Assembly (NCBI RefSeq): GCF_030268225.1
Contig: NZ_BSQG01000011.1
Location: 19,751-83,750, forward strand
Reading direction: 5' to 3'
From: Nocardiopsis ansamitocini
GTDB lineage: Bacteria > Actinomycetota > Actinomycetes > Streptosporangiales > Streptosporangiaceae
Length of the DNA: 64,000 nt
The stretch's first letter is position 1. Each line of letters begins with the position of its first letter. Positions 1-64,000 of the stretch are shown here, in pieces. The position numbers and the translations under genes are program-made. The notes under the pieces are model-generated. The model saw only the letters and a program-made list of their open reading frames with translations, made no database searches and was not told the origin of the DNA.

Positions 1-147
1 CATCACGCCCTGGAAGAGCATGGAGACCGCTCGTCCGACGTCGTGGAGAAAGCGGAAGATATCGCGCTGGAGGACGACCTTGACGACCCTGAGGTCGTGG
101 GAGAACCCGTAGTCCGGTGCCTGGACGGCCGTGTCCGACGATGTCAC
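1..147 (-). CDS. hypothetical protein, N-terminal fragment (gene continues past the window start); GTG start overlaps the lanKC stop codon (GTGA)
   Basis: Minus-strand frame MTSSDTAVQAPDYGFSHDLRVVKVVLQRDIFRFLHDVGRAVSMLFQGVM... has very high GC3, unlike the overlapping plus-strand ORF 43..318. The GTG sits directly on the TGA of the upstream synthetase gene. No family recognised. Confidence 0.3.
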   Translation of the reverse strand, partial: MTSSDTAVQAPDYGFSHDLRVVKVVLQRDIFRFLHDVGRAVSMLFQGVM

Positions 148-2716
148 GCGTTGCCTCCCGCAGAACTCTCGCAGCCCCGCGCGGAGAAGAAGGGCAGGAA
201 CGGCGCCCCCTGTCCGCGCGCTGTGGCCAGGGCCAGGAGTATGCCGGCGCCCCCGGTCGCCAGGTCCATCGACAAACGGATACCACGGCCGCCGGGAAAA
301 GCGACGTGGCCGCGGTAGGGCAGGGTGTAGGCGGCCAACTCGCGGGCGCGCTCCTCGACCGCCTCGGGCGCACCGCCCATTCTGGCCAGGGTGACGAGCT
401 GCCCCGCTTTGCCGAAGAACAGATCGGCCCGCACGGTCAATCGGGCCAGCGCCGAACGGCACAGGCCCGGAACGGCTTCGCGCACCCGGGCGTCCTCCCG
501 GTGGGCCAACAGGTCGCCCGCCACCAGGGCGATCCCCATGCCGCCTGCTTCCAGGTACGGCAGGGCTCGGGCCCCCTTGTCCTTGACCAGCAGGGCATCG
601 TCATCCGACGTCACGCAGTGGTCGAGGTCCCGGTGGATCGCACGGACCGCGGCGTCGAGACAGGCGGGGTCGGCGGTCTGCTCATACATACGGACGAAGA
701 AGAGCGCGATTCCCGACCACCCGCGCATGAGGCCGACGGGCAGGGCTGCGGTCCGCCCGCTGCTCGCCCGCTCCGCGCCCTCCGGGGGACCGTTCTCCAC
801 GAAGCCGGCGAGCCGGTCGGCCAGCGCCACGGCCCGCTCCCGATACCGGGCGTCCCCGTGGCTGTCCGCGAAGTGCAACAGGGTGGCACCGACCCCGGAG
901 AGGCCCGAGAAGAGGGACATGCCCCCGCTGGGAGCATCCGCGTGCCGCTCCAGCAGGTCGGCCGCCTCTTCCCCGTATCCGAGGTGGTCGAGGGCGTAGG
1001 CGAGACCGGCCACACCGTCGTAGAACCCCGGGTTGGGCCGGACCAGTCGCCGCCCCGCGTCGATCAGCCACTGTTCGTGGTCGGGGTGGCGGCCGTGGCC
1101 CGCCGTGTCCAGTGCCCAGAGGACGCCGGCCGCGCCGTGCGCGAAACCGAAGCCACCCGAGACGAACTGCTGGATGTCCCCGGGGAAGAGGCGGTCCCGA
1201 CGCTCGGGGGTCGCCGAGGCGAGAACCCCGGCGGCGATCGCCGCCGGCGACGGGGCCGCGGCGGGCGGCCACTGCCCGGAGGCGGCGGCCGTGCCTTCCG
1301 GCACCATCTCGGCTTCGATCTCGTCCGCCCACTCCGGGGGGACGGGGAAGTTGCGGCGCACGATCGCGACGAACTCCGCGGCCTTGGCCGAGTCAAGGAC
1401 CGTGATCGGACTGAACAGCATGAACACCACCAGGCGCAGGGCGGCCATTCCGTAGTCGTCGATGGCGGTCCCGCGCCGCTGCGCGACGTTGAAGCCGGGT
1501 GCGCCGAGCCCCGGCTTCCATTGGGCGTCCGCCGCGTCGAACGACTGCTCGAAGTCGATGAGCGTCACCGTGTCGTCGGCATCGACGAGCACATTGTTGA
1601 CGTGCAGGTCACCGAAGACCAGGCCGCGCTTGTGCACCTCGCCGACGATCTCCTTGAGCCGGTCCATGATCCGCAGTGCCCTGCGGGTGTAGTCGGCGAC
1701 CTCCTCGTCGTCGGGGTCCGCCTTGTTGACCCACGGGTGGAAGGCCGCACACCAGGAGTAGAGCGGGAGCCCCTCCGCGTACTCCTGCACCAGGAAGCGG
1801 TGCCCGCCCAGGGGGAAACTGTCGAGAAGGCCCGGGACGCCCGAGATCCCGTCGAGTCGGGTGAGCGCCTTCTCCTCGCGTTCCTGCCGGGCGACGGCGT
1901 CGTCGCCGTTCCCGTCCAGACCGGCATGCGGACGGGCCTCCTTCAACACGACGGTCATGCCGTCGGTGAGGCGTTCCGCGAGGTAGACGCCTCCCCCGTT
2001 GGAAAAGTGCAGCGCCTTCAGGACACGGTAGGGCTGTTGGGCCTCGCCGTTCTGCCCGGTGCGCAGGTGCGGTTTCAGGAAGTCCGGCATCTCGACCCAG
2101 GCCGGTGGGGAGAAGGCGGGTTGGCGGAGGTCGGGGACGAGGGCGCCGTCCGGGCGCCGGATCGCGGGAACCAGTTCCCCGTCCGCACCGGTGCACCGCA
2201 TCTCGGCGAACCCGCCGTAGCGAACGTAGAGGGGCCCCTGGCCCCACCGGAGGTCGCTGAGGATGTAGGGGCCCGGTTCGCCGCCGATCTTCTCGGAGAG
2301 CCCGACGAGAATCGATTCCAGTTCCTTCTCGTCACGTGGATAGATCGTGACAAGTTTCCCGCTGGATGCCCGGGGCGCATATTTGGCGGAGAAAACGAAC
2401 TGGATTCTCCGGTTCATCAGATACTTGAACGGAATTCGCCGGGCAACGCAGTACTCTCGGACCGCTTCGCAGATCTCTTCGGCGTTGTCCAGGGTTGCGG
2501 AGACGTGAATCTTCCAGCCCTGTTCCGGAAGGTCTGCGCCCTCTGGAAAGAGGTAGCGCCAGACCCCCTGATCACCGCTTACCCACCCACTGGGACAGTC
2601 AAGGCCGGAGATCGAGAACTCTCCGTCGCCGAGAAAAGCCGGGCCGCCCGTCCACCGGCGCGGGTCTTCATAGAAAAGCGGGTCCGCTTGCGTGTAGACC
2701 TCTACCCGATCGAGCA
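144..2716 (-). CDS. lanKC: class III lanthipeptide synthetase (LanKC-type: N-terminal pSer/pThr lyase, central Ser/Thr kinase, C-terminal LanC-like cyclase lacking Zn ligands)
   Basis: Kinase motifs seen: HKRGLVFGDLHVNNVLVD and LIDFEQSF. The LanC-like C-terminus has GFAHGAAGVLWAL, but the WCxG position reads RGWSGIA (no Cys) and the CHG position reads LATGGAG (no Cys/His). Loss of zinc ligands is characteristic of class III rather than class IV. Start placed at GTG 2716 (GGAGA 6 nt upstream). Upstream of that the frame has low GC3 and is not coding, so the ORF-track start at 3023 is rejected. Confidence 0.85.
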
Positions 2717-2740
2717 CGAGTGTTCTCCATTCGACAAACC

Positions 2741-2767
2741 GAAAACCCCGGCCCCGGAGCGGGGACC
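2741..2767 (-). promoter_or_regulatory. GC hairpin followed by T-tract on the minus strand about 25 nt upstream of the lanKC start (terminator/attenuator-like)
   Basis: Minus-strand reading cggtccccgctccggggccgggg then tttt. It lies between the SHOCT-domain gene and lanKC. Confidence 0.3.
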
Positions 2768-3124
2768 GATCTCTTCGGGTCGGGCACGTGAACAGTGGCC
2801 TCTTTTCAAAGAGGCGGAACGGACCGACGGGTCCTCTTGCGCATAATGCCCGCCGCAGATCCCGCGCATTATCGCCGGGCATCCGTGCGGACACCCTATT
2901 CACGTGTCCGGTGCCGCTCCAGCTCCCGGCAGCAGCCATGGCTCGGACCGGAGGTCGACCGACAGGGGGCAACCGGCCACGACGTCCCCGGAACGGTACC
3001 GGCCGGACGCTTCGGCCGGGCACACGGCGAGGAACGCTTCGCCGTGGAGCATTGCGTCGGGGACGACGACGCCGTTGCAGGGTGGCCCCGAAGGTCTGCT
3101 CCTGCGGGGCGTTCGGCGGACGGC

Positions 3125-4045
3125 TCAGAGCCGGTCGAGCAGCTCGGCCTTCTTGGCGGCGAACTCGTCGTCGGTGAGGAAACCGTCGGCGTGCAGGCGG
3201 CCCAGTCGCTCGATCTGCGCGTAGACAGCGTCCTCCTCGTCACCGTCACCGGTTCCGGGCTCCCCCGCGGGAAGGGCCTCCGGCCCGGCCCCCAACTGGC
3301 GGGCCGGTTGGGCCGTTCCGGCCCAGATGTAGGCGGTGATGGTGGCCGCCATCAGCAGTGTCGCCGCTCCCTCCCGCCCTTCCTCGCACAACAGGCAGGA
3401 GAAGTCGTGCTTGGGCTTGACCGCTTCCTTGGCCGCGAAACCGTGCTCGACCACGCGCAGGTACCCGTATTCCCACCCGTCGGAGGGCACCCATTCGGCT
3501 GCGGCCACGCGGGAGAGGGGGAACTCGCGCCGTTGTTCCTTGCGCTTGCGCGTCGTGGCCGCGGAACCGGACCACACCAGCCGCACCGACGCACCGTCGA
3601 AGGTGGCGGTTCCCTCCTCCGTCGTGATGTGCAGCGGCAGCTTGGGAACGAGGCGGGTGGCCACCTGAGCGGGGTCCGTAGCCGTTGCGTCGTCGAGGGC
3701 GTTCTCGATCGCGAAGGTGATCTGGTCGGAGTAGTACTCGGCCAACAGCTCGGTCTTCGCCGGACCGGTCAGCCGGAAGGGCTGGGCCTTCTCGTTCAGC
3801 ATCGCGCCCGCAGTGGCGTAGGGGTCGGCGTGCTCCCGCAGGTGCAGCTGAAGGACCCACCCCTTCTTCTTCCCGGCTCCTGGCCGAAAATCCACCGAGG
3901 CGATGGCCGCGATCGGCACCTCGCACTGGCCGAGCTTCTTCAACAGGGGGTCTTTGAACCACCCGGTGGCGTAGCGGATGGCGATCGACTCACTGCCAAA
4001 ACGCCAGACGGCCTGTTTCCCGCGCAATTCATCCATCGGCGCCAT
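3125..4045 (-). CDS. DUF4429-like protein with C-terminal SHOCT domain
   Basis: C-terminus GFLTDDEFAAKKAELLDRL resembles the short SHOCT oligomerisation motif; the N-terminal two-thirds resemble DUF4429. High GC3; ATG at 4045. Confidence 0.55.
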   Translation of the reverse strand: MAPMDELRGKQAVWRFGSESIAIRYATGWFKDPLLKKLGQCEVPIAAIASVDFRPGAGKKKGWVLQLHLREHADPYATAGAMLNEKAQPFRLTGPAKTELLAEYYSDQITFAIENALDDATATDPAQVATRLVPKLPLHITTEEGTATFDGASVRLVWSGSAATTRKRKEQRREFPLSRVAAAEWVPSDGWEYGYLRVVEHGFAAKEAVKPKHDFSCLLCEEGREGAATLLMAATITAYIWAGTAQPARQLGAGPEALPAGEPGTGDGDEEDAVYAQIERLGRLHADGFLTDDEFAAKKAELLDRL

Positions 4046-4165
4046 TCTAGAGGGCCACGGGGCGACGGACCGGTCCGTTCGCCGCTTCCCCGCACACCGG
4101 ACCGGCCGGCGCAGCGTCGCCGCACGCCGACCGGCAGCAGTTTCAGGGCCGGACAGACCCTCCGC

Positions 4166-4999
4166 TCATCTGGCCCATTCCGGCCGTCGGGCCACGAGGA
4201 AGGTCTCCGACGGGGCGACCGGGCGAAGCAGGAGAAGGACGAAACCGAGCGTGCCGCGGAGGTTGTGCAGCCAGCTCTCCCGATAGTCCGATGTGTAGCG
4301 CAGGATCCGGGTCCGGGCGGCCGGGTCCTGCTCGTTGAAGCCCCAGTCGACGAGACCTCGGACGCACGCCCAGAGGAAGTTGTCCCACTCCTCGGCCGTG
4401 CTCACCTGGGCGTGGACGGGCATCCATCCCGCCGCGGTGACCTGTTCGAGCACACCGTTTAGGTCGGTGTGGGGGTCCTCGTCGAGGCTGAGCGCGGCGA
4501 GGGTCTGCTCGTTCGGGGGGCGGTGCCAGAAGCTCTCCCCCAACAGGACGTAGCCGTTGGGGAGCACCTGGGCGCGGAGGTGCTTCAAGGTGCCGTCCAG
4601 GCCGCCGAAGACCTCGGTGAGTCCCACACACATCACGAGGTCGCTGGGGTCCTGGGGCGTGAACGCGCGGGCGTTGACGGCGTGTCCGCTGAACCGGTCG
4701 GCCAGACCGCGGCGTTCGGCCTCCCGGGTGGCCCGGGCGATGTGCGCCGCGGAGAGGTCCACCCCGACGCACGAGGAGCCGGGGTGCAACTCCAGTGCGC
4801 GCAGCGACCAGGCGCCCAGACCGCAACCGATGTCGAGCACGGTCGCGTCGGACTTGAGCTCGACCATGCGCAGCAGTCGGTCGATGGTGGCCCCGGACAC
4901 GGGGCCCACCACCGGATGGTCGTCACCCAACCGGTTCCAGATGGCCTCATTGTCGATCCCGGTGTAGTCCATGGCCTGCGTCCTCTCGGGGGAACCCAC
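4166..4999 (-). CDS. class I SAM-dependent methyltransferase
   Basis: Motif I VLDIGCGLGAWS. GTG start directly abuts the TGA of the upstream gene (TGAGTG), with AGGAG 7 nt upstream. Alternative ATG at 4972. Confidence 0.8.
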   Translation of the reverse strand: MGSPERTQAMDYTGIDNEAIWNRLGDDHPVVGPVSGATIDRLLRMVELKSDATVLDIGCGLGAWSLRALELHPGSSCVGVDLSAAHIARATREAERRGLADRFSGHAVNARAFTPQDPSDLVMCVGLTEVFGGLDGTLKHLRAQVLPNGYVLLGESFWHRPPNEQTLAALSLDEDPHTDLNGVLEQVTAAGWMPVHAQVSTAEEWDNFLWACVRGLVDWGFNEQDPAARTRILRYTSDYRESWLHNLRGTLGFVLLLLRPVAPSETFLVARRPEWAR

Positions 5000-6511
5000 T
5001 CATCGCTCCTGGTCTTCGTCGGTGCCGTCGACCCATCGCCGCGCGGCTGCGGCGATCGCGTCGCGGGCCGCGCGCACCTCTGCCGCCAGGGGCCGGTCCC
5101 GGTCCAGCGGTGGGCTGATCTCGGCGAGCTCGGCCCAGAGGCTGTCGGGCTCGGCCTCCTGGCCGACCAGTGCGGCGTACTGGGCGAGGCCCACCCCGAG
5201 CGATCCGATGACGAGCCAGGCGTGCCCGAGCGCCTCGGCCACGGCGTTGGCACCGTTGAGCGCCATCGGGACATGGTCCTGGTTTCCGTTGTTGCAGGGC
5301 AGGGAGGTCAGAGAGGCCGGCACGACCAACTGCCTGATCCGGGAGACGAAAGACGTCGCGCTCACCTGCACACCGGCGAGTCCGCTGCCGGCTCCGGGCC
5401 GTGGGGTGAGCATCGGGGGCAGCCCACCGTTGGTCTCGGAAGCGCACAGCAGCGCGAGCTGCCGGTCGGCCAGGTAGGCCACCTGTTGGAGGCACAGGCC
5501 CAACTGGTCGGAGCACAGACCGACCGGCATGGCATGGAAGTTGCCGCCGTGCAGGACCTCTCCCTCGTAACAGACGGGGTTGTCCGTGGTCCCGCCGGCC
5601 TCACGGACAAGGATCTCCTCTTCCGCGTCCAACCGGTCCTGCACCGCTCCGAGGACCTGGGGGGCGCACCGGAGGCTGTAGGGCTCCTGAAGCGGACGCC
5701 CCGGGCCCCGCTCGGCCCCTTCGGGAAACTGCGACCTGATCCACCGGGCCACCCGTATCTGACCGTGTTGGCCTCTGACCTCGCCGATGCCGTGGTGGTA
5801 GGCCTGCGGATCCGCTCCCAGCAGGCGCGCCATCCTGCCGGTCAGGAGGGCGGACGCGCGCACCAGACGGGAGAGTTGCCGGTGGTTGTCGATGGTGAGT
5901 GCCAGCGAGACCCCGGTGCCGTTGACGAAGGCCAGCGCCTCGCGTGCAGACCACTCGACCGGCTCGGCGCCGACCGCTTCCAGTGCGCGCTCGGCGGGCA
6001 GGCAGACCCAGGCGCCCGCGTCGTCGCGCACCCACGCCTCCCCGCTTCCGCTGAAGGCGAGCGCGGCACTGGCCAGGGGCTGGAGGTCGCCGCTCGCGCT
6101 GACCGTCCCGTCCCGGGGGATCGCCGGGGTGAAACCGCTGTTCCACAACTTGGCGAGAAGCGACCAGAACTCCGGGGAGACCGCCGAGTGGCCCAGTCGC
6201 ATCCCGGACAGGCGCAACCACACCACCAGGCGACACACGTCGGGGGGCAGGGGACTGCCCTGGGCGGTCGCCAGATGGGCGATGAGCCCGCTGCCCTGTT
6301 CCTGGGCCGATTCGGCTGCGGGGAAGGCGACCAGCGGCCCGAATCCGTTCGTGACCCCGTAGACCGGCTTCCCGTCCGCGAGCGTCTTGGCCAGGGTGGT
6401 CATCCCGCCGCGCATCCGAGCGGCGTCCTCCTCTTCGCACTCCGCGAGTTCAGCGTCCCAATCCGCAGCTCGCGCGATCGCGGCGAGATTTCGCCGGGTA
6501 CCCGTCGTCAC
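5000..6511 (-). CDS. MIO-dependent aromatic amino acid ammonia-lyase/aminomutase (HAL/PAL/TAL family)
   Basis: MIO-forming tripeptide in TVSASGDLQPLAS. Also GFGPLV, NGTGVS, QEPYSLRCAPQ, HGGNFHAMPVG and NQDHVPMALNGAN. Start assigned to GTG at 6511, overlapping the stop of the upstream adenylating-enzyme gene (GTGA). Confidence 0.85.
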   Translation of the reverse strand: MTTGTRRNLAAIARAADWDAELAECEEEDAARMRGGMTTLAKTLADGKPVYGVTNGFGPLVAFPAAESAQEQGSGLIAHLATAQGSPLPPDVCRLVVWLRLSGMRLGHSAVSPEFWSLLAKLWNSGFTPAIPRDGTVSASGDLQPLASAALAFSGSGEAWVRDDAGAWVCLPAERALEAVGAEPVEWSAREALAFVNGTGVSLALTIDNHRQLSRLVRASALLTGRMARLLGADPQAYHHGIGEVRGQHGQIRVARWIRSQFPEGAERGPGRPLQEPYSLRCAPQVLGAVQDRLDAEEEILVREAGGTTDNPVCYEGEVLHGGNFHAMPVGLCSDQLGLCLQQVAYLADRQLALLCASETNGGLPPMLTPRPGAGSGLAGVQVSATSFVSRIRQLVVPASLTSLPCNNGNQDHVPMALNGANAVAEALGHAWLVIGSLGVGLAQYAALVGQEAEPDSLWAELAEISPPLDRDRPLAAEVRAARDAIAAAARRWVDGTDEDQER

Positions 6512-7626
6512 GTTTGCACTCCCGTGTTCGAGATCGGTTGCATCTGCACCCGCCGGAGTTTGCCCGTCTCGGAGCGGTCGATCCGGTCGACGGGAACCAC
6601 CTTGCGGGGACGGCATTCCAGTTCCGCCAGGGCGGCGGCCAGGTCGAGATCGGCTCCGGTACGGCCGCCGCCGGGAACGATCAGCAGGTCGAAGTGCTCG
6701 CCGATGAGGGGGTCGGTCACCGGCGTGCAGGCCAGGTCCGCACAGGACACCGAGGACCGCAGCCGTTCCTCGATGAGTTCGAGGTCGATCCTGCGTCCAT
6801 TGACGTTGACGAGCCGGCCGCGCCGACCGGCGAAGCCGAATCTGCGTGCGTCGATGATCCGCACCCGGTCGTCCATCTCCCAGGAATCCGGTGCGCGGCC
6901 GTCCGGAAAGCGAGCCAGCCGTGGACTGCGTACAGTTAGCGGAACTTCACCCTCGGTTGTACTCTCGGGGCGGGGCAGCGCGAACTCGACGTCCGGGCAC
7001 AGCTCCCAGGGCGGGTTCCCGCCGCTCCACCTGCGGGTGGCGATGGCACCGGTCTCCGTGGAGCCGAACAGTTCCAGCAGCGAGGCGGTTTCGGGGAACT
7101 TCGCAAGCAGGTCGGCGGCGGTGGCGGGGAGCACGGACGTGCTGTGGACAACGCTGACCCGTTCGAGAGAACGAACCCAGGAGGCTCGCTGAAGCAGAAT
7201 CCGAAAGGTCCAGGGGATGGCCATGACGGCCCAGCGCCGGTGCGGTTGCGGCGGCATGGCGGCGAACTGCGGGCGGTACCAAACAGGAAGCCCGAGCTTC
7301 GCGGGGACGAGGAGGCTGACGAGTGCCCCGTAGAGATGCCGGGGCGGAGCGAACGACAGGACCGCCTCGGGTCGGTCGGGTCCGATCATGGCCGCCAGGA
7401 GCGACGCTTCCGCCCACAGTTGCTCGCGACTGCGCCGCCAGCGTCGGCGTTCTCCGGTGGTCCCCGACGTGAAGAAGTCCAGTACCGGCGGGAACCGTTT
7501 CATGACGAAGTCCTCGACCGGTTCGTCCAGTTCGTCCCAGCGCACCGTCCAGGGGCGTTCGGTGAACTCGGGCGCCTGGAAGTCGCCGGCCAACAAGTCC
7601 GCCGGCGAGAGTCGGTCGTACGTCAC
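6508..7626 (-). CDS. short adenylate-forming enzyme (AMP-binding/ANL superfamily, PaaK-like size)
   Basis: FFTSGTTGERRRW (A3 core), GSTETG (A5-like), ETGKL (A10 Lys). Only about 372 aa. Start ambiguous: GTG 7626 (GGAGG 8 nt upstream, overlaps the uORF stop) or GTG 7662. Confidence 0.75.
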   Translation of the reverse strand: MTYDRLSPADLLAGDFQAPEFTERPWTVRWDELDEPVEDFVMKRFPPVLDFFTSGTTGERRRWRRSREQLWAEASLLAAMIGPDRPEAVLSFAPPRHLYGALVSLLVPAKLGLPVWYRPQFAAMPPQPHRRWAVMAIPWTFRILLQRASWVRSLERVSVVHSTSVLPATAADLLAKFPETASLLELFGSTETGAIATRRWSGGNPPWELCPDVEFALPRPESTTEGEVPLTVRSPRLARFPDGRAPDSWEMDDRVRIIDARRFGFAGRRGRLVNVNGRRIDLELIEERLRSSVSCADLACTPVTDPLIGEHFDLLIVPGGGRTGADLDLAAALAELECRPRKVVPVDRIDRSETGKLRRVQMQPISNTGVQT

Positions 7627-7703
7627 GCGACCGACCTCCGGTGCGCACGGCCCTTCGCGCACAATCGCGGAACCACCGTCTCCCCTCGGTCGAGGCAGGT
7701 CAT
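7623..7703 (-). CDS. 26-aa upstream ORF MTCLDRGETVVPRLCAKGRAHRRSVA, translationally coupled to the adenylating-enzyme gene
   Basis: ATG preceded by AAGGAGAG at 5 nt spacing. Its TGA overlaps GTG 7626 of the downstream gene (GTGA). No homology recognised. Confidence 0.3.
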   Translation of the reverse strand: MTCLDRGETVVPRLCAKGRAHRRSVA

Positions 7704-7877
7704 GGACTCTCCTTTGTCATATCCGTCGTGCAGTGGTGCCGAGGCGAAAAGCGCAGGCACGGGAGGGGCCACACCCTTCACCGGCCCGCCCGGCGGGAGG
7801 ACGCCGCACCCGCCGAGGTGTCCCGCCAGCGGGACGGTCCCGGATGCGGCCCGGAAGCGATCCCCTGCCGTTCGGCC

Positions 7878-8870
7878 TCAAGCCGAGGTGGAACCCACCC
7901 GCTTCTTCAGCGGTTCCCACCAGCTCCGGTTGTCCACGTACCAGCGCACGGTGTCGGCCAACCCCTGCCGGAAGGGCACCTGGTCCCGGTAGCCCAACTC
8001 GGTGCGGATCCTCGTGTGGTCGAGGGAGTAGCGGTGGTCGTGTCCCTTGCGGTCCTCGACGAAGCGCACCATCGACCAGTCGTGCCCCAGCTCCTTTAGG
8101 ACCAGTGCCGTCACCTGCTCGTTGGTCATCTCCACGGCGCTGCCGATGTTGTAGATCCGCCCCGGGTCACCGTGTTGCGCGACCAGGGCGATACCGGCGC
8201 AGTGGTCGTCGACGTGCACCCACTCGCGCACGTTGCTGCCGTCCCCGTAAAGGGGGACCGTCTCGCCGTCCAGGAGGTTCGTGACGAAGAGCGGGATCAG
8301 CTTCTCGGGGAACTGGTAGGGCCCGTAGTTGTTGCAGCACCGGGTGATGCACACCGCGAGACCGTGCGTCTTGTAGAAGGCACGGGCGATGAGATCGGCC
8401 GCGCCCTTCGTTGCCGCGTAGGGGGAGTTGGGCTCCAGCAGGCCCTGCTCGTCCCAGGACTCCGACGTGATCGTCCCGTAGACCTCGTCGGTCGACACGA
8501 GGACGAATTTGTCGACCTTCGCCCTCAACGCGCTGTCGAGAAGGGCGAACGTCCCGTTCACATTGCTGCGCAGGAACTCCGAACCGTCAGCGATGGAGCG
8601 GTCGACATGCGTCTCGGCCGCGAAGTGGACGACGAGCGAGACACCGGCCATCACCTCGTCGAGCAGAGCGGTGTCACAGATGTCCCCGGAGACGAATCTG
8701 AGCCGGGGGTCCTCCATTACGCGTTCCAGGCTCCCCAATGTTCCGGCGTAGGTCAGCTTGTCCAGGACCACGACCTCGGAGGCGTCCACCCCCGGATACG
8801 CGCCCGCGAGAACGCGTCGGACGAAATTCGATCCGACAAACCCAGCGCCGCCAGTGACCAGCATTCTCAT
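7878..8870 (-). CDS. rmlB: dTDP-glucose 4,6-dehydratase
   Basis: MRMLVTGGAGFVGSNFV Rossmann N-terminus, YAATKGAAD (YxxxK), LVSTDEVYG. Typical RmlB length of 330 aa. Confidence 0.9.
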   Translation of the reverse strand: MRMLVTGGAGFVGSNFVRRVLAGAYPGVDASEVVVLDKLTYAGTLGSLERVMEDPRLRFVSGDICDTALLDEVMAGVSLVVHFAAETHVDRSIADGSEFLRSNVNGTFALLDSALRAKVDKFVLVSTDEVYGTITSESWDEQGLLEPNSPYAATKGAADLIARAFYKTHGLAVCITRCCNNYGPYQFPEKLIPLFVTNLLDGETVPLYGDGSNVREWVHVDDHCAGIALVAQHGDPGRIYNIGSAVEMTNEQVTALVLKELGHDWSMVRFVEDRKGHDHRYSLDHTRIRTELGYRDQVPFRQGLADTVRWYVDNRSWWEPLKKRVGSTSA

Positions 8871-8882
8871 GTGCTCTCACCT

Positions 8883-9764
8883 CTACCGTGTGCCATTCGA
8901 GCGCCGAGCCTTTTCCATCACGTATCGACCGTACGGCGAGTCCTTCATCTCTTCTCCCAACCTGTGACACGCCTCCGCGTCGATGAATCCCATACGCAAC
9001 GCGATCTCTTCGAGGCAGGCGATGCGCTCGCCTTGTCCCTTCAGCACCGAGTGGACATAGCAGGCGGACTCGAAGAGGGACTCCTCCGTTCCCGCGTCGA
9101 ACCACGCGACACTGTCTTCCAGCGTCACGAAACGCGCCCTTTCCTGGGCAAGGTAAGCCCGGTTGACATCGGTGATCTCAAGTTCGCCGCGCGCCGACGG
9201 ACGAACCTCCTTGGCCACCTCGACCGCATCGGCGCCGTAGAAATAGAGCCCCGTCACCGCGTAGTCGGAATCGGGGCGTTCCGGTTTTTCCTCGATCGAG
9301 ATCAACCTCCCGGACCGGTCGAACCCCCCGACCCCGTAGCGGCACGGATCAAAGACCTTGTGTCCGAAGAGGACGCATCCGTCCACCGTGCGTGCGGCCT
9401 CCTGGACGGCTTCCTCGAATCCGGGGCCGTGGAACAGGTTGTCGCCCAGTACCAGCGCACTGGGTCGGCCGTCGATATGACGTTCGCCGATGAGCAGAGC
9501 CTCCGCGATTCCTCGCGGCTCTTTTTGCTCCCGGTAACCGATATCGAGACCGAGCCGCTTTCCGTCTCCGAACACCCGTTGCAGAGGGGAAATCGATTCG
9601 GGGGCGGAGATCACCAGAATTTCACGGATTCCAGCGAGCATGAGAACCGCGATCGGATAGTAGATCATCGGCTTGTCGTAGATGGGAAACAACTGCTTAG
9701 ACGCCGCACTCGTACTCGGCCGGAGACGGCTCCCGTTTCCTCCCGCCAGAACAATACCCTTCAC
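8883..9764 (-). CDS. rmlA: glucose-1-phosphate thymidylyltransferase
   Basis: VKGIVLAGGNGSRLRP at the GTG start, with AGGAG 5 nt upstream. Also EKPERPDSDYAVTGLYFY. The longer N-terminal extension in the ORF track is rejected. Confidence 0.9.
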   Translation of the reverse strand: MKGIVLAGGNGSRLRPSTSAASKQLFPIYDKPMIYYPIAVLMLAGIREILVISAPESISPLQRVFGDGKRLGLDIGYREQKEPRGIAEALLIGERHIDGRPSALVLGDNLFHGPGFEEAVQEAARTVDGCVLFGHKVFDPCRYGVGGFDRSGRLISIEEKPERPDSDYAVTGLYFYGADAVEVAKEVRPSARGELEITDVNRAYLAQERARFVTLEDSVAWFDAGTEESLFESACYVHSVLKGQGERIACLEEIALRMGFIDAEACHRLGEEMKDSPYGRYVMEKARRSNGTR

Positions 9765-10037
9765 AGAAACTCCTGGTCGGACAGAGCGGTGGGTTTCACC
9801 GAACCGTACACGGGGTCTCTCGGGTTTTGTCCAGACTCGGCACCGTTCCTGCACGATGGTATGTTCACCGAGCCAGGGAGCTATACGCCCCCACCCCTTC
9901 CCGACCCACGCGAAAAACCTGGACCGGCAGCCCGAACTCCCCAAGTTAAAGGCGGCAACAACGCCGACGGCACTCAATGGCCGACCTTTTCATTGCGGAT
10001 GACTTTCTCCGAACGCGTACCAGGAAAAGGAAATACC

Positions 10038-11318
10038 GTGCGCATCCTCATAGCGACATACGCAGACAGGTCCTACTTCTTCAGCATGGTGCCACTGGCA
10101 TGGGCGCTGCGGGCCGCGGGTCACGAGGTGCGAGTGGCCAGCCAGCCGGAGCTGACCGACGCGGCCGCAAGCACCGGCCTGACCGTACTCCCGGTCGGCG
10201 AGGACCACATGTCCAGGAAACTGCTGCACTCGCCGGCGACCCAGCAGTACCAGGACTACCAGGAATCCGCCTTCAACCTGGCCGAGGACCGGCCGGAGGA
10301 GCTGACGTGGGACCGCCTCAAGAAGGCGCAACTCCGGTTCGTCGTCTGGTGGTGGAAGGTGATCAACGAACCGATGCTGAAAGAACTCGTGGCCTTCTGT
10401 CGGGAGTGGCGGCCGGATCTGGTGATCTGGGAGCCGATGACCTTCGCCGGGGCAGTGGCCGCCGAGGCGTGCGGTGCCGCCCACGCCCGCTTCCTGTGGA
10501 GCTACGACCTGGTCGGCCAGAATCGCCGGAACTACCTGGAGGCGATGGCGGAGCAGCCCGCGCACGAGCATGCCGACCCGCTGCGCGAATGGCTCACCTC
10601 CCGCGCCGAGCGCTACGACGTCCCCTTCTCCGAGGACCTGATCAGAGGGCAGTTCTCGATCGGCCCCATTCCCGCCTCCCTCAGGGCCGGGGAGCCCGTG
10701 GTCGAGGAGAAGGTGGGCGTGCGCCATGTCCCCTACGAGGGGGCAACCGTCCTGCCCGGATGGCTGCGCACCCCACTCGAGCAGCGACGCGTGCTCGTGG
10801 ACTGGCGGGCGCTGCGGGCCGGTGACCCCGAACGCAGCGAGGCGGTCCTGCGGGAGGTGCTGGCCGGCGCGATCGGCCTGGACGCGGAAGTGCTGCTGGT
10901 CCTTCCGCCGGCGGACCGGGAGACACTCCCCCCCTTCCCCGACCGTGTGCGCGTCATCGAAGAGGGCATCTCCCACATCGTGCTTCCCACGTGCTCCGCG
11001 GTGGTCCACCCCGGAGGGTTCGACACGTACTGCACGTCCTTGCTGCACGGGGTGCCGCAGGTGATCGTCCCCGAGCCGGACCTGTTCGACGCGACGCCAC
11101 TGGCGAGTGCCCTGGCCGACGCCTCCGCGGGCAGCGTGCTCCCCTGGGCGGGGTGCACCGCCGGGGGCGTCCGGGAGCGGCTGGACGAGGTGCTCGGTTC
11201 CGCGGAGATAGCCGCGGGCGTCCGCCGACTCCAGCAGGAGGTACTGGCCATGCCCACACCGGACCTTCTCGTGGCGGAACTGGAACGCCTCACCGTCAAG
11301 CACCGGAAAGAGGACTGA
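10038..11318 (+). CDS. GT1-family glycosyltransferase (antibiotic/macrolide-type)
   Basis: VRILIATYADRSYFFSMVPLAWALRAAGHEVRVAS N-terminal domain and HPGGFDTYCTSLLHGVPQVIVP C-terminal nucleotide-sugar domain. GTG at 10038 with AAAGGA RBS. The remaining upstream part of ORF 8172..11318 is antisense shadow of rmlA/rmlB. Confidence 0.85.
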   Translation: MRILIATYADRSYFFSMVPLAWALRAAGHEVRVASQPELTDAAASTGLTVLPVGEDHMSRKLLHSPATQQYQDYQESAFNLAEDRPEELTWDRLKKAQLRFVVWWWKVINEPMLKELVAFCREWRPDLVIWEPMTFAGAVAAEACGAAHARFLWSYDLVGQNRRNYLEAMAEQPAHEHADPLREWLTSRAERYDVPFSEDLIRGQFSIGPIPASLRAGEPVVEEKVGVRHVPYEGATVLPGWLRTPLEQRRVLVDWRALRAGDPERSEAVLREVLAGAIGLDAEVLLVLPPADRETLPPFPDRVRVIEEGISHIVLPTCSAVVHPGGFDTYCTSLLHGVPQVIVPEPDLFDATPLASALADASAGSVLPWAGCTAGGVRERLDEVLGSAEIAAGVRRLQQEVLAMPTPDLLVAELERLTVKHRKED

Positions 11319-11351
11319 GCCGACCGCGGGCACCCGCTCCGGGGCGAGACT

Positions 11352-12599
11352 TCAGCCGGTGAGGTCGTGGAGGAGGGGGACGAGGTCGGCGGGGGCGGGC
11401 ATGTCCTGCATTTCCCGGCGCAGGCGGTCGGCCGACCGGGCGAACCCCGGCTCCCCGAGCAGCCGTCGTACCCGCTCCCCCACCGTCTCCCCCGTGGCGT
11501 CGGCGGAGTCCAGCGCGAACCCCGCGCCTGCCCGCTCCACCTCCCGGGCCAACAGCGGAGCGTCGAACAACCGGTCCCTTGGGGCGATGACCTGGGGAAC
11601 CCCGTGGGTGAGCGAGGTGAACACGGTCCCCGGCCCGCCCTGGTCGACCATGGCGTGGCAGGTGGGGGTGAGTGCGTGGAGGGGGGCGTAGTCGACGAGG
11701 CGGGTGTTGGGGGGGATGGGTCCGAGGGTGTGGTGGTGGGCGGTGGGGATGGTGGCGATGATTTCGGCGTCGAGGTCGGCGAGTCCGTTGAGGATGTCGG
11801 TGACGGAGACGGTGTAGCCGCCGAAGCGTTCGGAGGCGCTGGTGCCCAGGGTGAGGCAGATGCGGGGTCGGTGGGGTGGGGTGCGCAGCCAGTGGGGGAC
11901 GACGGCGCGCCCGTTGTAGGGGACGTAGCGCATCGGCAGGTACCTGGCGTCGGACAACGGATCGATCCGCAGCGAGGGAGGAACCTGGTCGATGGTGGCC
12001 TGGCCGTGGACGAGTTCTTCGTCATAATCGAGGCCGTAGCGTGCGGCGAGGGCGGTGAGCCAGGCGGCTAGGGGGTCTTCTTGCTGGTCGGGGGGCTGCT
12101 CGCCCATCCGCCGCAGGTACAACCCCCGCATCCGGGAGAACAGGTCGAGGCTCCAGAGGAAGCGGACGTGGGCGGCCCCGCAGGCCCTGGCCGCGATCGC
12201 CCCCGCGAACGTCGTGGGCTCCCAGATCACCAGGTCCGGACGCCACTGGCGGCAGAACGCCACCAGGTCGCCCAGCATCGGCTCGTTGACCATGCGCCAC
12301 CACCAGGTCACCATCTGGCGATAGCCATCCCTCATGTAATCCCAGGTGAGAACCTCGTCGCGGTCTTCACCCATGTCGAAGACCGCGGTCCGGCCGCCGG
12401 CCGCGCGTTTGACCATCCTCGGAAAAGAGTGGTTGCGGCCCACGGGCACGAAGGGCAGTCCGGCACCGGTGACCACACCTTCGAGTTCGGGCTGACTGGC
12501 CACCCGCACCTCGTGCCCGGCCGCCCGCAACGCCCACGCCACGGGAACCATCCCCAGAAAATGCGTCCGCTCGGCCTGGGCCGCGATCACCACGCGCAC
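11352..12599 (-). CDS. GT1-family glycosyltransferase, paralog of 10038..11318, convergent
   Basis: VRVVIAAQAERTHFLGMVPVAWALRAAGHEVRVAS and HAMVDQGGPGTVFTSLTHGVPQVIAP. GTG 12599 with GAGGTGG RBS. Confidence 0.85.
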   Translation of the reverse strand: MRVVIAAQAERTHFLGMVPVAWALRAAGHEVRVASQPELEGVVTGAGLPFVPVGRNHSFPRMVKRAAGGRTAVFDMGEDRDEVLTWDYMRDGYRQMVTWWWRMVNEPMLGDLVAFCRQWRPDLVIWEPTTFAGAIAARACGAAHVRFLWSLDLFSRMRGLYLRRMGEQPPDQQEDPLAAWLTALAARYGLDYDEELVHGQATIDQVPPSLRIDPLSDARYLPMRYVPYNGRAVVPHWLRTPPHRPRICLTLGTSASERFGGYTVSVTDILNGLADLDAEIIATIPTAHHHTLGPIPPNTRLVDYAPLHALTPTCHAMVDQGGPGTVFTSLTHGVPQVIAPRDRLFDAPLLAREVERAGAGFALDSADATGETVGERVRRLLGEPGFARSADRLRREMQDMPAPADLVPLLHDLTG

Positions 12600-12660
12600 G
12601 AATCCCCACCTCTCCCGCACCTGCGCACCGCTTCCCCCGGCGGCTGCGCCCGGCACACGA

Positions 12661-13659
12661 TCATCGCGCGACTGCGCGGGCTTCCCGGCTGTGTTCCGCC
12701 TGCGCCTCGGCCGCACGGATCGTGCTGCCGGTGTACTCCAGGAAGACGTCGTCGAGGGACGGCGGCGTCACCCTGATGGAGCGGACCGGGAACTTCAGGT
12801 CGGCGAACAGGCGCGGAACGAATTCCTCGCCCTCGGCGACCGTGAAGACGACGTTCTCCCCCTCGATCTGCGGAGCGATCCCGAACCGGTCCAGCAGCAC
12901 CGCACCGAGGGCGTCGGCCTCGGCCGAGACCATCTCCACCCGGTCCTTGCCGACGCTCTCCTTGAGCGCCCGGGGGCTGTCCAGCACCGCGATGGAGCCT
13001 TCGTCGATGATGGCGATCCGCTGACAGTTCTCGGCTTCCTCCAGGTAATGCGTCGTCATGAAAACGGTCACGCCGTCGCGCTCGTTGATCTCGCGGATGC
13101 CTTCCCAGATGGCCTGTCTGGTCTGCGGGTCGAGACCGATCGTCGGCTCGTCGAGGAAGAGCACGCGGGGCGAGTGGAGCAGGCCGCGGGCGATCTCCAG
13201 GCGTCGGCGCAGGCCACCGGAATAGGTCCCCACGATCCGGTCCTTGTGGCTGCCCAGGCCGACGGTCTCGATCGCGCGGTCGATCCGCTCCTCCACCAGG
13301 TGCTTGGGAACGGCGTAGATCTCGGCGTGGAACCGGAGGTTCTGCCGTCCGGTCAGGTAGCGGTCGAGGGTCTGCTCCTGGAAGACCAGCCCGATGGTGC
13401 GGCGGACCTCCTGGCGTTGGTGCACGACGTCGTAACCCCCGACGGAAGCGGATCCGCCCGTCGGAGTGAGGAGGGTGCACAGCATCTTGATGACCGTGGA
13501 CTTGCCCGCACCGTTGGGGCCGAGAAAACCGAAGATCTCGCCCGGCTCGACCTCGAAGTCGACGCCCTTGACCGCCTCGACCTCGTCGTAGCGCTTGTGG
13601 AGGCCGCGCGCGGACACGGCAGGGGCGGCGTTTCCTCCGGGCACACCCGAGTGGGTCAC
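12661..13659 (-). CDS. ABC transporter ATP-binding protein (DrrA-like); no cognate permease in the window
   Basis: Walker A GPNGAGKST, signature YSGGLRRRLEIA, Walker B VLFLDEPT. GTG start with GAGGAGG RBS. Confidence 0.85.
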   Translation of the reverse strand: MTHSGVPGGNAAPAVSARGLHKRYDEVEAVKGVDFEVEPGEIFGFLGPNGAGKSTVIKMLCTLLTPTGGSASVGGYDVVHQRQEVRRTIGLVFQEQTLDRYLTGRQNLRFHAEIYAVPKHLVEERIDRAIETVGLGSHKDRIVGTYSGGLRRRLEIARGLLHSPRVLFLDEPTIGLDPQTRQAIWEGIREINERDGVTVFMTTHYLEEAENCQRIAIIDEGSIAVLDSPRALKESVGKDRVEMVSAEADALGAVLLDRFGIAPQIEGENVVFTVAEGEEFVPRLFADLKFPVRSIRVTPPSLDDVFLEYTGSTIRAAEAQAEHSREARAVAR

Positions 13660-13734
13660 CGGGCCAACCTCCTCAAGAGTCGGGCAACAGCTCCGGCCTC
13701 CGGCCGTTTATCGACGTGACCGGCCGTTGCGTGG

Positions 13735-14301
13735 TCAGGACGCGGGCGGACCCGCGGCGAGCGTCCGGACGAACTCAACACCTGCCGTCTCCCACTGCTC
13801 CCGGTAGACGGCGAAGACGTTCGCCGTCCTCAACTGGTCGCCGTCCTTCACGTACTCGGGGAACACGACCTCTTTGACGGCGTCGATCGGGGTGCCGTCC
13901 AGCGCGGCGATCGAGTCGTCGAGCGTCCAGAAGTAGATCTTCCTGATGTTCCACATCGAGAACGCGTAGTTGGCGGTCAGCGCGGTCGCGGCGGTCGCGG
14001 CTCCCGGCCCGCCGCGAGACGGGTCGAGCGCCACGCTGCACTTCACGTAACCGCTGTGCGGGCTGAGTTCGTGCAACGAGGTGTAGCCGACGATCCTCCC
14101 CGACTCCGGGTGCACGATCTCGAACTGGGCGCAGACCTGCTGGTGCGGACCGTTGGGCCAGAGCGACATGGACGTGAAGGCGTCGCGGCTGGGGAGCTTC
14201 TCCAACCCCAGACCGGTCAGTTCCTCGAAAACGGCGCTACCGGTACGGGTCTGAGCGGCGGTGAGCCGGATCCCGAGCGCTTCGGTGTGCGGAATTATCA
14301 C
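13735..14301 (-). CDS. GNAT-family N-acetyltransferase (RimL/acetyltransf_3-like)
   Basis: SRGGPGAATAATALTANYAF matches the acetyl-CoA-binding motif A (R-G-x-G-x-A). GTG start at 14301. The ORF-track 5-prime extension to 14505 overlaps the precursor gene and hairpin and is rejected. Confidence 0.5.
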   Translation of the reverse strand: MIIPHTEALGIRLTAAQTRTGSAVFEELTGLGLEKLPSRDAFTSMSLWPNGPHQQVCAQFEIVHPESGRIVGYTSLHELSPHSGYVKCSVALDPSRGGPGAATAATALTANYAFSMWNIRKIYFWTLDDSIAALDGTPIDAVKEVVFPEYVKDGDQLRTANVFAVYREQWETAGVEFVRTLAAGPPAS

Positions 14302-14348
14302 GTCTGGAAACCCTCGACTACGAAATATTGACTGGCACCAAAGGAGTC

Positions 14349-14378
14349 GGCGTGCGCCGCGCAACCGCGGCGCACGCC
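14349..14378. terminator. perfect 13-bp inverted repeat (GGCGTGCGCCGCG-caac-CGCGGCGCACGCC), 10 nt downstream of the precursor gene stop
   Basis: Read directly. Sits between the precursor peptide and the GNAT gene, like the attenuator hairpins common after RiPP structural genes. Confidence 0.5.
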
Positions 14379-14387
14379 GGTGACCGA

Positions 14388-14489
14388 TCAACCGCAGTTG
14401 AAGTAACTGGCCCCACTGTTGGCCAGAAAAACCTGGTCGGACTCGATTTCCAACTCCTGAAGGGAGAGGATGTCGGAAAGCGTCATCAT
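14388..14489 (-). CDS. lanA1: class III lanthipeptide precursor peptide candidate (33 aa): MMTLSDILSLQELEIESDQVFLANSGASYFNCG
   Basis: Not in the ORF track (below its size cutoff). AAAGAGGTGG Shine-Dalgarno immediately upstream. The leader carries an ILELQ-like motif (DILSLQELEIE). The core carries exactly one Ser-x-x-Ser-x-x-x-Cys motif (SGASYFNC), the labionin/lanthionine-forming pattern of class III substrates. Confidence 0.6.
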   Translation of the reverse strand: MMTLSDILSLQELEIESDQVFLANSGASYFNCG

Positions 14490-15286
14490 GCCACCTCTTT
14501 CTCAATCACTAGGACGCCGCGAAAATCGCCCGCACCCCAGGGTCCGGGCCAATAATCGAAGGCGAAAGGATAAGTTAGGAGCACACCACGCTATCGGAAG
14601 CAGACCCCTTGAGAAACCGAAGAAAGCAGAACTGCCCTTTCAGCTGCCATCAAAAGTAGGCCAATGCGTCCGAACGCGCAAGAATAGGCACCCGAAACGA
14701 AATTGGCCCTCCTCCCGACGGGTCCCGCCGGCGGGACACCCGGTCCGCCCCCGCAGCCGGTGGACCACACGTTGCCCCTGATGTCCCCACGCCTCCCCAC
14801 CAGCGGCTCCGACGCCTGGAGGCCCTTCGTCCCCGCCCGCGCACTACCGCCGGTGACCTGCCCCGAACGGCTCACCCCCGGCACCATCCGACCTTCCCGC
14901 ACACCAGTGGGCCGGCGCCGGTGTCCCCCTATTCTTGGCCACGGCACAGTCGCGTCCGGCACGATCGACGATCGTCGTGCGCACCGCCCATCCGTCCGTC
15001 TCACGTCCCCGGCATGTCCTGCGGAGGCACGCCGGAAAAGAAAGACCGGGCACCGGGGCGGGAGACACCGATCCGCCCCGAGCGCCGGGACGGCGCGGGG
15101 CCGGGAGAGCGACGGGAGACCGCTTCGCGCCGTGGCTCTCGCGGCCAGGAAGCGGGACGACGGCCCCGATGACGCCTGGCCCCGGCGGGCACCTGGTGCC
15201 GGCCTTTGACACTCTTCGGCAGGGGAGACAGCGCACAGACGGTCCTCTTCCGGGCTGACGGACCGATTCGGCAGGGAAGGATATGG

Positions 15287-16609
15287 ATGGTGATGAGCGA
15301 TCAGGCCGCGCGGATCCTCGACGAGGTCCGCGCCTACCACCGGGAGACCCAGCAGGAACAGGAGTTCATTCCGGGTGTCACCGAGATCTGGTCATCCGGC
15401 GCGGTTCTCGACGAAGAGGACCGGGTGTCTCTGGTCGAGGCCGCCCTGGAGATGCGGATCGCAGCGGGCAGGAACTCGCGCAAATTCGAGTCCATCTTCG
15501 CCCGCAGGCTGAACCGGCGCAAAGCCCACCTGACCAACTCCGGTTCGTCGGCGAACCTGCTCTCCCTGTCGGCGCTGACGTCGCACCTGTTGGAAGAACG
15601 CCGGCTCCGGCCCGGCGACGAAGTGATCACGGTCGCCGCGGGGTTCCCCACCACCGTCAACCCGATCCTGCAGAACGGGCTGATCCCGGTATTCGTGGAC
15701 GTCGAGCTGCGGACCTACAACACCACCGCCGATCGGGTGGCTCAAGCGATCGGTCCGCGCACCCGGGCGATCATGATCGCGCACGCGTTGGGCAACCCGT
15801 TCGAGGCCACCGAAATCGCCCAGTTGGCCGAGGACAACGACCTGTTCCTGATCGAGGACAACTGCGACGCCGTGGGCTCCACCTACGACGGGCGACTGAC
15901 GGGTTCCTTCGGCGACCTGTCGACGGTGAGCTTCTATCCGGCCCATCACCTCACCATGGGCGAAGGCGGCTGCGTGCTCACCTCGAACCTGGTTCTGGCC
16001 CGGATCGTGGAGTCGATGCGCGACTGGGGGCGGGACTGCTGGTGCGAACCCGGGGAGAGCAACACCTGCCACAAGCGGTTCGCCTACCAGCTGGGCACGC
16101 TGCCGGCCGGGTACGACCACAAGTACACCTTCTCCCACGTGGGCTACAACCTGAAGGGAACCGATCTTCAGGCGGCTCTCGGTCTGAGCCAACTCACCAA
16201 ACTCGACGGGTTCTCAGCGGCCCGGCGTCGCAACTGGCGCCGGCTGCGCGAGGGTCTCGACGGCCTGCCGTGGCTGCTGCTTCCCGAGGCGACACCGCGC
16301 GGCGATCCGAGCTGGTTCGGTTTCGTTATGACTGTTTCGCCAGCGGCACCGTTCAGCAGAGCGGAACTGGTCGAGTTCCTGGAGAACCGAAAGATCGGTA
16401 CCCGCCTGCTGTTTGCCGGGAATCTGACACGGCACCCCGCGTACATCGACCGCCCCCACCGCGTGGCCGACGACCTGACCAACAGTGACCTGATCACGGA
16501 GCAGACGTTCTGGACCGGTGTCTATCCGGGACTCACCGACGAGATGCTCGACTACGTCATCTCCTCCATCACCGAGTTCGTGAAGACACGCGGGGGCTCT
16601 GGCCATTGA
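15287..16609 (+). CDS. NDP-4-keto-6-deoxyhexose 3-dehydrase (E1/ColD/SpnQ-type, PMP- and [2Fe-2S]-dependent member of the DegT/DnrJ/EryC1 aminotransferase fold)
   Basis: [14 protein letters not shown] has His where aminotransferases have the PLP lysine. Exact C-X57-C-X1-C-X7-C spacing (EDNC ... [13 protein letters not shown]), the E1 iron-sulfur signature. ATG 15287 with GGAAGGA RBS. Confidence 0.85.
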
Positions 16610-16814
16610 ACACGACCGGCACGGCCTGGAAAATGATTCCCCGAGCGGTTAACAGTCGACTTCCCCAGCGGGATAAATACGGCCGGAGAACAACCCGACT
16701 TCCATTTTCGCCGCGTGGCGGGTAATTTCTGTTCACGCTGTCCGGTTAACTCGGGACAGCGACTCGCACACTGGACTATCAGATTTCGAGTAGACCTGAG
16801 GAGGTGATTATTTC

Positions 16815-16934
16815 ATGGCACTCTCGGACGTCCTGCTTCTCCAGGGAATGGAGATCGAGACGGCGGGCAACGATGTCCCCCTTCTCGGAAGTGGTTTGAG
16901 CATTACCGGCTGCACCGTACTGCAGGCCGCATAG
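16815..16934 (+). CDS. lanA2: class III lanthipeptide precursor peptide candidate (39 aa): MALSDVLLLQGMEIETAGNDVPLLGSGLSITGCTVLQAA
   Basis: Not in the ORF track. GAGGAGGTG RBS 10 nt upstream. Leader LSDVLLLQGMEIET parallels the other precursor (LSDILSLQELEIES). Core has a single S-x-x-S-x-x-x-C motif (SGLSITGC). TAG stop. Confidence 0.65.
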   Translation: MALSDVLLLQGMEIETAGNDVPLLGSGLSITGCTVLQAA

Positions 16935-17053
16935 TCCGCGATTATGCGGTCACATTGGGTTCGGACCCGTGATGATCCGTGGCACTGCTTTTCGCGGTTC
17001 GAATAGCAGGGCCGCGGGGAATGAGCGGCGAAGCGGACCCACAGGTGGGGAGC

Positions 17054-17081
17054 GGGGCCTCGCGGACGACCGCGAGGCCCC
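17054..17081. terminator. perfect 12-bp stem hairpin (GGGGCCTCGCGG-acga-CCGCGAGGCCCC) between convergent lanA2 and the hydrolase gene
   Basis: Read directly from the sequence. Confidence 0.55.
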
Positions 17082-17118
17082 GTTGCGTATGCGGGCCCCT
17101 GCCGCGTACGGCTGTGCC

Positions 17119-17979
17119 CTAGAGAAAGGCGCGCAGTGCGGCGTGGAACTCCTCCGGGCGGTCCCGGGGGAGCAGGTGGCCGGCATCCGGGACGCGCAGA
17201 AGATCCGCGCCGGGAATGAGCCGGGCCGTCTCCTCGACGGCGCTCAGCGGAACGACGGAGTCCCGGTCACCGCGCACCACCAGCGTCGGACAGGCGATGT
17301 GCCTGAGCAGTGGGCGCAGGTCGGTGCGCATTCGGCGCCACCCGTACGAGGAGATCTGCCAGTCGTCCATGACCAGTTCTCCGGCCTCGCGTTTGCTCCG
17401 CATCTCCTGCTCGGCAAGTGCGACGATCTCGGCGAAGTCGGGATGGTCCGCGCCTTCGACCAGGGCGGCTCGAAGCGAGACGCGGATCAGGGCAGGACTG
17501 TGGGCGAACAGCGCCGTGGTGAGCCGGAGCAGGCCGGGCGTGCGCAGATAGAGGTACGTCGAGCCCTGTGCCACCCGTCTGCCTTCCATCCCGCCGGGGG
17601 CGACGAGGACCAGGCGTTCGACGCGGTCGGGGTTGCGAGCCGCGAACCCCGCGGCGATACCGCCGCCGAGGGAGAGCCCCACCAGCCTGGCGCTCGCCAG
17701 GCCGCAGTGGTCCATCAGCTCGGCCACCGCCTCTTCCAGACCGGCCTGGCCGGTGGGGCCGTGCCAGGGACGGCTCCCGCCGTGGCGCGGCCAGTCCAGG
17801 GCAAACACCCGGTATCCGTCCTGGAGGGCCGGGATGGCAGCCCCCCAGACGAGCGGGGCGGTGTCGAGCATGGCGCCGTGCAGCAGGATCACAGCGGGGC
17901 CGGTGTTCCCGGCCCGGTAGTAGCGGAGCGGCCCGTGGGCGGTCGTGATGGTGTGTGCGGTCGCGCTTGTCAAAGGCAT
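17119..17979 (-). CDS. alpha/beta-fold hydrolase
   Basis: GLSLGG nucleophile elbow and HG oxyanion motif near the N-terminus (ILLHGAM). Confidence 0.8.
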   Translation of the reverse strand: MPLTSATAHTITTAHGPLRYYRAGNTGPAVILLHGAMLDTAPLVWGAAIPALQDGYRVFALDWPRHGGSRPWHGPTGQAGLEEAVAELMDHCGLASARLVGLSLGGGIAAGFAARNPDRVERLVLVAPGGMEGRRVAQGSTYLYLRTPGLLRLTTALFAHSPALIRVSLRAALVEGADHPDFAEIVALAEQEMRSKREAGELVMDDWQISSYGWRRMRTDLRPLLRHIACPTLVVRGDRDSVVPLSAVEETARLIPGADLLRVPDAGHLLPRDRPEEFHAALRAFL

Positions 17980-17997
17980 GGCTGGGGCCTCCTGGAG

Positions 17998-18684
17998 CTA
18001 CCCGGTGGGTTCGGGGGACTGGGTGCCGTCCCCGGAGAGAGGGGTGGCGATGAAATCGGTGAAAGCGCGCCGGCCCTCGGTCGGATCGGCGTCGGCGTCG
18101 CCCTCGAAGCCTCCGGCCAGCAGTGCGGCAACGGCGTCCAGCGTCGATTCCAACGGAGGCGCCGCCTCGCTGCCGACGGTGGATTCGATGCTGATCAGAC
18201 CGGTGGAGATGATGGCGAGGACGTGCGCGACGGACTGCGCGTCGAGGTCGGTGCGGATCAGTCCGGCTTCCTGCATGCGAACGACGAACGCGACTGCCCA
18301 TCGCTGCCGGGGCGCATAGCGCTCGGGGCCGTACCCGCGCACGAGGTCACCGAGGGTCTGGCTGTCAGCGGTGTAGAGCGCCCGCATGAGGGGGTCCGCA
18401 GCGAGGGCTTCCAGTGCATGCCGGTAGATCGCCGAAAGCCTGCCGCCCTGGGGGTCGGCCGTGACCGCCTCGGTGGTCGTCCGGGCCAACCGGTGGGTCT
18501 GGCGGAGCAGCAATGCCTCAAGGACCGCTTCCTTGCTGGCGAACTCCTGGTAGACGGCGCCCTTGGCGATCCCGGCGGTGCGCGCGATGTCGCTGACGCT
18601 GGTCTTGTCGTAGCCGTAGCGGGCGATCAGTCCCGCTGCCGCATCCAGGATCCGCCCGGCCCGTTCGATCCCTGCCCGCACCAT
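17998..18684 (-). CDS. TetR-family transcriptional regulator
   Basis: N-terminal HTH: YDKTSVSDIARTAGIAKGAVYQEFASKEAV. Confidence 0.85.
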   Translation of the reverse strand: MVRAGIERAGRILDAAAGLIARYGYDKTSVSDIARTAGIAKGAVYQEFASKEAVLEALLLRQTHRLARTTTEAVTADPQGGRLSAIYRHALEALAADPLMRALYTADSQTLGDLVRGYGPERYAPRQRWAVAFVVRMQEAGLIRTDLDAQSVAHVLAIISTGLISIESTVGSEAAPPLESTLDAVAALLAGGFEGDADADPTEGRRAFTDFIATPLSGDGTQSPEPTG

Positions 18685-18694
18685 ATTGACTCCA

Positions 18695-18718
18695 TGACCA
18701 ATTTAGTTTTTCTGGTCA
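18695..18718. promoter_or_regulatory. palindromic operator-like site TGACCA-n12-TGGTCA, 11 nt upstream of the tetR start
   Basis: catgaccaatttagtttttctggtcaca, read directly, in an AT-richer patch. Confidence 0.45.
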
Positions 18719-18786
18719 CAGACTAGCGCACTGTTCGTCGGACCGTCCACGCCTCGACCGGGAACGAGGCGTGGACACTCCCGTGA

Positions 18787-19680
18787 TCAGCGGGAAAGGG
18801 GCTCGCGCACTTCCAGGGTGCAGCACTTGGGGCCGCCGCCCGCCTTGGCGAGCTCGCTGGTGTCCACGAGGACGGGGTGGTATCCCCGCTCGCGCAGGTC
18901 GGCGACGAGGCCGCCGGCCTGGACCGGCAGGACGACGTTGCGACCGTCGCCGACGGCGTTGAGTCCCAGGACCGCGGCGTCTTCCTCCCCGACGGCCAGT
19001 GCATCGGGGAACAGACCGGTCAGTGCCGCACGCCCCTCAGGGGTGAACGCCCCGGGGAAGTAGGCGATGTCGGGCCGGTCCGAGGCGCGACCGTCGTCCA
19101 GGACCGCGATCGCCGTGTCCAGGTGGTAGAACCGCGGGTCCACCAGTTGGAGCGAGACCACGGGACGCCCGAACAGCTCCTGGACCTCCCGGTGTGCGGC
19201 GGGCTCGGTCCGAAAGCCGGTGCCCGCGAGAATGCAGCGCTCGGTGACCAGGAAGTCGCCCTCCCCCTCGTTCACGGCACTCGCCTGCACGGCCCTGGCC
19301 ACCCCGCCGGCCAGCCAAGCGCGATGCGCGAGGGTCTCGGGTGCACGCTCGGGGTGTCGAAAACGCGCCTCGTAGGCGACCCCGTCCACGATGGTCGCAC
19401 CGTTGGCGGTGAACACCATGTCGGGCAGGCCGGACAGTGGCTCCAGGAGACTGACCCGGTGCCCCAACCCCAGGTAGGCGTCGCGCAGCCCGTTCCACTG
19501 CGCGGCGGCGAGCCCCCGGTCGACCGGGATTCCCGGGTCCATCCAGGCGTTGATCGCGTATTGGACGTCGAAGTAGTCGGGCGGGCACATGACGTAGTGG
19601 CGGGCGACGGCGATGCGGTCGGGCGTCTCGACCAGCAGGGACGTTGGGCTCATGAGAGAAAACATAGAATCCGCCGCCAA
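18787..19680 (-). CDS. amidinotransferase-superfamily protein (dimethylarginine dimethylaminohydrolase-like)
   Basis: Length around 290 aa. C-terminal GGGPKCCTLE (catalytic Cys region) resembles DDAH/arginine deiminase-type enzymes. Confidence 0.6.
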   Translation of the reverse strand: MAADSMFSLMSPTSLLVETPDRIAVARHYVMCPPDYFDVQYAINAWMDPGIPVDRGLAAAQWNGLRDAYLGLGHRVSLLEPLSGLPDMVFTANGATIVDGVAYEARFRHPERAPETLAHRAWLAGGVARAVQASAVNEGEGDFLVTERCILAGTGFRTEPAAHREVQELFGRPVVSLQLVDPRFYHLDTAIAVLDDGRASDRPDIAYFPGAFTPEGRAALTGLFPDALAVGEEDAAVLGLNAVGDGRNVVLPVQAGGLVADLRERGYHPVLVDTSELAKAGGGPKCCTLEVREPLSR

Positions 19681-19888
19681 CGCTGAACAATAGCGATATT
19701 AAGCGTCTGACCAGCGTTTTCATGCAATTAATCAACCCAAGCAGCTTGTTCATTGCGCCCATTCGCCCGCATCGCCCCGGAGAAGCGCACCGGTGCCGCG
19801 GGACGGGCGCGACCACCGGCGTCCCCGGTGAATCGCCCGCCCCGCGGCGAACGCGGAAGCGGCCGTAGCCGCACGGGATCGTCCCTGT

Positions 19889-22015
19889 TCAGGCGGGCAC
19901 GGATGCCACGTCGCGATCCCAGACCCGGTGGGCGGCGACCAGTCGGGCGAATGCCTCGTGCAGTTCGCGGCCGTCCCCGCCCCGGAAAGTGGCCACCCCC
20001 TGGTCGACGACGACACCGTCGCCGTCGGCTGCCGTGCGCAGCCGGGGCAGTGGGAGCCGGCCCAACAGGTCGACCCCCTCGTCGAGGGCTGCCACCGGTT
20101 TGGCGTGCTTGAACGCCTCGGTCACGAAGAACAGGGCGCCGCCGTCGCTGCCCAGCGTGGCGACACTGTCGGCCCCGCCCGCCACGAGCACCGCGTCGTA
20201 GAGGACCGAAGCGACGGTACTCATGGCACGGTCCACGGCCAGGGACGAGCCATTGGACGCTCTGACCTGCCCGTCGACAGGTGCGAGCAGTTCCACCACG
20301 GCCCCGCGCCCGGTCATGGCGTCGCGGAAGGCCGCGACCGCGTCGCCGCCCACCCCGTCGGCGACCAACACGGCGATCTGGCGGCCGAACACGGTGTCGG
20401 CCGCTTGGCCGGCCTGGCTGAGCGCGGGTGAGCGGCGACCATGGTTGGTCACCTGGGCCGTGGCCGGCGGGGCGACACCGATTCCCGACGCCACCTGAAC
20501 GGCGAGTCCGTGGTCGACGCGGTTGAGGTTCTCCACGACACGCTCGCGGACCCGGAGGTCCTCGCATTTGCCGAGTTCGAAGCGGAACGCCGCCACCACG
20601 TGCGCGCGCTCCCAGTCGGCCAGGCTGTTGTAGAAGAGGGTCGCCTGCGAGTAGTGGTCCTGGAAGCTGTCGCTGCGCTTGCGGATCTTCACCCCGTCGA
20701 CCCGCTCCTGGTAATGGCGGTAGGCGTTCGCGTCGGCAAGCGCCGGGCATCCGCCGCCCAACGAATTGGGGTGGTAGCTGGTGTGCCCCCGGTGCACCAG
20801 CTGCTGCCCGGATCCGTCCCGCTGGTTGTTGCTGACCTCGTTCACCGGACGGTTGACCGGGATCTGTTGGAAGTTGGGCCCGCCGAGCCTGGTGAGCTGG
20901 GTGTCGAGATAGGAGAAGTTGCGGGCCTGGAGCAACGGGTCGTTGGTGAAGTCGATCCCCGGGACCACATTGGCGGTGTGGAAGGCGATCTGCTCGGTCT
21001 CCGCGAAATAATTGTCGGGGTTGCGGTTGAGCACCATCCTGCCCACCGGAGTGACCGCGACCTCCTCCTCGGGCAGGAGTTTGGTGGCGTCGAGCAGGTC
21101 GAAGTCGAACTTGTGCTCGTCGCTCTCGGGGACGAGTTGGACGCCGAGCTCGTATTCGGGATAGCGGCCCTGCGCGATCGCATCCCACAGGTCGCGCCGG
21201 TTGAAGTCGGGGTCCTTGCCCTGGATCTTCTGTGCCTCGTCCCAGACCAGCGAGTGCGTGCCCAGCACCGGCCTCCAGTGGAACTTCACGAAGGTGCCTT
21301 CTCCCCGGTCGTTCACCAGGCGGAAGGTGTGCACCCCGAACCCCTGCATCGTGCGGTAGCTGCGGGGAATCGAGCGGTCCGACATCATCCACATCATCAT
21401 GTGCATGGTCTCGGGTTGCAGGCCCACGAAGTCCCACAGGGTGTCGTGCGCGGACTGGGCCTGCGGGATCTCGTTGTGCGGCTCCGGCTTGACCGCGTGC
21501 ACGAAGTCGGGGAATTTGATGCCGTCCTGGATGAAGAACACCGGGATGTTGTTGCCGACCAGGTCGTAATTGCCCTCTTGGGTGTAGAACTTGGTCGCGA
21601 ATCCGCGCACGTCACGTACGGTGTCGGCCGAGCCACGGGATCCCGCGACCGTGGAGAACCGGACGAACACCGGCGTCCGCACGGCCGGATCACTGAGGAA
21701 GTGCGCCCTGGTGTGGCGGGAGAGGGACGCGTAGGGCTGGAAGTAGCCGTAGGCGCCGGCCCCGCGCGCGTGCACGACCCGCTCCGGAATCCGCTCGTGG
21801 TCGAAACGGGTCATTTTCTCCCGGAAGTGGAAGTCCTCCAGGAGCGTGGGCCCCCGCTCCCCCACGCCGAGCGAGTTGTCGGTGTCGTCGATCAACACCC
21901 CGTTGTCGGTGGTGAGGTCACCGCGCGAGTCGGTGCGTACCCCGTCGAGCTGGCGGTCCTTGGCGTCGGCGTCGTGGTCACGGAATTCGGTCATGGAGCG
22001 GCCTCGTTTCGACAT
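19889..22015 (-). CDS. katE: large-subunit catalase HPII
   Basis: [33 protein letters not shown] and the distal-His region. 708 aa with a C-terminal flavodoxin-like extension, typical of KatE. Confidence 0.9.
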
Positions 22016-22114
22016 CGTCGCGCCGGCTGCTCTCGACGCGACGGGAACGGCTGGTGCCCCGAGCCTTCTGACCCTGCCTCCGTACGGTGAAACTCCGCTG
22101 GATGCGGGGCACGG

Positions 22115-22745
22115 TCACCTGAGGCCAAGCTCCCGGCGCACCTTGCGGTAGGTGCGACCTGGCAGGGGGGAGACAAGGCCCCAGGGAAGGTGCTCGGGCA
22201 TACGGTTACCGGCCCCACCCAGCACGTACCTGGCCCGGTCGAGGTCACCGCTGTAGTAGAGGGCCGCGCCGAAGAGGTGGGCGGTACCCACGTTCGTGGG
22301 GTGCGCCCACGCCCGGCTCAACCAGCAGTCCGCCGCCCACGCCAGTTCCGCCGCGTGGGCCGGGTGGCCGAAATAGGCACTGGCGCCCTTCGACGCGGGC
22401 TCGGTGGTGTCGTCCAACCGGCGCCGAAGAATCTCGAAGTGGGCGATCGGAAGAACCACGGTCCGGGGATCGCCCGGGGCTGCCGTCTTCACGGTGTGGC
22501 GGGCAAAGCCGAGCAGTTCCCTGTGCGAACCGGCCCACTTCTCGCACTGTTCCCGGGCCCGGGAACAGTGTCCTTCCAGCAGGTGGGGCCCGGTGGCACG
22601 GCTTCGCCCAGATCCGGTCCAGTCATCGATGGCGCCCAAGGCCCAGACGAAAGCTTTTCGCACAAGCGTGAGCTGTATGGTGCGGCGCGCGCACCCTTGC
22701 CCGCACCGTTTCGTCCCGGGCAGCCAACCCAGCAGGCCGAGTCGC
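22115..22745 (-). CDS. hypothetical protein
   Basis: Very high GC3 in this frame. The 5-prime end is truncated to avoid overlap with the downstream PLD gene. No family recognised. Confidence 0.3.
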
Positions 22746-22757
22746 ACCGACCTCGGA

Positions 22758-23996
22758 TCAGAGCAGGGGGCGCAACGGGACGAGGACCAACTCGCTGAAC
22801 TTGGCCACAAGCGGACGCCTGCGCCACTCCTCCTCGGTGAGGGGACGGGCGTTGGCACTGTCCGCGGTGAACACGTCCTCCAGGTGGGAGGCAACGCCGC
22901 TGTCGAAGATCTCGACGTTGATCTCGTAGTTGCCGGTCAGACTCAGCCGGTCGACGTTGGCGGTGCCGATCGTGCTCCACTGCCCGTCGATGGTGGCGGT
23001 CTTGGCGTGCACCATGGCGTCCTGGTAGAGCCACAGGGTCACCCCGCCGCGCAGCAGCGTGGTGTAGAAACCGCGGGACAACCAGTCGGCGACGACGTGG
23101 TTGGAGATCTCCGGCACCAGGATGCGCACGTCCACTCCGCGCCGGGCTGCGGCCAGCAGCGCCCCCAGGATCTCGTGGTCGGGGATGAAGTACGCCTGGG
23201 TGATGTAGATGTGATCCCTGGCGCGGTCGATCGCCTCCAGGTAGAGCGCCCGGATGGGATAGATGAGCAGCTCGGGAATGTTGCGGTGCGCGCGGATCGT
23301 GGGGTTCCAGTCGGCGGCGCCGATCGGGTCCAGCCAGGGCTGTCCGGCTTTTCGGTGCGTGTTCCAGAAATCGGAGAAGGCGTTCTCCAGCTCCCACACT
23401 GCGGGACCGGCCACTCTCAGGTGGGTGTCGCGCCACTGCGTGGCATAGACCGAGCCCACGTTGTAGCCGCCCACGAAACCGGTGCGGCCGTCCACGGTGA
23501 GGATCTTGCGGTGGTCGCGACCGGACTTGCGCACGTTGAACAGCAGAACACCGGGGCGAAACACCGGATAGCAGATGACGTTGACCGGCCGCGGGAAACG
23601 GAAGAACTTCCGCGGCACGACGAGGTTGGCGAACCCGTCGTAGATCACGAAGACGTCGACTCCGCGCTCAGTGGCGTCGATCAGCGCACGCTTGAACTCC
23701 CGGCCCACCGCGTCGTCCTTGATGATGAACGACTCGAACAGGATCCGGCGCTGAGCACCCCTGATCGCGGCGAGCATGTCGTTGTAGACGTCCTCACCGT
23801 AGGTGTAGGTGGTGGCGACGGTCTCGCCCACCGGAAGCGACTTCGGCTTGGTTCGGGGGAAACCTCCGCGCTGCGGACGGAACCGCTTGCGCCAACTGTC
23901 GATGCCGATGAGTCCCGCGATCACTGTGATCTGAGCCGCGAACAAGCCGAGCAGCGCGCGCTTGACAATCGTCTTGATGGTGCTGCGTCTCAGCAT
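22758..23996 (-). CDS. phospholipase D-family protein (cardiolipin synthase-like, two HKD motifs)
   Basis: HRKILTVDG and HAKTATIDG. N-terminal TM helix. ATG 23996 with GGAGG RBS. The ORF-track N-terminal extension to 24623 is rejected. Confidence 0.85.
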   Translation of the reverse strand: MLRRSTIKTIVKRALLGLFAAQITVIAGLIGIDSWRKRFRPQRGGFPRTKPKSLPVGETVATTYTYGEDVYNDMLAAIRGAQRRILFESFIIKDDAVGREFKRALIDATERGVDVFVIYDGFANLVVPRKFFRFPRPVNVICYPVFRPGVLLFNVRKSGRDHRKILTVDGRTGFVGGYNVGSVYATQWRDTHLRVAGPAVWELENAFSDFWNTHRKAGQPWLDPIGAADWNPTIRAHRNIPELLIYPIRALYLEAIDRARDHIYITQAYFIPDHEILGALLAAARRGVDVRILVPEISNHVVADWLSRGFYTTLLRGGVTLWLYQDAMVHAKTATIDGQWSTIGTANVDRLSLTGNYEINVEIFDSGVASHLEDVFTADSANARPLTEEEWRRRPLVAKFSELVLVPLRPLL

Positions 23997-24139
23997 GTGA
24001 AATGACCTCCGGTGCCGCGAATGACGAAACTGCAGCCGTTCTCTGGCTTCACCCGCTCCCGCCGACGGCAGGGAATGGCCAACGCTACCGCGCGGTGACG
24101 ACTCACGGCTGCGGCATGACGGGGGGTGCCCTCCGGGTC

Positions 24140-24574
24140 TCACCCGGGCCCGGCACCGGGAGCGGGCACCGGATCCACCGGGGTTTCGAGGGCGGGTTCC
24201 TCCTGGGGTCCGGGTGCGGGAGCGACAGGAGGCGCCGGGGTCGCTCCGCAGAGCAGCGTCGGCCGTTTGACCCGGTCGCGCAGAGCGCTTGCGCTGACCG
24301 GGTCGTCGGACAGGAGCAGATCGCGCAGATCGTTCAGGTCGGGACCGGTGATCGTGCAGGGTACTTTGCCCCGAGGCGTCCAGACCTCGAACCCCTGACC
24401 GTCCCCTTCCGGTTGGGAAGCGGTGGGCTCGTCGGCCACCGCCTCGCCCGCCTCGGGTCCGGTGGTGTCGGCGGCCACCGGACCCACGCAGCAAAGGGAC
24501 AGGGTCGTCGCAGCCACGGCCGTTGCCGCCGCACCGAAGAGACGACCGGTGGGCCGTACCCGGCGGCCGGTCAC
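24140..24574 (-). CDS. secreted Pro/Ala-rich hypothetical protein (signal peptide)
   Basis: N-terminal hydrophobic signal AAATAVAATTLSLCCVGP. ATGA overlap with the upstream small gene. Confidence 0.45.
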   Translation of the reverse strand: MTGRRVRPTGRLFGAAATAVAATTLSLCCVGPVAADTTGPEAGEAVADEPTASQPEGDGQGFEVWTPRGKVPCTITGPDLNDLRDLLLSDDPVSASALRDRVKRPTLLCGATPAPPVAPAPGPQEEPALETPVDPVPAPGAGPG

Positions 24575-24822
24575 CGGGCAGCGCTCTTGACGCTCGTGAC
24601 GGTCGCGCCGGAGCGACCCGCACGGTAGGTGACCTCGTAGAAGGAGACGGTGCCGTCTGCGGCGACCGAGCTGCGCAGGACGGTCAGCGATGCCCCGTTC
24701 CGGTCCGCTTTGCTGGACTTGGTCTCGAACGACGCTTGGGCCATGGCCGCTGCCGGGGCAACGAAGGTGAAGGTCAAAACGGCGAGGGAAACGGCGAAAA
24801 CCCTGGTCAGGGCTGCGGTCAT
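24571..24822 (-). CDS. small secreted hypothetical protein
   Basis: Signal peptide LAVLTFTFVAPAAAMA. 83 aa. Confidence 0.45.
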   Translation of the reverse strand: MTAALTRVFAVSLAVLTFTFVAPAAAMAQASFETKSSKADRNGASLTVLRSSVAADGTVSFYEVTYRAGRSGATVTSVKSAAR

Positions 24823-24981
24823 GGCTGTCTGCTTTCTACTGGTGCGGCTCGGCCCCGAGAAAAGGTCCCGGAACAGAAAGTCCGGCCGTCGCGGATGCGA
24901 CGGTCGGTAGGGCGATGCAAAGACCGAGCGGACACGGTGACCGACGTGGCGGCCACCGTGTCCGCATCAGTGCTACTTCAG

Positions 24982-25299
24982 TTAACGGGCAAAGCTGGTG
25001 ACACCGAAGGTTGCCGCGCCGCGAGGGCCGGCCTTGGTGCCCGACTCGTGGAAGTAGGATCCGCCGCGGCCGCCACCCCAACGGTCGTTGTCCCAGCCGC
25101 CTCCCCAGCCGCCGCCACCCCAGCTGTTGCCGGACTTGGCGTAGGCGGTGACGTTGTGGGAGTAGGCCCCGCCCCGTCCGGCGCCGGTGGCGTCCTGGTT
25201 GAAGAAGCTGTCGGCCATGGCCAGCGCCGGCGCACCGAAGGCCAGCGTGGGAACGGTGATAGCGGTGAAGGCGATGCGGGCCAGAGTCTTACGGTTCAT
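24982..25299 (-). CDS. secreted Gly/Trp-rich small protein
   Basis: Signal peptide ending ALAMA, then GGGGWGGGWDNDRWGGGRGGSYF. Confidence 0.5.
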   Translation of the reverse strand: MNRKTLARIAFTAITVPTLAFGAPALAMADSFFNQDATGAGRGGAYSHNVTAYAKSGNSWGGGGWGGGWDNDRWGGGRGGSYFHESGTKAGPRGAATFGVTSFAR

Positions 25300-25890
25300 T
25301 ACTGGTGTTTCCCTTCTTTCGCGGGCTGACTATCTGTCATCCCGTTGTGCGCCTCCTGCGCTCCGACTCCACCGGAGCGGTACGGCGGCGATCACCAATG
25401 GAGTAAATGACCTCGAACCGCAGAATTAACCCTTCGCATCCAAGAAAGCACTGAAAGTAATAATTACCTTCGTTGGCGGCTTATTGGACAACCTCGACCC
25501 GAGAGGAAGTGACGCCTGCGCCAGGTCAGGCCACAGTCCTTTGACCTACTGCCTTTTCGACCGATCATGGCCGCCGCCCTCTCGGTCAGGTAGGTGAAAT
25601 GCGAACCATCCGACCGCCCACCGAGAAGCCGCTCCCCCGCCCGCAGGTGACAGCCGCCCGCTCCGCCCCCACTGCCCAGGGGCGATCAGGGGACACCCGC
25701 CAAGGCGCAATCGGGCACCGCAGCCGCCGTCGAATCAGCCGGACCGCACGACCAAAGAAGCAAAGTGATCAGACCAATTGTGGATAGAAGCATGATTTTC
25801 TGCCTGATCATGTGCTTAACTACCAATGTTTTTGATAATGATCCGATGACTTTGCGAAACGCGTCGGTTCCCGCACCGGCGAGGAGGCCC

Positions 25891-26628
25891 ATGCGCATCG
25901 CTCTTTTCATCACCTGCGTCAACGACACCCTGTTTCCCGGAACCGGGAAGGCCGTCGTGCGGCTACTGGAGCGACTGGGCCACGAGGTGGTCTTCCCCGC
26001 TGCCCAGACCTGCTGCGGGCAGATGCACTACAACACCGGCTACCGTCGCGACGCCCAGAGACTGGCCGTGCGTTTCGTCGAGACTTTCGCCGACTACGAC
26101 GTGATCCTGGCGCCGTCGGGCTCGTGCGCGGCGATGGTGCGCGACAACTACCCGCGTATCGGCGCACCGGGCAGTCGCCTGGACACCGCGGCCACGGCTG
26201 TGGCACCACGGGTGCTGGACCTGTCGGAACTGCTGGTGGACGTGCTCGGGGTGACCGACGTCGGCGCCTACTTCCCACACCGCGTCACCTACCACCCCAC
26301 CTGCCACGGCCTGCGCATGCTGGGCCTGGGGGACCGACCGACCCGGCTCCTGCGTGCGGTGCGCGGCCTGGAACTGGTGGAACTGGAGGGGGCCGAGGAG
26401 TGCTGCGGGTTCGGCGGCACGTTCGCGATGAAGAACGAGGCCGTATCAGCGGCGATGGGCTCGGACAAGGCCCGCCACGTCACCGCCACCGGCGCCGAGG
26501 TGCTGTGCGCCGTGGACAACTCCTGTCTCATGCATGTCGGCGGCACCCTCGACCGCCAGCGCGCGGGCGTGCGGGTCATGCACCTCGCCGAGATCCTCGC
26601 CTCGACAGAGAAGGAGCCCGCACTGTGA
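25891..26628 (+). CDS. lutA: L-lactate utilisation protein A ((Fe-S)-binding, CCG domains)
   Basis: MRIALFITCVND, two CCG motifs (TCCGQMHYN; ECCGFGGTF). GAGGAGG RBS. Confidence 0.85.
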   Translation: MRIALFITCVNDTLFPGTGKAVVRLLERLGHEVVFPAAQTCCGQMHYNTGYRRDAQRLAVRFVETFADYDVILAPSGSCAAMVRDNYPRIGAPGSRLDTAATAVAPRVLDLSELLVDVLGVTDVGAYFPHRVTYHPTCHGLRMLGLGDRPTRLLRAVRGLELVELEGAEECCGFGGTFAMKNEAVSAAMGSDKARHVTATGAEVLCAVDNSCLMHVGGTLDRQRAGVRVMHLAEILASTEKEPAL

Positions 26629-28055
26629 GCGGAACGTTCGTCGGCATGCCCGCTTTCCCCGAGGCGGCCTCCGCCGCCACGCAGAACGCCCAACTGCGCC
26701 ACAATCTCCGCAAGGCCACCCACACGATCCGCGGCAAGCGGGCAGCGGTGGTGAGCGAACTCGACGACTGGGCCGAACTCCGCGCGGCGGGCAAGGCGAT
26801 CAAGGACCGCACCCTGCGCCACCTGGATGTCTATCTGGAACAGCTGGAGGAGGCGGTTACGGCCGCCGGCGGTCACGTGCACTGGGCCGCCGATGCCGCC
26901 GAGGCCAACGCCATCGTCACCCGACTGGTCCGGGCGACCGGCGAAACCGAGGTCGTCAAGGTCAAGTCGATGGCCACCCAGGAGATCGAACTCAACGAAG
27001 CCCTGGCCGAAGCCGGGATCACCGCCTACGAGACCGACCTCGCCGAACTGATCGTGCAGCTGGGAGAGGACCGCCCCTCCCACATCCTCGTTCCCGCGAT
27101 CCACCGCAACCGCGCAGAGATCCGGGAGATCTTCAACCGCACCATGGCCGAGTGGGGGGTTCCGGCCCCCGCGAACCTCAGCGACGAGCCACGTGCGCTC
27201 GCCGAGGCCGCACGTGTGCACCTGCGCGACAAGTTCCTCAACGCCAAAGTGGCGGTGTCGGGGGCCAACTTCGCCGTGGCCGAGACCGGAACCCTGGTCG
27301 TACTGGAGTCCGAGGGAAACGGGCGGATGTGCCTGACCCTGCCCGAGACGCTGATCTCGGTGGTGGGAATCGAGAAACTCGTCCCCACCTGGCAGGACCT
27401 GGAGGTGTTCATGCAACTGCTGCCGCGCTCCTCCACCGGGGAGCGGATGAACCCCTACACCTCCACCTGGACCGGGAGCACACCCGGCGACGGTCCCGGC
27501 GACTTCCACCTGGTGCTTCTGGACAACGGACGCACCGACGTCCTGGCCGACGAGGTCGGGCGCCAGTCGCTGCGCTGTATCCGCTGTTCGGCCTGCCTCA
27601 ACATCTGCCCCGTCTACGAACGGGCGGGCGGGCACGCCTACGGCTCGGTGTATCCGGGGCCGATCGGCGCGATCCTCACCCCACAGCTGCGCGGGACGTC
27701 GTCGGAACTGGATGCCTCTCTGCCCTATGCCTCCTCCTTGTGCGGCGCCTGCTACGAGGTCTGCCCGGTTGCCATCGACATCCCCGAGGTGCTGGTTCAC
27801 CTGCGCGGAAAGGTCGTCGAGGGCAAGGGCACCACCGTTGAACGCGTTGCCATGGGAGCGGCCGGGTGGGTTCTCGGCGACGAGAAACGGCTGGGTCTGG
27901 CCCAGCGGGCCGCCGGCAAGGCCCGCGGGCTCGTTCCCAAACGCCACCTGCCGGGACCGGGGGCGGCCTGGACCGACACCCGGGACATCCCCGACATCCC
28001 GGAGGAGTCGTTCCGGGACTGGTGGGCCGGGCGCGGACGGGGGCAGCAGCGGTGA
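26625..28055 (+). CDS. lutB: L-lactate utilisation protein B (4Fe-4S ferredoxin-type)
   Basis: CIRCSACLNICPVY and CGACYEVCPV cluster motifs. DUF162 region. GTGA overlap with lutA. Confidence 0.85.
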   Translation: MSGTFVGMPAFPEAASAATQNAQLRHNLRKATHTIRGKRAAVVSELDDWAELRAAGKAIKDRTLRHLDVYLEQLEEAVTAAGGHVHWAADAAEANAIVTRLVRATGETEVVKVKSMATQEIELNEALAEAGITAYETDLAELIVQLGEDRPSHILVPAIHRNRAEIREIFNRTMAEWGVPAPANLSDEPRALAEAARVHLRDKFLNAKVAVSGANFAVAETGTLVVLESEGNGRMCLTLPETLISVVGIEKLVPTWQDLEVFMQLLPRSSTGERMNPYTSTWTGSTPGDGPGDFHLVLLDNGRTDVLADEVGRQSLRCIRCSACLNICPVYERAGGHAYGSVYPGPIGAILTPQLRGTSSELDASLPYASSLCGACYEVCPVAIDIPEVLVHLRGKVVEGKGTTVERVAMGAAGWVLGDEKRLGLAQRAAGKARGLVPKRHLPGPGAAWTDTRDIPDIPEESFRDWWAGRGRGQQR

Positions 28056-28684
28056 GCGACGGGGCGCGGGAGCGCATCCTGGCCAAGGTGCGTGCGGCGT
28101 TGGCGGACGTGCCGCGCGGGGAGGAACCCGAGGACGTCGTGGTGACGCGCGGATACGTCCGGGCACACACCGGGGGCGAACTGATCGGGCTACTGGTGGA
28201 CCGGCTGACCGACTATCGAGCGGTGGTGCACCGGGTGCCCGCCGCGGAAGTGGCCGAGGCCGTCGCCCAGGCCCTGAAACGCCGGGGAGTGCGGCGGATC
28301 GTGGTCCCGCCCGACCTGCCCACGCGTTGGACGGCCGCCTCGTCGGTCGTCGCTGTCGCCGACGAGGCGCTGGCGGTCGCGGAACTGGACGGGGTGGACG
28401 GAGTGGTCACCGGCTGTGCGCTGGCGGTCGCCGAGACCGGGACGATCGTGCTGGACGCCGGCGTCGCGCAGGGGCGGCGCGCCATCAGCCTGGTGCCCGA
28501 CTACCACCTGTGCGTAGTGCGCGCCGACCAGGTGGTGGGCGACGTACCCGACGCCGTGGCCCTACTCGACCCGGGCAGGCCCCTCACCTGGATCAGTGGG
28601 CCGTCGGCAACCAGCGACATCGAACTGGACCGGGTGGAGGGGGTGCACGGTCCGCGCACCCTGGAGGTGGTGATCGCGGAGTGA
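28052..28684 (+). CDS. lutC: L-lactate utilisation protein C
   Basis: Operon position and LUD-domain-like sequence. GTGA overlap with lutB. Confidence 0.75.
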   Translation: MSDGARERILAKVRAALADVPRGEEPEDVVVTRGYVRAHTGGELIGLLVDRLTDYRAVVHRVPAAEVAEAVAQALKRRGVRRIVVPPDLPTRWTAASSVVAVADEALAVAELDGVDGVVTGCALAVAETGTIVLDAGVAQGRRAISLVPDYHLCVVRADQVVGDVPDAVALLDPGRPLTWISGPSATSDIELDRVEGVHGPRTLEVVIAE

Positions 28685-29120
28685 GGAGGGACGGTTCCCC
28701 GCCACTTCGACCCGACCGCCCCTCCTGTGCCGTCGGGGACGGGTCGTCGTCCTGCGTTGAGTCGACGACCGCGGTGGCTTCGACCTCGGCGAGCATGTCG
28801 GGCTCGGCCAGCGCGGCGACACCCACCCCGGTGAGCGGCGGGAACGCGGTGACGCCCAGCTTCGCCACGGCCCGCGCGGCTCCCTCGACGAACAAGGGCA
28901 TCTTGTCGGGGGTGAGCTCGACGACGTAGACGGTCAGTTTCGCGACGTCGTCGAAGGAGGCACCGACCTCGGCCAGCACGATACCGACGTTGAGGGAGCA
29001 CTGCTCGACCTGGGCGGCGTAGTCGCCTTCGCCGGCTCTGCCGCCGCCGGCATCACGGGCGACCTGGCCGGCGACGAACACCAGCTTCGTTCCGGTGGCG
29101 ACCGACACCTGTCGGTAGAG
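28593..29120 (-). CDS. RidA/YjgF-family protein with an approximately 55-aa C-terminal extension
   Basis: KLVFVAGQVA ... VELTPDKMPLFVEGAARAVAKLGVTAFPPLTGVGVAALAEPDMLAEVEATAVV matches the RidA fold. 5-prime end approximate (non-ATG start). The 3-prime end overlaps the convergent lutC by about 90 nt. Confidence 0.6.
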   Translation of the reverse strand, partial: LYRQVSVATGTKLVFVAGQVARDAGGGRAGEGDYAAQVEQCSLNVGIVLAEVGASFDDVAKLTVYVVELTPDKMPLFVEGAARAVAKLGVTAFPPLTGVGVAALAEPDMLAEVEATAVVDSTQDDDPSPTAQEGRSGRSGGEPSLLTPRSPPPGCADRAPPPPGPVRCRWLPTAH

Positions 29121-29233
29121 GTCGACCTTAGGCAGTTTTTCGCCACCGGACCGGGCTCCGGCGCTACGCCCGAGGATCGGGCACCGGTGAGCAACCGGAG
29201 CACCCCGGGGAAAGGCGGTGCGGCACACCCGCG

Positions 29234-29719
29234 TCAGGAAGGCTGGAGTTCGCGCACGAGATCCTCTTCGTTCTCCTTGCTGAGGTTGGTCTGGATAACG
29301 GCGGGATTCAGCGGCCGGAACGCCTCGACCACCCGGTCGACCGTGGCGGAGCGCGCCAGGAGGAACACCGCGGCCCTGCCCTGATCCAGTTGACCGCCGA
29401 TCTGTTTGATCAGGTCGTCGTTGATCCCGATGTCGGTGAGCCTGCCCGCAACGGCACCGGATGCGGCGCCGACGGCCAGGCCGAGGAGCGGGTTGAGGAA
29501 GAGCAGGCCGATCAGCGTCCCCCAGAGTGCGCCACCGGCGGCCCCCACTCCGGTGGTGTTGAGAGTCTGGTGGACCCGCGGTTTGCCCTTGTCGTCCTTG
29601 AAGACGTAGGCGGCGTCCTCCAACTGGAGCAGTTCCTGCTGGGACAGGTCCCCTGCGATGTCCAGCGCCCGCTCCGCGGTCTCCTTGTCGGCCACGCCCA
29701 ACACGACGAGGTGGGTCAT
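29234..29719 (-). CDS. DUF1269-family membrane protein
   Basis: MTHLVVLGVADKETAERALDIAGDL ... GVGAAGGALWGTLIGLLFLNPLLGLAVGAASGAVAGRL glycine-zipper core. Confidence 0.7.
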   Translation of the reverse strand: MTHLVVLGVADKETAERALDIAGDLSQQELLQLEDAAYVFKDDKGKPRVHQTLNTTGVGAAGGALWGTLIGLLFLNPLLGLAVGAASGAVAGRLTDIGINDDLIKQIGGQLDQGRAAVFLLARSATVDRVVEAFRPLNPAVIQTNLSKENEEDLVRELQPS

Positions 29720-30249
29720 AACGCGGTCCTCCCGTTTGGCGGCCCGGACGGGCCTGATCGGATTTCCTTGAGCGCTCCTGCCCGTCGGCGCACGGGGCTA
29801 GCACCACGGCCTTTCCCCGAACGGGCAAAACCCGTCCCCTCTCCGGACCGGGGCGGCGGTCCGGCCTTCCCAGCGCACGGAGCCTGCGGTGTCCACATGC
29901 CGGCACCGTCCGATGGCCGGCAGGCGTACCGAACTGTGCCGATTTGCCGGCCTTGATCGGATTTACGAAGCAATCTGGATTTTTCCCGGAACCAAGCGGC
30001 ACACTCCGGCGTCATAAGGAGTGTGTAAACGTCACCGAGCAATTCGCGGGGACGGAAAATGCGGGCGCTGTCCGCTCGGTCCGGGGTCGTTGGTTCGATC
30101 GGCCCCGACCGGGCGGATGACCACTTCCACTCCCGGACCGCGGAGCGGTTCTCGGCAGGGACCCCCTTCCCGGGTACGGCCGACCCGGAACTGGAAACGC
30201 GAAAGGCCCAATGGTCCGACCAACGCGGTAGAGGGGCTGACAGGTCTGT

Positions 30250-30891
30250 ATGCGTGACTTCTTCACGGCCGCCCTAGGCTTCCCTACTGTCCTGTTCAGC
30301 TTCGCCCTGCTCGTCGTCATCGGCTATTGGGCACTCGTGGTCCTGGGCGGACTCGGCGTGGACTCACTGGATCCCGACACCGAGGGGTTGGCCGACGGCG
30401 GCCTCACCGGTTTCCTGTCGGGCATCGGCCTCGGAGGGGTACCGATCACCGTGACTTTGTCCCTCGTCATCTCCGTGGCGTGGTTCGCCAGCCTGAGTGG
30501 CACCGCGCTCTTGGACGGCATCGACCTCGGCTCCCCGTTGACGCTGGCCGCCGCGGTACTCGTCCTGGTGATCGCGCTGGTCTGCGCTTGGGCGGCCGCC
30601 GCTGCACTGGGGGTACTGTGGCGACGCTTCGTCCCCGACGGACGCGAACCCTCCAAACGCGACTTCATCGGCCGGATGTGCGTGATCCGCACCGGGCGGG
30701 TGGACCGCGCGTTCGGTCAGGCAGAAGTCACCGCCTCCGATGGCTCCTCGGCCCTGATCCAGGTACGCCAGAACGGCGACGACCCCCTGACCGCCGGCTC
30801 GTCCGCGCTCATCTTCGAGTACGACCGCGAGGGCGCGTTCTTCTGGGTCACGGCCTACGACGCCGAACTCGACCCGCACCGCGCGACCTGA
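30250..30891 (+). CDS. NfeD-like/YqiJ-family membrane protein (partner of flotillin)
   Basis: Multi-TM N-terminus plus C-terminal beta-rich soluble domain. Sits immediately upstream of the flotillin gene, as in yqiJK-type operons. Confidence 0.6.
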   Translation: MRDFFTAALGFPTVLFSFALLVVIGYWALVVLGGLGVDSLDPDTEGLADGGLTGFLSGIGLGGVPITVTLSLVISVAWFASLSGTALLDGIDLGSPLTLAAAVLVLVIALVCAWAAAAALGVLWRRFVPDGREPSKRDFIGRMCVIRTGRVDRAFGQAEVTASDGSSALIQVRQNGDDPLTAGSSALIFEYDREGAFFWVTAYDAELDPHRAT

Positions 30892-30976
30892 GCGCCCCGG
30901 CTTGGCGCGGCCCGCCCACCGCACGGCCCGCCCACCGGCCCCGAAATCCCCTGACCACCGATCGCAAGGACCACGG

Positions 30977-33025
30977 ATGGAAACCATCACCACCGGGATC
31001 GGCGTGCTGATCGCCGTCCTCCTGCTCGTCCTCCTGGGGCTGCTGTTCGCCATCAGCCGACTGTTTCGCAAGGTCGAACAGGGCAAGGCCCTGATCGTCT
31101 CGAAGGTCAAGAAGGTGGACGTCACCTTCACCGGCGCCGTCGTCCTTCCGGTCCTGCACAAGGCCGAGACGATGGACATCTCGGTCAAGACGATGGAGAT
31201 CACGCGCACCGCCCACGAGGGTCTGATCTGCCGGGACAACATCCGCGCCGACATCCGCGTCACCTTCTTCGTGCGGGTCAACAAGACCACCGAGGACGTC
31301 ATCAAGGTGGCCCAGGCGATCGGCACCGAGCGCGCCAGCGACCAGTCCACCCTGCAGGAACTGTTCAACGCGAAGTTCTCCGAGGCGCTCAAGACCGTCG
31401 GCAAGCACCTGGACTTCGAGGAGCTCTACACCGAACGCGGGCAGTTCCGCGACCGGATCATCGAGTTCATCGGCACCGACCTCAACGGTTACAGCCTTGA
31501 GGACGCCGCGATCGACTATCTCGAACAGACTCCGATGGCCCAGCTCGACGCGGCCAACATCCTGGACGCTCAGGGCATCCGCAAGATCACCGAGCTGACC
31601 GCGGCGCAGAACATCCGCACCAACGAGCACAAGCGCCACGAAGAGAAGGAGATCGAGCGCCAGAACGTCGAGGCGCGCGAGGCCATCTACGCGCAGAAGC
31701 GCCGCGACGCGGAGAACGCCGCCAACAGCAAGCGCGACATCGAGACCAAGAACGCCACGACCGAGGCCGAGACCGAGATCGTGCGCGCCGACGAGCAGCT
31801 GCGGGCGCACGGTGCACGCATCCGCTCCGAACAGGAACTCGGCGTGCAGCGTGAGAACCGGGACCGTGAGATCGCGGTGGCCGAGAAGAACCGCGAACGG
31901 GTCATCGCCATCGAGACCGAGCGCATCGAGAAGGACCGCATGCTGGAGGTCATCTCCCGCGAACGCGAAACCGAGCTGTCGCGCATCTCCAAGGACAAGG
32001 AACTGGAGGCCGAGAAGCGCGAGATCGCCGAAGCCATCCGGGAGCGCATCGCGGTCGACAAGACCGTGGCCGAGCAGGAAGAGAACATCAAGAAGCTGCG
32101 GGTCGTGGAGGAGGCCGAGCGCCAGCGCCAGGCCACCATCATCCTGGCCGAGGGCGAGGCCCAGGAGCAGCTGGTGAAGGACATCAAGGCGGCCGAGGCA
32201 GCCGAACAGGCCGCCACACACAAGGCGCGCGAGGAACTCACCCTGGCAGAGGCGCGCCGGCAGGCCGCCGAGATGGACGCCGCAGCCAGTGTCCGCCTGG
32301 CCGAGGGCCGTCAGGCCGAGGCAGCCGCCGACGGACTTGCCGAGGTCCAGGTGCGCGAACGCGACGCCGAGGCCCTTGAGAAGATCGGCCGCGCCGAGGC
32401 CACGGTCAACCGCGAGAAGGCACTGGCCGAGGCGGAGGAGATCGAGAAGGTCGGTCGTGCCCGGGCTGTCGCCGACCGCGAGAAGCTGCGCTCCGAGGCA
32501 GAAGGTATCACCGAGAAGGCCGAAGCCATGGCCACGCTGGACGCCGCCACCCGTGAACACGAGGAGTACCGCCTGCGCCTGGACGCGGAGAAGGAGATCC
32601 GCCTCGCCGGGATCGACGTGCAGCGCCAGGTCGCCGAAGCGCAGGCCGGTGTGCTGGGCAAGGGCCTGGAGAGCGCCGACATCGACATCGTCGGTGGCGA
32701 CGGGATGTTCTTCGACCGGATCGTCAACTCCATCGGCATGGGCAAGGCCGTGGACGGGTTCGTCGCGCACTCCGAGGTCGCCCAGTCCCTGGCCGGCCCG
32801 TGGATGAACGGTTCCGCCGACCTGCCCGCCGACCTTTCCCGGCTACTGGGATCGGTGGACACCGGCGACATCAAGAACCTCACCGTGTCCGCCCTGCTGC
32901 TGAAGCTGATCAACGCGGGCGGCCCCAACACGGACGGGCTCCAGGACCTTCTGAAGTCCGCTCGGCGCATCGGCGTCGCCGATGCGCCCCTGTCCGAACT
33001 CGACACCCGCGCCGTGAAACGGTGA
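30977..33025 (+). CDS. flotillin-family SPFH-domain protein
   Basis: N-terminal TM helix, SPFH domain (ALIVSKVKKVDVTFTGAVVLPVLHKAE...), then a long EA-rich coiled coil with ERQ/AEA repeats. Confidence 0.85.
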   Translation: METITTGIGVLIAVLLLVLLGLLFAISRLFRKVEQGKALIVSKVKKVDVTFTGAVVLPVLHKAETMDISVKTMEITRTAHEGLICRDNIRADIRVTFFVRVNKTTEDVIKVAQAIGTERASDQSTLQELFNAKFSEALKTVGKHLDFEELYTERGQFRDRIIEFIGTDLNGYSLEDAAIDYLEQTPMAQLDAANILDAQGIRKITELTAAQNIRTNEHKRHEEKEIERQNVEAREAIYAQKRRDAENAANSKRDIETKNATTEAETEIVRADEQLRAHGARIRSEQELGVQRENRDREIAVAEKNRERVIAIETERIEKDRMLEVISRERETELSRISKDKELEAEKREIAEAIRERIAVDKTVAEQEENIKKLRVVEEAERQRQATIILAEGEAQEQLVKDIKAAEAAEQAATHKAREELTLAEARRQAAEMDAAASVRLAEGRQAEAAADGLAEVQVRERDAEALEKIGRAEATVNREKALAEAEEIEKVGRARAVADREKLRSEAEGITEKAEAMATLDAATREHEEYRLRLDAEKEIRLAGIDVQRQVAEAQAGVLGKGLESADIDIVGGDGMFFDRIVNSIGMGKAVDGFVAHSEVAQSLAGPWMNGSADLPADLSRLLGSVDTGDIKNLTVSALLLKLINAGGPNTDGLQDLLKSARRIGVADAPLSELDTRAVKR

Positions 33026-33032
33026 CGCGCCG

Positions 33033-36000
33033 GTGACCGACCTCGTCCAGGAGACAAACAACGACGACCGGGCCGGGCTCGACATGGGCACCTTCGAGGT
33101 GCTCCGGGCCCGGCTGGGCGAGCAGGCGGCCGAGCTCGCCCGGCGTGCCGAGTCCCTCAACGAACGACGTCTGGAGGTCTTCGGCGGGACCGAGCTGAAG
33201 CTGCTGGGCACCGAGCGCATCCGCACCGAGCACAACTGCGTGCCGCGCGACATCGTGTCGGTGGGCGGCGGTCTCATGCTGTTCGGCTACAACGTCTACA
33301 TCGGACTCAAGACCGGCACGCACGTCGAGGACGTCTTCTCGCTGCACCGTTTCGAGTCCGGTGCGGACGGCTTCTCCTTCGACGACCCCGGTCCGGGCGA
33401 GATGCCGGAACTGCTCGGCGACGAACGGTTCCGGCGCGACTTCTTCGACCTCTACACCTACTTCCGCGATACCCGACTGATCCAGCTGCGCCAGGTGGAA
33501 GGAAGGCTGCTGGCGGTTTTCCAGACCGGGCCCAGCCGCTCCGACGTCAAGGTGCTGCGGTGGCGCCTGGATCCCGAAGGAGCGGTCTCCTATCTGGACA
33601 ACCAGGGCGAACGCGACCACGTGTTCCCACCCCAGCAGGACTTCTCCTGGGTGGAGGCCACCCGGGAGGACCACGTCACCGGACGGCACCCGCACATCTC
33701 CATCGACGACGAGTTGTTCGTGGAGACGGTGGGGGGCGACCTCACCGTGAAGGTGGAGAACAACACCGAGACCGGCGAGGGCATCTACAGCGAGCCGGTG
33801 GACGAGGCGTTGCAGAGCCTCGCCGACGCCGACGTGTTCCACGCCCGGGTGGGGCCGCTCATCCTGCTGCGGATCCGGCCCTACAAGGAGACCGAGTGGC
33901 GCCACCTGGTGTTCAACACCAGGACCAAGGACGTGGCGCGCCTGGACGGCATCGGGCGGGCCTGCCAGCGGCTCCCCGAGGACCAGGGGCTGATCTTCCC
34001 CGGGGGCTACTACCTGTCCACCGGCCTGGCCCGGACGTTCGACACCGACGTCACGGACCTGGAGTTCAAGCGCCTGATCCGCTCCCCCAACGGGGAGGAC
34101 GTGCTCTACGTCTTCCACTCCCCCGCGGACGGCCGCATCCTGCTGCTGCCCTACAACGTGATCCGCAAAGAGGTCGCCGCCCCGGTCTCCTGCCACGGTT
34201 ACTCGATCTTCGACGACGGCACCATGGTGGTCTTTCGCTCCGCTTCCCAGGAGCCCACCCGGGTGCACCCGATGCAGGTGTGGCAGTCGCCGTACCAGTC
34301 CGACTCCTTTGCCGCGGCGCAGCCCAGCGGCACCGGGCCGCTGGAACGGGTGGGCAACGCCGACCTGGTGCGGGGCATCTCCGACGCCCTGTCGGTCACC
34401 CGCATGGTCGACGACATGGCCCCCTCGACCCCGGTGTTCGAGGGGTTGATCGCGGCCTGTCGGCGCACCGCGGACCAGTACCACTGGCTGGGCGAGGAGG
34501 AACTGCACGATCTCGGCGAACCGCTCGCCGAGGTGCGCACCACCGCCGAGCAGGTGCTGGACGAGTTCGAGAAGGTCCAGACGCTCACCGCGCAGGCCGC
34601 GCAGTCCCTGGAAGCGGCCGAGTCGACGGTCGCCGCCCTCGTGCGCCGCGTACGCGGCGAGGCACCCGCCAGCGCCGACGAATGGGTACGCCGGCTCGCC
34701 GAACTGCGCCGCGCCCAAGGACACCTGGAGACACTGCGCGAACTGCGCTACGTGGACGTCGACCGGCTGGACGGCATGGCCGCCCAACTCACCGGGGACC
34801 TGTCCGCTGCGGGGAAGCGGGCGGTGGAATTCCTGCAGGGCGAGGACGCCTTCACCGGCTACCACCGGGACGTGGATCTGCTCGTCGAGGAGGCGGGAGC
34901 GATCGCGACGGTCGCCGACGCCGCCCCCGTCCAGGAGCGCCTGGCCGAGCAGACCGAGGGCCTGGAGATCGTCACCGAGGTGGTGGGCTCCCTCGACATC
35001 GCCGACGCCACGGCGCGCACGCACATTCTGGAGCGCATCGGGGAGGTCCTGGGGTCGGTCAACCGGGCTCGTGCGACCCTGGCCGCCCGTCGCCGCGAGC
35101 TGCTGTCCACGGAAGGCCGCGCCCAGTTCGCAGCGGAGTTCGCGCTACTGGGCCAGTCGGTCACCGGGGCGATCGCCGCGGCCGACACCCCTGACGCCTG
35201 CGACGAGCAGCTGGGCCGGTTGATGCTCCAGGTGGAGAACCTGGAGTCGCGCTTCGGGGAGTTCGACGACTTCCTCGACGAGTTGGAGGCCAAACGCGAG
35301 GACGTCTACGAGGCGTTCTCCGCGCGCAAGCAGGCCCTGCTGGACGAGCGCACCCGCCGGGCCGACCGGCTCGCGGAGTCCGCCGAACGCATCCTGGGCA
35401 GCGTGGGCCGCCGGGTCGCGGGCCTGGGGTCCATCGACGAGGTGAACACCTACTTCGCCTCCGACGCGATGGTGGCCAAGCTGCGTTCGACGGCCGGTGA
35501 ACTGCGCGCGCTCGGCGACCAGGTACGTGCCGAGGAGATCGAGGGGCGGATCAAGTCGGCTCGCCAGGAGGCCGGGCGGGCACTGCGTGACCAGCTCGAC
35601 CTGTTCACCGACGGTGGGGAGGCGATCCGCCTGGGCAGCCACCGCTTCGCCGTCAACACCCAGCCCCTGGACCTCACGCTGGTCCCGCACAACGGGCGCA
35701 TGGCCTTCACCATCACCGGGACCGACTACCGGTCGCCGGTACGAGCGGAGGGCTTCGACGCGACCCGGCCGTTCTGGGAGCAGCACCTCGTCTCGGAGAC
35801 CCCCGAGGTCTACCGGGCGGAGTTCCTGGCCGCCTCCGTCCTGGCCGACGCCGAGGCAGGAGAGGGCGAGCACGACCTCGCGGCACTGCACGAGGCCGCC
35901 GCGAGCGGCGAACTGGCGGCGGTGGTGCGTCGGGCCGCTGAATCCCGCTACGACGAAGGCTACGAGCGGGGTGTGCACGACCATGACGCCACCGTGATCC

Positions 36001-38012
36001 TGACCGTCCTGCTCGACCTGCACGCCTCGGCCGGGCTGCTGCGCTACCCGCGCGGCGCCAGAGCCGCCGCCCAGCTGTTCTGGGCGTTCGGCACCGAAGA
36101 AACCGTCAGGCAGGGGTGGACGGTGCGGGCACGCTCGCTGGCGCGTGCCCGCGCGGTGTTCGGATTCGGCCGGTCGAACGCCATCGCGGAACTGTCCGCG
36201 GAACTGTCCGCGGCGGTCGAGGTGTTCCTGGACGCACAAGCGCTGACCGGTTACCGCTCCGACACCGCCCAGGCGGGCGAGTACCTGTTCGAGGAGCTGG
36301 CCGCGGACCCGTCCGGGTTCGCCACCGGGACCGGCGCCCGTTCACTGCTGGAAAGGTTCGACCGGGCATTGGGCGGTGCGTCCTCGGCAGCACGGCGGGA
36401 CTACGAGGCCGACCTGGCCTCGCTGGAGTCCGACCTGGCCTCCCGGCATCAGCTGGTGGAGGCGTGGTTGAGCGCCTACCTGGCTGCCAAGGGCGAACCG
36501 GGCGAAGAGGTCGACCTGGCCGAGGCCGTGGCCGTACAGCTGACCGGAGACGCGCTGGAGCGTCATGAGCAGACGGGTGCACTGGGTGCCCGGGCCGAGG
36601 GGCTGCTGGGCGCGCATCCTCGTGTGCACGAGCGGTGCATCGCGCTGCGGTTGGACGAGACGCTCTCCCGCACCCGGGCGTTTCGCACCGAACGGGTCCC
36701 GGCCTACCGTGCCTACCAGCGGCTTCGCAACGAGTTGGTGGCGGCTGAGCGGACGCGGTTGCGCCTGGAGGAGTTCCAGCCCGCTGTGTTGAGCGCGTTC
36801 GTGCGCAACCAGTTGCTGGACGAGGTGTACCTGCCGCTGATCGGCGACAATCTCGCCAAGCAGTTGGGGGCGGCCGGTGACGCCAAGCGCACCGACCAGA
36901 TGGGGTTGCTGTTGCTCATCTCCCCGCCCGGCTACGGCAAGACCACGCTCATGGAGTACGTGGCCAGTCGGCTGGGCCTGGTGTTCGTGAAGGTGAACGG
37001 ACCGTCGCTGGGGTATGCGGTCACCTCGGTGGACCCTGCCGAGGCGCCCAACGCCACGGCGCGCCAGGAGGTCGAGAAGATCTCCTTCGCCTTGGAGGCC
37101 GGCAACAACGTGCTGCTGTACCTGGACGACATCCAGCACACCTCACCGGAGCTGCTGCAGAAGTTCATCTCGCTGTGCGACGGCCAGCGCCGGATGGAAG
37201 GCGTCTGGGAGGGGCGCACCCGCACCTACGACCTGCGGGGCAAACGCTTCGCGGTGTGCATGGCCGGCAACCCCTACACCGAGGCGGGCAAGCGTTTCCG
37301 GGTGCCCGACATGCTCGCCAACCGCGCCGACGTGTGGAACCTGGGCGACGTGTTGAGCGGACGGGAGGAACTGTTCGCGTTGAGTTACATCGAGAACGCG
37401 CTCACCTCCAACCCGGTGCTGGCACCGTTGTCCACCCGAGAGCGCGAGGACGTACGGCTTCTGGTCCGGCTGGCCCGCGGGGACGAGGGGGTGCGCCCGG
37501 ACCGGCTGGCGCACCCCTACTCCTCGGTGGAGCTGGACCAGATCCTTTCGGTACTGCGCAAACTGTTGCGGGTGCAAGAGGTGGTGCTGGCCAACAACCG
37601 GGCCTACATCGCCTCTGCGGCACAGGCCGACTCCGCGCGGACCGAGCCGCCGTTCCAGTTGCAGGGCTCCTACCGCAACATGAACAAACTGGCGGAGCGC
37701 ATCGTGCCCGTGATGAACGACGCCGAGCTGGAGGCGGCGATCGACGACCACTACCTGGGCGAGGCGCAGACCCTGGCCTCGGGTGCGGAGGCCAACCTGT
37801 TGAAACTGGCGGAGCTGCGCGGCCGGCTGGACCCGGAGCAGCAGGCCCGCTGGTCGGAGGTGAAGGCCGGATTCCTGCGCGCGCAGGCCCTGGGCGGCGC
37901 CGAGGACGACCCGATGACCCGCGCGGTGGGCGCGGTGGGTCTGCTGGCCGACCGTGTGGGCGGGGTGGAGACGGCCATCGATCGGGCGTCCCGGCACTTC
38001 AACGCCGAGTAG
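33033..38012 (+). CDS. giant (1659 aa) P-loop ATPase-domain protein, flotillin-associated (often annotated DNA repair ATPase)
   Basis: Walker A LLLISPPGYGKTTLMEYV around residue 1305 and Walker B-like VLLYLDDIQH. GTG start 8 nt after the flotillin stop. High GC3 throughout. Confidence 0.7.
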   Translation: MTDLVQETNNDDRAGLDMGTFEVLRARLGEQAAELARRAESLNERRLEVFGGTELKLLGTERIRTEHNCVPRDIVSVGGGLMLFGYNVYIGLKTGTHVEDVFSLHRFESGADGFSFDDPGPGEMPELLGDERFRRDFFDLYTYFRDTRLIQLRQVEGRLLAVFQTGPSRSDVKVLRWRLDPEGAVSYLDNQGERDHVFPPQQDFSWVEATREDHVTGRHPHISIDDELFVETVGGDLTVKVENNTETGEGIYSEPVDEALQSLADADVFHARVGPLILLRIRPYKETEWRHLVFNTRTKDVARLDGIGRACQRLPEDQGLIFPGGYYLSTGLARTFDTDVTDLEFKRLIRSPNGEDVLYVFHSPADGRILLLPYNVIRKEVAAPVSCHGYSIFDDGTMVVFRSASQEPTRVHPMQVWQSPYQSDSFAAAQPSGTGPLERVGNADLVRGISDALSVTRMVDDMAPSTPVFEGLIAACRRTADQYHWLGEEELHDLGEPLAEVRTTAEQVLDEFEKVQTLTAQAAQSLEAAESTVAALVRRVRGEAPASADEWVRRLAELRRAQGHLETLRELRYVDVDRLDGMAAQLTGDLSAAGKRAVEFLQGEDAFTGYHRDVDLLVEEAGAIATVADAAPVQERLAEQTEGLEIVTEVVGSLDIADATARTHILERIGEVLGSVNRARATLAARRRELLSTEGRAQFAAEFALLGQSVTGAIAAADTPDACDEQLGRLMLQVENLESRFGEFDDFLDELEAKREDVYEAFSARKQALLDERTRRADRLAESAERILGSVGRRVAGLGSIDEVNTYFASDAMVAKLRSTAGELRALGDQVRAEEIEGRIKSARQEAGRALRDQLDLFTDGGEAIRLGSHRFAVNTQPLDLTLVPHNGRMAFTITGTDYRSPVRAEGFDATRPFWEQHLVSETPEVYRAEFLAASVLADAEAGEGEHDLAALHEAAASGELAAVVRRAAESRYDEGYERGVHDHDATVILTVLLDLHASAGLLRYPRGARAAAQLFWAFGTEETVRQGWTVRARSLARARAVFGFGRSNAIAELSAELSAAVEVFLDAQALTGYRSDTAQAGEYLFEELAADPSGFATGTGARSLLERFDRALGGASSAARRDYEADLASLESDLASRHQLVEAWLSAYLAAKGEPGEEVDLAEAVAVQLTGDALERHEQTGALGARAEGLLGAHPRVHERCIALRLDETLSRTRAFRTERVPAYRAYQRLRNELVAAERTRLRLEEFQPAVLSAFVRNQLLDEVYLPLIGDNLAKQLGAAGDAKRTDQMGLLLLISPPGYGKTTLMEYVASRLGLVFVKVNGPSLGYAVTSVDPAEAPNATARQEVEKISFALEAGNNVLLYLDDIQHTSPELLQKFISLCDGQRRMEGVWEGRTRTYDLRGKRFAVCMAGNPYTEAGKRFRVPDMLANRADVWNLGDVLSGREELFALSYIENALTSNPVLAPLSTREREDVRLLVRLARGDEGVRPDRLAHPYSSVELDQILSVLRKLLRVQEVVLANNRAYIASAAQADSARTEPPFQLQGSYRNMNKLAERIVPVMNDAELEAAIDDHYLGEAQTLASGAEANLLKLAELRGRLDPEQQARWSEVKAGFLRAQALGGAEDDPMTRAVGAVGLLADRVGGVETAIDRASRHFNAE

Positions 38013-38027
38013 CTGCCAGTCGGACCG

Positions 38028-38062
38028 CTGGTCCCGCGCCCGTGGCGCGGGCGCGGGACCAG
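38028..38062. terminator. 15-bp perfect inverted repeat (CTGGTCCCGCGCCCG-tggcg-CGGGCGCGGGACCAG) between the convergent ATPase and P450 genes
   Basis: Read directly. Confidence 0.5.
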
Positions 38063-38072
38063 CCGGTGCGAG

Positions 38073-39284
38073 CTAGCGGGAGTAGGTGACCGGAAGGGTC
38101 TGGACGGTGTTGGTCATGATGGAGGCCACCGGGTCCAGGCGGGCGGGATCGCCGTGCAGGGCCAGGTCGGGGAACTCCTCGAAGAGGCGGGGCAGCGCGA
38201 TGGTCATCTCCTTGCGCGCCAGCGGGGCGCCCATGCAATGGTGCGGTCCGCGACCGAAGGCGAGATGGCGGCTAGGCGGCCGGGTGACGTCGAAGGTGTC
38301 GGCGGCGGAGCCGTGGTGCTGCTCGTCGCGTCCGGCCGATCCGTAGCACAGGAGGATGGCGTCGCCCTTGGCCACGTGCACGCCGCCCAGGTCGGTGTCC
38401 TCCAGCGCGTAGGAGAAGGGCAGGGTGAACAGGCTGGTGTCCCAGCGCAGCACCTCCTCCACGACCGCGTCCCAGCCGACCTTCCCGCTGCGGACGAGTT
38501 CGAGCTGTTCGGGATGGGTGAGCAGTGCGCGAACCGTGTTGCAGATCGCGCCCTCCGTGGTCTCGAACCCCGCGGCCACGAACAGGAACAGCATGTCCAC
38601 CAACTCGGCGTCGGTGAGCTGGTCGCCCTCGTCGCGCGCCGCGATGAGGGCGGAGGCGAGGTCGTCGGTGGGCGCGGCCCGACGGGCCTCGATGAGCGAG
38701 CTGAACACGGAATGGATCTCGCCGTAGAAGGCGGCCCCCTCCTCCGGGGTCATCACCGCCGACCCGAACCCCTTGCGTACGAGGGCGACCAGGCGGGGCC
38801 GGTCCTGCTCGCCGATGCCGAACAGTTCCGACAGCACCAGCATCGGCAGCGGGAACGCGAACTCCGCCCGCAGGTCGACCGGACCGTCCGCGGCGCGCAG
38901 CTGTTCGATCAGCCGGGTGACGATGGACTCGATGGCCGGTTCCATCTCCTCGATCCGTCTGGGGGTGAACGCCTTGGCGACGAGACCGCGCAGCCGACGA
39001 TGGTCGAGATTGTCGGAGGTGAGCATGTTGCGCAGCAGGACGTTGCCCATCATCGGCCAGTCCTCGGGGATCTCCCCCTCCTGAAGCGCCCGCCAGTTGT
39101 CCGACGAACGGGAGAAGGACCGACTGGTGAGGACGGTCTCCAGCTCGGCATGGCCGGTTACCGCCCAGACCACCACCCCTGAAGGAAGCTGAACAGGGAC
39201 GAGCGGCCCGAGCTCTCGGAGCTCGCGGGCTTGGGCCTGGATGTCGAGGGAGCGGGTGTCGAGGACGTAGGGGAGGCGTCCCAT
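38073..39284 (-). CDS. cytochrome P450
   Basis: Heme loop FGRGPHHCMGAPLAR, EXXR (EEVLRWD), I-helix AGFETT. ATG 39284. The ORF-track N-terminal extension is rejected. Confidence 0.85.
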   Translation of the reverse strand: MGRLPYVLDTRSLDIQAQARELRELGPLVPVQLPSGVVVWAVTGHAELETVLTSRSFSRSSDNWRALQEGEIPEDWPMMGNVLLRNMLTSDNLDHRRLRGLVAKAFTPRRIEEMEPAIESIVTRLIEQLRAADGPVDLRAEFAFPLPMLVLSELFGIGEQDRPRLVALVRKGFGSAVMTPEEGAAFYGEIHSVFSSLIEARRAAPTDDLASALIAARDEGDQLTDAELVDMLFLFVAAGFETTEGAICNTVRALLTHPEQLELVRSGKVGWDAVVEEVLRWDTSLFTLPFSYALEDTDLGGVHVAKGDAILLCYGSAGRDEQHHGSAADTFDVTRPPSRHLAFGRGPHHCMGAPLARKEMTIALPRLFEEFPDLALHGDPARLDPVASIMTNTVQTLPVTYSR

Positions 39285-40576
39285 TGCTGTTCTCCAGTGG
39301 TTTCTCGGGGGGTGACGGGGGTGAAGGTGACGGGAAGGCTCTGCGGTCCGCGCGAGTACAACGACGGGCCGAGCGTGATCTCCTCCGCGGGGACGGCGAG
39401 CCGGACGTCGGGCAGACGCCGGAGCAGCGCCCAGATCGCCGAGGTGACGATTCCGCGCCCGGTGTCGCGGGCCGGGCAGGCGTGGACGCCCTTGCCGAAC
39501 GAGAGGTACGCCTGGTTGACGCTGTCGAGCTGATGGCTCCCCAGCTTGGGGTCGCGGTTGGCGGCGAGATAGCAGGGCACGAGCCCCTCGCCTGCGCGCA
39601 CGGGCTGGCCGGCGACCTCGACGTCCTTGGTGGGGAAGCGTCCGGGCATGGCCGCGATCGGGGGGTCGCGCCACAGGGCCTGGTCGATCGCCGCCTCGAC
39701 CGGGGTGTAGGCCGAGGCGACCTCGGCGCGGGCCGCGTGGTCGGTGAGCAGCAGGCGCAGCACGCTCGCGGTCAGGTTCTTGACCGGCTCGAAGGCCGCG
39801 CCGATGAGCAGTTCGAGGTCAAAGGCGATTTCGATGTCGCTCAGGCCCTGTGGTGCCGAGATGAGTGCCGCGATCAGGTCGTCGTGCGGTCCCACCTCGC
39901 CCTTGGCCAGTGCGGCGCGTTTGGCTGCGGCGACCTTCGTCCCGTGCTTGACCAGGCGCTGCTGGGCCTGGGTCGAATCGGCTCCGGCGTTCCACTGCTC
40001 GGTCATCGACTGCACGACCTGGCCGAACTCCTGCTCGGTCATGCCGAACCAGCGGTTGAGGATGAGGCCGGGAACGACCGCTGCGAAGTCCGCGACGAGG
40101 TCGGCCTGGCCGCGCTCGCTGAAGGCGTCGATGGCGTTGTTGGCGAGCCGGGCGGCATCGGTGGTGACACGCTTGGGGGTGAGGACCCGCAGTGCCCAGT
40201 CGATCGCTTCGCGGCGGCGTTCGTGTTTGGCGCCGTCCAGGCACAGGGCGTTGAGCCCGCCCCGGTCGGAGAACATCGGGTGGATGGCCATGCCGGGCCG
40301 GAAGCGGCCTTCGACCTGTTCGGTCCACTTTCCCGAAGCGCGGGGGAAGTCGACGTGGTCGCCCAGGACTTGGCTGAGGGCCTCGTAGTCCAGGACGAGC
40401 CAGGCCGCGACGTCATCCTCGAACAGCACGGGGGCGAGGGGGCCGAACGTCGCTCTCAGCCCTTCGACGAAATCGGCGGGGTCACCCCCTTTGGAGAAGT
40501 CGGGCATTGGAACGGCGTTCTGGTGCAGGGGACTGTCGAGGTCCTTTGAAACAGACGATTCGGCATTCTGATTCAT
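39158..40576 (-). CDS. cytochrome P450-like protein with atypical heme-binding loop
   Basis: FGKGVHACPARDTGRGI (Cys present, non-canonical context), ALWRDPP (EXXR-like). The 3-prime end overlaps the start of the downstream P450 by about 126 nt. Confidence 0.65.
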   Translation of the reverse strand: MNQNAESSVSKDLDSPLHQNAVPMPDFSKGGDPADFVEGLRATFGPLAPVLFEDDVAAWLVLDYEALSQVLGDHVDFPRASGKWTEQVEGRFRPGMAIHPMFSDRGGLNALCLDGAKHERRREAIDWALRVLTPKRVTTDAARLANNAIDAFSERGQADLVADFAAVVPGLILNRWFGMTEQEFGQVVQSMTEQWNAGADSTQAQQRLVKHGTKVAAAKRAALAKGEVGPHDDLIAALISAPQGLSDIEIAFDLELLIGAAFEPVKNLTASVLRLLLTDHAARAEVASAYTPVEAAIDQALWRDPPIAAMPGRFPTKDVEVAGQPVRAGEGLVPCYLAANRDPKLGSHQLDSVNQAYLSFGKGVHACPARDTGRGIVTSAIWALLRRLPDVRLAVPAEEITLGPSLYSRGPQSLPVTFTPVTPRETTGEQQWDASPTSSTPAPSTSRPKPASSESSGRSSLFSFLQGWWSGR

Positions 40577-40882
40577 AGAGGAGAGGAGATCCTGTTCGTT
40601 TGGCCGGGGACGGACCCACCTTTCCCTAACTCAGGCTGTTTGACTGCACAGAGTGACCGATTATGGCCGCGTTCGGTCATTTTTCGCCGCATGGGCGATT
40701 ACTGCGATATGGGGCTGAGAAGCGTCGCGATCCGTCCACGAATCCCCCTGTTCAGGGACCTTTGCGGATAAAAGCCGGGGGACGGCTCCATCCCCGGCCC
40801 GGGTTCTCCGGTGCGCTCCCGCCCGAGCGGAGAAGACCCCGCCGCGTGGAAGGGCGGCGGGGTCTCCTGCCGGCGGGGCGGC

Positions 40883-41781
40883 CTACTTGACCGCGCCCAT
40901 GGACAGTCCGCGTACCAGTTGGCGCTGGGCGACCCAGCCGATGACGACGATGGGCAGCGAGGCCAGCGTGGCAGCGGCGGCGAGCTGAGCCCAGAACAGT
41001 CCTTCGCTGGTGATGAAACCGACCATGAAGACCGGAACGGTGGCGGCTTGGGAAGCCGTCAGGTTCACCGCGAAGAAGAACTCGTTCCAGGAGAAGATCA
41101 TGCAAATAAGCGCGGTCGCCGCGACACCTGGCGCCATGATCGGCAGCATGACCGACCACAGCACGCGGGGCAGCCCCGCCCCCTCCAGTTGCGCCGCCTC
41201 GATGATGCCCTTGGGGACCTCGAGGAAGAAGGAGCGCAGCATCCACACCGCGATGGGCAGGTTCATGGCGGTGTAAAGGATGACCAGGGTCCAGACGGTG
41301 TCCAGCATCGAGAGTCGGGCGGCCGCCACGTACAGCGGGACCACCACCGCGACCACCGGCAGCATCTTGGTGGAGATGAAGAAGAACAGCACGTCCTGGG
41401 TCCGCTTCACCGGCCGGATGGAGAGCGCGTAGGCGGCCGGTACCCCCAGCAGCAGTACCAGCAGGGTGGAGACCAACGTCGCGACGAGGGAGTTGCCCAG
41501 ATAGGGCAGGAAGTCCGACGCGAACACCGTACGGAACTGGTCGAGGGTCGGCTCGAAGAAGAACGTGGGCGGATCGGTGGCCGCATCGCTCTCCTGCTTG
41601 AAGGCGGTCAGCACCAGCCACAACGCGGGGGACACGAAAAGCAGGGCGATCGCCCACGTCAGGATGGTCAGAGCTGCTGGGCCCAGGCCGCCACGGCGGC
41701 GCGGCCGGGCCGGGGTCGGCGCGGACGCACCGGACTTCCGGGCCGGCGTCGCGGTGGGCGGAGCGGGAGCGGCGGTCGTCA
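40883..41781 (-). CDS. carbohydrate ABC transporter permease (MalG-like)
   Basis: EAAQLEGAG ... EFFFAVNL EAA-loop region, 6 TM helices. GTG start overlapping the upstream permease stop. Confidence 0.85.
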
Positions 41782-42711
41782 CGAGATCCCCTCCTGTGCG
41801 AACATGAACGAGCGGAAGATGAGCCGCAGTGCGAGCGTGGCCACGATGATGGTGCCCACGACCACGACCACGCCCATGGCCGCCGACTGGCCGATGTCGA
41901 ACCCGAGGAAGGTCCGCTGGTAGATGTAGAAGGGCAGGTTGGCGCTGGCCGTACCGGGACCGCCCTGGGTCATCATGTAGATCGTGTCGAAGGTGTTGAC
42001 CACGTAGATCGAGCCCAGCAGCACGCCCAGCTCGATGTAGCGGCGCAGGTGCGGCAGGGTGATCCCGACGAACATCTGCCACCGGCCCGCACCGTCCACC
42101 TGCCCGGCCTCGATGACGTCGCGCCCCTGGCTCTGGAGTCCGGCCAGCACCAGCAGCATCATGAACGGGGTCCACTGCCAGACCAGGGCGGTGACCACCG
42201 CGACGATCGGATACTGCGACACCCAGTCCACATCACCCAGTCCGAACGGCGTCAGGACGAACCCGATCAGGCCGAAGACCGGATCGAACATGGTGGTCTT
42301 CCACAACAGCGCGGTGGCTACCGGGATGATCAGGAACGGCGTGATCAGCAGGGTTCTGGCCACCCCGCGGCCGAGGAACTTGCGGTCCAGCAGCAGGGCC
42401 AGGCCGATGCCCAGCGCCATGGCGACCAGGACGCAGGCCGACGTGAACACGATGGTGTTGAGCGCCGCACCGAGGAACTGGGCGTCGGTGAAGACCGCCA
42501 GGTAGTTGGCCAGGCCGACGAAGGTCTGGGAGTCGGGGCGCAGCAGGTTCCAGGACTGGAGCGAGTAGAAGATCGTGACCAGGAACGGCAGCTGGGTGAC
42601 CAGGATGGTGAAGATCAGCGCGGGCAGCAGCGGTGCACGCAGCGCCCAGCCCTGGGCTCGCTGGGTGGCGCGGGTCCGCCGGGCGGGCTCCGTGTCGGTC
42701 GCGGCGCTCAT
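41779..42711 (-). CDS. carbohydrate ABC transporter permease (MalF-like)
   Basis: EAGQVDGAGRWQMFVGITLP EAA loop. ATG 42711 with AGGAAGG RBS. ATGA overlap with the SBP gene. Confidence 0.85.
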   Translation of the reverse strand: MSAATDTEPARRTRATQRAQGWALRAPLLPALIFTILVTQLPFLVTIFYSLQSWNLLRPDSQTFVGLANYLAVFTDAQFLGAALNTIVFTSACVLVAMALGIGLALLLDRKFLGRGVARTLLITPFLIIPVATALLWKTTMFDPVFGLIGFVLTPFGLGDVDWVSQYPIVAVVTALVWQWTPFMMLLVLAGLQSQGRDVIEAGQVDGAGRWQMFVGITLPHLRRYIELGVLLGSIYVVNTFDTIYMMTQGGPGTASANLPFYIYQRTFLGFDIGQSAAMGVVVVVGTIIVATLALRLIFRSFMFAQEGIS

Positions 42712-44063
42712 CGGCCTTCCTCCCGGTAGCTGTCGCCCACGGTCTGGGCGTAGCGCTGGCTCTGCTCGAGCGCCTCGTCGACGGTGACGCGTCCGGCGAT
42801 GGCCGCGCTGAGCTGCTGGCTGACCCGGGTGCCCAGGTCCTGGAACTCGGGAATGGCCAGGAAGCCGATGCCGGTGTAGGGAACCGGCCGGACCGACGGG
42901 TTCTCGGGGTCGGCGTTCTCGATGCCCTGAAGCATGGGGTCGGCGTAGGCTGCGGCGACATCCTGGTACTCGGGTGTCTTGAACGTGGAGAGCCGGTTGC
43001 CCGGCGGGACCCGCTGCCAGCCGTACTCCTCGCCGACGGTGCGGATGTACTCCTTGTCGGTCATCCAGGACAGGAACTCCCATGCCTCGTCCTTGTGCTC
43101 GGACGTGGCCGGGATCCCGAGGGACCAGGCGTAGAGCCAGCCGCCGTAGTCGCTCCTGGCCACCGGGGCCGGGACGTAGGCGCTGCGGCCCACGACGGTG
43201 CTGGACGCCTCGTCCTCGACCGTGCTGACCATGGAGGTGGAGTCGTAGAACATGGCGGCCCGCCCCTGGCTGTAGCGGTTCAGGCAGTCGCCGAACCCGC
43301 TGTTGGCCGCGCCGGCCTGGCCGTGGTCGCGGACCAGGTCCACGTAGAAGTTCGCGGCCTCGCGAAACTCCGGGGAGTCGAGTTGGGCGTTCCAGTCCTC
43401 GTCGTACCAGCGTCCGCCGAAGGTGTTGAGCACGCTGTTGAAGGGCGCCAGGACCTCGCCCCAGCCCGACAGCCCGCGCAGGCAGATGCCGGCCACGCCC
43501 GCCTCCGGGTCGTCGAGTTCGGCGGCGAGCGCCGCCACCTCCTCCCAGGTGGGATTCTCGGGCATCGTCACTCCGGCCTCGTCAAAGAGGTCGGTGCGAT
43601 AGGCGACGAAGGAGGACTCCCCGTAGAAGGGGACGGAGTACATGTCGCCCTCGTAGGACAGGTCCTCCCGGATGGAGGGGATGAAGTCGGCGTCGTCGTA
43701 GCCCTCGGTGGCGTCGATTCGGGGCTGGAGGTTCTCCAGCCAGCCGAACTCCGCCCATTGGCGGGTCTCGTAGTTGCTGATCATGACCGCGTCGAACTCG
43801 CCTCCGCCGGTGGCGATCGAGGTGGTGATCTTGGCGCGGGCCTCGTTCTCGGGCAGGCTGACGAACTTCACCGAGACGCCCGGGTTGGCGGCCTCGAACT
43901 CCGACTGCAACGAAATGGCGTCCTGCATCTGCGGGTTGGCGACGATGGCGACGACCAGCGTGGTGCCGTCCGATCCCGCGGAGAGCGCGCCGGCGCCTGC
44001 GCAGCCGGAGAGCAACACGGCTCCGGTGCCCAGCGCGGCGAGCGAGCGCAGCGTGGTGCGCAT
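42708..44063 (-). CDS. ABC transporter extracellular sugar-binding lipoprotein
   Basis: Signal peptide plus lipobox LLSGCAG. Family 1 SBP length. Confidence 0.85.
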   Translation of the reverse strand: MRTTLRSLAALGTGAVLLSGCAGAGALSAGSDGTTLVVAIVANPQMQDAISLQSEFEAANPGVSVKFVSLPENEARAKITTSIATGGGEFDAVMISNYETRQWAEFGWLENLQPRIDATEGYDDADFIPSIREDLSYEGDMYSVPFYGESSFVAYRTDLFDEAGVTMPENPTWEEVAALAAELDDPEAGVAGICLRGLSGWGEVLAPFNSVLNTFGGRWYDEDWNAQLDSPEFREAANFYVDLVRDHGQAGAANSGFGDCLNRYSQGRAAMFYDSTSMVSTVEDEASSTVVGRSAYVPAPVARSDYGGWLYAWSLGIPATSEHKDEAWEFLSWMTDKEYIRTVGEEYGWQRVPPGNRLSTFKTPEYQDVAAAYADPMLQGIENADPENPSVRPVPYTGIGFLAIPEFQDLGTRVSQQLSAAIAGRVTVDEALEQSQRYAQTVGDSYREEGR

Positions 44064-44099
44064 CGGGTACTCCTTCTTCCAGGGGGCGGGCGGTACGGG

Positions 44100-45101
44100 T
44101 CAGCCGGCGAAACCCGGAACGACCTGGACCTTCACGCCGGCCCCGGAACGCATGAGGTCCAGCGCCGCGGGGAATTCGGCCAAGGGCAGGGCGTGGCTGA
44201 GCAGCGGTTCCGCACTCACCTGCCCTGAGGCGAGGAGGTCGCGGGCGGCACCGTAGCTGTGGAGCACGGCCATCGAGCCCACGACGGTGATCTCGTCGTT
44301 GTAGATGCGGAACGGGGAAAGGTCCACGCGCGCGTCGTCGGCGGCGACTCCGAAGATGAGCAGGCGACCGCCGCGCTGGAGCGCGCCGAAGGCGGCCTCG
44401 ATCGCGGGCGGGGCACCCGTGACGTCGACGGCCGCGTCGAAGCGCTCGTCGTGCAGGTCGGCGACGTCGGTGGCGGTCGCGGTTGCGCCGAATTCCGCGG
44501 CGAGCTTGAGGCGGTCGCGGTTGCGGTCCACCATGGTGACATCGGCGCCGCCGCGCTGGAGCAGTTGTTGCAGGAGCAGTCCCATGGTCCCGGCGCCGAC
44601 CAGGAGGAAGCGTTCTCCGGGCCGCACCCCGATGCGGCGCACACCGTGCACCGCGCAGGACAGCGGTTCGATCACCGCCGCCTGACGGTAGGTCATCTCT
44701 TCGGGGATCCGGTAGCAGTTCACCGCGGGAGCGGCGACGTACTCGGCGAAGGCGCCGTCCACGGTGTCCCCGATGGCCCCCCAGTTGGCGCAGAGGTTGC
44801 CGCGCCCCGCCCGGCAGAACGGGCAGTGGCCGCAGAAGAGGGACGGGTCCACCGCGACTCGGTCGCCGATGCGCAGGTCGCCGGGCGCGTGCTCGCCGAC
44901 CGCGACGACCTCGCCGGCGAACTCGTGCCCGGGCACCAGCGGGTAGGGGCTGGGCGGGAACTCGCCGTCCGCGATGTGCAGGTCGGTACCGCAGATGCCG
45001 CAGGCTCCCACCCGCAGCACCACCCCGTCGGGTGCGGGCGAGGGGTCGGGGCGTTCGCCGACCGTGATGGAACCGGGCTGCTGGATGATCGCTGCGCGCA
45101 C
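44100..45101 (-). CDS. zinc-dependent alcohol/polyol dehydrogenase (MDR family)
   Basis: GACGICGTDLH, GHEFAGEV, LFCGHCPFCRAGRGNLC structural-zinc motif, GAGTMG Rossmann. Confidence 0.85.
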   Translation of the reverse strand: MRAAIIQQPGSITVGERPDPSPAPDGVVLRVGACGICGTDLHIADGEFPPSPYPLVPGHEFAGEVVAVGEHAPGDLRIGDRVAVDPSLFCGHCPFCRAGRGNLCANWGAIGDTVDGAFAEYVAAPAVNCYRIPEEMTYRQAAVIEPLSCAVHGVRRIGVRPGERFLLVGAGTMGLLLQQLLQRGGADVTMVDRNRDRLKLAAEFGATATATDVADLHDERFDAAVDVTGAPPAIEAAFGALQRGGRLLIFGVAADDARVDLSPFRIYNDEITVVGSMAVLHSYGAARDLLASGQVSAEPLLSHALPLAEFPAALDLMRSGAGVKVQVVPGFAG

Positions 45102-45119
45102 GTCTACTCCCGACTAGAT

Positions 45120-45135
45120 CCGCTCATATGAGCGG
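45120..45135. promoter_or_regulatory. perfect 16-bp palindrome CCGCTCATATGAGCGG in the divergent adh/sorC promoter region; half-site ATGAGCGG recurs at about 45204 and 45224
   Basis: Read directly. AT-richer intergenic region 45102..45223. Confidence 0.45.
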
Positions 45136-45223
45136 TAGATCACACATATGATTAATGCCATTGAAAACCCATCCGAAACGCGATGTCAACGTATGATTCA
45201 CGAATGAGCGGCTTGGTTAACAA

Positions 45224-46222
45224 ATGAGCGCAACTGATCCACAGCGGCCCGAGCCCCCGGGCGAGCCCGTCCAGAAAGCGGAGAAAGCCAAGGCCAAAGG
45301 CCCGGCGGAGATCATCCAGGTCTCCACGATCGCCCGCCGGTTCTATCTCGACGGACGCTCCAAGGTGGAGATCGCCGACGAGTTCGGGCTGAGCCGGTTC
45401 AAGGTGGCCCGCGCACTGGACATCGCCCGCGAGAGCGGCATCGTGCGCATCTCCATCCAGCTGCCCGCCCAGATCGACGCCGACCTCTCCGACCGGGTGC
45501 GCGCCGCCTACGGCCTGGACCGCGCCATCGTCGTGGCCGGCTCCGACGACCCCGCCCAGACCCACCGGCAACTGGGAAGCGTGGCTGCCGACCTTCTCGG
45601 GGAGATCGTCGAGGAGGGCGACGTCCTCGGTCTGGCCTGGGGACGCACCATCAACGTCATGGGAGCGGAACTGACCCGCCTCGCCCCCTGCACGACCGTG
45701 CAACTCGGCGGGGTCTTCTCCCACCGCACTGGGGACGAGGGTTCGGTGGAGACCGTCCGACGCGCCGCCCAGTTGTCGGGGGGCACGGCCTACCCGATCT
45801 ACGCACCGCTGATCGTCCCCGACGCCACGACCGCCCGGGCCCTGCGCGAGGACCCCGGAATCGCGTCCGCCCTCTCCCGTTTCGCGCTGCTGACCAAGGC
45901 GGTCGTGGCCATAGGCGGCTGGGACGAACAGAGCTCCACGGTCTACCAGAGCCTCGGTCCGCGACTGCGCGAGGAGTACCGGGCCCTCGGTGTACGCGCC
46001 GAGATCTCCGGCCGGCTGTTCGACGCCGAAGGAGCTTCGGTACGCACCGATCTCGAAGACCGGCTGATCGGCGTCAGCGCCGATCAACTGCGTGCCGTTC
46101 CGGAGGTCATCGCGGTGGCCGGCGGGCCGGGCAAGGCCGAGGCGGTCGCGGTGATGCTGCGCAGCGGTCTGGTCTCCACCATGGTGACCGACGCGGCCAC
46201 GGCGCGGACCCTGGTCGGTTGA
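45224..46222 (+). CDS. SorC/DeoR-family sugar-binding transcriptional regulator
   Basis: N-terminal HTH (KVEIADEFGLSRFKVARAL) plus C-terminal sugar-binding domain (LGLAWGRT, AVAGGPGKAEA). Confidence 0.85.
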   Translation: MSATDPQRPEPPGEPVQKAEKAKAKGPAEIIQVSTIARRFYLDGRSKVEIADEFGLSRFKVARALDIARESGIVRISIQLPAQIDADLSDRVRAAYGLDRAIVVAGSDDPAQTHRQLGSVAADLLGEIVEEGDVLGLAWGRTINVMGAELTRLAPCTTVQLGGVFSHRTGDEGSVETVRRAAQLSGGTAYPIYAPLIVPDATTARALREDPGIASALSRFALLTKAVVAIGGWDEQSSTVYQSLGPRLREEYRALGVRAEISGRLFDAEGASVRTDLEDRLIGVSADQLRAVPEVIAVAGGPGKAEAVAVMLRSGLVSTMVTDAATARTLVG

Positions 46223-46390
46223 CGGCCGCGTGCGCGCCGCCCCCGCGCGGCACCGCCCGCGCATCCCCCCGCCGACCTGGGCGGGCGGAAAAGGCAGACA
46301 AACGGGTGGTTCGGCCCCTCGTAATCGGTCCGCGACGCGGGGTAGGTTGATGCGCGCCGGACCCCCACTCGTCGATGGAAATGGTGAGCC

Positions 46391-47782
46391 ATGGCGCTGG
46401 TTGCCGGGGTGGACTCCTCCACCCAGTCCTGCAAGGTCGTGATCCGCGACGCCGAGACCGGCCGGCTGGTGCGCCAGGGGCGGGCGAACCACCCCGACGG
46501 AACCGAGGTCGACCCCGAACTGTGGTGGACCGCGCTGGGCGAAGCACTGGCCGAGGCCGGCGGGATCGAGGACGTCGACGCCGTGAGCATCGCCGGCCAG
46601 CAGCACGGCATGGTCTGCCTCGACGAGCAGGGCCGGGTCGTGCGCCCCGCACTGTTGTGGAACGACACCCGCTCGGCCGGAGCTGCCGCCGACCTCGTCA
46701 CCGAGTTGGGCCCGGAGTTCTGGTCCGGGGCCGTGGGCAGCGTCCCGGTGGCCTCCTTCACCGTCACGAAGCTGCGCTGGCTGGCCGAACACGAGCCGGA
46801 AGCCGCGGCCAGGACCACCGCGGTGTGCCTGCCGCACGACTGGCTGACCTGGAAGCTGTCGGGCTCCACCGACCTCGCCGCCCTCGTCACCGACCGCTCC
46901 GACGCATCGGGGACCGGCTACTTCGACGGGCGCACCAACCAGTACCGCCGTGACCTGCTGGAGCGGGCCTTGGGCCACGACGCCCTGCTGCCGCGGGTGG
47001 CGGGCCCCGTCGCAGCCGTGGGACGTGTCGGCGACGCGATGATCGGACCGGGCGCCGGCGACAACGCGGCGGCCTCCCTGGGCCTGTCCGCCGGCGACGA
47101 CGTGGTGGTCTCGCTGGGGACATCGGGCACCGTCTTCGCCCGTTCGGCGCAGCAGGCCGACGACGCCAGCGGCCTCGTGGCGGGGTTCGCCGACGCAACC
47201 GGCGCGTTCCTGCCCCTGGTGTGCACCCTCAACGCGGCCCGGGTCCTGGACGCTGCCGCGCGGATGCTCGGCGTCAGCCTGGACGAACTCAGCAATCTGG
47301 CGCTGAAGGCCGCGGCCGGCGCGCAAGGAGTGGTGTTCGTCCCCTACCTGGAGGGAGAGCGGACCCCCAACCTGCCCGATTCCTCCGGTGCACTGCACGG
47401 GCTGACCCTGGCCAACTCCACCCGGGAGAACCTTGCGCGGGCCGCGGTCGAAGGGATGCTGTGCGGTATGGCGGCCTGCCTGGACGCGCTGAGCGCGCAA
47501 GGGGTCGCGGTGGAGAAGGTACGCCTGATCGGCGGGGCGGCTCGCTCAGAGGCGGTACGCCAGATCGCGCCCAGCGTGTTCGGGGTACCGGTGCTCGCCC
47601 TGGAACCCGGTGAACGCGTTGCCGACGGGGCGGCCCGCCAGGCGGCATGGGTGCTGAACGGCGACACCGCACCGCCGCTCTGGACCGAACAGTTGGCACC
47701 CCCGAAGTGTTTCGAGGCCCCCGCCAGCCCTTGGGTCCGCGAACGCTACGCGGAGGCGTCGGTGAAGTACCTCAACCGCTGA
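46391..47782 (+). CDS. xylB: xylulokinase (FGGY carbohydrate kinase)
   Basis: [39 protein letters not shown]. Confidence 0.85.
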
Positions 47783-47825
47783 TGCGTGCCCGCCGCCCCG
47801 GCCGCCTCCGTGAACCGGACACCGC

Positions 47826-48680
47826 TCACGGGGCGGCGGTGAAGCTGTGGCGCACGCATTCCAGGTAGACGGCGGAGGCACGCTCGGCGTACTCGGGGCT
47901 GAACCGACTGAAGCGCTCCAACGTGATCATGCTGTTGACCTCCAACACCCGCAGCCCACGCGGAGTACTGACCACGTCCACGGCCGCCAGCCGCAGGTCC
48001 AGCGCGGACATCGCCCGCCCCGCCATCTCCACCAGCGGCGCCGTCTCACCGGGGTCGTCCACGATCTCCGGGTATGCCCCCAGACCGAGGTTGTGGCGCC
48101 ATTCCCCTGCCGCAGCCGCCTCGTCGCGGACCTTGCGGAAGACGAGCCGCACCGACCCGTCGAGCATGACCACCCGGTACTCCTCGGCGATCTCCTCGAA
48201 GGGCGACACCGCGACCGAGCGGTAACGCTCCTGCAGAAGGCTCAATGCCGCGGTGAGCTCCCCGACACCGCCAGCGCGGACGACACCGTTGCCACCGCAC
48301 TCGGAGTTGGGTTTGACCACGACCGGGAAGCGGTCGTCGCCCAGCGCTCGGAGCAGGAACCCGTCCGGTTCGGTCTGGGCGAAACGCAGCAGGCGGTGCG
48401 CAACCGCCGGAACCCCTGCCTCGGCGAGGAGCAGGGAGCACGCCGCCTTGTCCCCGGCGAGCTGGGCGGAGGCGGCGTTGTTGACGGGGAAGTGGTAACC
48501 GATGACGTACCTGGTCGTCCCCTCTGCGCTCAACCGGGCGATCCAGGAGTCGGAGCGCCACTCCAACCGGACTCCCAGCGTGTCCGCGGCCGCCTGGAGC
48601 TGCGCGGTGAACAAGGGGCGGCGCACGGCGGGCGTCGCGGGGCCGCCTGTGCCGGAGGTGTGGGTCGGCTGCGAGGTCAT
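47826..48680 (-). CDS. ATP-grasp domain protein (RimK-like)
   Basis: FPVVVKPNSECGGNGV, EEYRVVMLDG, LEVNS; fold-level call only. Confidence 0.55.
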   Translation of the reverse strand: MTSQPTHTSGTGGPATPAVRRPLFTAQLQAAADTLGVRLEWRSDSWIARLSAEGTTRYVIGYHFPVNNAASAQLAGDKAACSLLLAEAGVPAVAHRLLRFAQTEPDGFLLRALGDDRFPVVVKPNSECGGNGVVRAGGVGELTAALSLLQERYRSVAVSPFEEIAEEYRVVMLDGSVRLVFRKVRDEAAAAGEWRHNLGLGAYPEIVDDPGETAPLVEMAGRAMSALDLRLAAVDVVSTPRGLRVLEVNSMITLERFSRFSPEYAERASAVYLECVRHSFTAAP

Positions 48681-48733
48681 GTCCGCATCATGCAGGGCCG
48701 GTCCGGCCGTGTCGAGGCCGGGCCAGGGCCGGA

Positions 48734-50446
48734 TCAGGCCGCAGGTTCGAACGACCGCGACATCTCGTCGAGCATCTTTGCACCGGTGTCCCAGTCGTCG
48801 TCGGGGTGGACCAGGAACAGCGAATAGCCCTTCTCCTTGGTGTGGAAACCGCGGTTGACGGCGTGCATCCGACCGCCGTTGCCGTTGAAGGTGAACTCCC
48901 AGTCCGAAGCGCTCTCGTAGCGGTCCATGGCGTCCAGGTCCACCCGGCCGATACCGATCTCCTCATAACCGGAGAACCCGCGCGAACCGATCGGCGCGTA
49001 CTCCTCCCAGTCGTCCTGGGCATCGGTCTGCGGGTTGTCCACCTGGGCGACCTGAAGGTAACCGCCGTCGGGGTTGCGGAAGAAGACGTCGCTTCCCCGG
49101 CGCTCCTGTGCCCAGCCTCGGGGCACGTCGACGGCGAAACCGGTCTGGTCGTCATGGCGCACCAGTTCGGGGCCGTCGTAGCCGTCGTCGGGCTCCGCCG
49201 TCCGCTCCGCTTCGGCTTCCCCTTCCTCCCCAGCGGCACTCGCGGGCGGGGACCCCTCGTCGTCCCCCGCAGAGGCCTCCGGCGGCACCCCGGAGGCGTC
49301 GGCCGGGGCCGACACCGACGAACCGGCGGTACCGGGAAGCCCCGCGCCCTCGGGCACGGCGGGGGAACCGCCGTCGGGCACCAGGAACAGGATCGCGGCG
49401 ATGACCCCGGCGACCACGAGCAGGACGAGCACCAGCAGCCCCGTGGTGCGCAGACTGCCGTCGCCTCGCCGGGCGGGCTTGGCGGACGTGGTCGGCTCGA
49501 CCGGCTCGGGCTCCGGCGGCGGGAGCGGCAGGGCCGTGGTGGCCTCGGCCGGCTCGAACGTCACGGGTTCCGCGGCGGGGGCGGGGGCGGGCAGAGGTTC
49601 GGGTTCGTCCCGGGGGGTGCTCTGCACCACCTCCTGAAGGATCTCGGCTGCCTCGTGGACGGTGGGACGGTTGCCCGGGTTCTTGTCCAGCAGCGCCTCC
49701 AGCAAGGGGCGCAGCGGACCGGCGGCGAGCGCGGGCGGAACGTCCTCGGTGACCACGGCGGTGAGCGTGGCCATCGGGCTGCTGCGCTGGAACGGCGGGG
49801 AACCGTGCAGGGCCGCGTACAGCGTGGTGCCCAGCGACCACATGTCGGTGTAGGGGGCGGCCGCCTCCCCACGCGCCTGTTCGGGCGCCAAGTAGCTGGG
49901 GGAACCAAGGAGGTTCCCGGTCCGGGTGAGGCTGCTGGCACCTTCGAGCCGCGCGATGCCGAAGTCCGTGAGAACCGCACGGTCGCCCTTGGCGACGAGG
50001 ACGTTGCCGGGCTTGATGTCGCGGTGCACGATGCCACGCTGGTGGGCGACGGCAAGCGCGGAGACCATCTGCAGACCGATGCCCGCTGCACGCGCGGGAG
50101 AGATCGTGCCGCGCGTCTTGATGATCTCGCTGAGCGAGTTGCCCCGGACCAGCTCCATCACGATCCACGGAAAGCCCTCGTATTCGACCACGTCGAACAC
50201 GGTGATGATCGAGGGGTGGCTGAGCTGGGCCGCACTTCGGGCCTCACGCATCATCCTGGTGCGCAGGATCTCGATCTCCTGCTGCGGCAGGTGCTCGTTG
50301 ATGGTGAGTTCCTTGATGGCGACCGGACGGTCCAGCAGCTCGTCGGTCCCCTCCCAGACACGCCCCATGCCGCCCTCGCCGATGAGCCGGGACAGCCGGT
50401 ACCGACCGACGAGGAGAAGGTCCGGCTCGGGGTGCTCAGTACTCAT
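48734..50446 (-). CDS. Ser/Thr protein kinase with TM helix and extracellular C-terminal domain
   Basis: GEGGMGRVW, VAIKEL, HRDIKPGNVLV, DFGIA, SPSYLAPE. Pro-rich linker, one TM helix. Confidence 0.85.
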   Translation of the reverse strand: MSTEHPEPDLLLVGRYRLSRLIGEGGMGRVWEGTDELLDRPVAIKELTINEHLPQQEIEILRTRMMREARSAAQLSHPSIITVFDVVEYEGFPWIVMELVRGNSLSEIIKTRGTISPARAAGIGLQMVSALAVAHQRGIVHRDIKPGNVLVAKGDRAVLTDFGIARLEGASSLTRTGNLLGSPSYLAPEQARGEAAAPYTDMWSLGTTLYAALHGSPPFQRSSPMATLTAVVTEDVPPALAAGPLRPLLEALLDKNPGNRPTVHEAAEILQEVVQSTPRDEPEPLPAPAPAAEPVTFEPAEATTALPLPPPEPEPVEPTTSAKPARRGDGSLRTTGLLVLVLLVVAGVIAAILFLVPDGGSPAVPEGAGLPGTAGSSVSAPADASGVPPEASAGDDEGSPPASAAGEEGEAEAERTAEPDDGYDGPELVRHDDQTGFAVDVPRGWAQERRGSDVFFRNPDGGYLQVAQVDNPQTDAQDDWEEYAPIGSRGFSGYEEIGIGRVDLDAMDRYESASDWEFTFNGNGGRMHAVNRGFHTKEKGYSLFLVHPDDDWDTGAKMLDEMSRSFEPAA

Positions 50447-50683
50447 GATTTCCTCTACTGGGAGGCCGGGGGGCGCGGCAGCGCTGTGACGACGCCACCA
50501 TCGGAGTGTAAAAGGCCGCAAGGCATGACAAGAGCCCCAGAAGTCGGGACGCCGTCCGCCCGCAGCCGTCCGACGGCTCGGCAGTTAGGCGGTGAACTGC
50601 GACTTTGGCAGCCGAAGAGGTACGGCGGGGAGGACTTCGCGATCCTTAACCAGAGGCGACAACCGACTCCCTACGATGGCGCC

Positions 50684-51013
50684 GTGATTTGTCCCAAGTG
50701 CCAGAACCACATGCGTACCTTTGACCGCATGGGAATCCACATCGACCAGTGCGAGCGCTGTCGTGGGATCTTCCTCGACGCCGGCGAGCTGGAGCAGATC
50801 GTCTCCGCCGAGCAGCGCCACTACACGCCGCCCCCTCCCCCGCCCTACGGCGGAGCGGCCCAGGGGTACCGGCCCGACTCCCCCGGCCCCTACCGCGGAC
50901 GCCCCGACTCCCCCGGCCCCTACAAGGGCGGCGGCTACGGTTACTCCGACTCCCCGCGGCCCTACGGGCACAAGAACCGCCGCAAGGGCTTCCTGGAAAA
51001 CCTGTTCGACTGA
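50684..51013 (+). CDS. zinc-ribbon (zf-TFIIB-like) domain protein with Pro/Gly/Tyr-rich tail
   Basis: VICPKCQNHM ... CERCRGIFLDAGELE. GTG start. Confidence 0.55.
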   Translation: MICPKCQNHMRTFDRMGIHIDQCERCRGIFLDAGELEQIVSAEQRHYTPPPPPPYGGAAQGYRPDSPGPYRGRPDSPGPYKGGGYGYSDSPRPYGHKNRRKGFLENLFD

Positions 51014-51019
51014 CCGATC

Positions 51020-51664
51020 GTGAACCTGTTGATCTGCGCGCGCTGCGGCGCGCGCACCGACATCCCCGTCGTGGATCCGGACGGCCCGGTGGTCTGCTGC
51101 ATCGACTGCGGCCACCGCCAGCCGTTTCTTCGGCGTCCCCTGCATTGTGTGACCGGGCCCAGCGGCACCGGCAAGTCCACCATCGCCCGGTTGCTCACGC
51201 CGTGGCTGGCGGACCGCTACGTCGTCCTCGAACAGGACGTCCTGTGGCTGGGGGGCTTGCGTGATCCGGCCGACGACCACCGGTTGTTCCGCTCGACCTG
51301 GCTGCGGATGATCTCGATGATCCACCAGAGCGGGCGCCCGGCCGTGTTGTGCGGAACGGTCGTCCCCCCGGAGTTCGAGCCATTGCCCGAACGCGCACTG
51401 TTCTCCGAGATCCGCTACCTGTCGTTGACCTGCGACCCCGAAGTCCTGGCCGAGCGGCTGCGGGTCCGCCCCGCCTGGCGTGGCTGGGACGAACCCCGGA
51501 TCGCGGAGATGCTCGACTACGCGGCCTGGATCGACGAGGCCGCAGCGGAGATGGCCCCGCCGATGGCACTGCTGGACACCACGCGCACCCCGGTGGAGGC
51601 CACTGCGGCGGCCGTCTACACCTGGATCACCGGCGAGGACCGGCCCCCTGGTCAATCGGTTTGA
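51020..51664 (+). CDS. P-loop NTPase with N-terminal CxxC...CxxC zinc ribbon
   Basis: CARCGARTD ... CCIDCGHRQ, then Walker [12 protein letters not shown]. Confidence 0.6.
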
Positions 51665-53903
51665 AGCCCCTCAACCGCAGGCTGTTGCTGACCACGAAGA
51701 CGCTGGAGAAGGCCATGGCGGCGCCCGCGATCATCGGGTTGAGCAGCCCGGCCGCAGCCAGCGGCAGAGCCGCGACGTTGTAGGCGAAGGCCCAGAACAA
51801 GTTGCCCTTGATCGTGGCGAGCGTGCGCCGCGCCAACCGGATCGCGTCGGCCGCGGCGCGCAGGTCGCCCCGGACCAGGACGAGGTCACCGGCCTCGATC
51901 GCGACGTCCGTGCCGGTGCCCATGGCCAGTCCGAGATCGGCCTCGGCCAGCGCGGCCGCGTCGTTCACACCGTCGCCCACCATGGCCACGGTCCTGCCCT
52001 CGGACCGCAGCCGCTTGACCACGTCGACCTTGTCGGCGGGGAGAACCTGGGCGATCACCTCGTCGATGCCCACTTCAGCAGCCACCGCACGTGCCACGGC
52101 CTCGTTGTCGCCGGTGAGCAGGATCGGGGTGAGGCCCAGCGCACGCAGCCTCCGCACGGCCTCGGCGCTGGTGGGCTTGACGGCGTCGGCGACCACGAGA
52201 ACGGCACGGGCCCGACCGTCCCAACCGACCGCGACGGCGGTTCGCCCCGCGGCCTCGGCCTCGGCCTTCGCGCGCTCCAGGTCCGCGGGCAGCTCCTGCC
52301 CCGACTCCGCCAGCAACGCGGCGCGGCCGGCGACGACGGCGTGGCCGCGCACCGTTGCCCGCACGCCCAGCCCCTCGATGCCGACGAACTCCTGTACCGG
52401 GCCCAGTTCCCCCGTACGGTCGACCGCCGCCCGGGCGATGGCACGGGCGATGGGGTGCTCGGAGGCGTTCTCCACCGCGCCGGCCAGGGCCAGCACCTCC
52501 TCGGCCGTCTCTCCCCGGGTGACGTGGACGTCGACCAGTGTCATCTGCCCGGTGGTGACGGTGCCGGTCTTGTCCAGCACCACGGTGTCGATACCGCGGG
52601 TGGTCTCCAGGACTTCCGGGCCCTTGATGAGAATGCCCAGTTGGGCACCGCGCCCGGTCCCCACGAGCAGGGCGGTGGGAGTGGCCAGGCCCAAAGCGCA
52701 CGGGCAGGCGATGATGAGGACCGCGACAGCCGCGGTGAACGCGACGTCCGCCGACCCTCCCACCCCCAGCCAGAAACCCAGGGTGGCCAGGGCCAGGACG
52801 ATCACCACCGGCACGAATACGCCCGACACCCGGTCGGCCAGTCGCTGCACCTCCGCCTTGCCGCTCTGGGCGTCCTCGACGAGTTTGGCCATCTGCGCCA
52901 ACTGGGTGTCGGAACCGACCCTGGACGCGCGCACGACGAGCCGTCCGCCCGCATTGACGGTGGCACCGGCGACGGTGGCACCGGGACCGGCCTCGACCGG
53001 GACCGACTCACCGGTCAGCATGCTCATGTCGATCGACGAGGTCCCCTCCTCGACAACGCCGTCGGTGGCGATCTTCTCGCCGGGACGGACCACGAAACGG
53101 TCGCCGACGACCAGGGAATCCGCCGGTACCCGTTCCTCGATGCCGCCGCGAAGAACCGAGACCTCTTTGGCCCCCAGTTCGAGCAGGGTGCGCAGCGCGG
53201 CCCCTGCCCTGCGCTTGGAACGGACCTCGAAGTAGCGGCCGAGCAGGATGAACGTGGTGACGCCGGCGGCGACCTCCAGGTAGATGTTGGCGCTGCCGTC
53301 CGTCCGGGCGACGGTGAACTCGAAGGGGTGGATCATTCCCGGCTCGCCCGCGGTGCCCAGGAAGAGCGCGTACAGCGACCACAGGAACGCCGCGATGGTG
53401 CCCATGGAGACCAGGGTGTCCATGGTCGCCGCGCCGAGCCGGAGGTTCTTCCAGGCGGCGATGTGGAAGGGAAGCGCGCCCCAGACCAGCACGGGCGCGG
53501 CCAGGGTGAGCGACGCCCATTGCCAGTAGGTGAACTGCCAGGCCGGCACCATCGCCATGGCGATGACGGGCACGCTCAGGACGGCGCTGACGATGACACG
53601 GGTACGCAGCGCGTGCGTGGGGTCGTCCTCAGCAGCGGAGGCGTCCGTGTCAGGAGCGGGCGGGCTGGGCAATTCGGCGGTGTACCCGGCTTTCTCGACC
53701 TGGGTGACCAGGTCCCGGGGGGTGATGTCGTCGCCGTACTGCACGCTCGCCTTCTCGGTGGCGTAGTTGACGCTGGCGGTCACCCCGTCGAGCTTGTTGA
53801 GGCGGCGTTCGATCCGGTTGGCGCAGGAGGCACAGGTCATGCCGCCGATCGCCAACTCGATCCGCGTGGCGGGGTGCTGCCGGGTAGCAGAATCGCTGCT
53901 CAT
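51627..53903 (-). CDS. copA: copper-translocating P-type ATPase
   Basis: HMA domain [15 protein letters not shown] motif [28 protein letters not shown]. Confidence 0.9.
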
Positions 53904-54787
53904 CGGCTCTCCTCTGTGTCGGCGGACACCACGAACTCCGCGGTGTGCACCTTGTTCTCGTGCGTGAAGTCCAGGTAGAGCAGGTAGTCGCCGGCAGAGG
54001 GGGCCTGCACGGCCATCGCGATCTCCGGTCCGGGATCGGCATCGGGGCCGGGGTGGACGTGAAGATAGCCGAGGTCCCCGACGCGCAGGGCCACCAGGTG
54101 GCCGTAGGCGCCCAGGTGGGGCTGGAGGTCGGTGACCGGCTCGCCGTCGCGGTTGACGGTGAAGGCAAGCGTGTTCTCGGCATCGGTGGCCAGTTCCCCG
54201 TCCAGTTCGACGGTGTAATCGCCGACGCGCGTCGTAGGAGCGGGTTCGGGCCGGGATGCGGGCCGGTAGTCGCCCGGCAGGGCGAGGTCGGCGCCCAGGA
54301 CGAGGCCTTCGTGACCGGTCGGGCGGAAGTCGGCGAAGACACGGTAGGGGCCGGCCTCTTCCAGGGTCAGCGCAACGCTCCAGACCCCGGAGGGATCGAG
54401 TTCGGGGTGCAGGTGCTGGTAGCCCGTGCCGTCCCTGGCGACGACGACGAGGTGGAGCCGTTTCTCGTGGACCTCGGCGAAATCGGTGACGGGGGCGCCG
54501 TCGGGACCGGTGATCCGGATTTGCAGCGGGGCTGATTCGCCGACCGTGTCCGGAGCTCCGACGAGGTCGAGGGCGTAGCCGTCGACAGCCGTCTGGAGGC
54601 CCACGGCTGCGGAGTGCTCGCCACTGTCGCCCGCGGTGTCGGACTCGACGTGGGAGCCCTGGTGCGCGGGCTCACTCGTGCTGACGGCGGGCAACGCCGG
54701 AGCGAGCAGCCGACCCGCTCCGAACGCCCCGCCGAACGCGACGACGAGCCCCACCCCGTACACCCCCAGTCTGACCGCGACATTCAT
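53900..54787 (-). CDS. membrane-anchored secreted protein co-transcribed with copA (possible copper-handling periplasmic protein)
   Basis: N-terminal TM/signal, His-rich patches ([18 protein letters not shown]). ATGA overlap with copA. Confidence 0.5.
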
Positions 54788-54850
54788 GACGCTTCCTCAC
54801 CCTCTCTGTGCGCAACACCCGGCGACGTCTCATTCATCCGAGTCAACCGT

Positions 54851-54867
54851 ATACCCCCAAGGGGTAT
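54851..54867. promoter_or_regulatory. CsoR-type operator-like inverted repeat ATACCCC-caa-GGGGTAT upstream of the cop operon
   Basis: Read directly. Resembles the ATACCCC..GGGGTAT boxes bound by CsoR-family copper repressors. Confidence 0.5.
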
Positions 54868-54998
54868 TCCAGAAAGAGGGAGGTGCCATGCACCAAATCG
54901 ATCAGGGTACGCAAAACAGCAGGTAGACGCATCGCGCGCACGAAAAGTCAGATTCGGGGCGAGCGGCGGACGCCGCTCCGGGGAACGGTTCCGGGGCC

Positions 54999-55796
54999 TC
55001 ACGCACTCCGGCGCAGCTCGGCCACCTCGGAGCGCAACGCACGCAGTTCGGCGAGGATGGCGTCCTGTTGGTCCTCGGGATCCGCCTCGCGAACGGCCCT
55101 CTTGCGCGGATGGGCTTCGGACTCGTGCTCCAACGCCTCGACGGCGACTGCGATGAACAGGTTGAGGGCGATGAAGGTGGACGCCAGGATGTAGCCGACG
55201 AAGAAGATCCAGGCGAGCGGATGCGAATCGGTCACCGTCTTGGCGATCTCCCCCCAGCTGTCACCGGTCATGATCTGAAACAGCGTGATCAGGGAAGTCG
55301 CGAGGTCACCGAAGTACTCCGGCGAGATGTCGCTGAACAACCGGGTGGCCATCACAGCCGCCACATAGAGCAGGAGCGCCACCAGCAGCGCGATCGAGGC
55401 CATCCCGGGCAGTGCCTTCAGCAGTCCCGCGACGACGTGTCTGAGAGTGGGAATCACGGAGAGCAACCGCAGTACCCGAAGGACGCGCAGCACCCGAAGA
55501 ACCGCGAAAGGACCGGACGTGGGCAGCAGGGCGATGCACACGATGATGAGATCGAACCAGTTCCAGGGATCACGGAAGAAGTCGCCGCGGTAGGCGAACA
55601 TCCGCAGCGCCAGCTCGACGACGAACACCCCGAGGACGAAAAAGTCCACCATGTGCAACAGATCGCCGTGCCTGCCCATTAGCCCGGGCGAGGTTTCGAC
55701 CCCAAGAAGGACCCCGTTGACCAGGATGAGCGTAATAATGCTCGACTGGAACCAGCGCGCATCGACGAGCTTTCGGACACGTTCCCGCGCGGTCAA
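54999..55796 (-). CDS. voltage-gated cation channel family protein (single-domain, NaChBac-like)
   Basis: S4 voltage sensor VLRVLRVLRVLRLL. Pore region TLFQIMTGDSWGEI. Confidence 0.8.
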   Translation of the reverse strand: MTARERVRKLVDARWFQSSIITLILVNGVLLGVETSPGLMGRHGDLLHMVDFFVLGVFVVELALRMFAYRGDFFRDPWNWFDLIIVCIALLPTSGPFAVLRVLRVLRVLRLLSVIPTLRHVVAGLLKALPGMASIALLVALLLYVAAVMATRLFSDISPEYFGDLATSLITLFQIMTGDSWGEIAKTVTDSHPLAWIFFVGYILASTFIALNLFIAVAVEALEHESEAHPRKRAVREADPEDQQDAILAELRALRSEVAELRRSA

Positions 55797-56206
55797 GGGG
55801 TCTCCGCTTCAATATCACCGAAAGTCACCGAAAAAAGCCTACTTGCGCTCTTGACAACCCGATACGCACTTATCCCGAAAAGGCAATTTTCGGCCACTCC
55901 GATATAGGCACCCCGGACCGACCGGCCGGACTCTCGACCCCCTCCGCGCCACCCGCCACACAAGCCCCGTTGGTCTGCAAGGACACGGGAAGCAACAGGG
56001 GACCGGGGCGAACCGGGCCGACCGACACCTTCCAAGAAAGTAACGGATTGCTAACGGTGCCCGGTCCGATGTTAATCGTCGCCACCACCGGGCAGGCGCG
56101 CTCAGCGGTACGCCCCGGTCGTGCTCGGCCCGCCCCGGTCCCCCGTTCCCACCGACGGCGCCACAGCCCGGCGGATGCGCTCCGACCCCCATTGTGACGG
56201 AGGCAC

Positions 56207-57823
56207 ATGAACTACTCCGACTCTTCCAAGACGACTCCTCCGAGCCATGCCAGGGACTCGGTCGACCCGATCGGTCCACGCGTCGACCACGCCCGTCTGG
56301 GAGCCGTAGCCCCCCGCATCCTCAACGAAGTGCTGTCGGGGGTCAGCGACGCGGTCGTTGTGTGCGACCGGCGCGGAGTGGTGCAGAGCCTGCACGGGAC
56401 CGCCCCGGAACTGCTGCCCTCGGTACACATCGGCGGCGACGTGCACCGCAGCCTGCTGGGACACCTCAGCGGCGGCCCGGACGTCTTCCACGGCGTGCTC
56501 GACGGCGTTTCCCTGACCGCACGGCAGCGCCCCCTCAACGGCGGACGCAGCGCCTGGTACCTGCGGGCCTCCGAGTCGCATCGGACCGGACCGCCGAGCG
56601 CGGAGTTCCTGAGCGAGTCCGCCCGTCGCCTCAACGCCTCCCTCCAGTACGAGCGCGTCGTGCAGCACTCCGTACAGATCCCGGTCCCCGAGATCGCCAC
56701 CACCTGCCTGCACTTCACCGTCGAACCCGGTTTCGGCGTCGGCTGGTCGCGCTGGAGCGCCTCGGACACCGCAAGCACCCCGGCCTCGGGACACCTCCGC
56801 GTGAGCGCAGCGGACCGGCTGGAGTGGCTGGCGGCGGTACTGAGCGGTGACGCACCCCTGACCGAGCCGTGGCCCAGCGACACCGCCGACCTGCTCCCCG
56901 AATCCTCCACCCCTCCCGGGGCGATGGTGGCACTGCCGGTGCACGGCAGCACCGGGGTGATCGGAGCAATGCTGTTCGTCCGCGCGTTCGGGCACGCCGG
57001 TTTCGACGACCACGACATCGGCCTGTTGCGCGAGTACTGCGACCGGGTCGGTGCCGCGGTGAGCGCCGCCCTGCTCTACCGTTACCAGTCGCGTACCGCC
57101 GAGACCCTGCGGGCGAGCCTGATCCCGCTCCCCCTGCCCCGGGCCCACGGTGTTTCCCTGGGGTCGGCGTACCGTTGCGCGCTCGGCGCGGAACTGATCG
57201 GCGGCGACTACTACGAGGTCTCCGCCTCGCCCGAAGGCATCGACTTCCTCCTCGGCGACGTGTGCGGCAAAGGCGTCGAGGCCGCCGCGCTGTCCGGCCT
57301 GGTCCGCCAGTCGCTGAACGCCCTCAAACTGGTGGAGCGGCGACCTCGCGCACTCGTGGAAATGCTCAACCAGGTCCTCGTGGACAACGCGAACGAACGG
57401 TTCACCACCCTGGCGCTCGGCCAGGCAACCCACAACGGCTCCGGCGGGCTCGATGTCGTCCTGGCCGGCGGCGGACATCTGCCGGCGCTGGTGCTGCACG
57501 CCGACGCCACCGTGGAGGAGATCGCGGTTCCCGGGATGATCGTCGGCGCGATCCCCGACGCCGTGTTCGCGACCACCTCCTTCACGCTCGCCCCCGGCGA
57601 CATGCTGCTGCTGTACAGCGACGGTGTGACCGAGGCCCGCAACGACCTGCCGGAGCGGGAGATGTTCGGCGAAGAACGTCTGCACGCGCTGTTGGCCGAC
57701 TGCGCCGGGATGCCCGCGGGCGCGGTGGCCGAGCGAATCGAACAGGTCGTCGGGGACTGGCTGCGCGACGGTGTGCACGACGACATAGCGATCCTGGCCA
57801 TCCAGGCGGACGGGACCCATTGA
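56207..57823 (+). CDS. PP2C-type phosphatase (SpoIIE/RsbU-like) with N-terminal PAS/GAF sensory domains
   Basis: GGDYYEV ... GDVCGKGVEAA ... YSDGVTEA ... DDIAILAIQ. Confidence 0.8.
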   Translation: MNYSDSSKTTPPSHARDSVDPIGPRVDHARLGAVAPRILNEVLSGVSDAVVVCDRRGVVQSLHGTAPELLPSVHIGGDVHRSLLGHLSGGPDVFHGVLDGVSLTARQRPLNGGRSAWYLRASESHRTGPPSAEFLSESARRLNASLQYERVVQHSVQIPVPEIATTCLHFTVEPGFGVGWSRWSASDTASTPASGHLRVSAADRLEWLAAVLSGDAPLTEPWPSDTADLLPESSTPPGAMVALPVHGSTGVIGAMLFVRAFGHAGFDDHDIGLLREYCDRVGAAVSAALLYRYQSRTAETLRASLIPLPLPRAHGVSLGSAYRCALGAELIGGDYYEVSASPEGIDFLLGDVCGKGVEAAALSGLVRQSLNALKLVERRPRALVEMLNQVLVDNANERFTTLALGQATHNGSGGLDVVLAGGGHLPALVLHADATVEEIAVPGMIVGAIPDAVFATTSFTLAPGDMLLLYSDGVTEARNDLPEREMFGEERLHALLADCAGMPAGAVAERIEQVVGDWLRDGVHDDIAILAIQADGTH

Positions 57824-58944
57824 GCTCCTCGGGAGCAGCGCTTCACCCATCGGACGGACTCGACGAGGCCGGCCGGCTCTCCGTGCGATACCTGGAACGC
57901 CTGGGCGAGGCCGACGAGGCCGGAGCCCTCGCACTGTTGCGCGACTCCCTGGCACAAGGGTGGCCGATCGAGTCGATCCTGTTGGACGTCATCGCTTCCG
58001 CACAATTGAGCGTGGGCTGGCTGTGGCAGACCAACGAATGGTCGGTGGCCCGTGAACACGCGGCCACTCACGTGAGCGAACGGGTACTCGACACACTCGT
58101 GGCCGAGGTGCTGCACCAGCGCGTGCCGCCACCCAGCCTCGGCCGGATCGTCGTGGCCTGCGTGGACGGCGAGTGGCACGCGCTCCCCGCCCGCTTGGTG
58201 GCCGATGTACTGCGCCTGCGCGGCTGGGAGGTGGCCTTTCTCGGTACGAGCGTTCCGGAGGGAAGGCTCATCACCTACCTCCAGGAACACAATCCGCAGG
58301 TCGTCGCGCTGAGCTGTTCGCTGTCCACCCGGCTGCCCAAAGCGCACCGGATGATCCAGGCATGCCGGCGGATGGGCCTGCCGGTACTGGTGGGCGGACG
58401 GGGCTTCGGTCCCGACGACACCTGGGCCCGCCTGCTGGACGCCGACGCCTGGGCGGGAAGCGCCCGCGAGGCCGCCCAGGTGCTGGAACGGGGCGTGCAT
58501 CCCCGCACCAACGTGCACACCTCCCCCACGGTGCTTCCTTCGCATTCGGAGTACGCCAGTCTGCTGCGCCGCCGCGGCGAGCTGATCGCCCAAACCGTCC
58601 AGCGGTTGACAGAGGACCACCCGGAGCTGGGGCTCCACCGGGTAGAGGCCCGGGACCGCACCGTCGAGGACCTGGGGCACCTCGTGGACTTCCTCGCCGT
58701 TTCGCTCTACGTCGCCAACACCGAGCTCTTCGTGCGGTTCCTGCACTGGATGCACGACGTACTGGAACCCCGGGGCATCCCGTTCACGACGGTGCTGGAG
58801 ACCCTGGGGCACTACGAAACGCTGCTGTACGACTACCCGTTGACCGTGGAAACCCTGCGCGCGGCCCGCTTGCGTATGACCGGGGTGACCCGACCGCGAC
58901 GGACCGGACGCGCCCCTGCCCCCGCCGCCCTCGACAACCATTGA
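57820..58944 (+). CDS. cobalamin (B12)-binding domain protein
   Basis: B12-binding Rossmann region VVACVDGEWHALPARLVADVLRLRGWEVAFLGTSVP ... VVALSCSLS. TTG start overlapping the phosphatase stop (TTGA). Confidence 0.65.
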   Translation: MSSSGAALHPSDGLDEAGRLSVRYLERLGEADEAGALALLRDSLAQGWPIESILLDVIASAQLSVGWLWQTNEWSVAREHAATHVSERVLDTLVAEVLHQRVPPPSLGRIVVACVDGEWHALPARLVADVLRLRGWEVAFLGTSVPEGRLITYLQEHNPQVVALSCSLSTRLPKAHRMIQACRRMGLPVLVGGRGFGPDDTWARLLDADAWAGSAREAAQVLERGVHPRTNVHTSPTVLPSHSEYASLLRRRGELIAQTVQRLTEDHPELGLHRVEARDRTVEDLGHLVDFLAVSLYVANTELFVRFLHWMHDVLEPRGIPFTTVLETLGHYETLLYDYPLTVETLRAARLRMTGVTRPRRTGRAPAPAALDNH

Positions 58945-58983
58945 CACGGCACCCGGGAAGGCCACCGCGCCCACGGCCCGGGA

Positions 58984-59709
58984 TCACCGCAGTTCCGCCG
59001 CGCGCACCAGAACCGCGGCCCGATTGCCCACCCGTATCCGTTCCAGGGCGGCGACGCCTTCGGGAAGGACGATCTTGCGCGTCCGGGCGGTGACGACGAC
59101 GACCGCGTGACCGGGCAGGACGGTGGCGAGCGCACGCAACAGCGCGGTGACGGGGTCGGCACCGGACGGCACCGCGGACCAATGGGTGAGGTCGCCGTAG
59201 GGCACGTCGGTGAGGACCAGGTCCACGGGCCCGCCGGGGGACGGCGGAGCGAAGGCATCCGCCTCGAACACCGTATGTGCGAGATCACCGCCGCGCTCCA
59301 CGAGGTCGCGGGCCAACCGCTCGGCACTCTCGGCGGTGGCCAGGTAACCGGGCTTGTCGAAGGCGGCCGCCCGCTCCCTTGCCTGGGTCGCACGCCGGGC
59401 CAGCCCTTCCTCCGACAGCAGCCCCAGGTTCTCCCCCGCGAGCGCCACAGCGTCGGAAGAGATGTCGGAAGCGAGCACTCGCCCCAAGCGGGCACGATGC
59501 AGTAGACCGGTGACCGTGGCGAGGTAGCCGCCCCCGCAGCAGGGGTCCCACAGCGTCAGCGGGCGCTCCGGCAAGCGGGCCATGGCCCGCTGGGCCAGCT
59601 CCGAGGCCAGCCTCACCGGGAAACCGGGGTAGCCGGGAGCCGAACGGAGAACCCGGCCACCGGCCAGGTCACCGTGGTCGGCGCGCTCGGTCGCATATCG
59701 ATAGCTCAA
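58984..59709 (-). CDS. SAM-dependent methyltransferase (N6-adenine/rRNA-MTase-like, DVPYG motif)
   Basis: LWDPCCGGGYL (motif I), LVLTDVPYG (DPPY-like motif IV). Confidence 0.65.
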   Translation of the reverse strand: MSYRYATERADHGDLAGGRVLRSAPGYPGFPVRLASELAQRAMARLPERPLTLWDPCCGGGYLATVTGLLHRARLGRVLASDISSDAVALAGENLGLLSEEGLARRATQARERAAAFDKPGYLATAESAERLARDLVERGGDLAHTVFEADAFAPPSPGGPVDLVLTDVPYGDLTHWSAVPSGADPVTALLRALATVLPGHAVVVVTARTRKIVLPEGVAALERIRVGNRAAVLVRAAELR

Positions 59710-59842
59710 TTTCCCCTACTCCACCGGTCGTCTGGACACGATGCTGCCCGCTGGCCCGGCCCGGAGCAACCTCGATGCAACCGTTCTGCTGGTCAGGGCG
59801 TCGGAGACAGGTGGAAGCCGGCTACGAGAAAGAACAGGCGAA

Positions 59843-60016
59843 ATGGCGAAGAACCAGGCGCTCGGCGTCGGAATGCTCCTGGGGGTGGCCATCGGGATCG
59901 CCCTGGGAACCGCCCTGGACAGCATCGGCATCGGGATCGCTCTCGGAGCAGGGATCGGTATCGCGCTCGGCGCCGCGATGACCGGGAAGCAGGGCGACGA
60001 CGACCCCGCCGAATGA
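59843..60016 (+). CDS. small glycine-zipper membrane protein (58 aa)
   Basis: MAKNQALGVGMLLGVAIGIALGTALDSIGIGIALGAGIGIALGAAMTGK. Confidence 0.4.
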   Translation: MAKNQALGVGMLLGVAIGIALGTALDSIGIGIALGAGIGIALGAAMTGKQGDDDPAE

Positions 60017-60417
60017 CCGGACCGGCTCGCAGCGCGGCCCCGGTGGGGCCTCCACCCGGAAATGACGACGGCCTCGGAGGGGCCACCGGCCTGTCTGGGA
60101 GTCGCAGGGGACCGTGACGCCGCACCGAGCACGGTGCACCGGAGGACGAGGCAGCCCGACCATCCGGGTATCCGTCCGATGCCCCTCTGCCTCTCGAACT
60201 GACCTCCGAGCTCCTGTTGCCGGGCACGCCACCGCCTGCTCCCCCTCACGAAGGCTCTCTCCTCCCGACCGGTGCCCGCGAATTCGGCTCCGGCCTCCAC
60301 CGCCTCCAACCGTCCGGTTGTGGCCAGGACAGCATGGCGGACGGGACGGGCGCCTGCTCTCAGGTGCCTGTCGCCAGGGACGTGGTTGGATTGTCGAAAA
60401 ACCCGGAAAGGGTGCAG

Positions 60418-60915
60418 ATGGTCAGCATTGAACAGGACGACGTGCAGAGTCCGCAGTTCGACGTGGTGCTGCGCGGCTACGACCGCAACCAGGTCACCAC
60501 CGCCGTCGCCGCGGTTCTGGACTCCCGGAGCAACGAACCCGCCGAATCCTCCGAGTGGGCGCACTATCTCCACGGCCGGATCGAGTTCGACGTAGTGTTG
60601 CGCGGTTTCGACCGCGGCCAGGTCGAAGCGTGGTTCGCCGCCAACACCGGCGCACACGCGACCGAGGAAGAACCAGCCGCGCCGCGCCCGAAACGGGAGC
60701 CCCCGGGCTTCGACGTGGTCCTGCGCGGCTACGACCGCAACCAGGTCGACGAGTTCGTCCAGCGCGCCCAGGACACCGTCGACGCGGCCTCCGACGTCCC
60801 CCCGCTCGGCCGTGCCGAGGCCGCGGACACGACATTCGACGTGGTGCTGCGCGGCTACGACCGTAGCCAGGTCACGACGTGGATCGGCCAGATCTCCGAG
60901 CAGCTGCCCGACTAG
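60418..60915 (+). CDS. protein with four tandem DivIVA-domain repeats
   Basis: FDVVLRGYDRNQV repeated four times (variants RGFDRGQV, RGYDRSQV), each followed by an acidic linker. Confidence 0.65.
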   Translation: MVSIEQDDVQSPQFDVVLRGYDRNQVTTAVAAVLDSRSNEPAESSEWAHYLHGRIEFDVVLRGFDRGQVEAWFAANTGAHATEEEPAAPRPKREPPGFDVVLRGYDRNQVDEFVQRAQDTVDAASDVPPLGRAEAADTTFDVVLRGYDRSQVTTWIGQISEQLPD

Positions 60916-61268
60916 CCCACGGACGCGAGCAGCACCCCCCACAGCCGCACGCGCAAACACCCCGCACCACTGGTGGACACCGACCGCCAACGGTCCCGCC
61001 GCACCACTGCCGCCCCACGCCCGTCCGGCACCGGTACATGCCCCTACCGGCACCGTCGGCGTCCCGGTGGACACGACCACCGCTGCCCGCGCCGACTCGG
61101 CCGGGTTTCCCGGAGGTCGACAGCACTCGGATTCCACGCCCGAAACGGGGTAGGGGACGAGCCGTTGAAACACGACACGACGAGAACCGCGCGGTCGGGC
61201 CCCGGGAGCAGCCTGCGGTGCAGCCGGGACCACGACAGTGGACACCCCCGAAGAAACGAGGAACCGCG

Positions 61269-61736
61269 ATGCCCAGTTCCACGCGCCCCGACCCCGGATA
61301 CCACCTCGCCCATACCGTGTCCTCCGGACCGGGGCCGACCGTCGCCCTACCGCAGCCAGAGATCTGGCCCATCCCCATCACCCGTGAGCCCGGACGGACG
61401 GCACGGGCGGAGGCCACGTGCGGAACCTGCGGGATGACCCTGGAGTACCGACTGTTCAGCACAAGCCGCACCCGGGCCCTTCGCGCGATGTGGGCGGTAC
61501 TCCTCATCGTGACCGCCCTGTGCTGCGCGGTCACCGCTTACCTCGCCCTGGCCCCGGGACCGGACGGCCGACCGAGCGGCGCCCTACTCTTCCTGGGACT
61601 GCTGGCAGCTCCCGGGATCGCCTTCCTCAGCGGTCGCCAGTTCTTCCGGGAGACCGGGCTCAGAGGGCCGGGACGGTGGATCGGGCACAAGGGTCACGCC
61701 CTCCACACCGGGACGATCGCAAAGAACGACACGTGA
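61269..61736 (+). CDS. hypothetical membrane protein with CxxC pair
   Basis: ATCGTCGMTLEY, then two predicted TM helices. Weak evidence. Confidence 0.3.
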   Translation: MPSSTRPDPGYHLAHTVSSGPGPTVALPQPEIWPIPITREPGRTARAEATCGTCGMTLEYRLFSTSRTRALRAMWAVLLIVTALCCAVTAYLALAPGPDGRPSGALLFLGLLAAPGIAFLSGRQFFRETGLRGPGRWIGHKGHALHTGTIAKNDT

Positions 61737-62098
61737 CCGTGGGGCGGCGGTTTCGTCCGAACAGTTCGCCGCCCCACCTGTTACAGACCCAACAAACACG
61801 ATCTGTTCTGCGGAAACCTCCTCATCAGGCGACGATGAGCGTAGTGTCGGAGTAGACAGGAGACGTCGGCGATCCCCGGCTGGGACCCGCCGCACCGATC
61901 CGCTTTGAAGGGGGCGTCATGCTCCACGGTCGCAGGACTTCCCACCGTGGTCCCGCACCCGCGGACGCCCCCACGCACAACCGGCCACCAGGCCCCCGAC
62001 CAGAACCTCCGGGCCACTGGTCTCTCTTCCCCCGTTGGTCGACGACCACAGCGAAGCTGTCCCTGCACGGACAATTTCCAGACGACGGGAGGAACACT

Positions 62099-62662
62099 GT
62101 GAACAGCACAGTCGCAGAACACACGTCAACGGGCTCCGGGCCGGCACCGTCGGCCCCCAGGCTGTGGCTGGAGCCGGCGACATCGCACCGGCCCCTGTTG
62201 GACGGAAGCTGGTGGCCCCGCTCCCGCCGACTGGACACCGAACTCCCCGGCCTTGTGCGCGCCCTGGACGACCGGCTCGATTCGACCACCCACATCCTCG
62301 TGGGCCCCGACGACTGGGACGATCACCCCAAGGTTGTGGAGGTCGCCGGCCACACCGTCCGCGTCTTCTGGTTCACCGGTTTTCCGCACGACCTGTTGAT
62401 CGCGACCTCCCTCTCCGGTGACCGACTCGACCTGATGGTCGTTCCTGCCACCACCGAGCCGGCAACCGCACACGCGGCCGCGGCCATGGCAGGCATGAAC
62501 GGCAACACCGTCCACGCACCGGACATCCTGGCCAACGTCAACCGCCTCCGGGACGCCGCGACCGCAGAAGAGACGGCATGGGAATCCGAAGGCGGACACC
62601 TGGGGAGCAACGGCTCCACCGGAGGTTCGTCGGCCCTACCGCGTCCTCGGGAAGCGCTGTGA
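62099..62662 (+). CDS. DUF5994-family protein
   Basis: LWLEPATSHRPLLDGSWWPRSRRLDTELPGLVRALDDRL matches the DUF5994 signature (LDGAWWPRSRDL). GTG with GGGAGG RBS. Confidence 0.6.
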   Translation: MNSTVAEHTSTGSGPAPSAPRLWLEPATSHRPLLDGSWWPRSRRLDTELPGLVRALDDRLDSTTHILVGPDDWDDHPKVVEVAGHTVRVFWFTGFPHDLLIATSLSGDRLDLMVVPATTEPATAHAAAAMAGMNGNTVHAPDILANVNRLRDAATAEETAWESEGGHLGSNGSTGGSSALPRPREAL

Positions 62663-63111
62663 AGGTCCTCGAATCCACGAAGGGCACCGGGTACTTCTGC
62701 ACGGCGCGGCTGTCGGTCACGCGCCGCCCCGGTCGCACCGTCGCCAGGATCGAAGGAGAGATCGACAACGGCACCGCCCCGGCGCTGCGCAGACGTCTGG
62801 CGAACCTCCTGCGCCCCGACACCGGACTGCTGGTCCTGGATCTGTCCGGCGTGCTGTTCTGCGACGCATCCGGCCTCTCGGTCCTGGTCACCACGCAGAA
62901 CCGCGCCTCCGAACTGGGCGTGCGGCTGCGCCTGGCCGAACCCCCCGCCCAAACGGCCCTGGTCCTGCGCATCACCAATCTGGACCTCAGCCTCTCCGTC
63001 TACCCCACGGTCCGGGCCGCGCTGGCCGACGAGGGAAAGCACCAGCGGGCGGCCCCGGCATATCCGCCGTTCTCGCCGCCCCCGGCCACAAGCACTTCGC
63101 CCTCCCGGTGA
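62659..63111 (+). CDS. STAS-domain anti-sigma factor antagonist (SpoIIAA-like)
   Basis: LLVLDLSGVLFCDASGLSVLV. GTGA overlap with the DUF5994 gene. Confidence 0.75.
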   Translation: MKVLESTKGTGYFCTARLSVTRRPGRTVARIEGEIDNGTAPALRRRLANLLRPDTGLLVLDLSGVLFCDASGLSVLVTTQNRASELGVRLRLAEPPAQTALVLRITNLDLSLSVYPTVRAALADEGKHQRAAPAYPPFSPPPATSTSPSR

Positions 63112-63237
63112 ACGGCGGCTTTTCTCCCGAACCGTCACCGCTGCTCAGCGGGCGTGACCACTCGTCGTCGGCAGTGGGCGCGAGACGCGGCCCCGGCGCA
63201 TTGGGCGACCGTTGCCCCGGGCCCGGTACAGCGCCGC

Positions 63238-63489
63238 TCATGTGTCCGGGAGCGTTGCCTCTTCCCTGAGCGCCCGGGCTTCGCGGCGGTGCCGCTCGGC
63301 TTCGGCTCGGACCTGCTCCTGAACGGCCGGGGGTCCGTAGCGGGCAAGTCGAGTACAGATGTCGACCACCTGGTCGAGGGACCGCGCGCGTTCCTCTGCG
63401 GATGCGGTCTCAACCGGTCGGGTTCTTCGCCACTGACGCAGCTCCAGGAGAGCGGCTTTGGCTTCGGGGGAGAGAGCAGGTGAAGTCAC
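63238..63489 (-). CDS. hypothetical small protein (83 aa)
   Basis: ORF with moderate GC3 only; no family recognised. Confidence 0.3.
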   Translation of the reverse strand: MTSPALSPEAKAALLELRQWRRTRPVETASAEERARSLDQVVDICTRLARYGPPAVQEQVRAEAERHRREARALREEATLPDT

Positions 63490-63669
63490 ATCATCTTTTT
63501 CTGTCGGCGTGATGTGGGGGGAGACTTTACCGATCCGCCCTGAAGGGTGCCAGTGATGCCGTATCCGCCGTCAAGAGACTGGGGCCGGCCCCGCCGCGGC
63601 ACGTGGCCCTGGAGCGGAGCTGCTTCTGCCGGAAACCGGGTACACCCCGGGTTGACCACGCCCTCATCA

Positions 63670-63704
63670 AAAAAGCCCGAGACCGCAATGGTCTCGGGCT
63701 TTTC
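63670..63704. terminator. bidirectional rho-independent terminator (AAAAA-GCCCGAGACC-gcaatg-GGTCTCGGGC-TTTT)
   Basis: Read directly. Lies 3-prime of the minus-strand tRNA pair. Confidence 0.6.
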
Positions 63705-63719
63705 GCATGTTCTTCTGTG

Positions 63720-63793
63720 TGGCCAGGGCCGGGGTCGAACCGGCGACCTTCCGCTTTTCAGGCGGACGCTCGTACCGACTGAGCTACCTGGCC
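63720..63793 (-). tRNA. tRNA-Phe (GAA)
   Basis: Reverse complement GGCCAGGTAGCTCAGTCGGTACGAGCGTCCGCCTGAAAAGCGGAAGGTCGCCGGTTCGACCCCGGCCCTGGCCA: 7-bp acceptor stem, anticodon loop CT-GAA-AA, T-loop GGTTCGA. Confidence 0.85.
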
Positions 63794-63819
63794 TCAGGTA
63801 CACCACACGGTGTATCAAG

Positions 63820-63894
63820 CGGTCCTGACGGGATTTGAACCCGCGGCCTCCACCTTGACAGGGTGGCGAGCACTCCAAGCTGCTCCACAGGACC
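63820..63894 (-). tRNA. tRNA-Asp (GTC)
   Basis: Reverse complement GGTCCTGTGGAGCAGCTTGGAGTGCTCGCCACCCTGTCAAGGTGGAGGCCGCGGGTTCAAATCCCGTCAGGACCG: anticodon loop CT-GTC-AA, T-loop GGTTCAA. Confidence 0.85.
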
Positions 63895-64000
63895 TTGCTA
63901 TTCTTTTTTTCCGCTTTGTTCGCGTTAACCCGATTCTATCAGGTGTTTCGCGTCCTTCGCTCTGTTCTCTATTCTGCCAGACCCTCAGCAGTACTTCGAA

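Follow-up and report, generated by a model that had tools for sequence, protein, structure and literature searches.

A class III lanthipeptide cluster of about 17 kb lies in the window, the whole 64-kb stretch of Nocardiopsis ansamitocini DNA that was analyzed here, and contains one annotated precursor gene, P1 (14388 to 14489, minus strand; NCBI WP_285761587.1), encoding a short peptide of 33 amino acids (MMTLSDILSLQELEIESDQVFLANSGASYFNCG). A preliminary description proposed a second precursor, P2, at positions 16815 to 16934 on the opposite strand. This raises the question whether P2 is a genuine gene and, if so, whether both precursors are parts of one product or give rise to two products of the same synthetase.

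Translation of 16815 to 16934 on the plus strand yields MALSDVLLLQGMEIETAGNDVPLLGSGLSITGCTVLQAA followed by a stop codon, so that the position, the strand and the length of 39 amino acids are as had been proposed. Since an in-frame TGA is located at 16797 to 16799, the ATG at 16815 is the only possible start of P2. The ribosome binding site claimed for the gene could be read directly from the sequence: GAGGAGGTG (16798 to 16806, plus strand) is located 8 nt upstream of the ATG. The leader comprises approximately residues 1 to 25 and includes SDVLLLQGM, within which the segment D5-V-L-L-L-Q-G-M12 satisfies the LxLQ-type motif, known as the leader motif of class III precursors (PMC7268733). The core, SGLSITGCTVLQAA, carries one SxxSxxxC motif, which is the single SGLSITGC described before (S26-G-L-S29-I-T-G-C33).

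Spurious ORFs are plentiful in high-GC genomes, and in the window 172 ORFs of at least 30 amino acids overlap positions 9000 to 26000 (17 kb). P2 might be such a chance frame or a non-coding feature, for instance a regulatory RNA or a terminator region, and the antisense frame over P2 also has a positive codon score (17.7); the P2 frame itself scores highest of the six frames (codon-usage log-odds 23.6 bits). Apart from the strong ribosome binding site, the motif combination argues against chance: the leader motif [ILVMF][ILVMF]xLQx[LMIV] has only five matches in the 128,000 residues of the six-frame translation of the whole window, and it is followed by SxxSxxxC at the P1 and P2 sites only. 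We further used a family HMM built from 21 relatives from other genomes, with both P1 and P2 left out. P2 matched this model with 47.7 bits (E 5.7e-14) and P1 with 49.5 bits, the next-best ORF of the window, an unrelated one, reaching 6.0 bits. Searching 1.84 billion representatives exhaustively with HMMER and a profile of P1 and P2 recovered small homologues, and homologues are present at the same position in other genomes. These HMMER homologues, the positional homologues and the family HMM effectively refute the reading of P2 as a chance ORF, which we regard as extremely unlikely. Two repetitive proteins among the HMMER matches (P0003, 168 amino acids, and P0007, 203 amino acids) were discarded as spurious, only their core segment being aligned.

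When 5.8 billion proteins were searched with a profile, 24 clusters of the family emerged, of which 14 carry the name Nocardiopsis or Sinosporangium. Other searches were less productive: the word-indexed protein search with the P1 and P2 alignment (one artificial Met added, 40 amino acids) returned only P1, and a contig scan with back-translated P1 and P2 patterns gave 105 matches, none of which was confirmed as a relative by tblastn, the patterns being too specific and the source genome apparently missing from that collection. P1 had no exact match in the contig index either. A collection of 15 billion proteins contains P1 (WP_285761587.1) but no sequence identical to P2. Thus, P2 appears to be without existing annotation, as had been stated. 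In the class as a whole, 55% of precursors lack an annotation and 43% reside in multi-precursor clusters (PMC7268733).

The genes around both precursors were assigned with profile models and by comparison with related loci. The only lanthionine synthetase found among the window ORFs scanned is the class III enzyme LanKC (144 to 3023, minus strand), which contains RamC_N, kinase and LanC-like domains and matches NF038151 with 960.8 bits (cutoff 575). Next to it lies a block of conserved accessory genes (3125 to 7662, minus strand), syntenic with N. alba, N. ganjiahuensis and S. album, that encodes a DUF4429/SHOCT protein (3125 to 4045), a SAM methyltransferase (4166 to 4999), a MIO aromatic amino-acid lyase (5000 to 6616) and a short 4-coumarate-CoA-ligase-like adenylating enzyme (6508 to 7662). 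Genes for a dTDP-glucose 4,6-dehydratase (7878 to 8870, minus strand) and a glucose-1-phosphate nucleotidylyltransferase (8883 to 9977, minus strand) are located beside two genes for EryCIII-like glycosyltransferases of the activator-dependent family (about 10101 to 11318, plus strand, and 11352 to 12716, minus strand; TIGR04516 399 and 507 bits), of which orthologues are found in all related clusters. The ATPase of a DrrA-like ABC transporter (12661 to 13659, minus strand) has orthologues with 63-65% identity in N. alba ATCC BAA-2165 (locus L002) and in metagenome locus L005. Immediately downstream of P1 a GNAT-fold protein of about 188 amino acids is encoded (13735 to 14301, minus strand; match to the SpeG, RimJ/RimL acetyltransferase profile with E 1.4e-9), which belongs to a paralogue family whose members are located behind precursors of types B and C in related clusters.

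A 3-dehydrase gene had been reported to separate the two precursors, and it proved to be of the RfbH type, encoding a PMP-dependent NDP-hexose 3-dehydrase (15206 to 16609, plus strand; NF011936 669.8 bits, cutoff 423; start codon uncertain). P2 is located 205 nt downstream of it on the same strand, at the edge of the cluster and 13.8 kb from LanKC; the same spacing and synteny are observed in N. alba. Unlike type B and C precursors, P2 has no GNAT-like gene behind it.

Comparison of the related loci led us to define a family of single-ring precursors from Nocardiopsis and Sinosporangium, in which three types (A, B and C) are distinguished. N. alba ATCC BAA-2165 (L002) has three tandem type A genes and GCA_030271535.1 (L009) four; each encodes 39 amino acids, and the arrays directly follow the DegT/RfbH orthologue on the same strand (DegT 8219 to 9541 and precursors from 9809 in L002; DegT 8049 to 9371 and precursors from 9654 in L009). 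P2 occupies precisely this position, co-directional with and directly downstream of the RfbH gene (15206 to 16609), which is 76% identical to the gene preceding the N. alba precursors. The surroundings of the N. alba array are syntenic with the window as well (46-76% identity over five matched proteins). A scan of contigs with LanKC added one locus, from N. alba DSM 43377 (L001), in which no precursor was found, the contig stopping 1.4 kb past the sugar genes.

The likeness extends to the peptides. Type A precursors of N. alba (for example AFR07687.1, B005_1458) and of GCA_030271535.1 share with P2 the length of 39 amino acids, a leader with [SN]D[VI]LxLQ, a 15-residue spacer, PL[LM] before the ring and an SGxSxxxC ring that is followed by [ST]V[AL]Qxx. 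The LQ motif and the first ring Ser of P2 are separated by 15 residues, as in the type A peptide of N. alba that was measured, and the 13 residues of types B and C come close to this. The clusters also agree in architecture, with RfbH/DegT before the type A genes, a hairpin and a convergent gene behind them, and a syntenic LanKC, glycosyltransferase and sugar cluster. They differ in the number of type A copies, three in N. alba and four in GCA_030271535.1 but one in the window, and in an invariant Cys that is Gly in P2; in addition, the window contains the extra short type C precursor P1.

All family-invariant residues (D5, L7, L9, Q10, S26, S29 and C33) are kept in P2, as is the near-invariant G27, which is replaced by Ser in one N. 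alba peptide. At position 25, however, P2 has Gly where Cys is found in each of the 16 other type A peptides seen, and its identity to the aligned type A peptides is only 41-49%; P2 could therefore be drifting. Judged by sequence and position, P2 is a diverged counterpart of the 39-amino-acid type A precursors located behind the corresponding sugar gene of N. alba, and P1, positioned next to a GNAT-like gene, represents the short type C.

This divergence leads to the question whether P2 is a paralogue in decay or fallen silent, an intact-looking relic of a type A array, with P1 as the sole working substrate. P2 is the most diverged type A sequence, having lost the otherwise invariant Cys25, it is the one copy left where relatives have three or four, it lies at the cluster edge, and its GC3 (0.72) is below that of the neighboring genes (0.85-0.9). 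On the other hand, the ORF is intact and preceded by a consensus ribosome binding site, every family-invariant residue as well as G27 is retained, and the family HMM score of 47.7 bits nearly equals that of the annotated P1. Against the N. alba homologues, pN of P2 (0.37-0.42) is lower than pS (0.61-0.74), values that come from only 38 codons and from synonymous rates near saturation. In addition, a promoter-like block is conserved upstream of P2: in an alignment with the region upstream of the first N. alba precursor the main conserved block consists of two promoter-like hexamers 16-17 nt apart. In the window these are TTCCAT (16700 to 16705) and TAATTT (16723 to 16728), separated by a 17 nt spacer on the plus strand; a candidate P2 promoter (16700 to 16728) is something we infer only from this conservation with N. 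alba. The candidate overlaps a terminator-like call at 16707 to 16722, and a sigma-70 consensus scan of 13600 to 17300 found no promoter. Weighing these observations, we consider decay of P2 quite unlikely.

The family HMM match, the positional homologues in N. alba and GCA_030271535.1 and the lower pN also bear out the earlier proposal that P2 is a second precursor paralogous to P1, and this reading is strongly supported. As claimed, the leaders are paralogous: in a BLASTP comparison P1 and P2 are identical at 16 of 33 positions (E 2e-7), and at the invariant leader residues all five codon differences are synonymous third-position changes. The cores had been called very different, which they are not, as both contain a single S-G-x-S-x-x-x-C ring motif and the P2 core corresponds to this shared motif plus a 6-residue tail relative to P1. 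All in all, the data make it very probable that P2 is a genuine lanA, encoding the second class III precursor of the cluster and a substrate of the shared LanKC in its own right.

With two precursors and one synthetase, the preliminary description had left the choice between a two-component product and two products. In the first case, P1 and P2 would each supply one half of a class III lanthipeptide whose two components are obligatory, acting only together or joined. Both have one leader type and one LanKC in common, and short ring-only precursors occur together with longer tail-bearing ones in the window, in N. dassonvillei (L011) and in the metagenome loci L005 and L006, while S. album pairs one SY-ring with one SI-ring precursor. 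The precursor sets of the related clusters do not follow such a pairing: one type C gene in N. ganjiahuensis, three type A in N. alba, four type A in GCA_030271535.1, two type B and one type C in N. dassonvillei and two C-like in S. album. The short precursor of N. ganjiahuensis is the only one within 10 kb on either side, and in the N. alba and GCA_030271535.1 loci only type A and no short-type precursor was found; neither type thus requires the other, and obligate co-occurrence of the types across related clusters was not observed. Clusters with one to four precursors, in mixed types and including single-precursor and A-only sets, argue against an obligate two-component system and for several products per LanKC. 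Multi-precursor class III clusters are, moreover, common (PMC7268733), and the lanthipeptide reviews consulted gave no example of a two-component product of class III. A two-component product is therefore unlikely; the other half of the earlier proposal fits the comparative data better, and the single synthetase most likely has P1 and P2 as distinct substrates, each leading to a product of its own.

Among NCBIfam and Pfam families, the only ones that P2 matched are those of class III precursors (SapB_AmfS_lanti, lanthi_III_b, lanthi_III_c and RamS), and with the published precursor models NF033212, NF038154, NF038159, NF038160 and PF19402 all its scores were below the cutoffs; the best scores were 16.2 bits (cutoff 25), 14.1 (27), 13.6 (30) and, for RamS, 17.1 (24.3). 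P1 scores 16.5 bits with a published precursor model, below the cutoff of 30. Since SapB_AmfS_lanti and RamS are the best curated matches, and since NCBI/UniRef name 10 of the 24 relatives, and likewise P1, 'SapB/AmfS family lantipeptide', P2 could be an aerial-growth surfactant of the SapB/AmfS type and not the scaffold of a tailored metabolite. SapB has two rings, however, while P2 has one ring motif, and its scores remain below the cutoffs (16.2 versus 25 and 17.1 versus 24.3 bits). Its neighbors are deoxysugar, glycosyltransferase, GNAT, lyase and ligase genes and not an operon of the ramCSAB/amf type. With the cutoffs missed and the ram/amf operon context absent, membership of P2 in the SapB/AmfS family was rejected, and a morphogen function is very unlikely.

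As a probable precursor of its own product, P2 can be compared with characterized class III systems. Labyrinthopeptins have, like the window, more than one precursor per LanKC; they contain two ring motifs and a disulfide, their precursors adjoin labKC and, to our knowledge, they are not glycosylated. P2 differs from them in having one ring motif, in its distance of 13.8 kb from LanKC and in being surrounded by many tailoring genes. LabA1/LabA2 with LabKC, the class III prototype, share with P2 the ILELQ-type hydrophobic leader motif required by LanKC and the SxxSxxxC motif, which gives labionin in labyrinthopeptins; for LabKC, the hydrophobic positions of ILELQ are indispensable and the length of the spacer is important as well (PMC8341899).

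Among class III lanthipeptides, reviews of 2020 and 2025 name a single glycosylated one, NAI-112 (AplA/AplKC/AplG). Like the window, its cluster combines a LanKC-made peptide with a glycosyltransferase, the NAI-112 sugar being a 6-deoxyhexose. NAI-112 is N-glycosylated on Trp after ring formation, whereas P2 and P1 contain no Trp. In addition, no sugar-pathway genes are mentioned in the review's seven-gene description of its cluster, while the window has two EryCIII-like glycosyltransferases and dTDP-sugar genes including the 3-dehydrase. An assignment to the NAI-112-like group was rejected, as glycosyltransferases are present but a core Trp is lacking in both P2 and P1.

In goadvionin biosynthesis, as at P1 in the window, a GNAT-family gene (GdvG) accompanies the precursor. 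The precursors of lipolanthines and goadvionins (microvionin, MicA/MicKC/MicD) resemble P2 in their very short core and the single SxxSxxxC-derived ring system made by LanKC (PMC8341899). Their Cys is C-terminal, while Cys33 of P2 is followed by six residues, and their LEQLEALD-type leader motif is different from that of P2. No HFCD/LanD decarboxylase and no PKS/FAS genes were found in the window ORFs scanned. With neither a LanD-type decarboxylase nor fatty-acid/PKS genes there, and with Cys33 internal, the lipolanthine/avionin assignment was rejected too. For the N. alba-type relatives, or any other member of the cluster family, no characterized product was found in the literature searched.

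From class III biochemistry, a pathway for P2 can be proposed. P2 would be translated from its own strong ribosome binding site, and its amphipathic N-terminal SDVLLLQGM ('ILELQ'-type) would be bound by the single LanKC (144 to 3023). This enzyme would phosphorylate Ser26 and Ser29 and eliminate the phosphates, giving dehydroalanines, and addition of Cys33 would then form one lanthionine or labionin ring in S26-G-L-S29-I-T-G-C33. Removal of the leader would leave a core of about 14 residues, SGLSITGCTVLQAA, which is probably glycosylated with a dTDP-deoxysugar by the EryCIII-like glycosyltransferases and may be methylated or acylated before the tailored product leaves via the ABC transporter. 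An aryl-acid cap (p-coumaroyl or beta-tyrosyl) might be supplied by the MIO lyase and the 4-coumarate-CoA-ligase-like enzyme, with GNAT-like proteins transferring it. The acceptor residue, the identity of the sugar and any acylation of P2 are purely conjectural.

Following P2 brought to light a conserved cluster family with deoxysugar genes, glycosyltransferases, GNAT-like genes and a tyrosine-lyase/ligase pair. Its gene set comprises LanKC, a methyltransferase, GNAT-like paralogues, an ABC transporter, two EryCIII-like glycosyltransferases, dTDP-sugar genes and a tyrosine-type MIO lyase with a coumarate-ligase-like enzyme, and most members also encode a DUF4429 protein. P2 itself is an ordinary kind of gene, and the cluster family around it is the more interesting object: since the reviews of 2020 and 2025 name no glycosylated class III lanthipeptide apart from NAI-112, the family is a concrete target, and a tractable one, in the search for new RiPP tailoring chemistry. 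Tentatively, and with considerable doubt, P1 and P2 may be seen as scaffolds of an uncharacterized class III subclass of tiny single-ring peptides, here encountered in Nocardiopsis and Sinosporangium, in which EryCIII-like glycosyltransferases would attach a dedicated dTDP-deoxysugar (3-deoxygenated via the RfbH-type enzyme), perhaps together with a tyrosine-derived aryl-acid cap, and tailed and tail-less congeners would be functionally distinct. For the cluster of the window, the consequence is that it has two precursor substrates and not one, and a product prediction or mass spectrometry search from P1 alone would miss P2, an unannotated representative of the precursor type that clusters of the N. 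alba group carry in multiple copies.

The right-hand end of the cluster is probably marked by a G+C-rich hairpin (17051 to 17084) between P2 on the plus strand and a convergent alpha/beta-hydrolase gene on the minus strand. A 12-bp-stem hairpin about 120 nt downstream of P2 had been noted before; it is real, starts 119 nt past the stop codon and is stronger than described. Its core consists of 13-nt perfect arms (17053 to 17065 and 17070 to 17082), which RNAfold extends to a 15-bp stem with -39.3 kcal/mol (z = -5.5), and none of 200 shuffled sequences was equally stable. This hairpin is likely a bidirectional terminator and the right-hand cluster edge; a comparable strong hairpin follows the last precursor of the N. 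alba type A array (L002) and is itself followed by a convergent gene. A small 12-bp hairpin over the P2 stop codon (16925 to 16951, plus strand) has -18.1 kcal/mol (z = -2.8), and 3 of 200 shuffles were as stable. Downstream of P1, a 14-bp hairpin (14348 to 14379, minus strand; -35.7 kcal/mol) is located 9 nt past the stop codon.

The 120-nt reading frame at 16815-16934 (+) encodes P2, a candidate class III lanthipeptide precursor of 39 aa, and translates to MALSDVLLLQGMEIETAGNDVPLLGSGLSITGCTVLQAA. Because an in-frame TGA is located at 16797-16799, the ATG at 16815 is the only possible start; it lies 8 nt downstream of the ribosome binding site GAGGAGGTG (16798-16806). Among all six frames the P2 frame has the highest codon-usage log-odds (23.6 bits). 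A hairpin with perfect arms of 13 nt (17051-17084; 15-bp stem, -39.3 kcal/mol and z = -5.5 by RNAfold) starts 119 nt past the stop codon and separates P2 from the convergent alpha/beta hydrolase gene (17119-17979, -). Both the 39-aa reading frame with its ribosome binding site and the hairpin about 120 nt downstream had been claimed in the preliminary description and are borne out. A second hairpin of 12 bp (16925-16951) overlaps the stop codon.

Comparison of intergenic regions revealed TTCCAT-N16/17-TAATTT upstream of both P2 and the first Nocardiopsis alba precursor; the conserved hexamers upstream of P2 (16700-16705 and 16723-16728, +) can be proposed as a candidate promoter. The putative 5' UTR has a perfect 8-nt inverted repeat, CGCTGTCC N10 GGACAGCG (16736-16761, +), downstream of the candidate -10 element and upstream of the ribosome binding site; it may act as an operator or fold as an RNA hairpin.

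The 33-aa precursor P1 (14388-14489, -, the strand opposite to P2) translates to MMTLSDILSLQELEIESDQVFLANSGASYFNCG, the exact sequence of WP_285761587.1, which is named "SapB/AmfS family lantipeptide [Nocardiopsis ansamitocini]". BLASTP aligned P1 and P2 with 16/33 identities (E 2e-7), confirming the proposed paralogy of their leaders, and at invariant leader residues all five codon differences are synonymous and at the third position. When all 64 kb were translated in six frames, P1 and P2 were the only sites where a leader motif of class III type preceded an SxxSxxxC. The exact P2 sequence had no match in a collection of 15 billion proteins, consistent with its unannotated status. The stretch of ~700 bp that separates P1 from the divergent RfbH gene (14490-15205) contains no convincing ORF, shows flat codon-position GC (0.74/0.72/0.76) with G+C of up to ~72% (14701-15300), and is unusually long for a promoter or regulatory region between divergent genes.

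Curated models matched P1 and P2 weakly and solely as class III precursors, and the P2 scores (SapB_AmfS_lanti 16.2, lanthi_III_c 14.1, lanthi_III_b 13.6, RamS 17.1 bits) were below the cutoff of every precursor model matched. A profile of P1 and P2 recovered small homologues (exhaustive HMMER search, 1.84 billion representatives), and an 11-member profile yielded 24 clusters from 5.8 billion proteins, 14 of them named Nocardiopsis or Sinosporangium album and the remaining ones without an organism name. With both window peptides excluded, a leave-out profile of 21 relatives gave 47.7 bits (E 5.7e-14) for P2 and 49.5 bits for P1, against 6.0 bits for the top-scoring segment among the remaining 1094 translated ones (>=20 aa); the window therefore contains exactly two family members.

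Three precursor types were distinguished: type A (39 aa, ...ELASEETPLMCSGxSxxxCSVAQxx), type B (40 aa, ...LLNSGLS[YL]xGCSGDVIxxPx) and type C (32-33 aa, ...LLNSGxSYxxC[SG]). With the type A length, the two additional spacer residues of that type, PLL ahead of the ring and a tail of the form C-[ST]-V-[AL]-Q, P2 is a diverged type A; P1 is type C. The residue before the ring motif is Gly in P2, Asn in types B and C, and Cys in the other type A peptides observed (PLMC-SGxSxxxC, 16/16), which carry two Cys per core. In the N. alba products (ATCC BAA-2165 locus, 9809-10287), the extra Cys could allow a further ring or a disulfide bond. Unannotated precursors were also observed in N. dassonvillei GCA_040632005.1 (type C, 16918-17016, +, MVLSDVLSLQEMDTVLDEAVLLNSGLSYVGCS) and GCA_030271535.1 (GTG-initiated, fourth type A, 9654-9773, +).

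Genes in the window (G+C 68.7%) were called with Pfam and NCBIfam. On the minus strand are LanKC, the class III lanthionine synthetase (144-3023; NF038151, 960.8 bits, cutoff 575), a DUF4429/SHOCT protein (3125-4045), a methyltransferase (4166-4999), an MIO aromatic amino-acid lyase (5000-6616), a short AMP-binding enzyme (6508-7662; top match 4-coumarate-CoA ligase), a dTDP-glucose 4,6-dehydratase (7878-8870) and a nucleotidylyltransferase (8883-9977). EryCIII-like glycosyltransferases (GTs) follow on the plus (~10101-11318) and minus (11352-12716) strands, then an ABC ATPase (12661-13659, -), a GNAT-like protein (13735-14301, -), P1, an RfbH-type 3-dehydrase (15206-16609, +; 669.8 bits, cutoff 423) and P2. 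The alpha/beta hydrolase, TetR, dimethylargininase and catalase genes past the P2 hairpin appear unrelated to the cluster, and ORFs scanned to 57.8 kb are a mixture of sugar-uptake/catabolism, kinase/phosphatase and unrelated ATPase genes; P2 therefore sits at the right-hand edge of the cluster. A gene pair at 30902-38012 (+), encoding an SPFH/Band-7 protein (707 aa) and a DUF3686/DUF7902/AAA-ATPase protein (1659 aa), has no relation to the lanthipeptide cluster.

In N. alba ATCC BAA-2165 (CP003788), the order is 4,6-dehydratase, nucleotidylyltransferase, GT(+), GT(-), ABC ATPase, GNAT-like, epimerase, isomerase and DegT(+), followed on the same strand by three tandem type A precursors (9809-9922, 10001-10120, 10168-10287), past which lie a strong hairpin and then a gene in convergent orientation. 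Identities to the window are 76% (RfbH), 65% (ABC ATPase), 56% (GT) and 46% (GNAT-like). The GCA_030271535.1 locus is arranged identically and carries four precursors in tandem, one unannotated. The left half is syntenic in N. alba DSM 43377 (nucleotidylyltransferase, dehydratase, AMP-binding, lyase, methyltransferase, LanKC; LanKC identity 57%). P2 thus occupies the position of the N. alba precursors. Against these, P2 shows pS of 0.61-0.74 and pN of 0.37-0.42 (Nei-Gojobori; near saturation, 38 codons), and the lower pN fits purifying selection in this frame. In the S. album locus, an unannotated 137-aa tblastn match to the window LanKC (5812-6213, +; 44% identity) could represent a fragment or pseudogene of LanKC inside the cluster; no intact LanKC was found within the 10.5 kb fetched.

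The leave-out score and the N. alba positional homologues support the original reading of P2 as a second unannotated precursor, and P2 is very probably a genuine LanKC substrate gene. It has the sequence and context of a class III LanA, reaches none of the curated precursor-model cutoffs and is predicted to work like a class III LanA. As an ordinary unannotated class III precursor gene it is unsurprising in itself; it matters for product prediction and led to a conserved cluster family that deserves experiments and for which the literature searched gave no characterised member. SapB/AmfS membership was rejected on score and on context. Unlike NAI-112, the only glycosylated class III lanthipeptide named in the reviews consulted, P2 contains no Trp, the acceptor residue, and an NAI-112-like reading was rejected on this ground. 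A lipolanthine reading was rejected since the ORFs scanned include neither LanD nor PKS/FAS genes and the P2 Cys is not C-terminal. A literature search of incomplete coverage returned no paper with these peptide sequences or this cluster family.

Two alternatives had been offered for P1 and P2, a two-component product or two products from one synthetase. Precursor content varies: one A and one C in the window, three A in N. alba, four A in GCA_030271535.1, two B and one C in N. dassonvillei and two metagenome loci (L005, L006), one C in N. ganjiahuensis and two C-like in S. album. Some clusters have a single precursor or a single type, which makes an obligate P1-P2 pair, and with it the two-component alternative, unlikely. 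The second alternative fits better: each locus with LanKC in the fetched DNA (L005, L006, N. ganjiahuensis, N. dassonvillei, window) has one copy, and a common recognition helix with a single synthetase fits "several substrates, one LanKC". Such an arrangement is common in class III, where multi-precursor clusters account for 43% of precursors and 55% of precursors lack annotation (PMC7268733). Because tail-less and tail-bearing peptides recur together, some functional differentiation between them is conceivable.

Recognition by LanKC depends on the hydrophobic positions in ILELQ and on a leader-core spacer of sufficient length (PMC8341899); P2 resembles the other type A peptides in this respect, with D-V-L-L-L-Q-G-M in the leader and 15 residues between the LQ and Ser26. 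LanKC would phosphorylate and eliminate at Ser26 and Ser29, and Cys33 would add onto the dehydroalanines, giving lanthionine or labionin. The leader would then be removed, typically in class III by unlinked Zn-peptidases and aminopeptidases, and the EryCIII-like GTs would glycosylate the core with a sugar derived from dTDP-4-keto-6-deoxyhexose and 3-deoxygenated by the RfbH-type enzyme.

In the window lyase the MIO motif is ASG and the selectivity segment reads "A-H-L", which we take, by RsTAL His89, to point to tyrosine. The adjoining 4-coumarate-CoA-ligase-like enzyme scored 60.7 bits, far under the 334.7 cutoff, and the GNAT-like proteins are of the SpeG and RimJ/RimL fold type (E 1.4e-9); an additional aryl-acyl modification by these genes is speculation. 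The lyase/ligase-like pair adjoins the sugar genes and is conserved in Nocardiopsis (window 5000-7662, -; N. alba DSM 43377 3510-6165; N. ganjiahuensis 15578-18189, followed by KAS III and acyl-CoA dehydrogenase), with the methyltransferase and LanKC also beside it in the window and N. alba DSM 43377; S. album has at least the ligase-like gene (9714-10352). The pair hints at a tyrosine-derived aryl acid (p-coumaroyl or beta-tyrosyl) on the peptide.

Most of the clusters encode a conserved DUF4429 (+/- SHOCT) protein (window 3125-4045, -; S. album 3666-4568; L005 8091-8855; N. ganjiahuensis 2844-3620; N. dassonvillei 11995-12759), and the N. alba loci showed none; the literature searched contained no paper that mentions the domain. 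The ~185-aa GNAT-fold family (SpeG and RimJ/RimL-like), with an invariant NYAF..W..RK block, has one to four copies per cluster (window 13735-14301, -; S. album 607-1149 and 5316-5873; L005 5019-5621, 6431-6988, 12502-13083 and 13353-14003). Core N-acylation and immunity are possibilities for its function. Each type B and each type C precursor has a copy directly 3' of it, and P2 and the type A precursors have no neighbouring copy.

Follow-up and report, generated by a model that had tools for sequence, protein, structure and literature searches.

The function of bacterial flotillins is still debated, and the FloT, FloA and YqiK models come without an enzymatic partner that could serve as a probe. 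A three-gene unit in a 64-kb stretch of Nocardiopsis ansamitocini DNA (the window), in which a flotillin gene is followed by a gene for a giant ATPase, raises the question of whether this ATPase is a genuine partner of the flotillin and, if so, what the two might do together. All three plus-strand genes noted in a first-pass annotation at positions 30250–38012 proved to be genuine ORFs (Table 1) with strong coding signatures (GC3 of 0.86, 0.90 and 0.91 for genes 1, 2 and 3, respectively; GC2 of 0.41–0.50). A RidA-like gene (29234–29719, minus strand) is divergent from gene 1 and a P450 gene (38073–39674, minus strand) converges on gene 3, and the three genes therefore form an isolated unit. 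These two and the other genes nearby (catalase, cardiolipin-synthase-like and lutABC-like) are housekeeping genes.

Table 1. Features of the three-gene unit and its upstream region, in window coordinates
Feature	Coordinates	Strand	Evidence or comment
Upstream intergenic region	29720–30249	+	530 nt; presumed promoter and 5' leader
Hairpin, 5' region	~30054–30134	+	Sequence read
ECF-sigma-like motif GGAAAC-N15-GGTCC	30193–30217	+	Sequence read, upstream of gene 1
Gene 1, 213-aa inner-membrane protein	30250–30891	+	ORF, GC3 0.86
Gene 2, YqiK-type flotillin, 682 aa	30977–33025	+	ORF, Band_7, GC3 0.90
Gene 3, soluble giant ATPase, 1659/1642 aa	33033–38012	+	ORF, Pfam, GC3 0.91
DUF3686 region	33132–34484	+	Conserved N-terminal helix, then divergent beta-propeller-like domain
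DUF7902	34845–35099	+	Inside helical-bundle rod region of ~800 aa
MoxR-class AAA+ module	36810–37622 (approximate limits)	+	Pfam, predicted structure
Walker A SPPGYGKTT	36921–36947	+	Residue 1280, ATG-33084 numbering
Walker B LYLDDIQH	37116–37139	+	Residue 1345, ATG-33084 numbering
Sensor-1 MAGNPYTE	37260–37283	+	AAA+ motif
Arg-finger LANRAD	37314–37331	+	AAA+ motif
GSYR sensor-2-like motif	37659–37682	+	AAA+ motif

Upstream of gene 1, a scan of the locus for sigma-70 promoters and terminators gave nothing useful, and an Rfam scan of the 5' region matched the hairpin at noise level only. The ECF-sigma-like motif precedes gene 1 by 57–119 nt in 10 of the 58 actinobacterial loci, compared with 1.8 % of random 80-nt spans, in a post hoc search of loci that are not mutually independent, and is weak evidence for a conserved promoter signal.

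The product of gene 1 has three predicted TM helices (residues 3–40, 55–88 and 89–125) and a C-terminal, beta-rich soluble domain of about 70 aa. No match to the Pfam models NfeD, YqiJ_N and YqiJ_OB was obtained even at E 10, nor was there any match among PDB sequences. One of 14 orthologues matched Pfam NfeD (E 0.0024) and none matched the YqiJ models. BLASTP aligned the protein colinearly with E. coli YqiJ at E 0.01, and a profile of the 14 orthologues aligned with YqiJ over 128 columns (hhalign probability 76 %, E 2.3e-5). An orthologue, annotated by NCBI as DUF1449 in Hymenobacter, was detected ahead of the flotillin in 66 of the 80 genome loci and in 58 of 65 loci from metagenomes. Gene 1 is thus weakly identified as a divergent YqiJ/YuaF (NfeD2)-like flotillin partner. 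The first-pass annotation had paired a YqiJ/NfeD-like membrane protein with a flotillin; the likeness of the former is weak.

Gene 2 most likely begins at ATG 30977, 85 nt after gene 1, rather than at TTG 30902 (707 aa), as the ATG is preceded by AAGGA and the alignment with orthologues begins at residue 1 of this version. Its product is a YqiK-type flotillin predicted to be membrane-anchored, with 28 % identity to E. coli YqiK over 453 aa (BLASTP E 1e-34) and a Pfam Band_7 match at residues 57–200 (E 3e-11), and the NCBI name of one orthologue is 'flotillin family protein'. A single TM or hydrophobic segment (residues 1–33) forms the N-terminal anchor and is followed by the SPFH domain, a long Glu/Ala/Arg-rich coiled coil (20 % E, 18 % A) and a conserved C-terminal cap region. 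The Pfam flotillin C-terminal model did not match, nor did any PDB sequence, flotillin chains included (phmmer, E 1e-3). Flotillins linked to the ATPase have a common C-terminal block (EEYRLRL...IDIVGGDG..FFD..GK.VDG) that aligns with the C-terminus of YqiK. A special ATPase-docking domain on the flotillin was considered and rejected, as this region is one that YqiK has as well and the extra length is coiled coil.

Gene 3 starts either at GTG 33033 (1659 aa) or at ATG 33084 (1642 aa, the NCBI choice), and residue numbers in the longer version are those of the ATG-33084 version plus 17. The gap between the flotillin stop (33023–33025) and the GTG is 7 nt, not the 8 first reported. A chance ORF is excluded: homologues number more than 6000, and the sequence matches a Nocardiopsis ansamitocini protein at 100 % identity. 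The first-pass annotation saw a Walker A/B module as its only recognisable feature. That module was placed well (near residue 1300; Table 1) but it is not alone, as residues 34–484 cover all of Pfam PF12458 (DUF3686; profile positions 1–448 of 448, E 1.7e-214) and residues 605–689 match PF25472 (DUF7902, E 1.5e-30), in addition to AAA and AAA_5 matches at residues 1293–1416. Homologues of 1600–2040 aa have the same Pfam set, and by these profile matches the giant protein is a full member of a DUF3686/DUF7902/AAA+ family. Identity is 70–82 % over the full length across actinobacterial orders and 42–50 % across phyla. PDB sequences gave only weak, generic AAA+ P-loop matches, and NCBIfam only RuvB P-loop noise.

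The predicted structure runs from an N-terminal helix through a beta-rich domain and about 800 aa of helical bundles to the C-terminal AAA+ module. The rest of the protein had been expected to be largely helical, which holds for the bundles but not for the first ~400 residues. The beta-rich domain (about 360 aa and 28 strands, residues ~39–401 in ATG-33084 numbering) is predicted to be a divergent, propeller-like fold, on Foldseek hits with low TM scores. It contains many residues that are invariant in the family alignment (NGED, H395, W400, GN..VRG). The protein appears soluble, with no hydrophobic segment (maximum 19-residue Kyte-Doolittle score 1.52).

When predicted structures were compared, the nearest matches of the AAA+ module were the MoxR ATPases CbbQ and NorQ, followed by dynein and midasin, rather than classical AAA proteins, which places it in the MoxR class (helix-2-insert clade). 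The motifs SPPGYGKT, DDIQH, GNPYTE, NRAD and LQGSYRNM, all present in the window protein, are invariant in an alignment of 27 sequences with 30–61 % identity. With its Walker A/B, sensor and Arg-finger-like motifs invariant, the module appears intact and is predicted to be catalytically competent. The Walker B motif has an invariant D-D rather than the canonical hhhhDE, and this could indicate slow, switch-like hydrolysis rather than motor activity. The Walker B of DnaA-type AAA+ proteins is also DD, and a putative ATPase activity is therefore compatible with this motif. No VWA/MIDAS partner was found in the giant protein, among the operon neighbours or in the conserved neighbour clusters.

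The prediction that the three-gene synteny is conserved was borne out. In all 80 genome loci with upstream sequence the gene immediately before the ATPase is the flotillin and, when metagenome loci were retrieved with the flotillin as query, the ATPase was adjacent in 62 of 66. The other four show that the flotillin can exist without the ATPase. The flotillin-upstream order is kept in Hoyosella, Pseudomonas plasmid pQBR103, Hymenobacter, Deinococcus, Vibrio, a Streptomyces plasmid and a clade at 28 % identity. The trio occurs in Actinomycetota, Pseudomonadota, Myxococcota, Bacteroidota, Deinococcota, Acidobacteriota and one Clostridia MAG, and the flotillin clade that comes with the giant ATPase is present in at least about 590 species genomes. 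Clustering of the neighbourhoods of 83 loci (GC3-filtered ORFs, all-vs-all) left these three as the only universally common genes. A conserved fourth gene was sought and rejected, none being universal and a PucR-like regulator being limited to 28 Streptomyces-type loci. The counts support a real and conserved partnership of the giant ATPase with the NfeD-like protein and the flotillin, with linkage that appears near-obligate in both directions.

Outside Actinomycetota the operon has other neighbours. CesT/Tir and PspA genes are found upstream of it in Hymenobacter and Flavobacterium, yjfKLMC-type genes upstream in pQBR103 and TelA downstream in the 28 %-identity clade. LexA/XRE-like regulators lie beside the Bacteroidota versions. 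PspA adjoins the operon in only 2 of 166 sampled loci. A tblastn search of the 64-kb window with Bacteroidota queries, distant enough that a very divergent PspA could escape them, detected no PspA, CesT or TelA.

The association itself is not new, contrary to what the first-pass annotation implied. Ravi et al. 2024 (mSystems, PMC11237479) described the YqiJ-flotillin-AAA+ neighbourhood by comparative genomics, including widely distributed 'abbreviated operons' that have only these genes and possibly work with PspA encoded elsewhere, and made the same contextual inference of a role in membrane stress. The window unit has the same three families in the same order and, lacking the adjoining CesT/Tir-PspA dyad of the full form, which the present analysis recovered in Hymenobacter and Flavobacterium, corresponds to the abbreviated, PspA-less form. 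Their account is computational and a few sentences long, and gives no MoxR/CbbQ/NorQ class, linkage counts or Pfam family. What is added here is refinement and testability rather than discovery. No experimental study of the DUF3686/DUF7902 family or of its link to flotillin was found in the literature, in agreement with the view that the system is poorly characterised. A 99-fold induced 'flotillin' has been reported in a Mycobacterium chelonae double lysogen, and is not used here as evidence for this operon type.

Among known systems, E. coli yqiJK and B. subtilis yuaFG (nfeD2-floT; SPFH2 of Hinderhofer et al. 2009, PMC2636767) likewise consist of a 3-TM NfeD-like gene followed by a flotillin gene, and their flotillins have the same N-terminal anchor, SPFH domain and EA-rich coiled coil. 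A longer coiled coil gives the window flotillin about 130 aa more than YqiK, and the gene 1 product falls below the Pfam NfeD/YqiJ thresholds. In E. coli K-12, yqiK is followed not by an ATPase but by sibD/ibsD and then hldE. The HflK/C-FtsH and prohibitin-m-AAA protease complexes also pair an SPFH-family scaffold functionally with a membrane AAA+ machine. FtsH is a membrane-anchored, classical-clade AAA protease, while the window protein, which is soluble and lacks a protease domain, belongs to the MoxR/dynein clade. The flotillin assembly would also face the cytoplasm, unlike those two complexes.

The MoxR proteins CbbQ, NorQ and RavA are of about 260–500 aa, have a DE Walker B and work with a separate VWA/MIDAS protein, while the AAA+ module here makes up the C-terminal sixth of a chain of 1,650 aa, reads DD in Walker B and has no VWA partner. 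Midasin (Rea1/Mdn1) and dynein have six concatenated AAA+ modules per chain; the window protein has one and would need to oligomerise. The resemblance to them is best taken as architectural analogy, with homology at the AAA+ fold only. ESCRT-III/PspA systems with Vps4-type ATPases are related by genomic context, PspA, a family of membrane-remodelling polymers, being linked to this operon in some phyla, and the Vps4-type logic of an ATPase recycling a membrane-bound assembly is also the one proposed below.

We consider it an even bet that the three products form one machine at the cytoplasmic face of the membrane, in which a MoxR-class ring ATPase remodels a flotillin/NfeD scaffold during membrane stress. 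The NfeD-like protein and the flotillin would together make up an SPFH scaffold or cage that projects into the cytoplasm, as in solved SPFH-NfeD complexes. The AAA+ module of the giant protein would mediate its oligomerisation, probably into hexamers as in CbbQ and NorQ, and its propeller and rod arms would reach the scaffold. ATP binding and hydrolysis might then drive assembly, opening or disassembly of the flotillin array in response to membrane damage. In Bacteroidota and some Proteobacteria this response may be wired directly to PspA, and here PspA would be encoded elsewhere or there would be none.

The remodelling machine is suggested by the co-orientation, close spacing and joint inheritance of the three genes across phyla, and by matching compartments, the ATPase having no TM segment and the flotillin an N-terminal anchor only. 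A propeller-like head on a long helical rod, if correctly predicted, would fit a reach-and-bind adaptor. By analogy, SPFH cages elsewhere have AAA+ partners (FtsH-HflKC), and S. aureus FloA/NfeD is reported to confine unfolded proteins and keep them stable independently of ATP, so that a partner driven by ATP would still have a place. The role in envelope stress, one of two functions first suggested for the unit, is favoured by the PspA, CesT/Tir, TelA and yjfKLMC-type neighbours in other phyla and by Ravi et al. 2024. Functional links between SPFH proteins and PspA are documented, an SPFH protein being needed to localise PspA in B. subtilis. Counting against the machine are the missing VWA/MIDAS partner that MoxR ATPases normally have, the scarcity of PspA beside the operon and the absence of PspA, CesT and TelA in the window, the DD Walker B, the four flotillin loci without the ATPase, and the low TM scores behind the propeller.

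The same components could serve a different substrate. If the scaffold concentrated damaged or immature membrane proteins, the ATPase might release, refold or mature these clients and leave the scaffold itself alone. CbbQ and NorQ, the nearest structural relatives, serve to mature or activate particular enzyme complexes, the ATP-independent holding of unfolded proteins by FloA/NfeD would suit such a role, and the invariant residues of the propeller-like domain suggest a defined ligand site. We nevertheless regard a client-directed chaperone as unlikely, though worth keeping in mind, since no candidate client gene is conserved beside the operon, there is no VWA adaptor, and near-obligate linkage with one flotillin clade is more simply explained if the scaffold is the direct partner.

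Defence, the other function first suggested, fared poorly. A flotillin/NfeD membrane sensor or effector coupled to a large NTPase could act against phages or plasmids, as large ATPases are common in defence systems, and the patchy distribution across phyla, the relatives on 13 plasmid or megaplasmid records and the LexA/XRE-like regulators of Bacteroidota would be in keeping with this. It is improbable, however, given that PADLOC-DB 2.0 matches for the three proteins were at noise level (E 0.001–0.009, P-loop or coiled-coil segments of 30–100 residues), that no effector domain (nuclease, protease, TIR, Sir2 or other) is encoded in the operon, and that none of 50,697 phage records encodes a relative. 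The sequence is also atypically conservative for a defence protein, and the window neighbours are housekeeping genes. The database names (NCBI 'DNA repair ATPase', on thousands of proteins, and the Pfam DUF3686 title 'ATPase involved in DNA repair') would make the flotillin a coincidental or regulatory neighbour. Beyond these names, only a very weak RuvB match (E 3e-4, 43 residues), confined to the generic Walker A region, and a weak coiled-coil match to LmuB point this way. We found no SMC_N, RecN, RecF or ABC head, hinge, nuclease, helicase or DNA-binding domain in the giant protein, and thus no conventional SMC or recombination protein. Its NTPase is a single C-terminal MoxR-class AAA+ module, its N-terminus a propeller-like beta domain, its universal partners two membrane proteins, and no paper was found linking the family to DNA repair. 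A repair function is highly improbable and the name is probably misleading.

Taken further, the remodelling machine leads to a speculative proposal, possible rather than probable, that the DUF3686 protein would be the first ATP-driven remodeller dedicated to a flotillin assembly, a hexameric MoxR-class ring with six propeller-tipped helical arms that grips the cytoplasmic flotillin/NfeD cage and opens or recycles it. Functionally it would then correspond, in bacteria and for SPFH scaffolds, to Vps4 or midasin, and flotillin microdomains would gain an energy-dependent cycle of assembly and disassembly linked to PspA-type membrane repair. The near-obligate, highly conserved 1,650-aa ATPase gives experiments a handle, namely an ATP-dependent step to mutate, trap and image.

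The operon (window positions 30250–38012, forward strand) is made up of three ORFs; gene 1 has 213 codons, gene 2 at most 707 and gene 3 1659. Their GC3 values (0.86, 0.90 and 0.91, respectively) and low GC2 form the coding signature expected for sequence of about 69% GC, and this signature is lacking in the overlapping shadow ORFs, of which there are many at the operon. The surroundings are ordinary housekeeping genes, including the two flanking genes listed in the table and, farther away, a catalase gene, a lutA-like gene and a PLD/cardiolipin-synthase-like gene. The probable start of the flotillin encoded by gene 2 is ATG 30977, which is preceded by AAGGA and marks where the alignment with orthologues begins. 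A candidate start for the giant gene 3 is GTG 33033, 7 nt past the flotillin stop, which would give an N-terminal extension of family-typical length (approximately 15–17 residues before the conserved G-x-[YF]-E-x-L-R). The NCBI annotation begins at ATG 33084 with a product of 1642 aa, and residue numbers here count from that ATG unless stated otherwise. A Nocardiopsis ansamitocini protein matches the giant protein at 100% identity.

Features of the window (nucleotide positions) and segments of the giant protein (residues, from the AlphaFold2 models)
Feature	Position	Strand	Context
PLD/HKD-superfamily gene	22758–24623	-	5.6 kb upstream of operon
RidA-like gene	29234–29719	-	divergent, flanks operon
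Region before gene 1	29720–30249		530 nt
GC-rich hairpin	~30054–30134		within region before gene 1
ECF-sigma-like motif GGAAAC-N15-GGTCC	30193–30217		within region before gene 1
Cytochrome P450 gene	38073–39674	-	convergent, flanks operon
Conserved N-terminal helix, predicted	residues 2–33		giant protein
Beta-rich domain, ~28 strands, predicted	residues 39–401		giant protein
Helical bundles, ~800 residues, with two small beta elements within, predicted	after beta-rich domain		giant protein
AAA+ alpha/beta core with lid, predicted	~residues 1243–1513		giant protein
Helical C-terminus, predicted	after AAA+ core		giant protein

The PLD/HKD gene contains two PLDc_2 domains (cardiolipin-synthase-like) and is separated from the operon, which is on the opposite strand, by lutABC-like genes and the RidA gene. 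A PLD hydrolase is included in some proteobacterial versions of the operon (Ravi et al. 2024, PMC11237479), and the presence of this gene near the operon may be a coincidence.

The first-pass annotation had taken a Walker A/B module for the only recognisable feature of the giant protein. This was wrong, as gene 3 matches the full length of Pfam DUF3686 ('ATPase involved in DNA repair'; E 1.7e-214), and also DUF7902 (E 1.5e-30) and, weakly, AAA/AAA_5. Two AlphaFold2 models, built from an alignment of 41 sequences with 43–84% identity to the query (pLDDT 88 and 85; pTM 0.71 and 0.72), predict a long helical rod topped by a propeller-like head. The motifs SPPGYGKT(T), LYLDDIQH, MAGNPYTE, NRAD and LQGSYRNM are invariant in 27 family members that share 30–61% identity and, because of the patterns of the MoxR family, would correspond to Walker A, Walker B, sensor 1, the arginine finger and sensor 2, respectively. 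Together, sequence and models show intact ATPase motifs in a predicted MoxR-class fold. In all 27, Walker B has DD in place of DE. A DD Walker B is also found in DnaA-type AAA+ proteins, and here it may point to slow, switch-like hydrolysis.

No transmembrane segment was found in the gene 3 protein, which is soluble, and the products of genes 1 and 2 are membrane-anchored. The flotillin is anchored by one hydrophobic N-terminal segment and contains a Band_7/SPFH domain (E 3e-11) and a coiled coil of 360 residues (20% Glu, 18% Ala). Over a stretch of 453 residues it shares 28% identity with Escherichia coli YqiK (E 1e-34), and its C-terminal block can be aligned to the YqiK C-terminus. A new domain was considered as the source of its extra ~130 residues and rejected, the added length being coiled coil. 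The gene 1 protein has three transmembrane helices followed by a soluble tail of ~70 residues. It did not match the Pfam models for NfeD or YqiJ; a profile built from 14 orthologues aligned with E. coli YqiJ at an hhalign probability of 76% (E 2.3e-5), and the Hymenobacter orthologue is annotated by NCBI as DUF1449, as YqiJ_N was formerly called. This lends moderate support to gene 1 encoding a divergent YqiJ/NfeD2-type partner.

Conservation of the three-gene synteny, proposed as a check in the first-pass annotation, was borne out. A flotillin orthologue was found directly 5′ of the ATPase in all 80 of the fetched genome loci with upstream sequence, and a gene 1 orthologue was detectable before the flotillin in 66 of these. 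The trio was found in Hoyosella, Hymenobacter, Deinococcus, Vibrio campbellii, the Pseudomonas fluorescens plasmid pQBR103, a Streptomyces plasmid and a clade with 28% identity to the window ATPase. In the reverse direction, 80 metagenome loci were retrieved by flotillin alignment (47–77% identity). Of these, 66 have 500 nt or more of sequence past the flotillin, and in 62 of them the gene that follows it is the ATPase. In the other four (L129, L139, L159 and L160), gene 1 and a same-clade flotillin (~49% identity) occur without the ATPase and are followed by unrelated genes, which encode a PD-(D/E)XK nuclease together with a trypsin-like protease, a sigma-54 activator or an integrase. The flotillin–ATPase linkage is among the tightest visible by comparative genomics. 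Clustering of the neighbourhoods of 83 loci revealed no further universally conserved gene beside the trio.

The giant protein is matched by more than 6000 90%-clusters, and profile and exhaustive searches recovered 474 50%-clusters at E ≤ 1e-30. Actinomycete members are 70–82% identical over the full length, and the architecture of the relatives is uniform, with lengths of 1600–2040 aa. Relatives are encoded in at least 590 species genomes, and PLSDB has 13 plasmid or megaplasmid records with the ATPase. A shortened family member of 1040 aa (L087:7001–10123, +) has DUF3686 and DUF7902 without the AAA+ module. It is solitary, with no flotillin neighbour and with integrase and Tc/Rhs toxin genes nearby, and may have decayed or been repurposed.

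Operons of this type have been published before, and the family of the giant protein is already defined in Pfam and NCBI. Where Ravi et al. (2024, PMC11237479) discuss operons with CesT/Tir and band-7 proteins, they treat the combination, including a 3-TM YqiJ/YuaF-type protein, and the window operon corresponds to their abbreviated form lacking PspA. Such operons are described there as widespread and might act with PspA encoded elsewhere. In the classical SPFH literature, an SPFH2 operon is a two-gene unit (Hinderhofer et al. 2009, PMC2636767), and E. coli yqiJK, unlike the window operon, has no ATPase downstream. No experimental study of the ATPase family was found in the literature. What is added here is the placement of the AAA+ module in the MoxR/CbbQ/NorQ–dynein–midasin clade, the DD Walker B, the quantified two-way linkage and the observation that the 'DNA repair' name is unsupported. 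The moderate interest of the operon comes from an energy-dependent step through which the function of bacterial flotillins could be tested.

We give about an even chance to a model in which the flotillin and the NfeD-like protein would build an SPFH scaffold facing the cytoplasm, on the analogy of the QmcA–YbbJ cage. The MoxR-class ATPase would oligomerise, bind this scaffold through its propeller and rod, and remodel it by ATP turnover during membrane stress. In the main rival, which appears possible but rather unlikely, the ATPase would instead act on clients that the flotillin holds; this agrees with the part CbbQ and NorQ play in maturation and with the reported holdase role of Staphylococcus aureus FloA/NfeD. 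That the operon is a defence system is very improbable given that PADLOC produced only noise-level matches, no effector domain was found and no copy was present in 50,697 phage records; the high conservation and the housekeeping neighbourhood also argue against it. We give even less credence to a DNA repair ATPase, a role for which the database name is the sole support, as the giant protein has no SMC, RecN, nuclease or DNA-binding feature.

The region before gene 1 is unusually long and includes neither a sigma-70-like site nor an Rfam family, the Rfam matches being at noise level only. A motif similar to the ECF-sigma-like one in this region was found 57–119 nt before gene 1 in 10 of 58 actinobacterial loci, using a pattern chosen post hoc (GGAAC, ~17 nt, then CGTT or GTC). 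The pattern occurs in 1.8% of random 80-nt spans, a control that is mostly coding, and the loci compared are related. Counted more broadly, similar motifs precede gene 1 in 10–12 of the 58 loci, compared with 2–5% of random segments. Control of the operon by an envelope-stress sigma factor is a hint rather than a finding.

Lineage-specific additions to the neighbourhood of the trio are informative. In Bacteroidota, CesT/Tir and PspA are upstream; PspA adjoins the trio in only two of 166 loci and was not found in the 64-kb window. On pQBR103, a well-studied 425-kb environmental megaplasmid from P. fluorescens SBW25, the trio (within locus L002, 86458–103269) is directly preceded by DUF2491, DUF350, DUF1190 and glutathionylspermidine-synthase-family genes of the E. 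coli yjfKLMC type. The clade with 28% identity has a TelA (toxic anion resistance) gene right after the ATPase (L086:12001–13221, +). In 28 Streptomyces-type loci (L037–L084), a divergent gene for a PucR-like regulator (GGDEF_2 and HTH_30; e.g. L051:3320–4402, -), absent from the window, is found just upstream of gene 1. In Flavobacterium litorale, a gene for a 586-aa SMC_N-like P-loop/coiled-coil protein lies between the flotillin and the ATPase (L088:5228–6988, +). Divergent LexA/XRE-type regulators are found upstream of the CesT–PspA–YqiJ–flotillin–ATPase operon in two loci (L088:127–891, -, and L003:568–1353, -), both from Bacteroidota.
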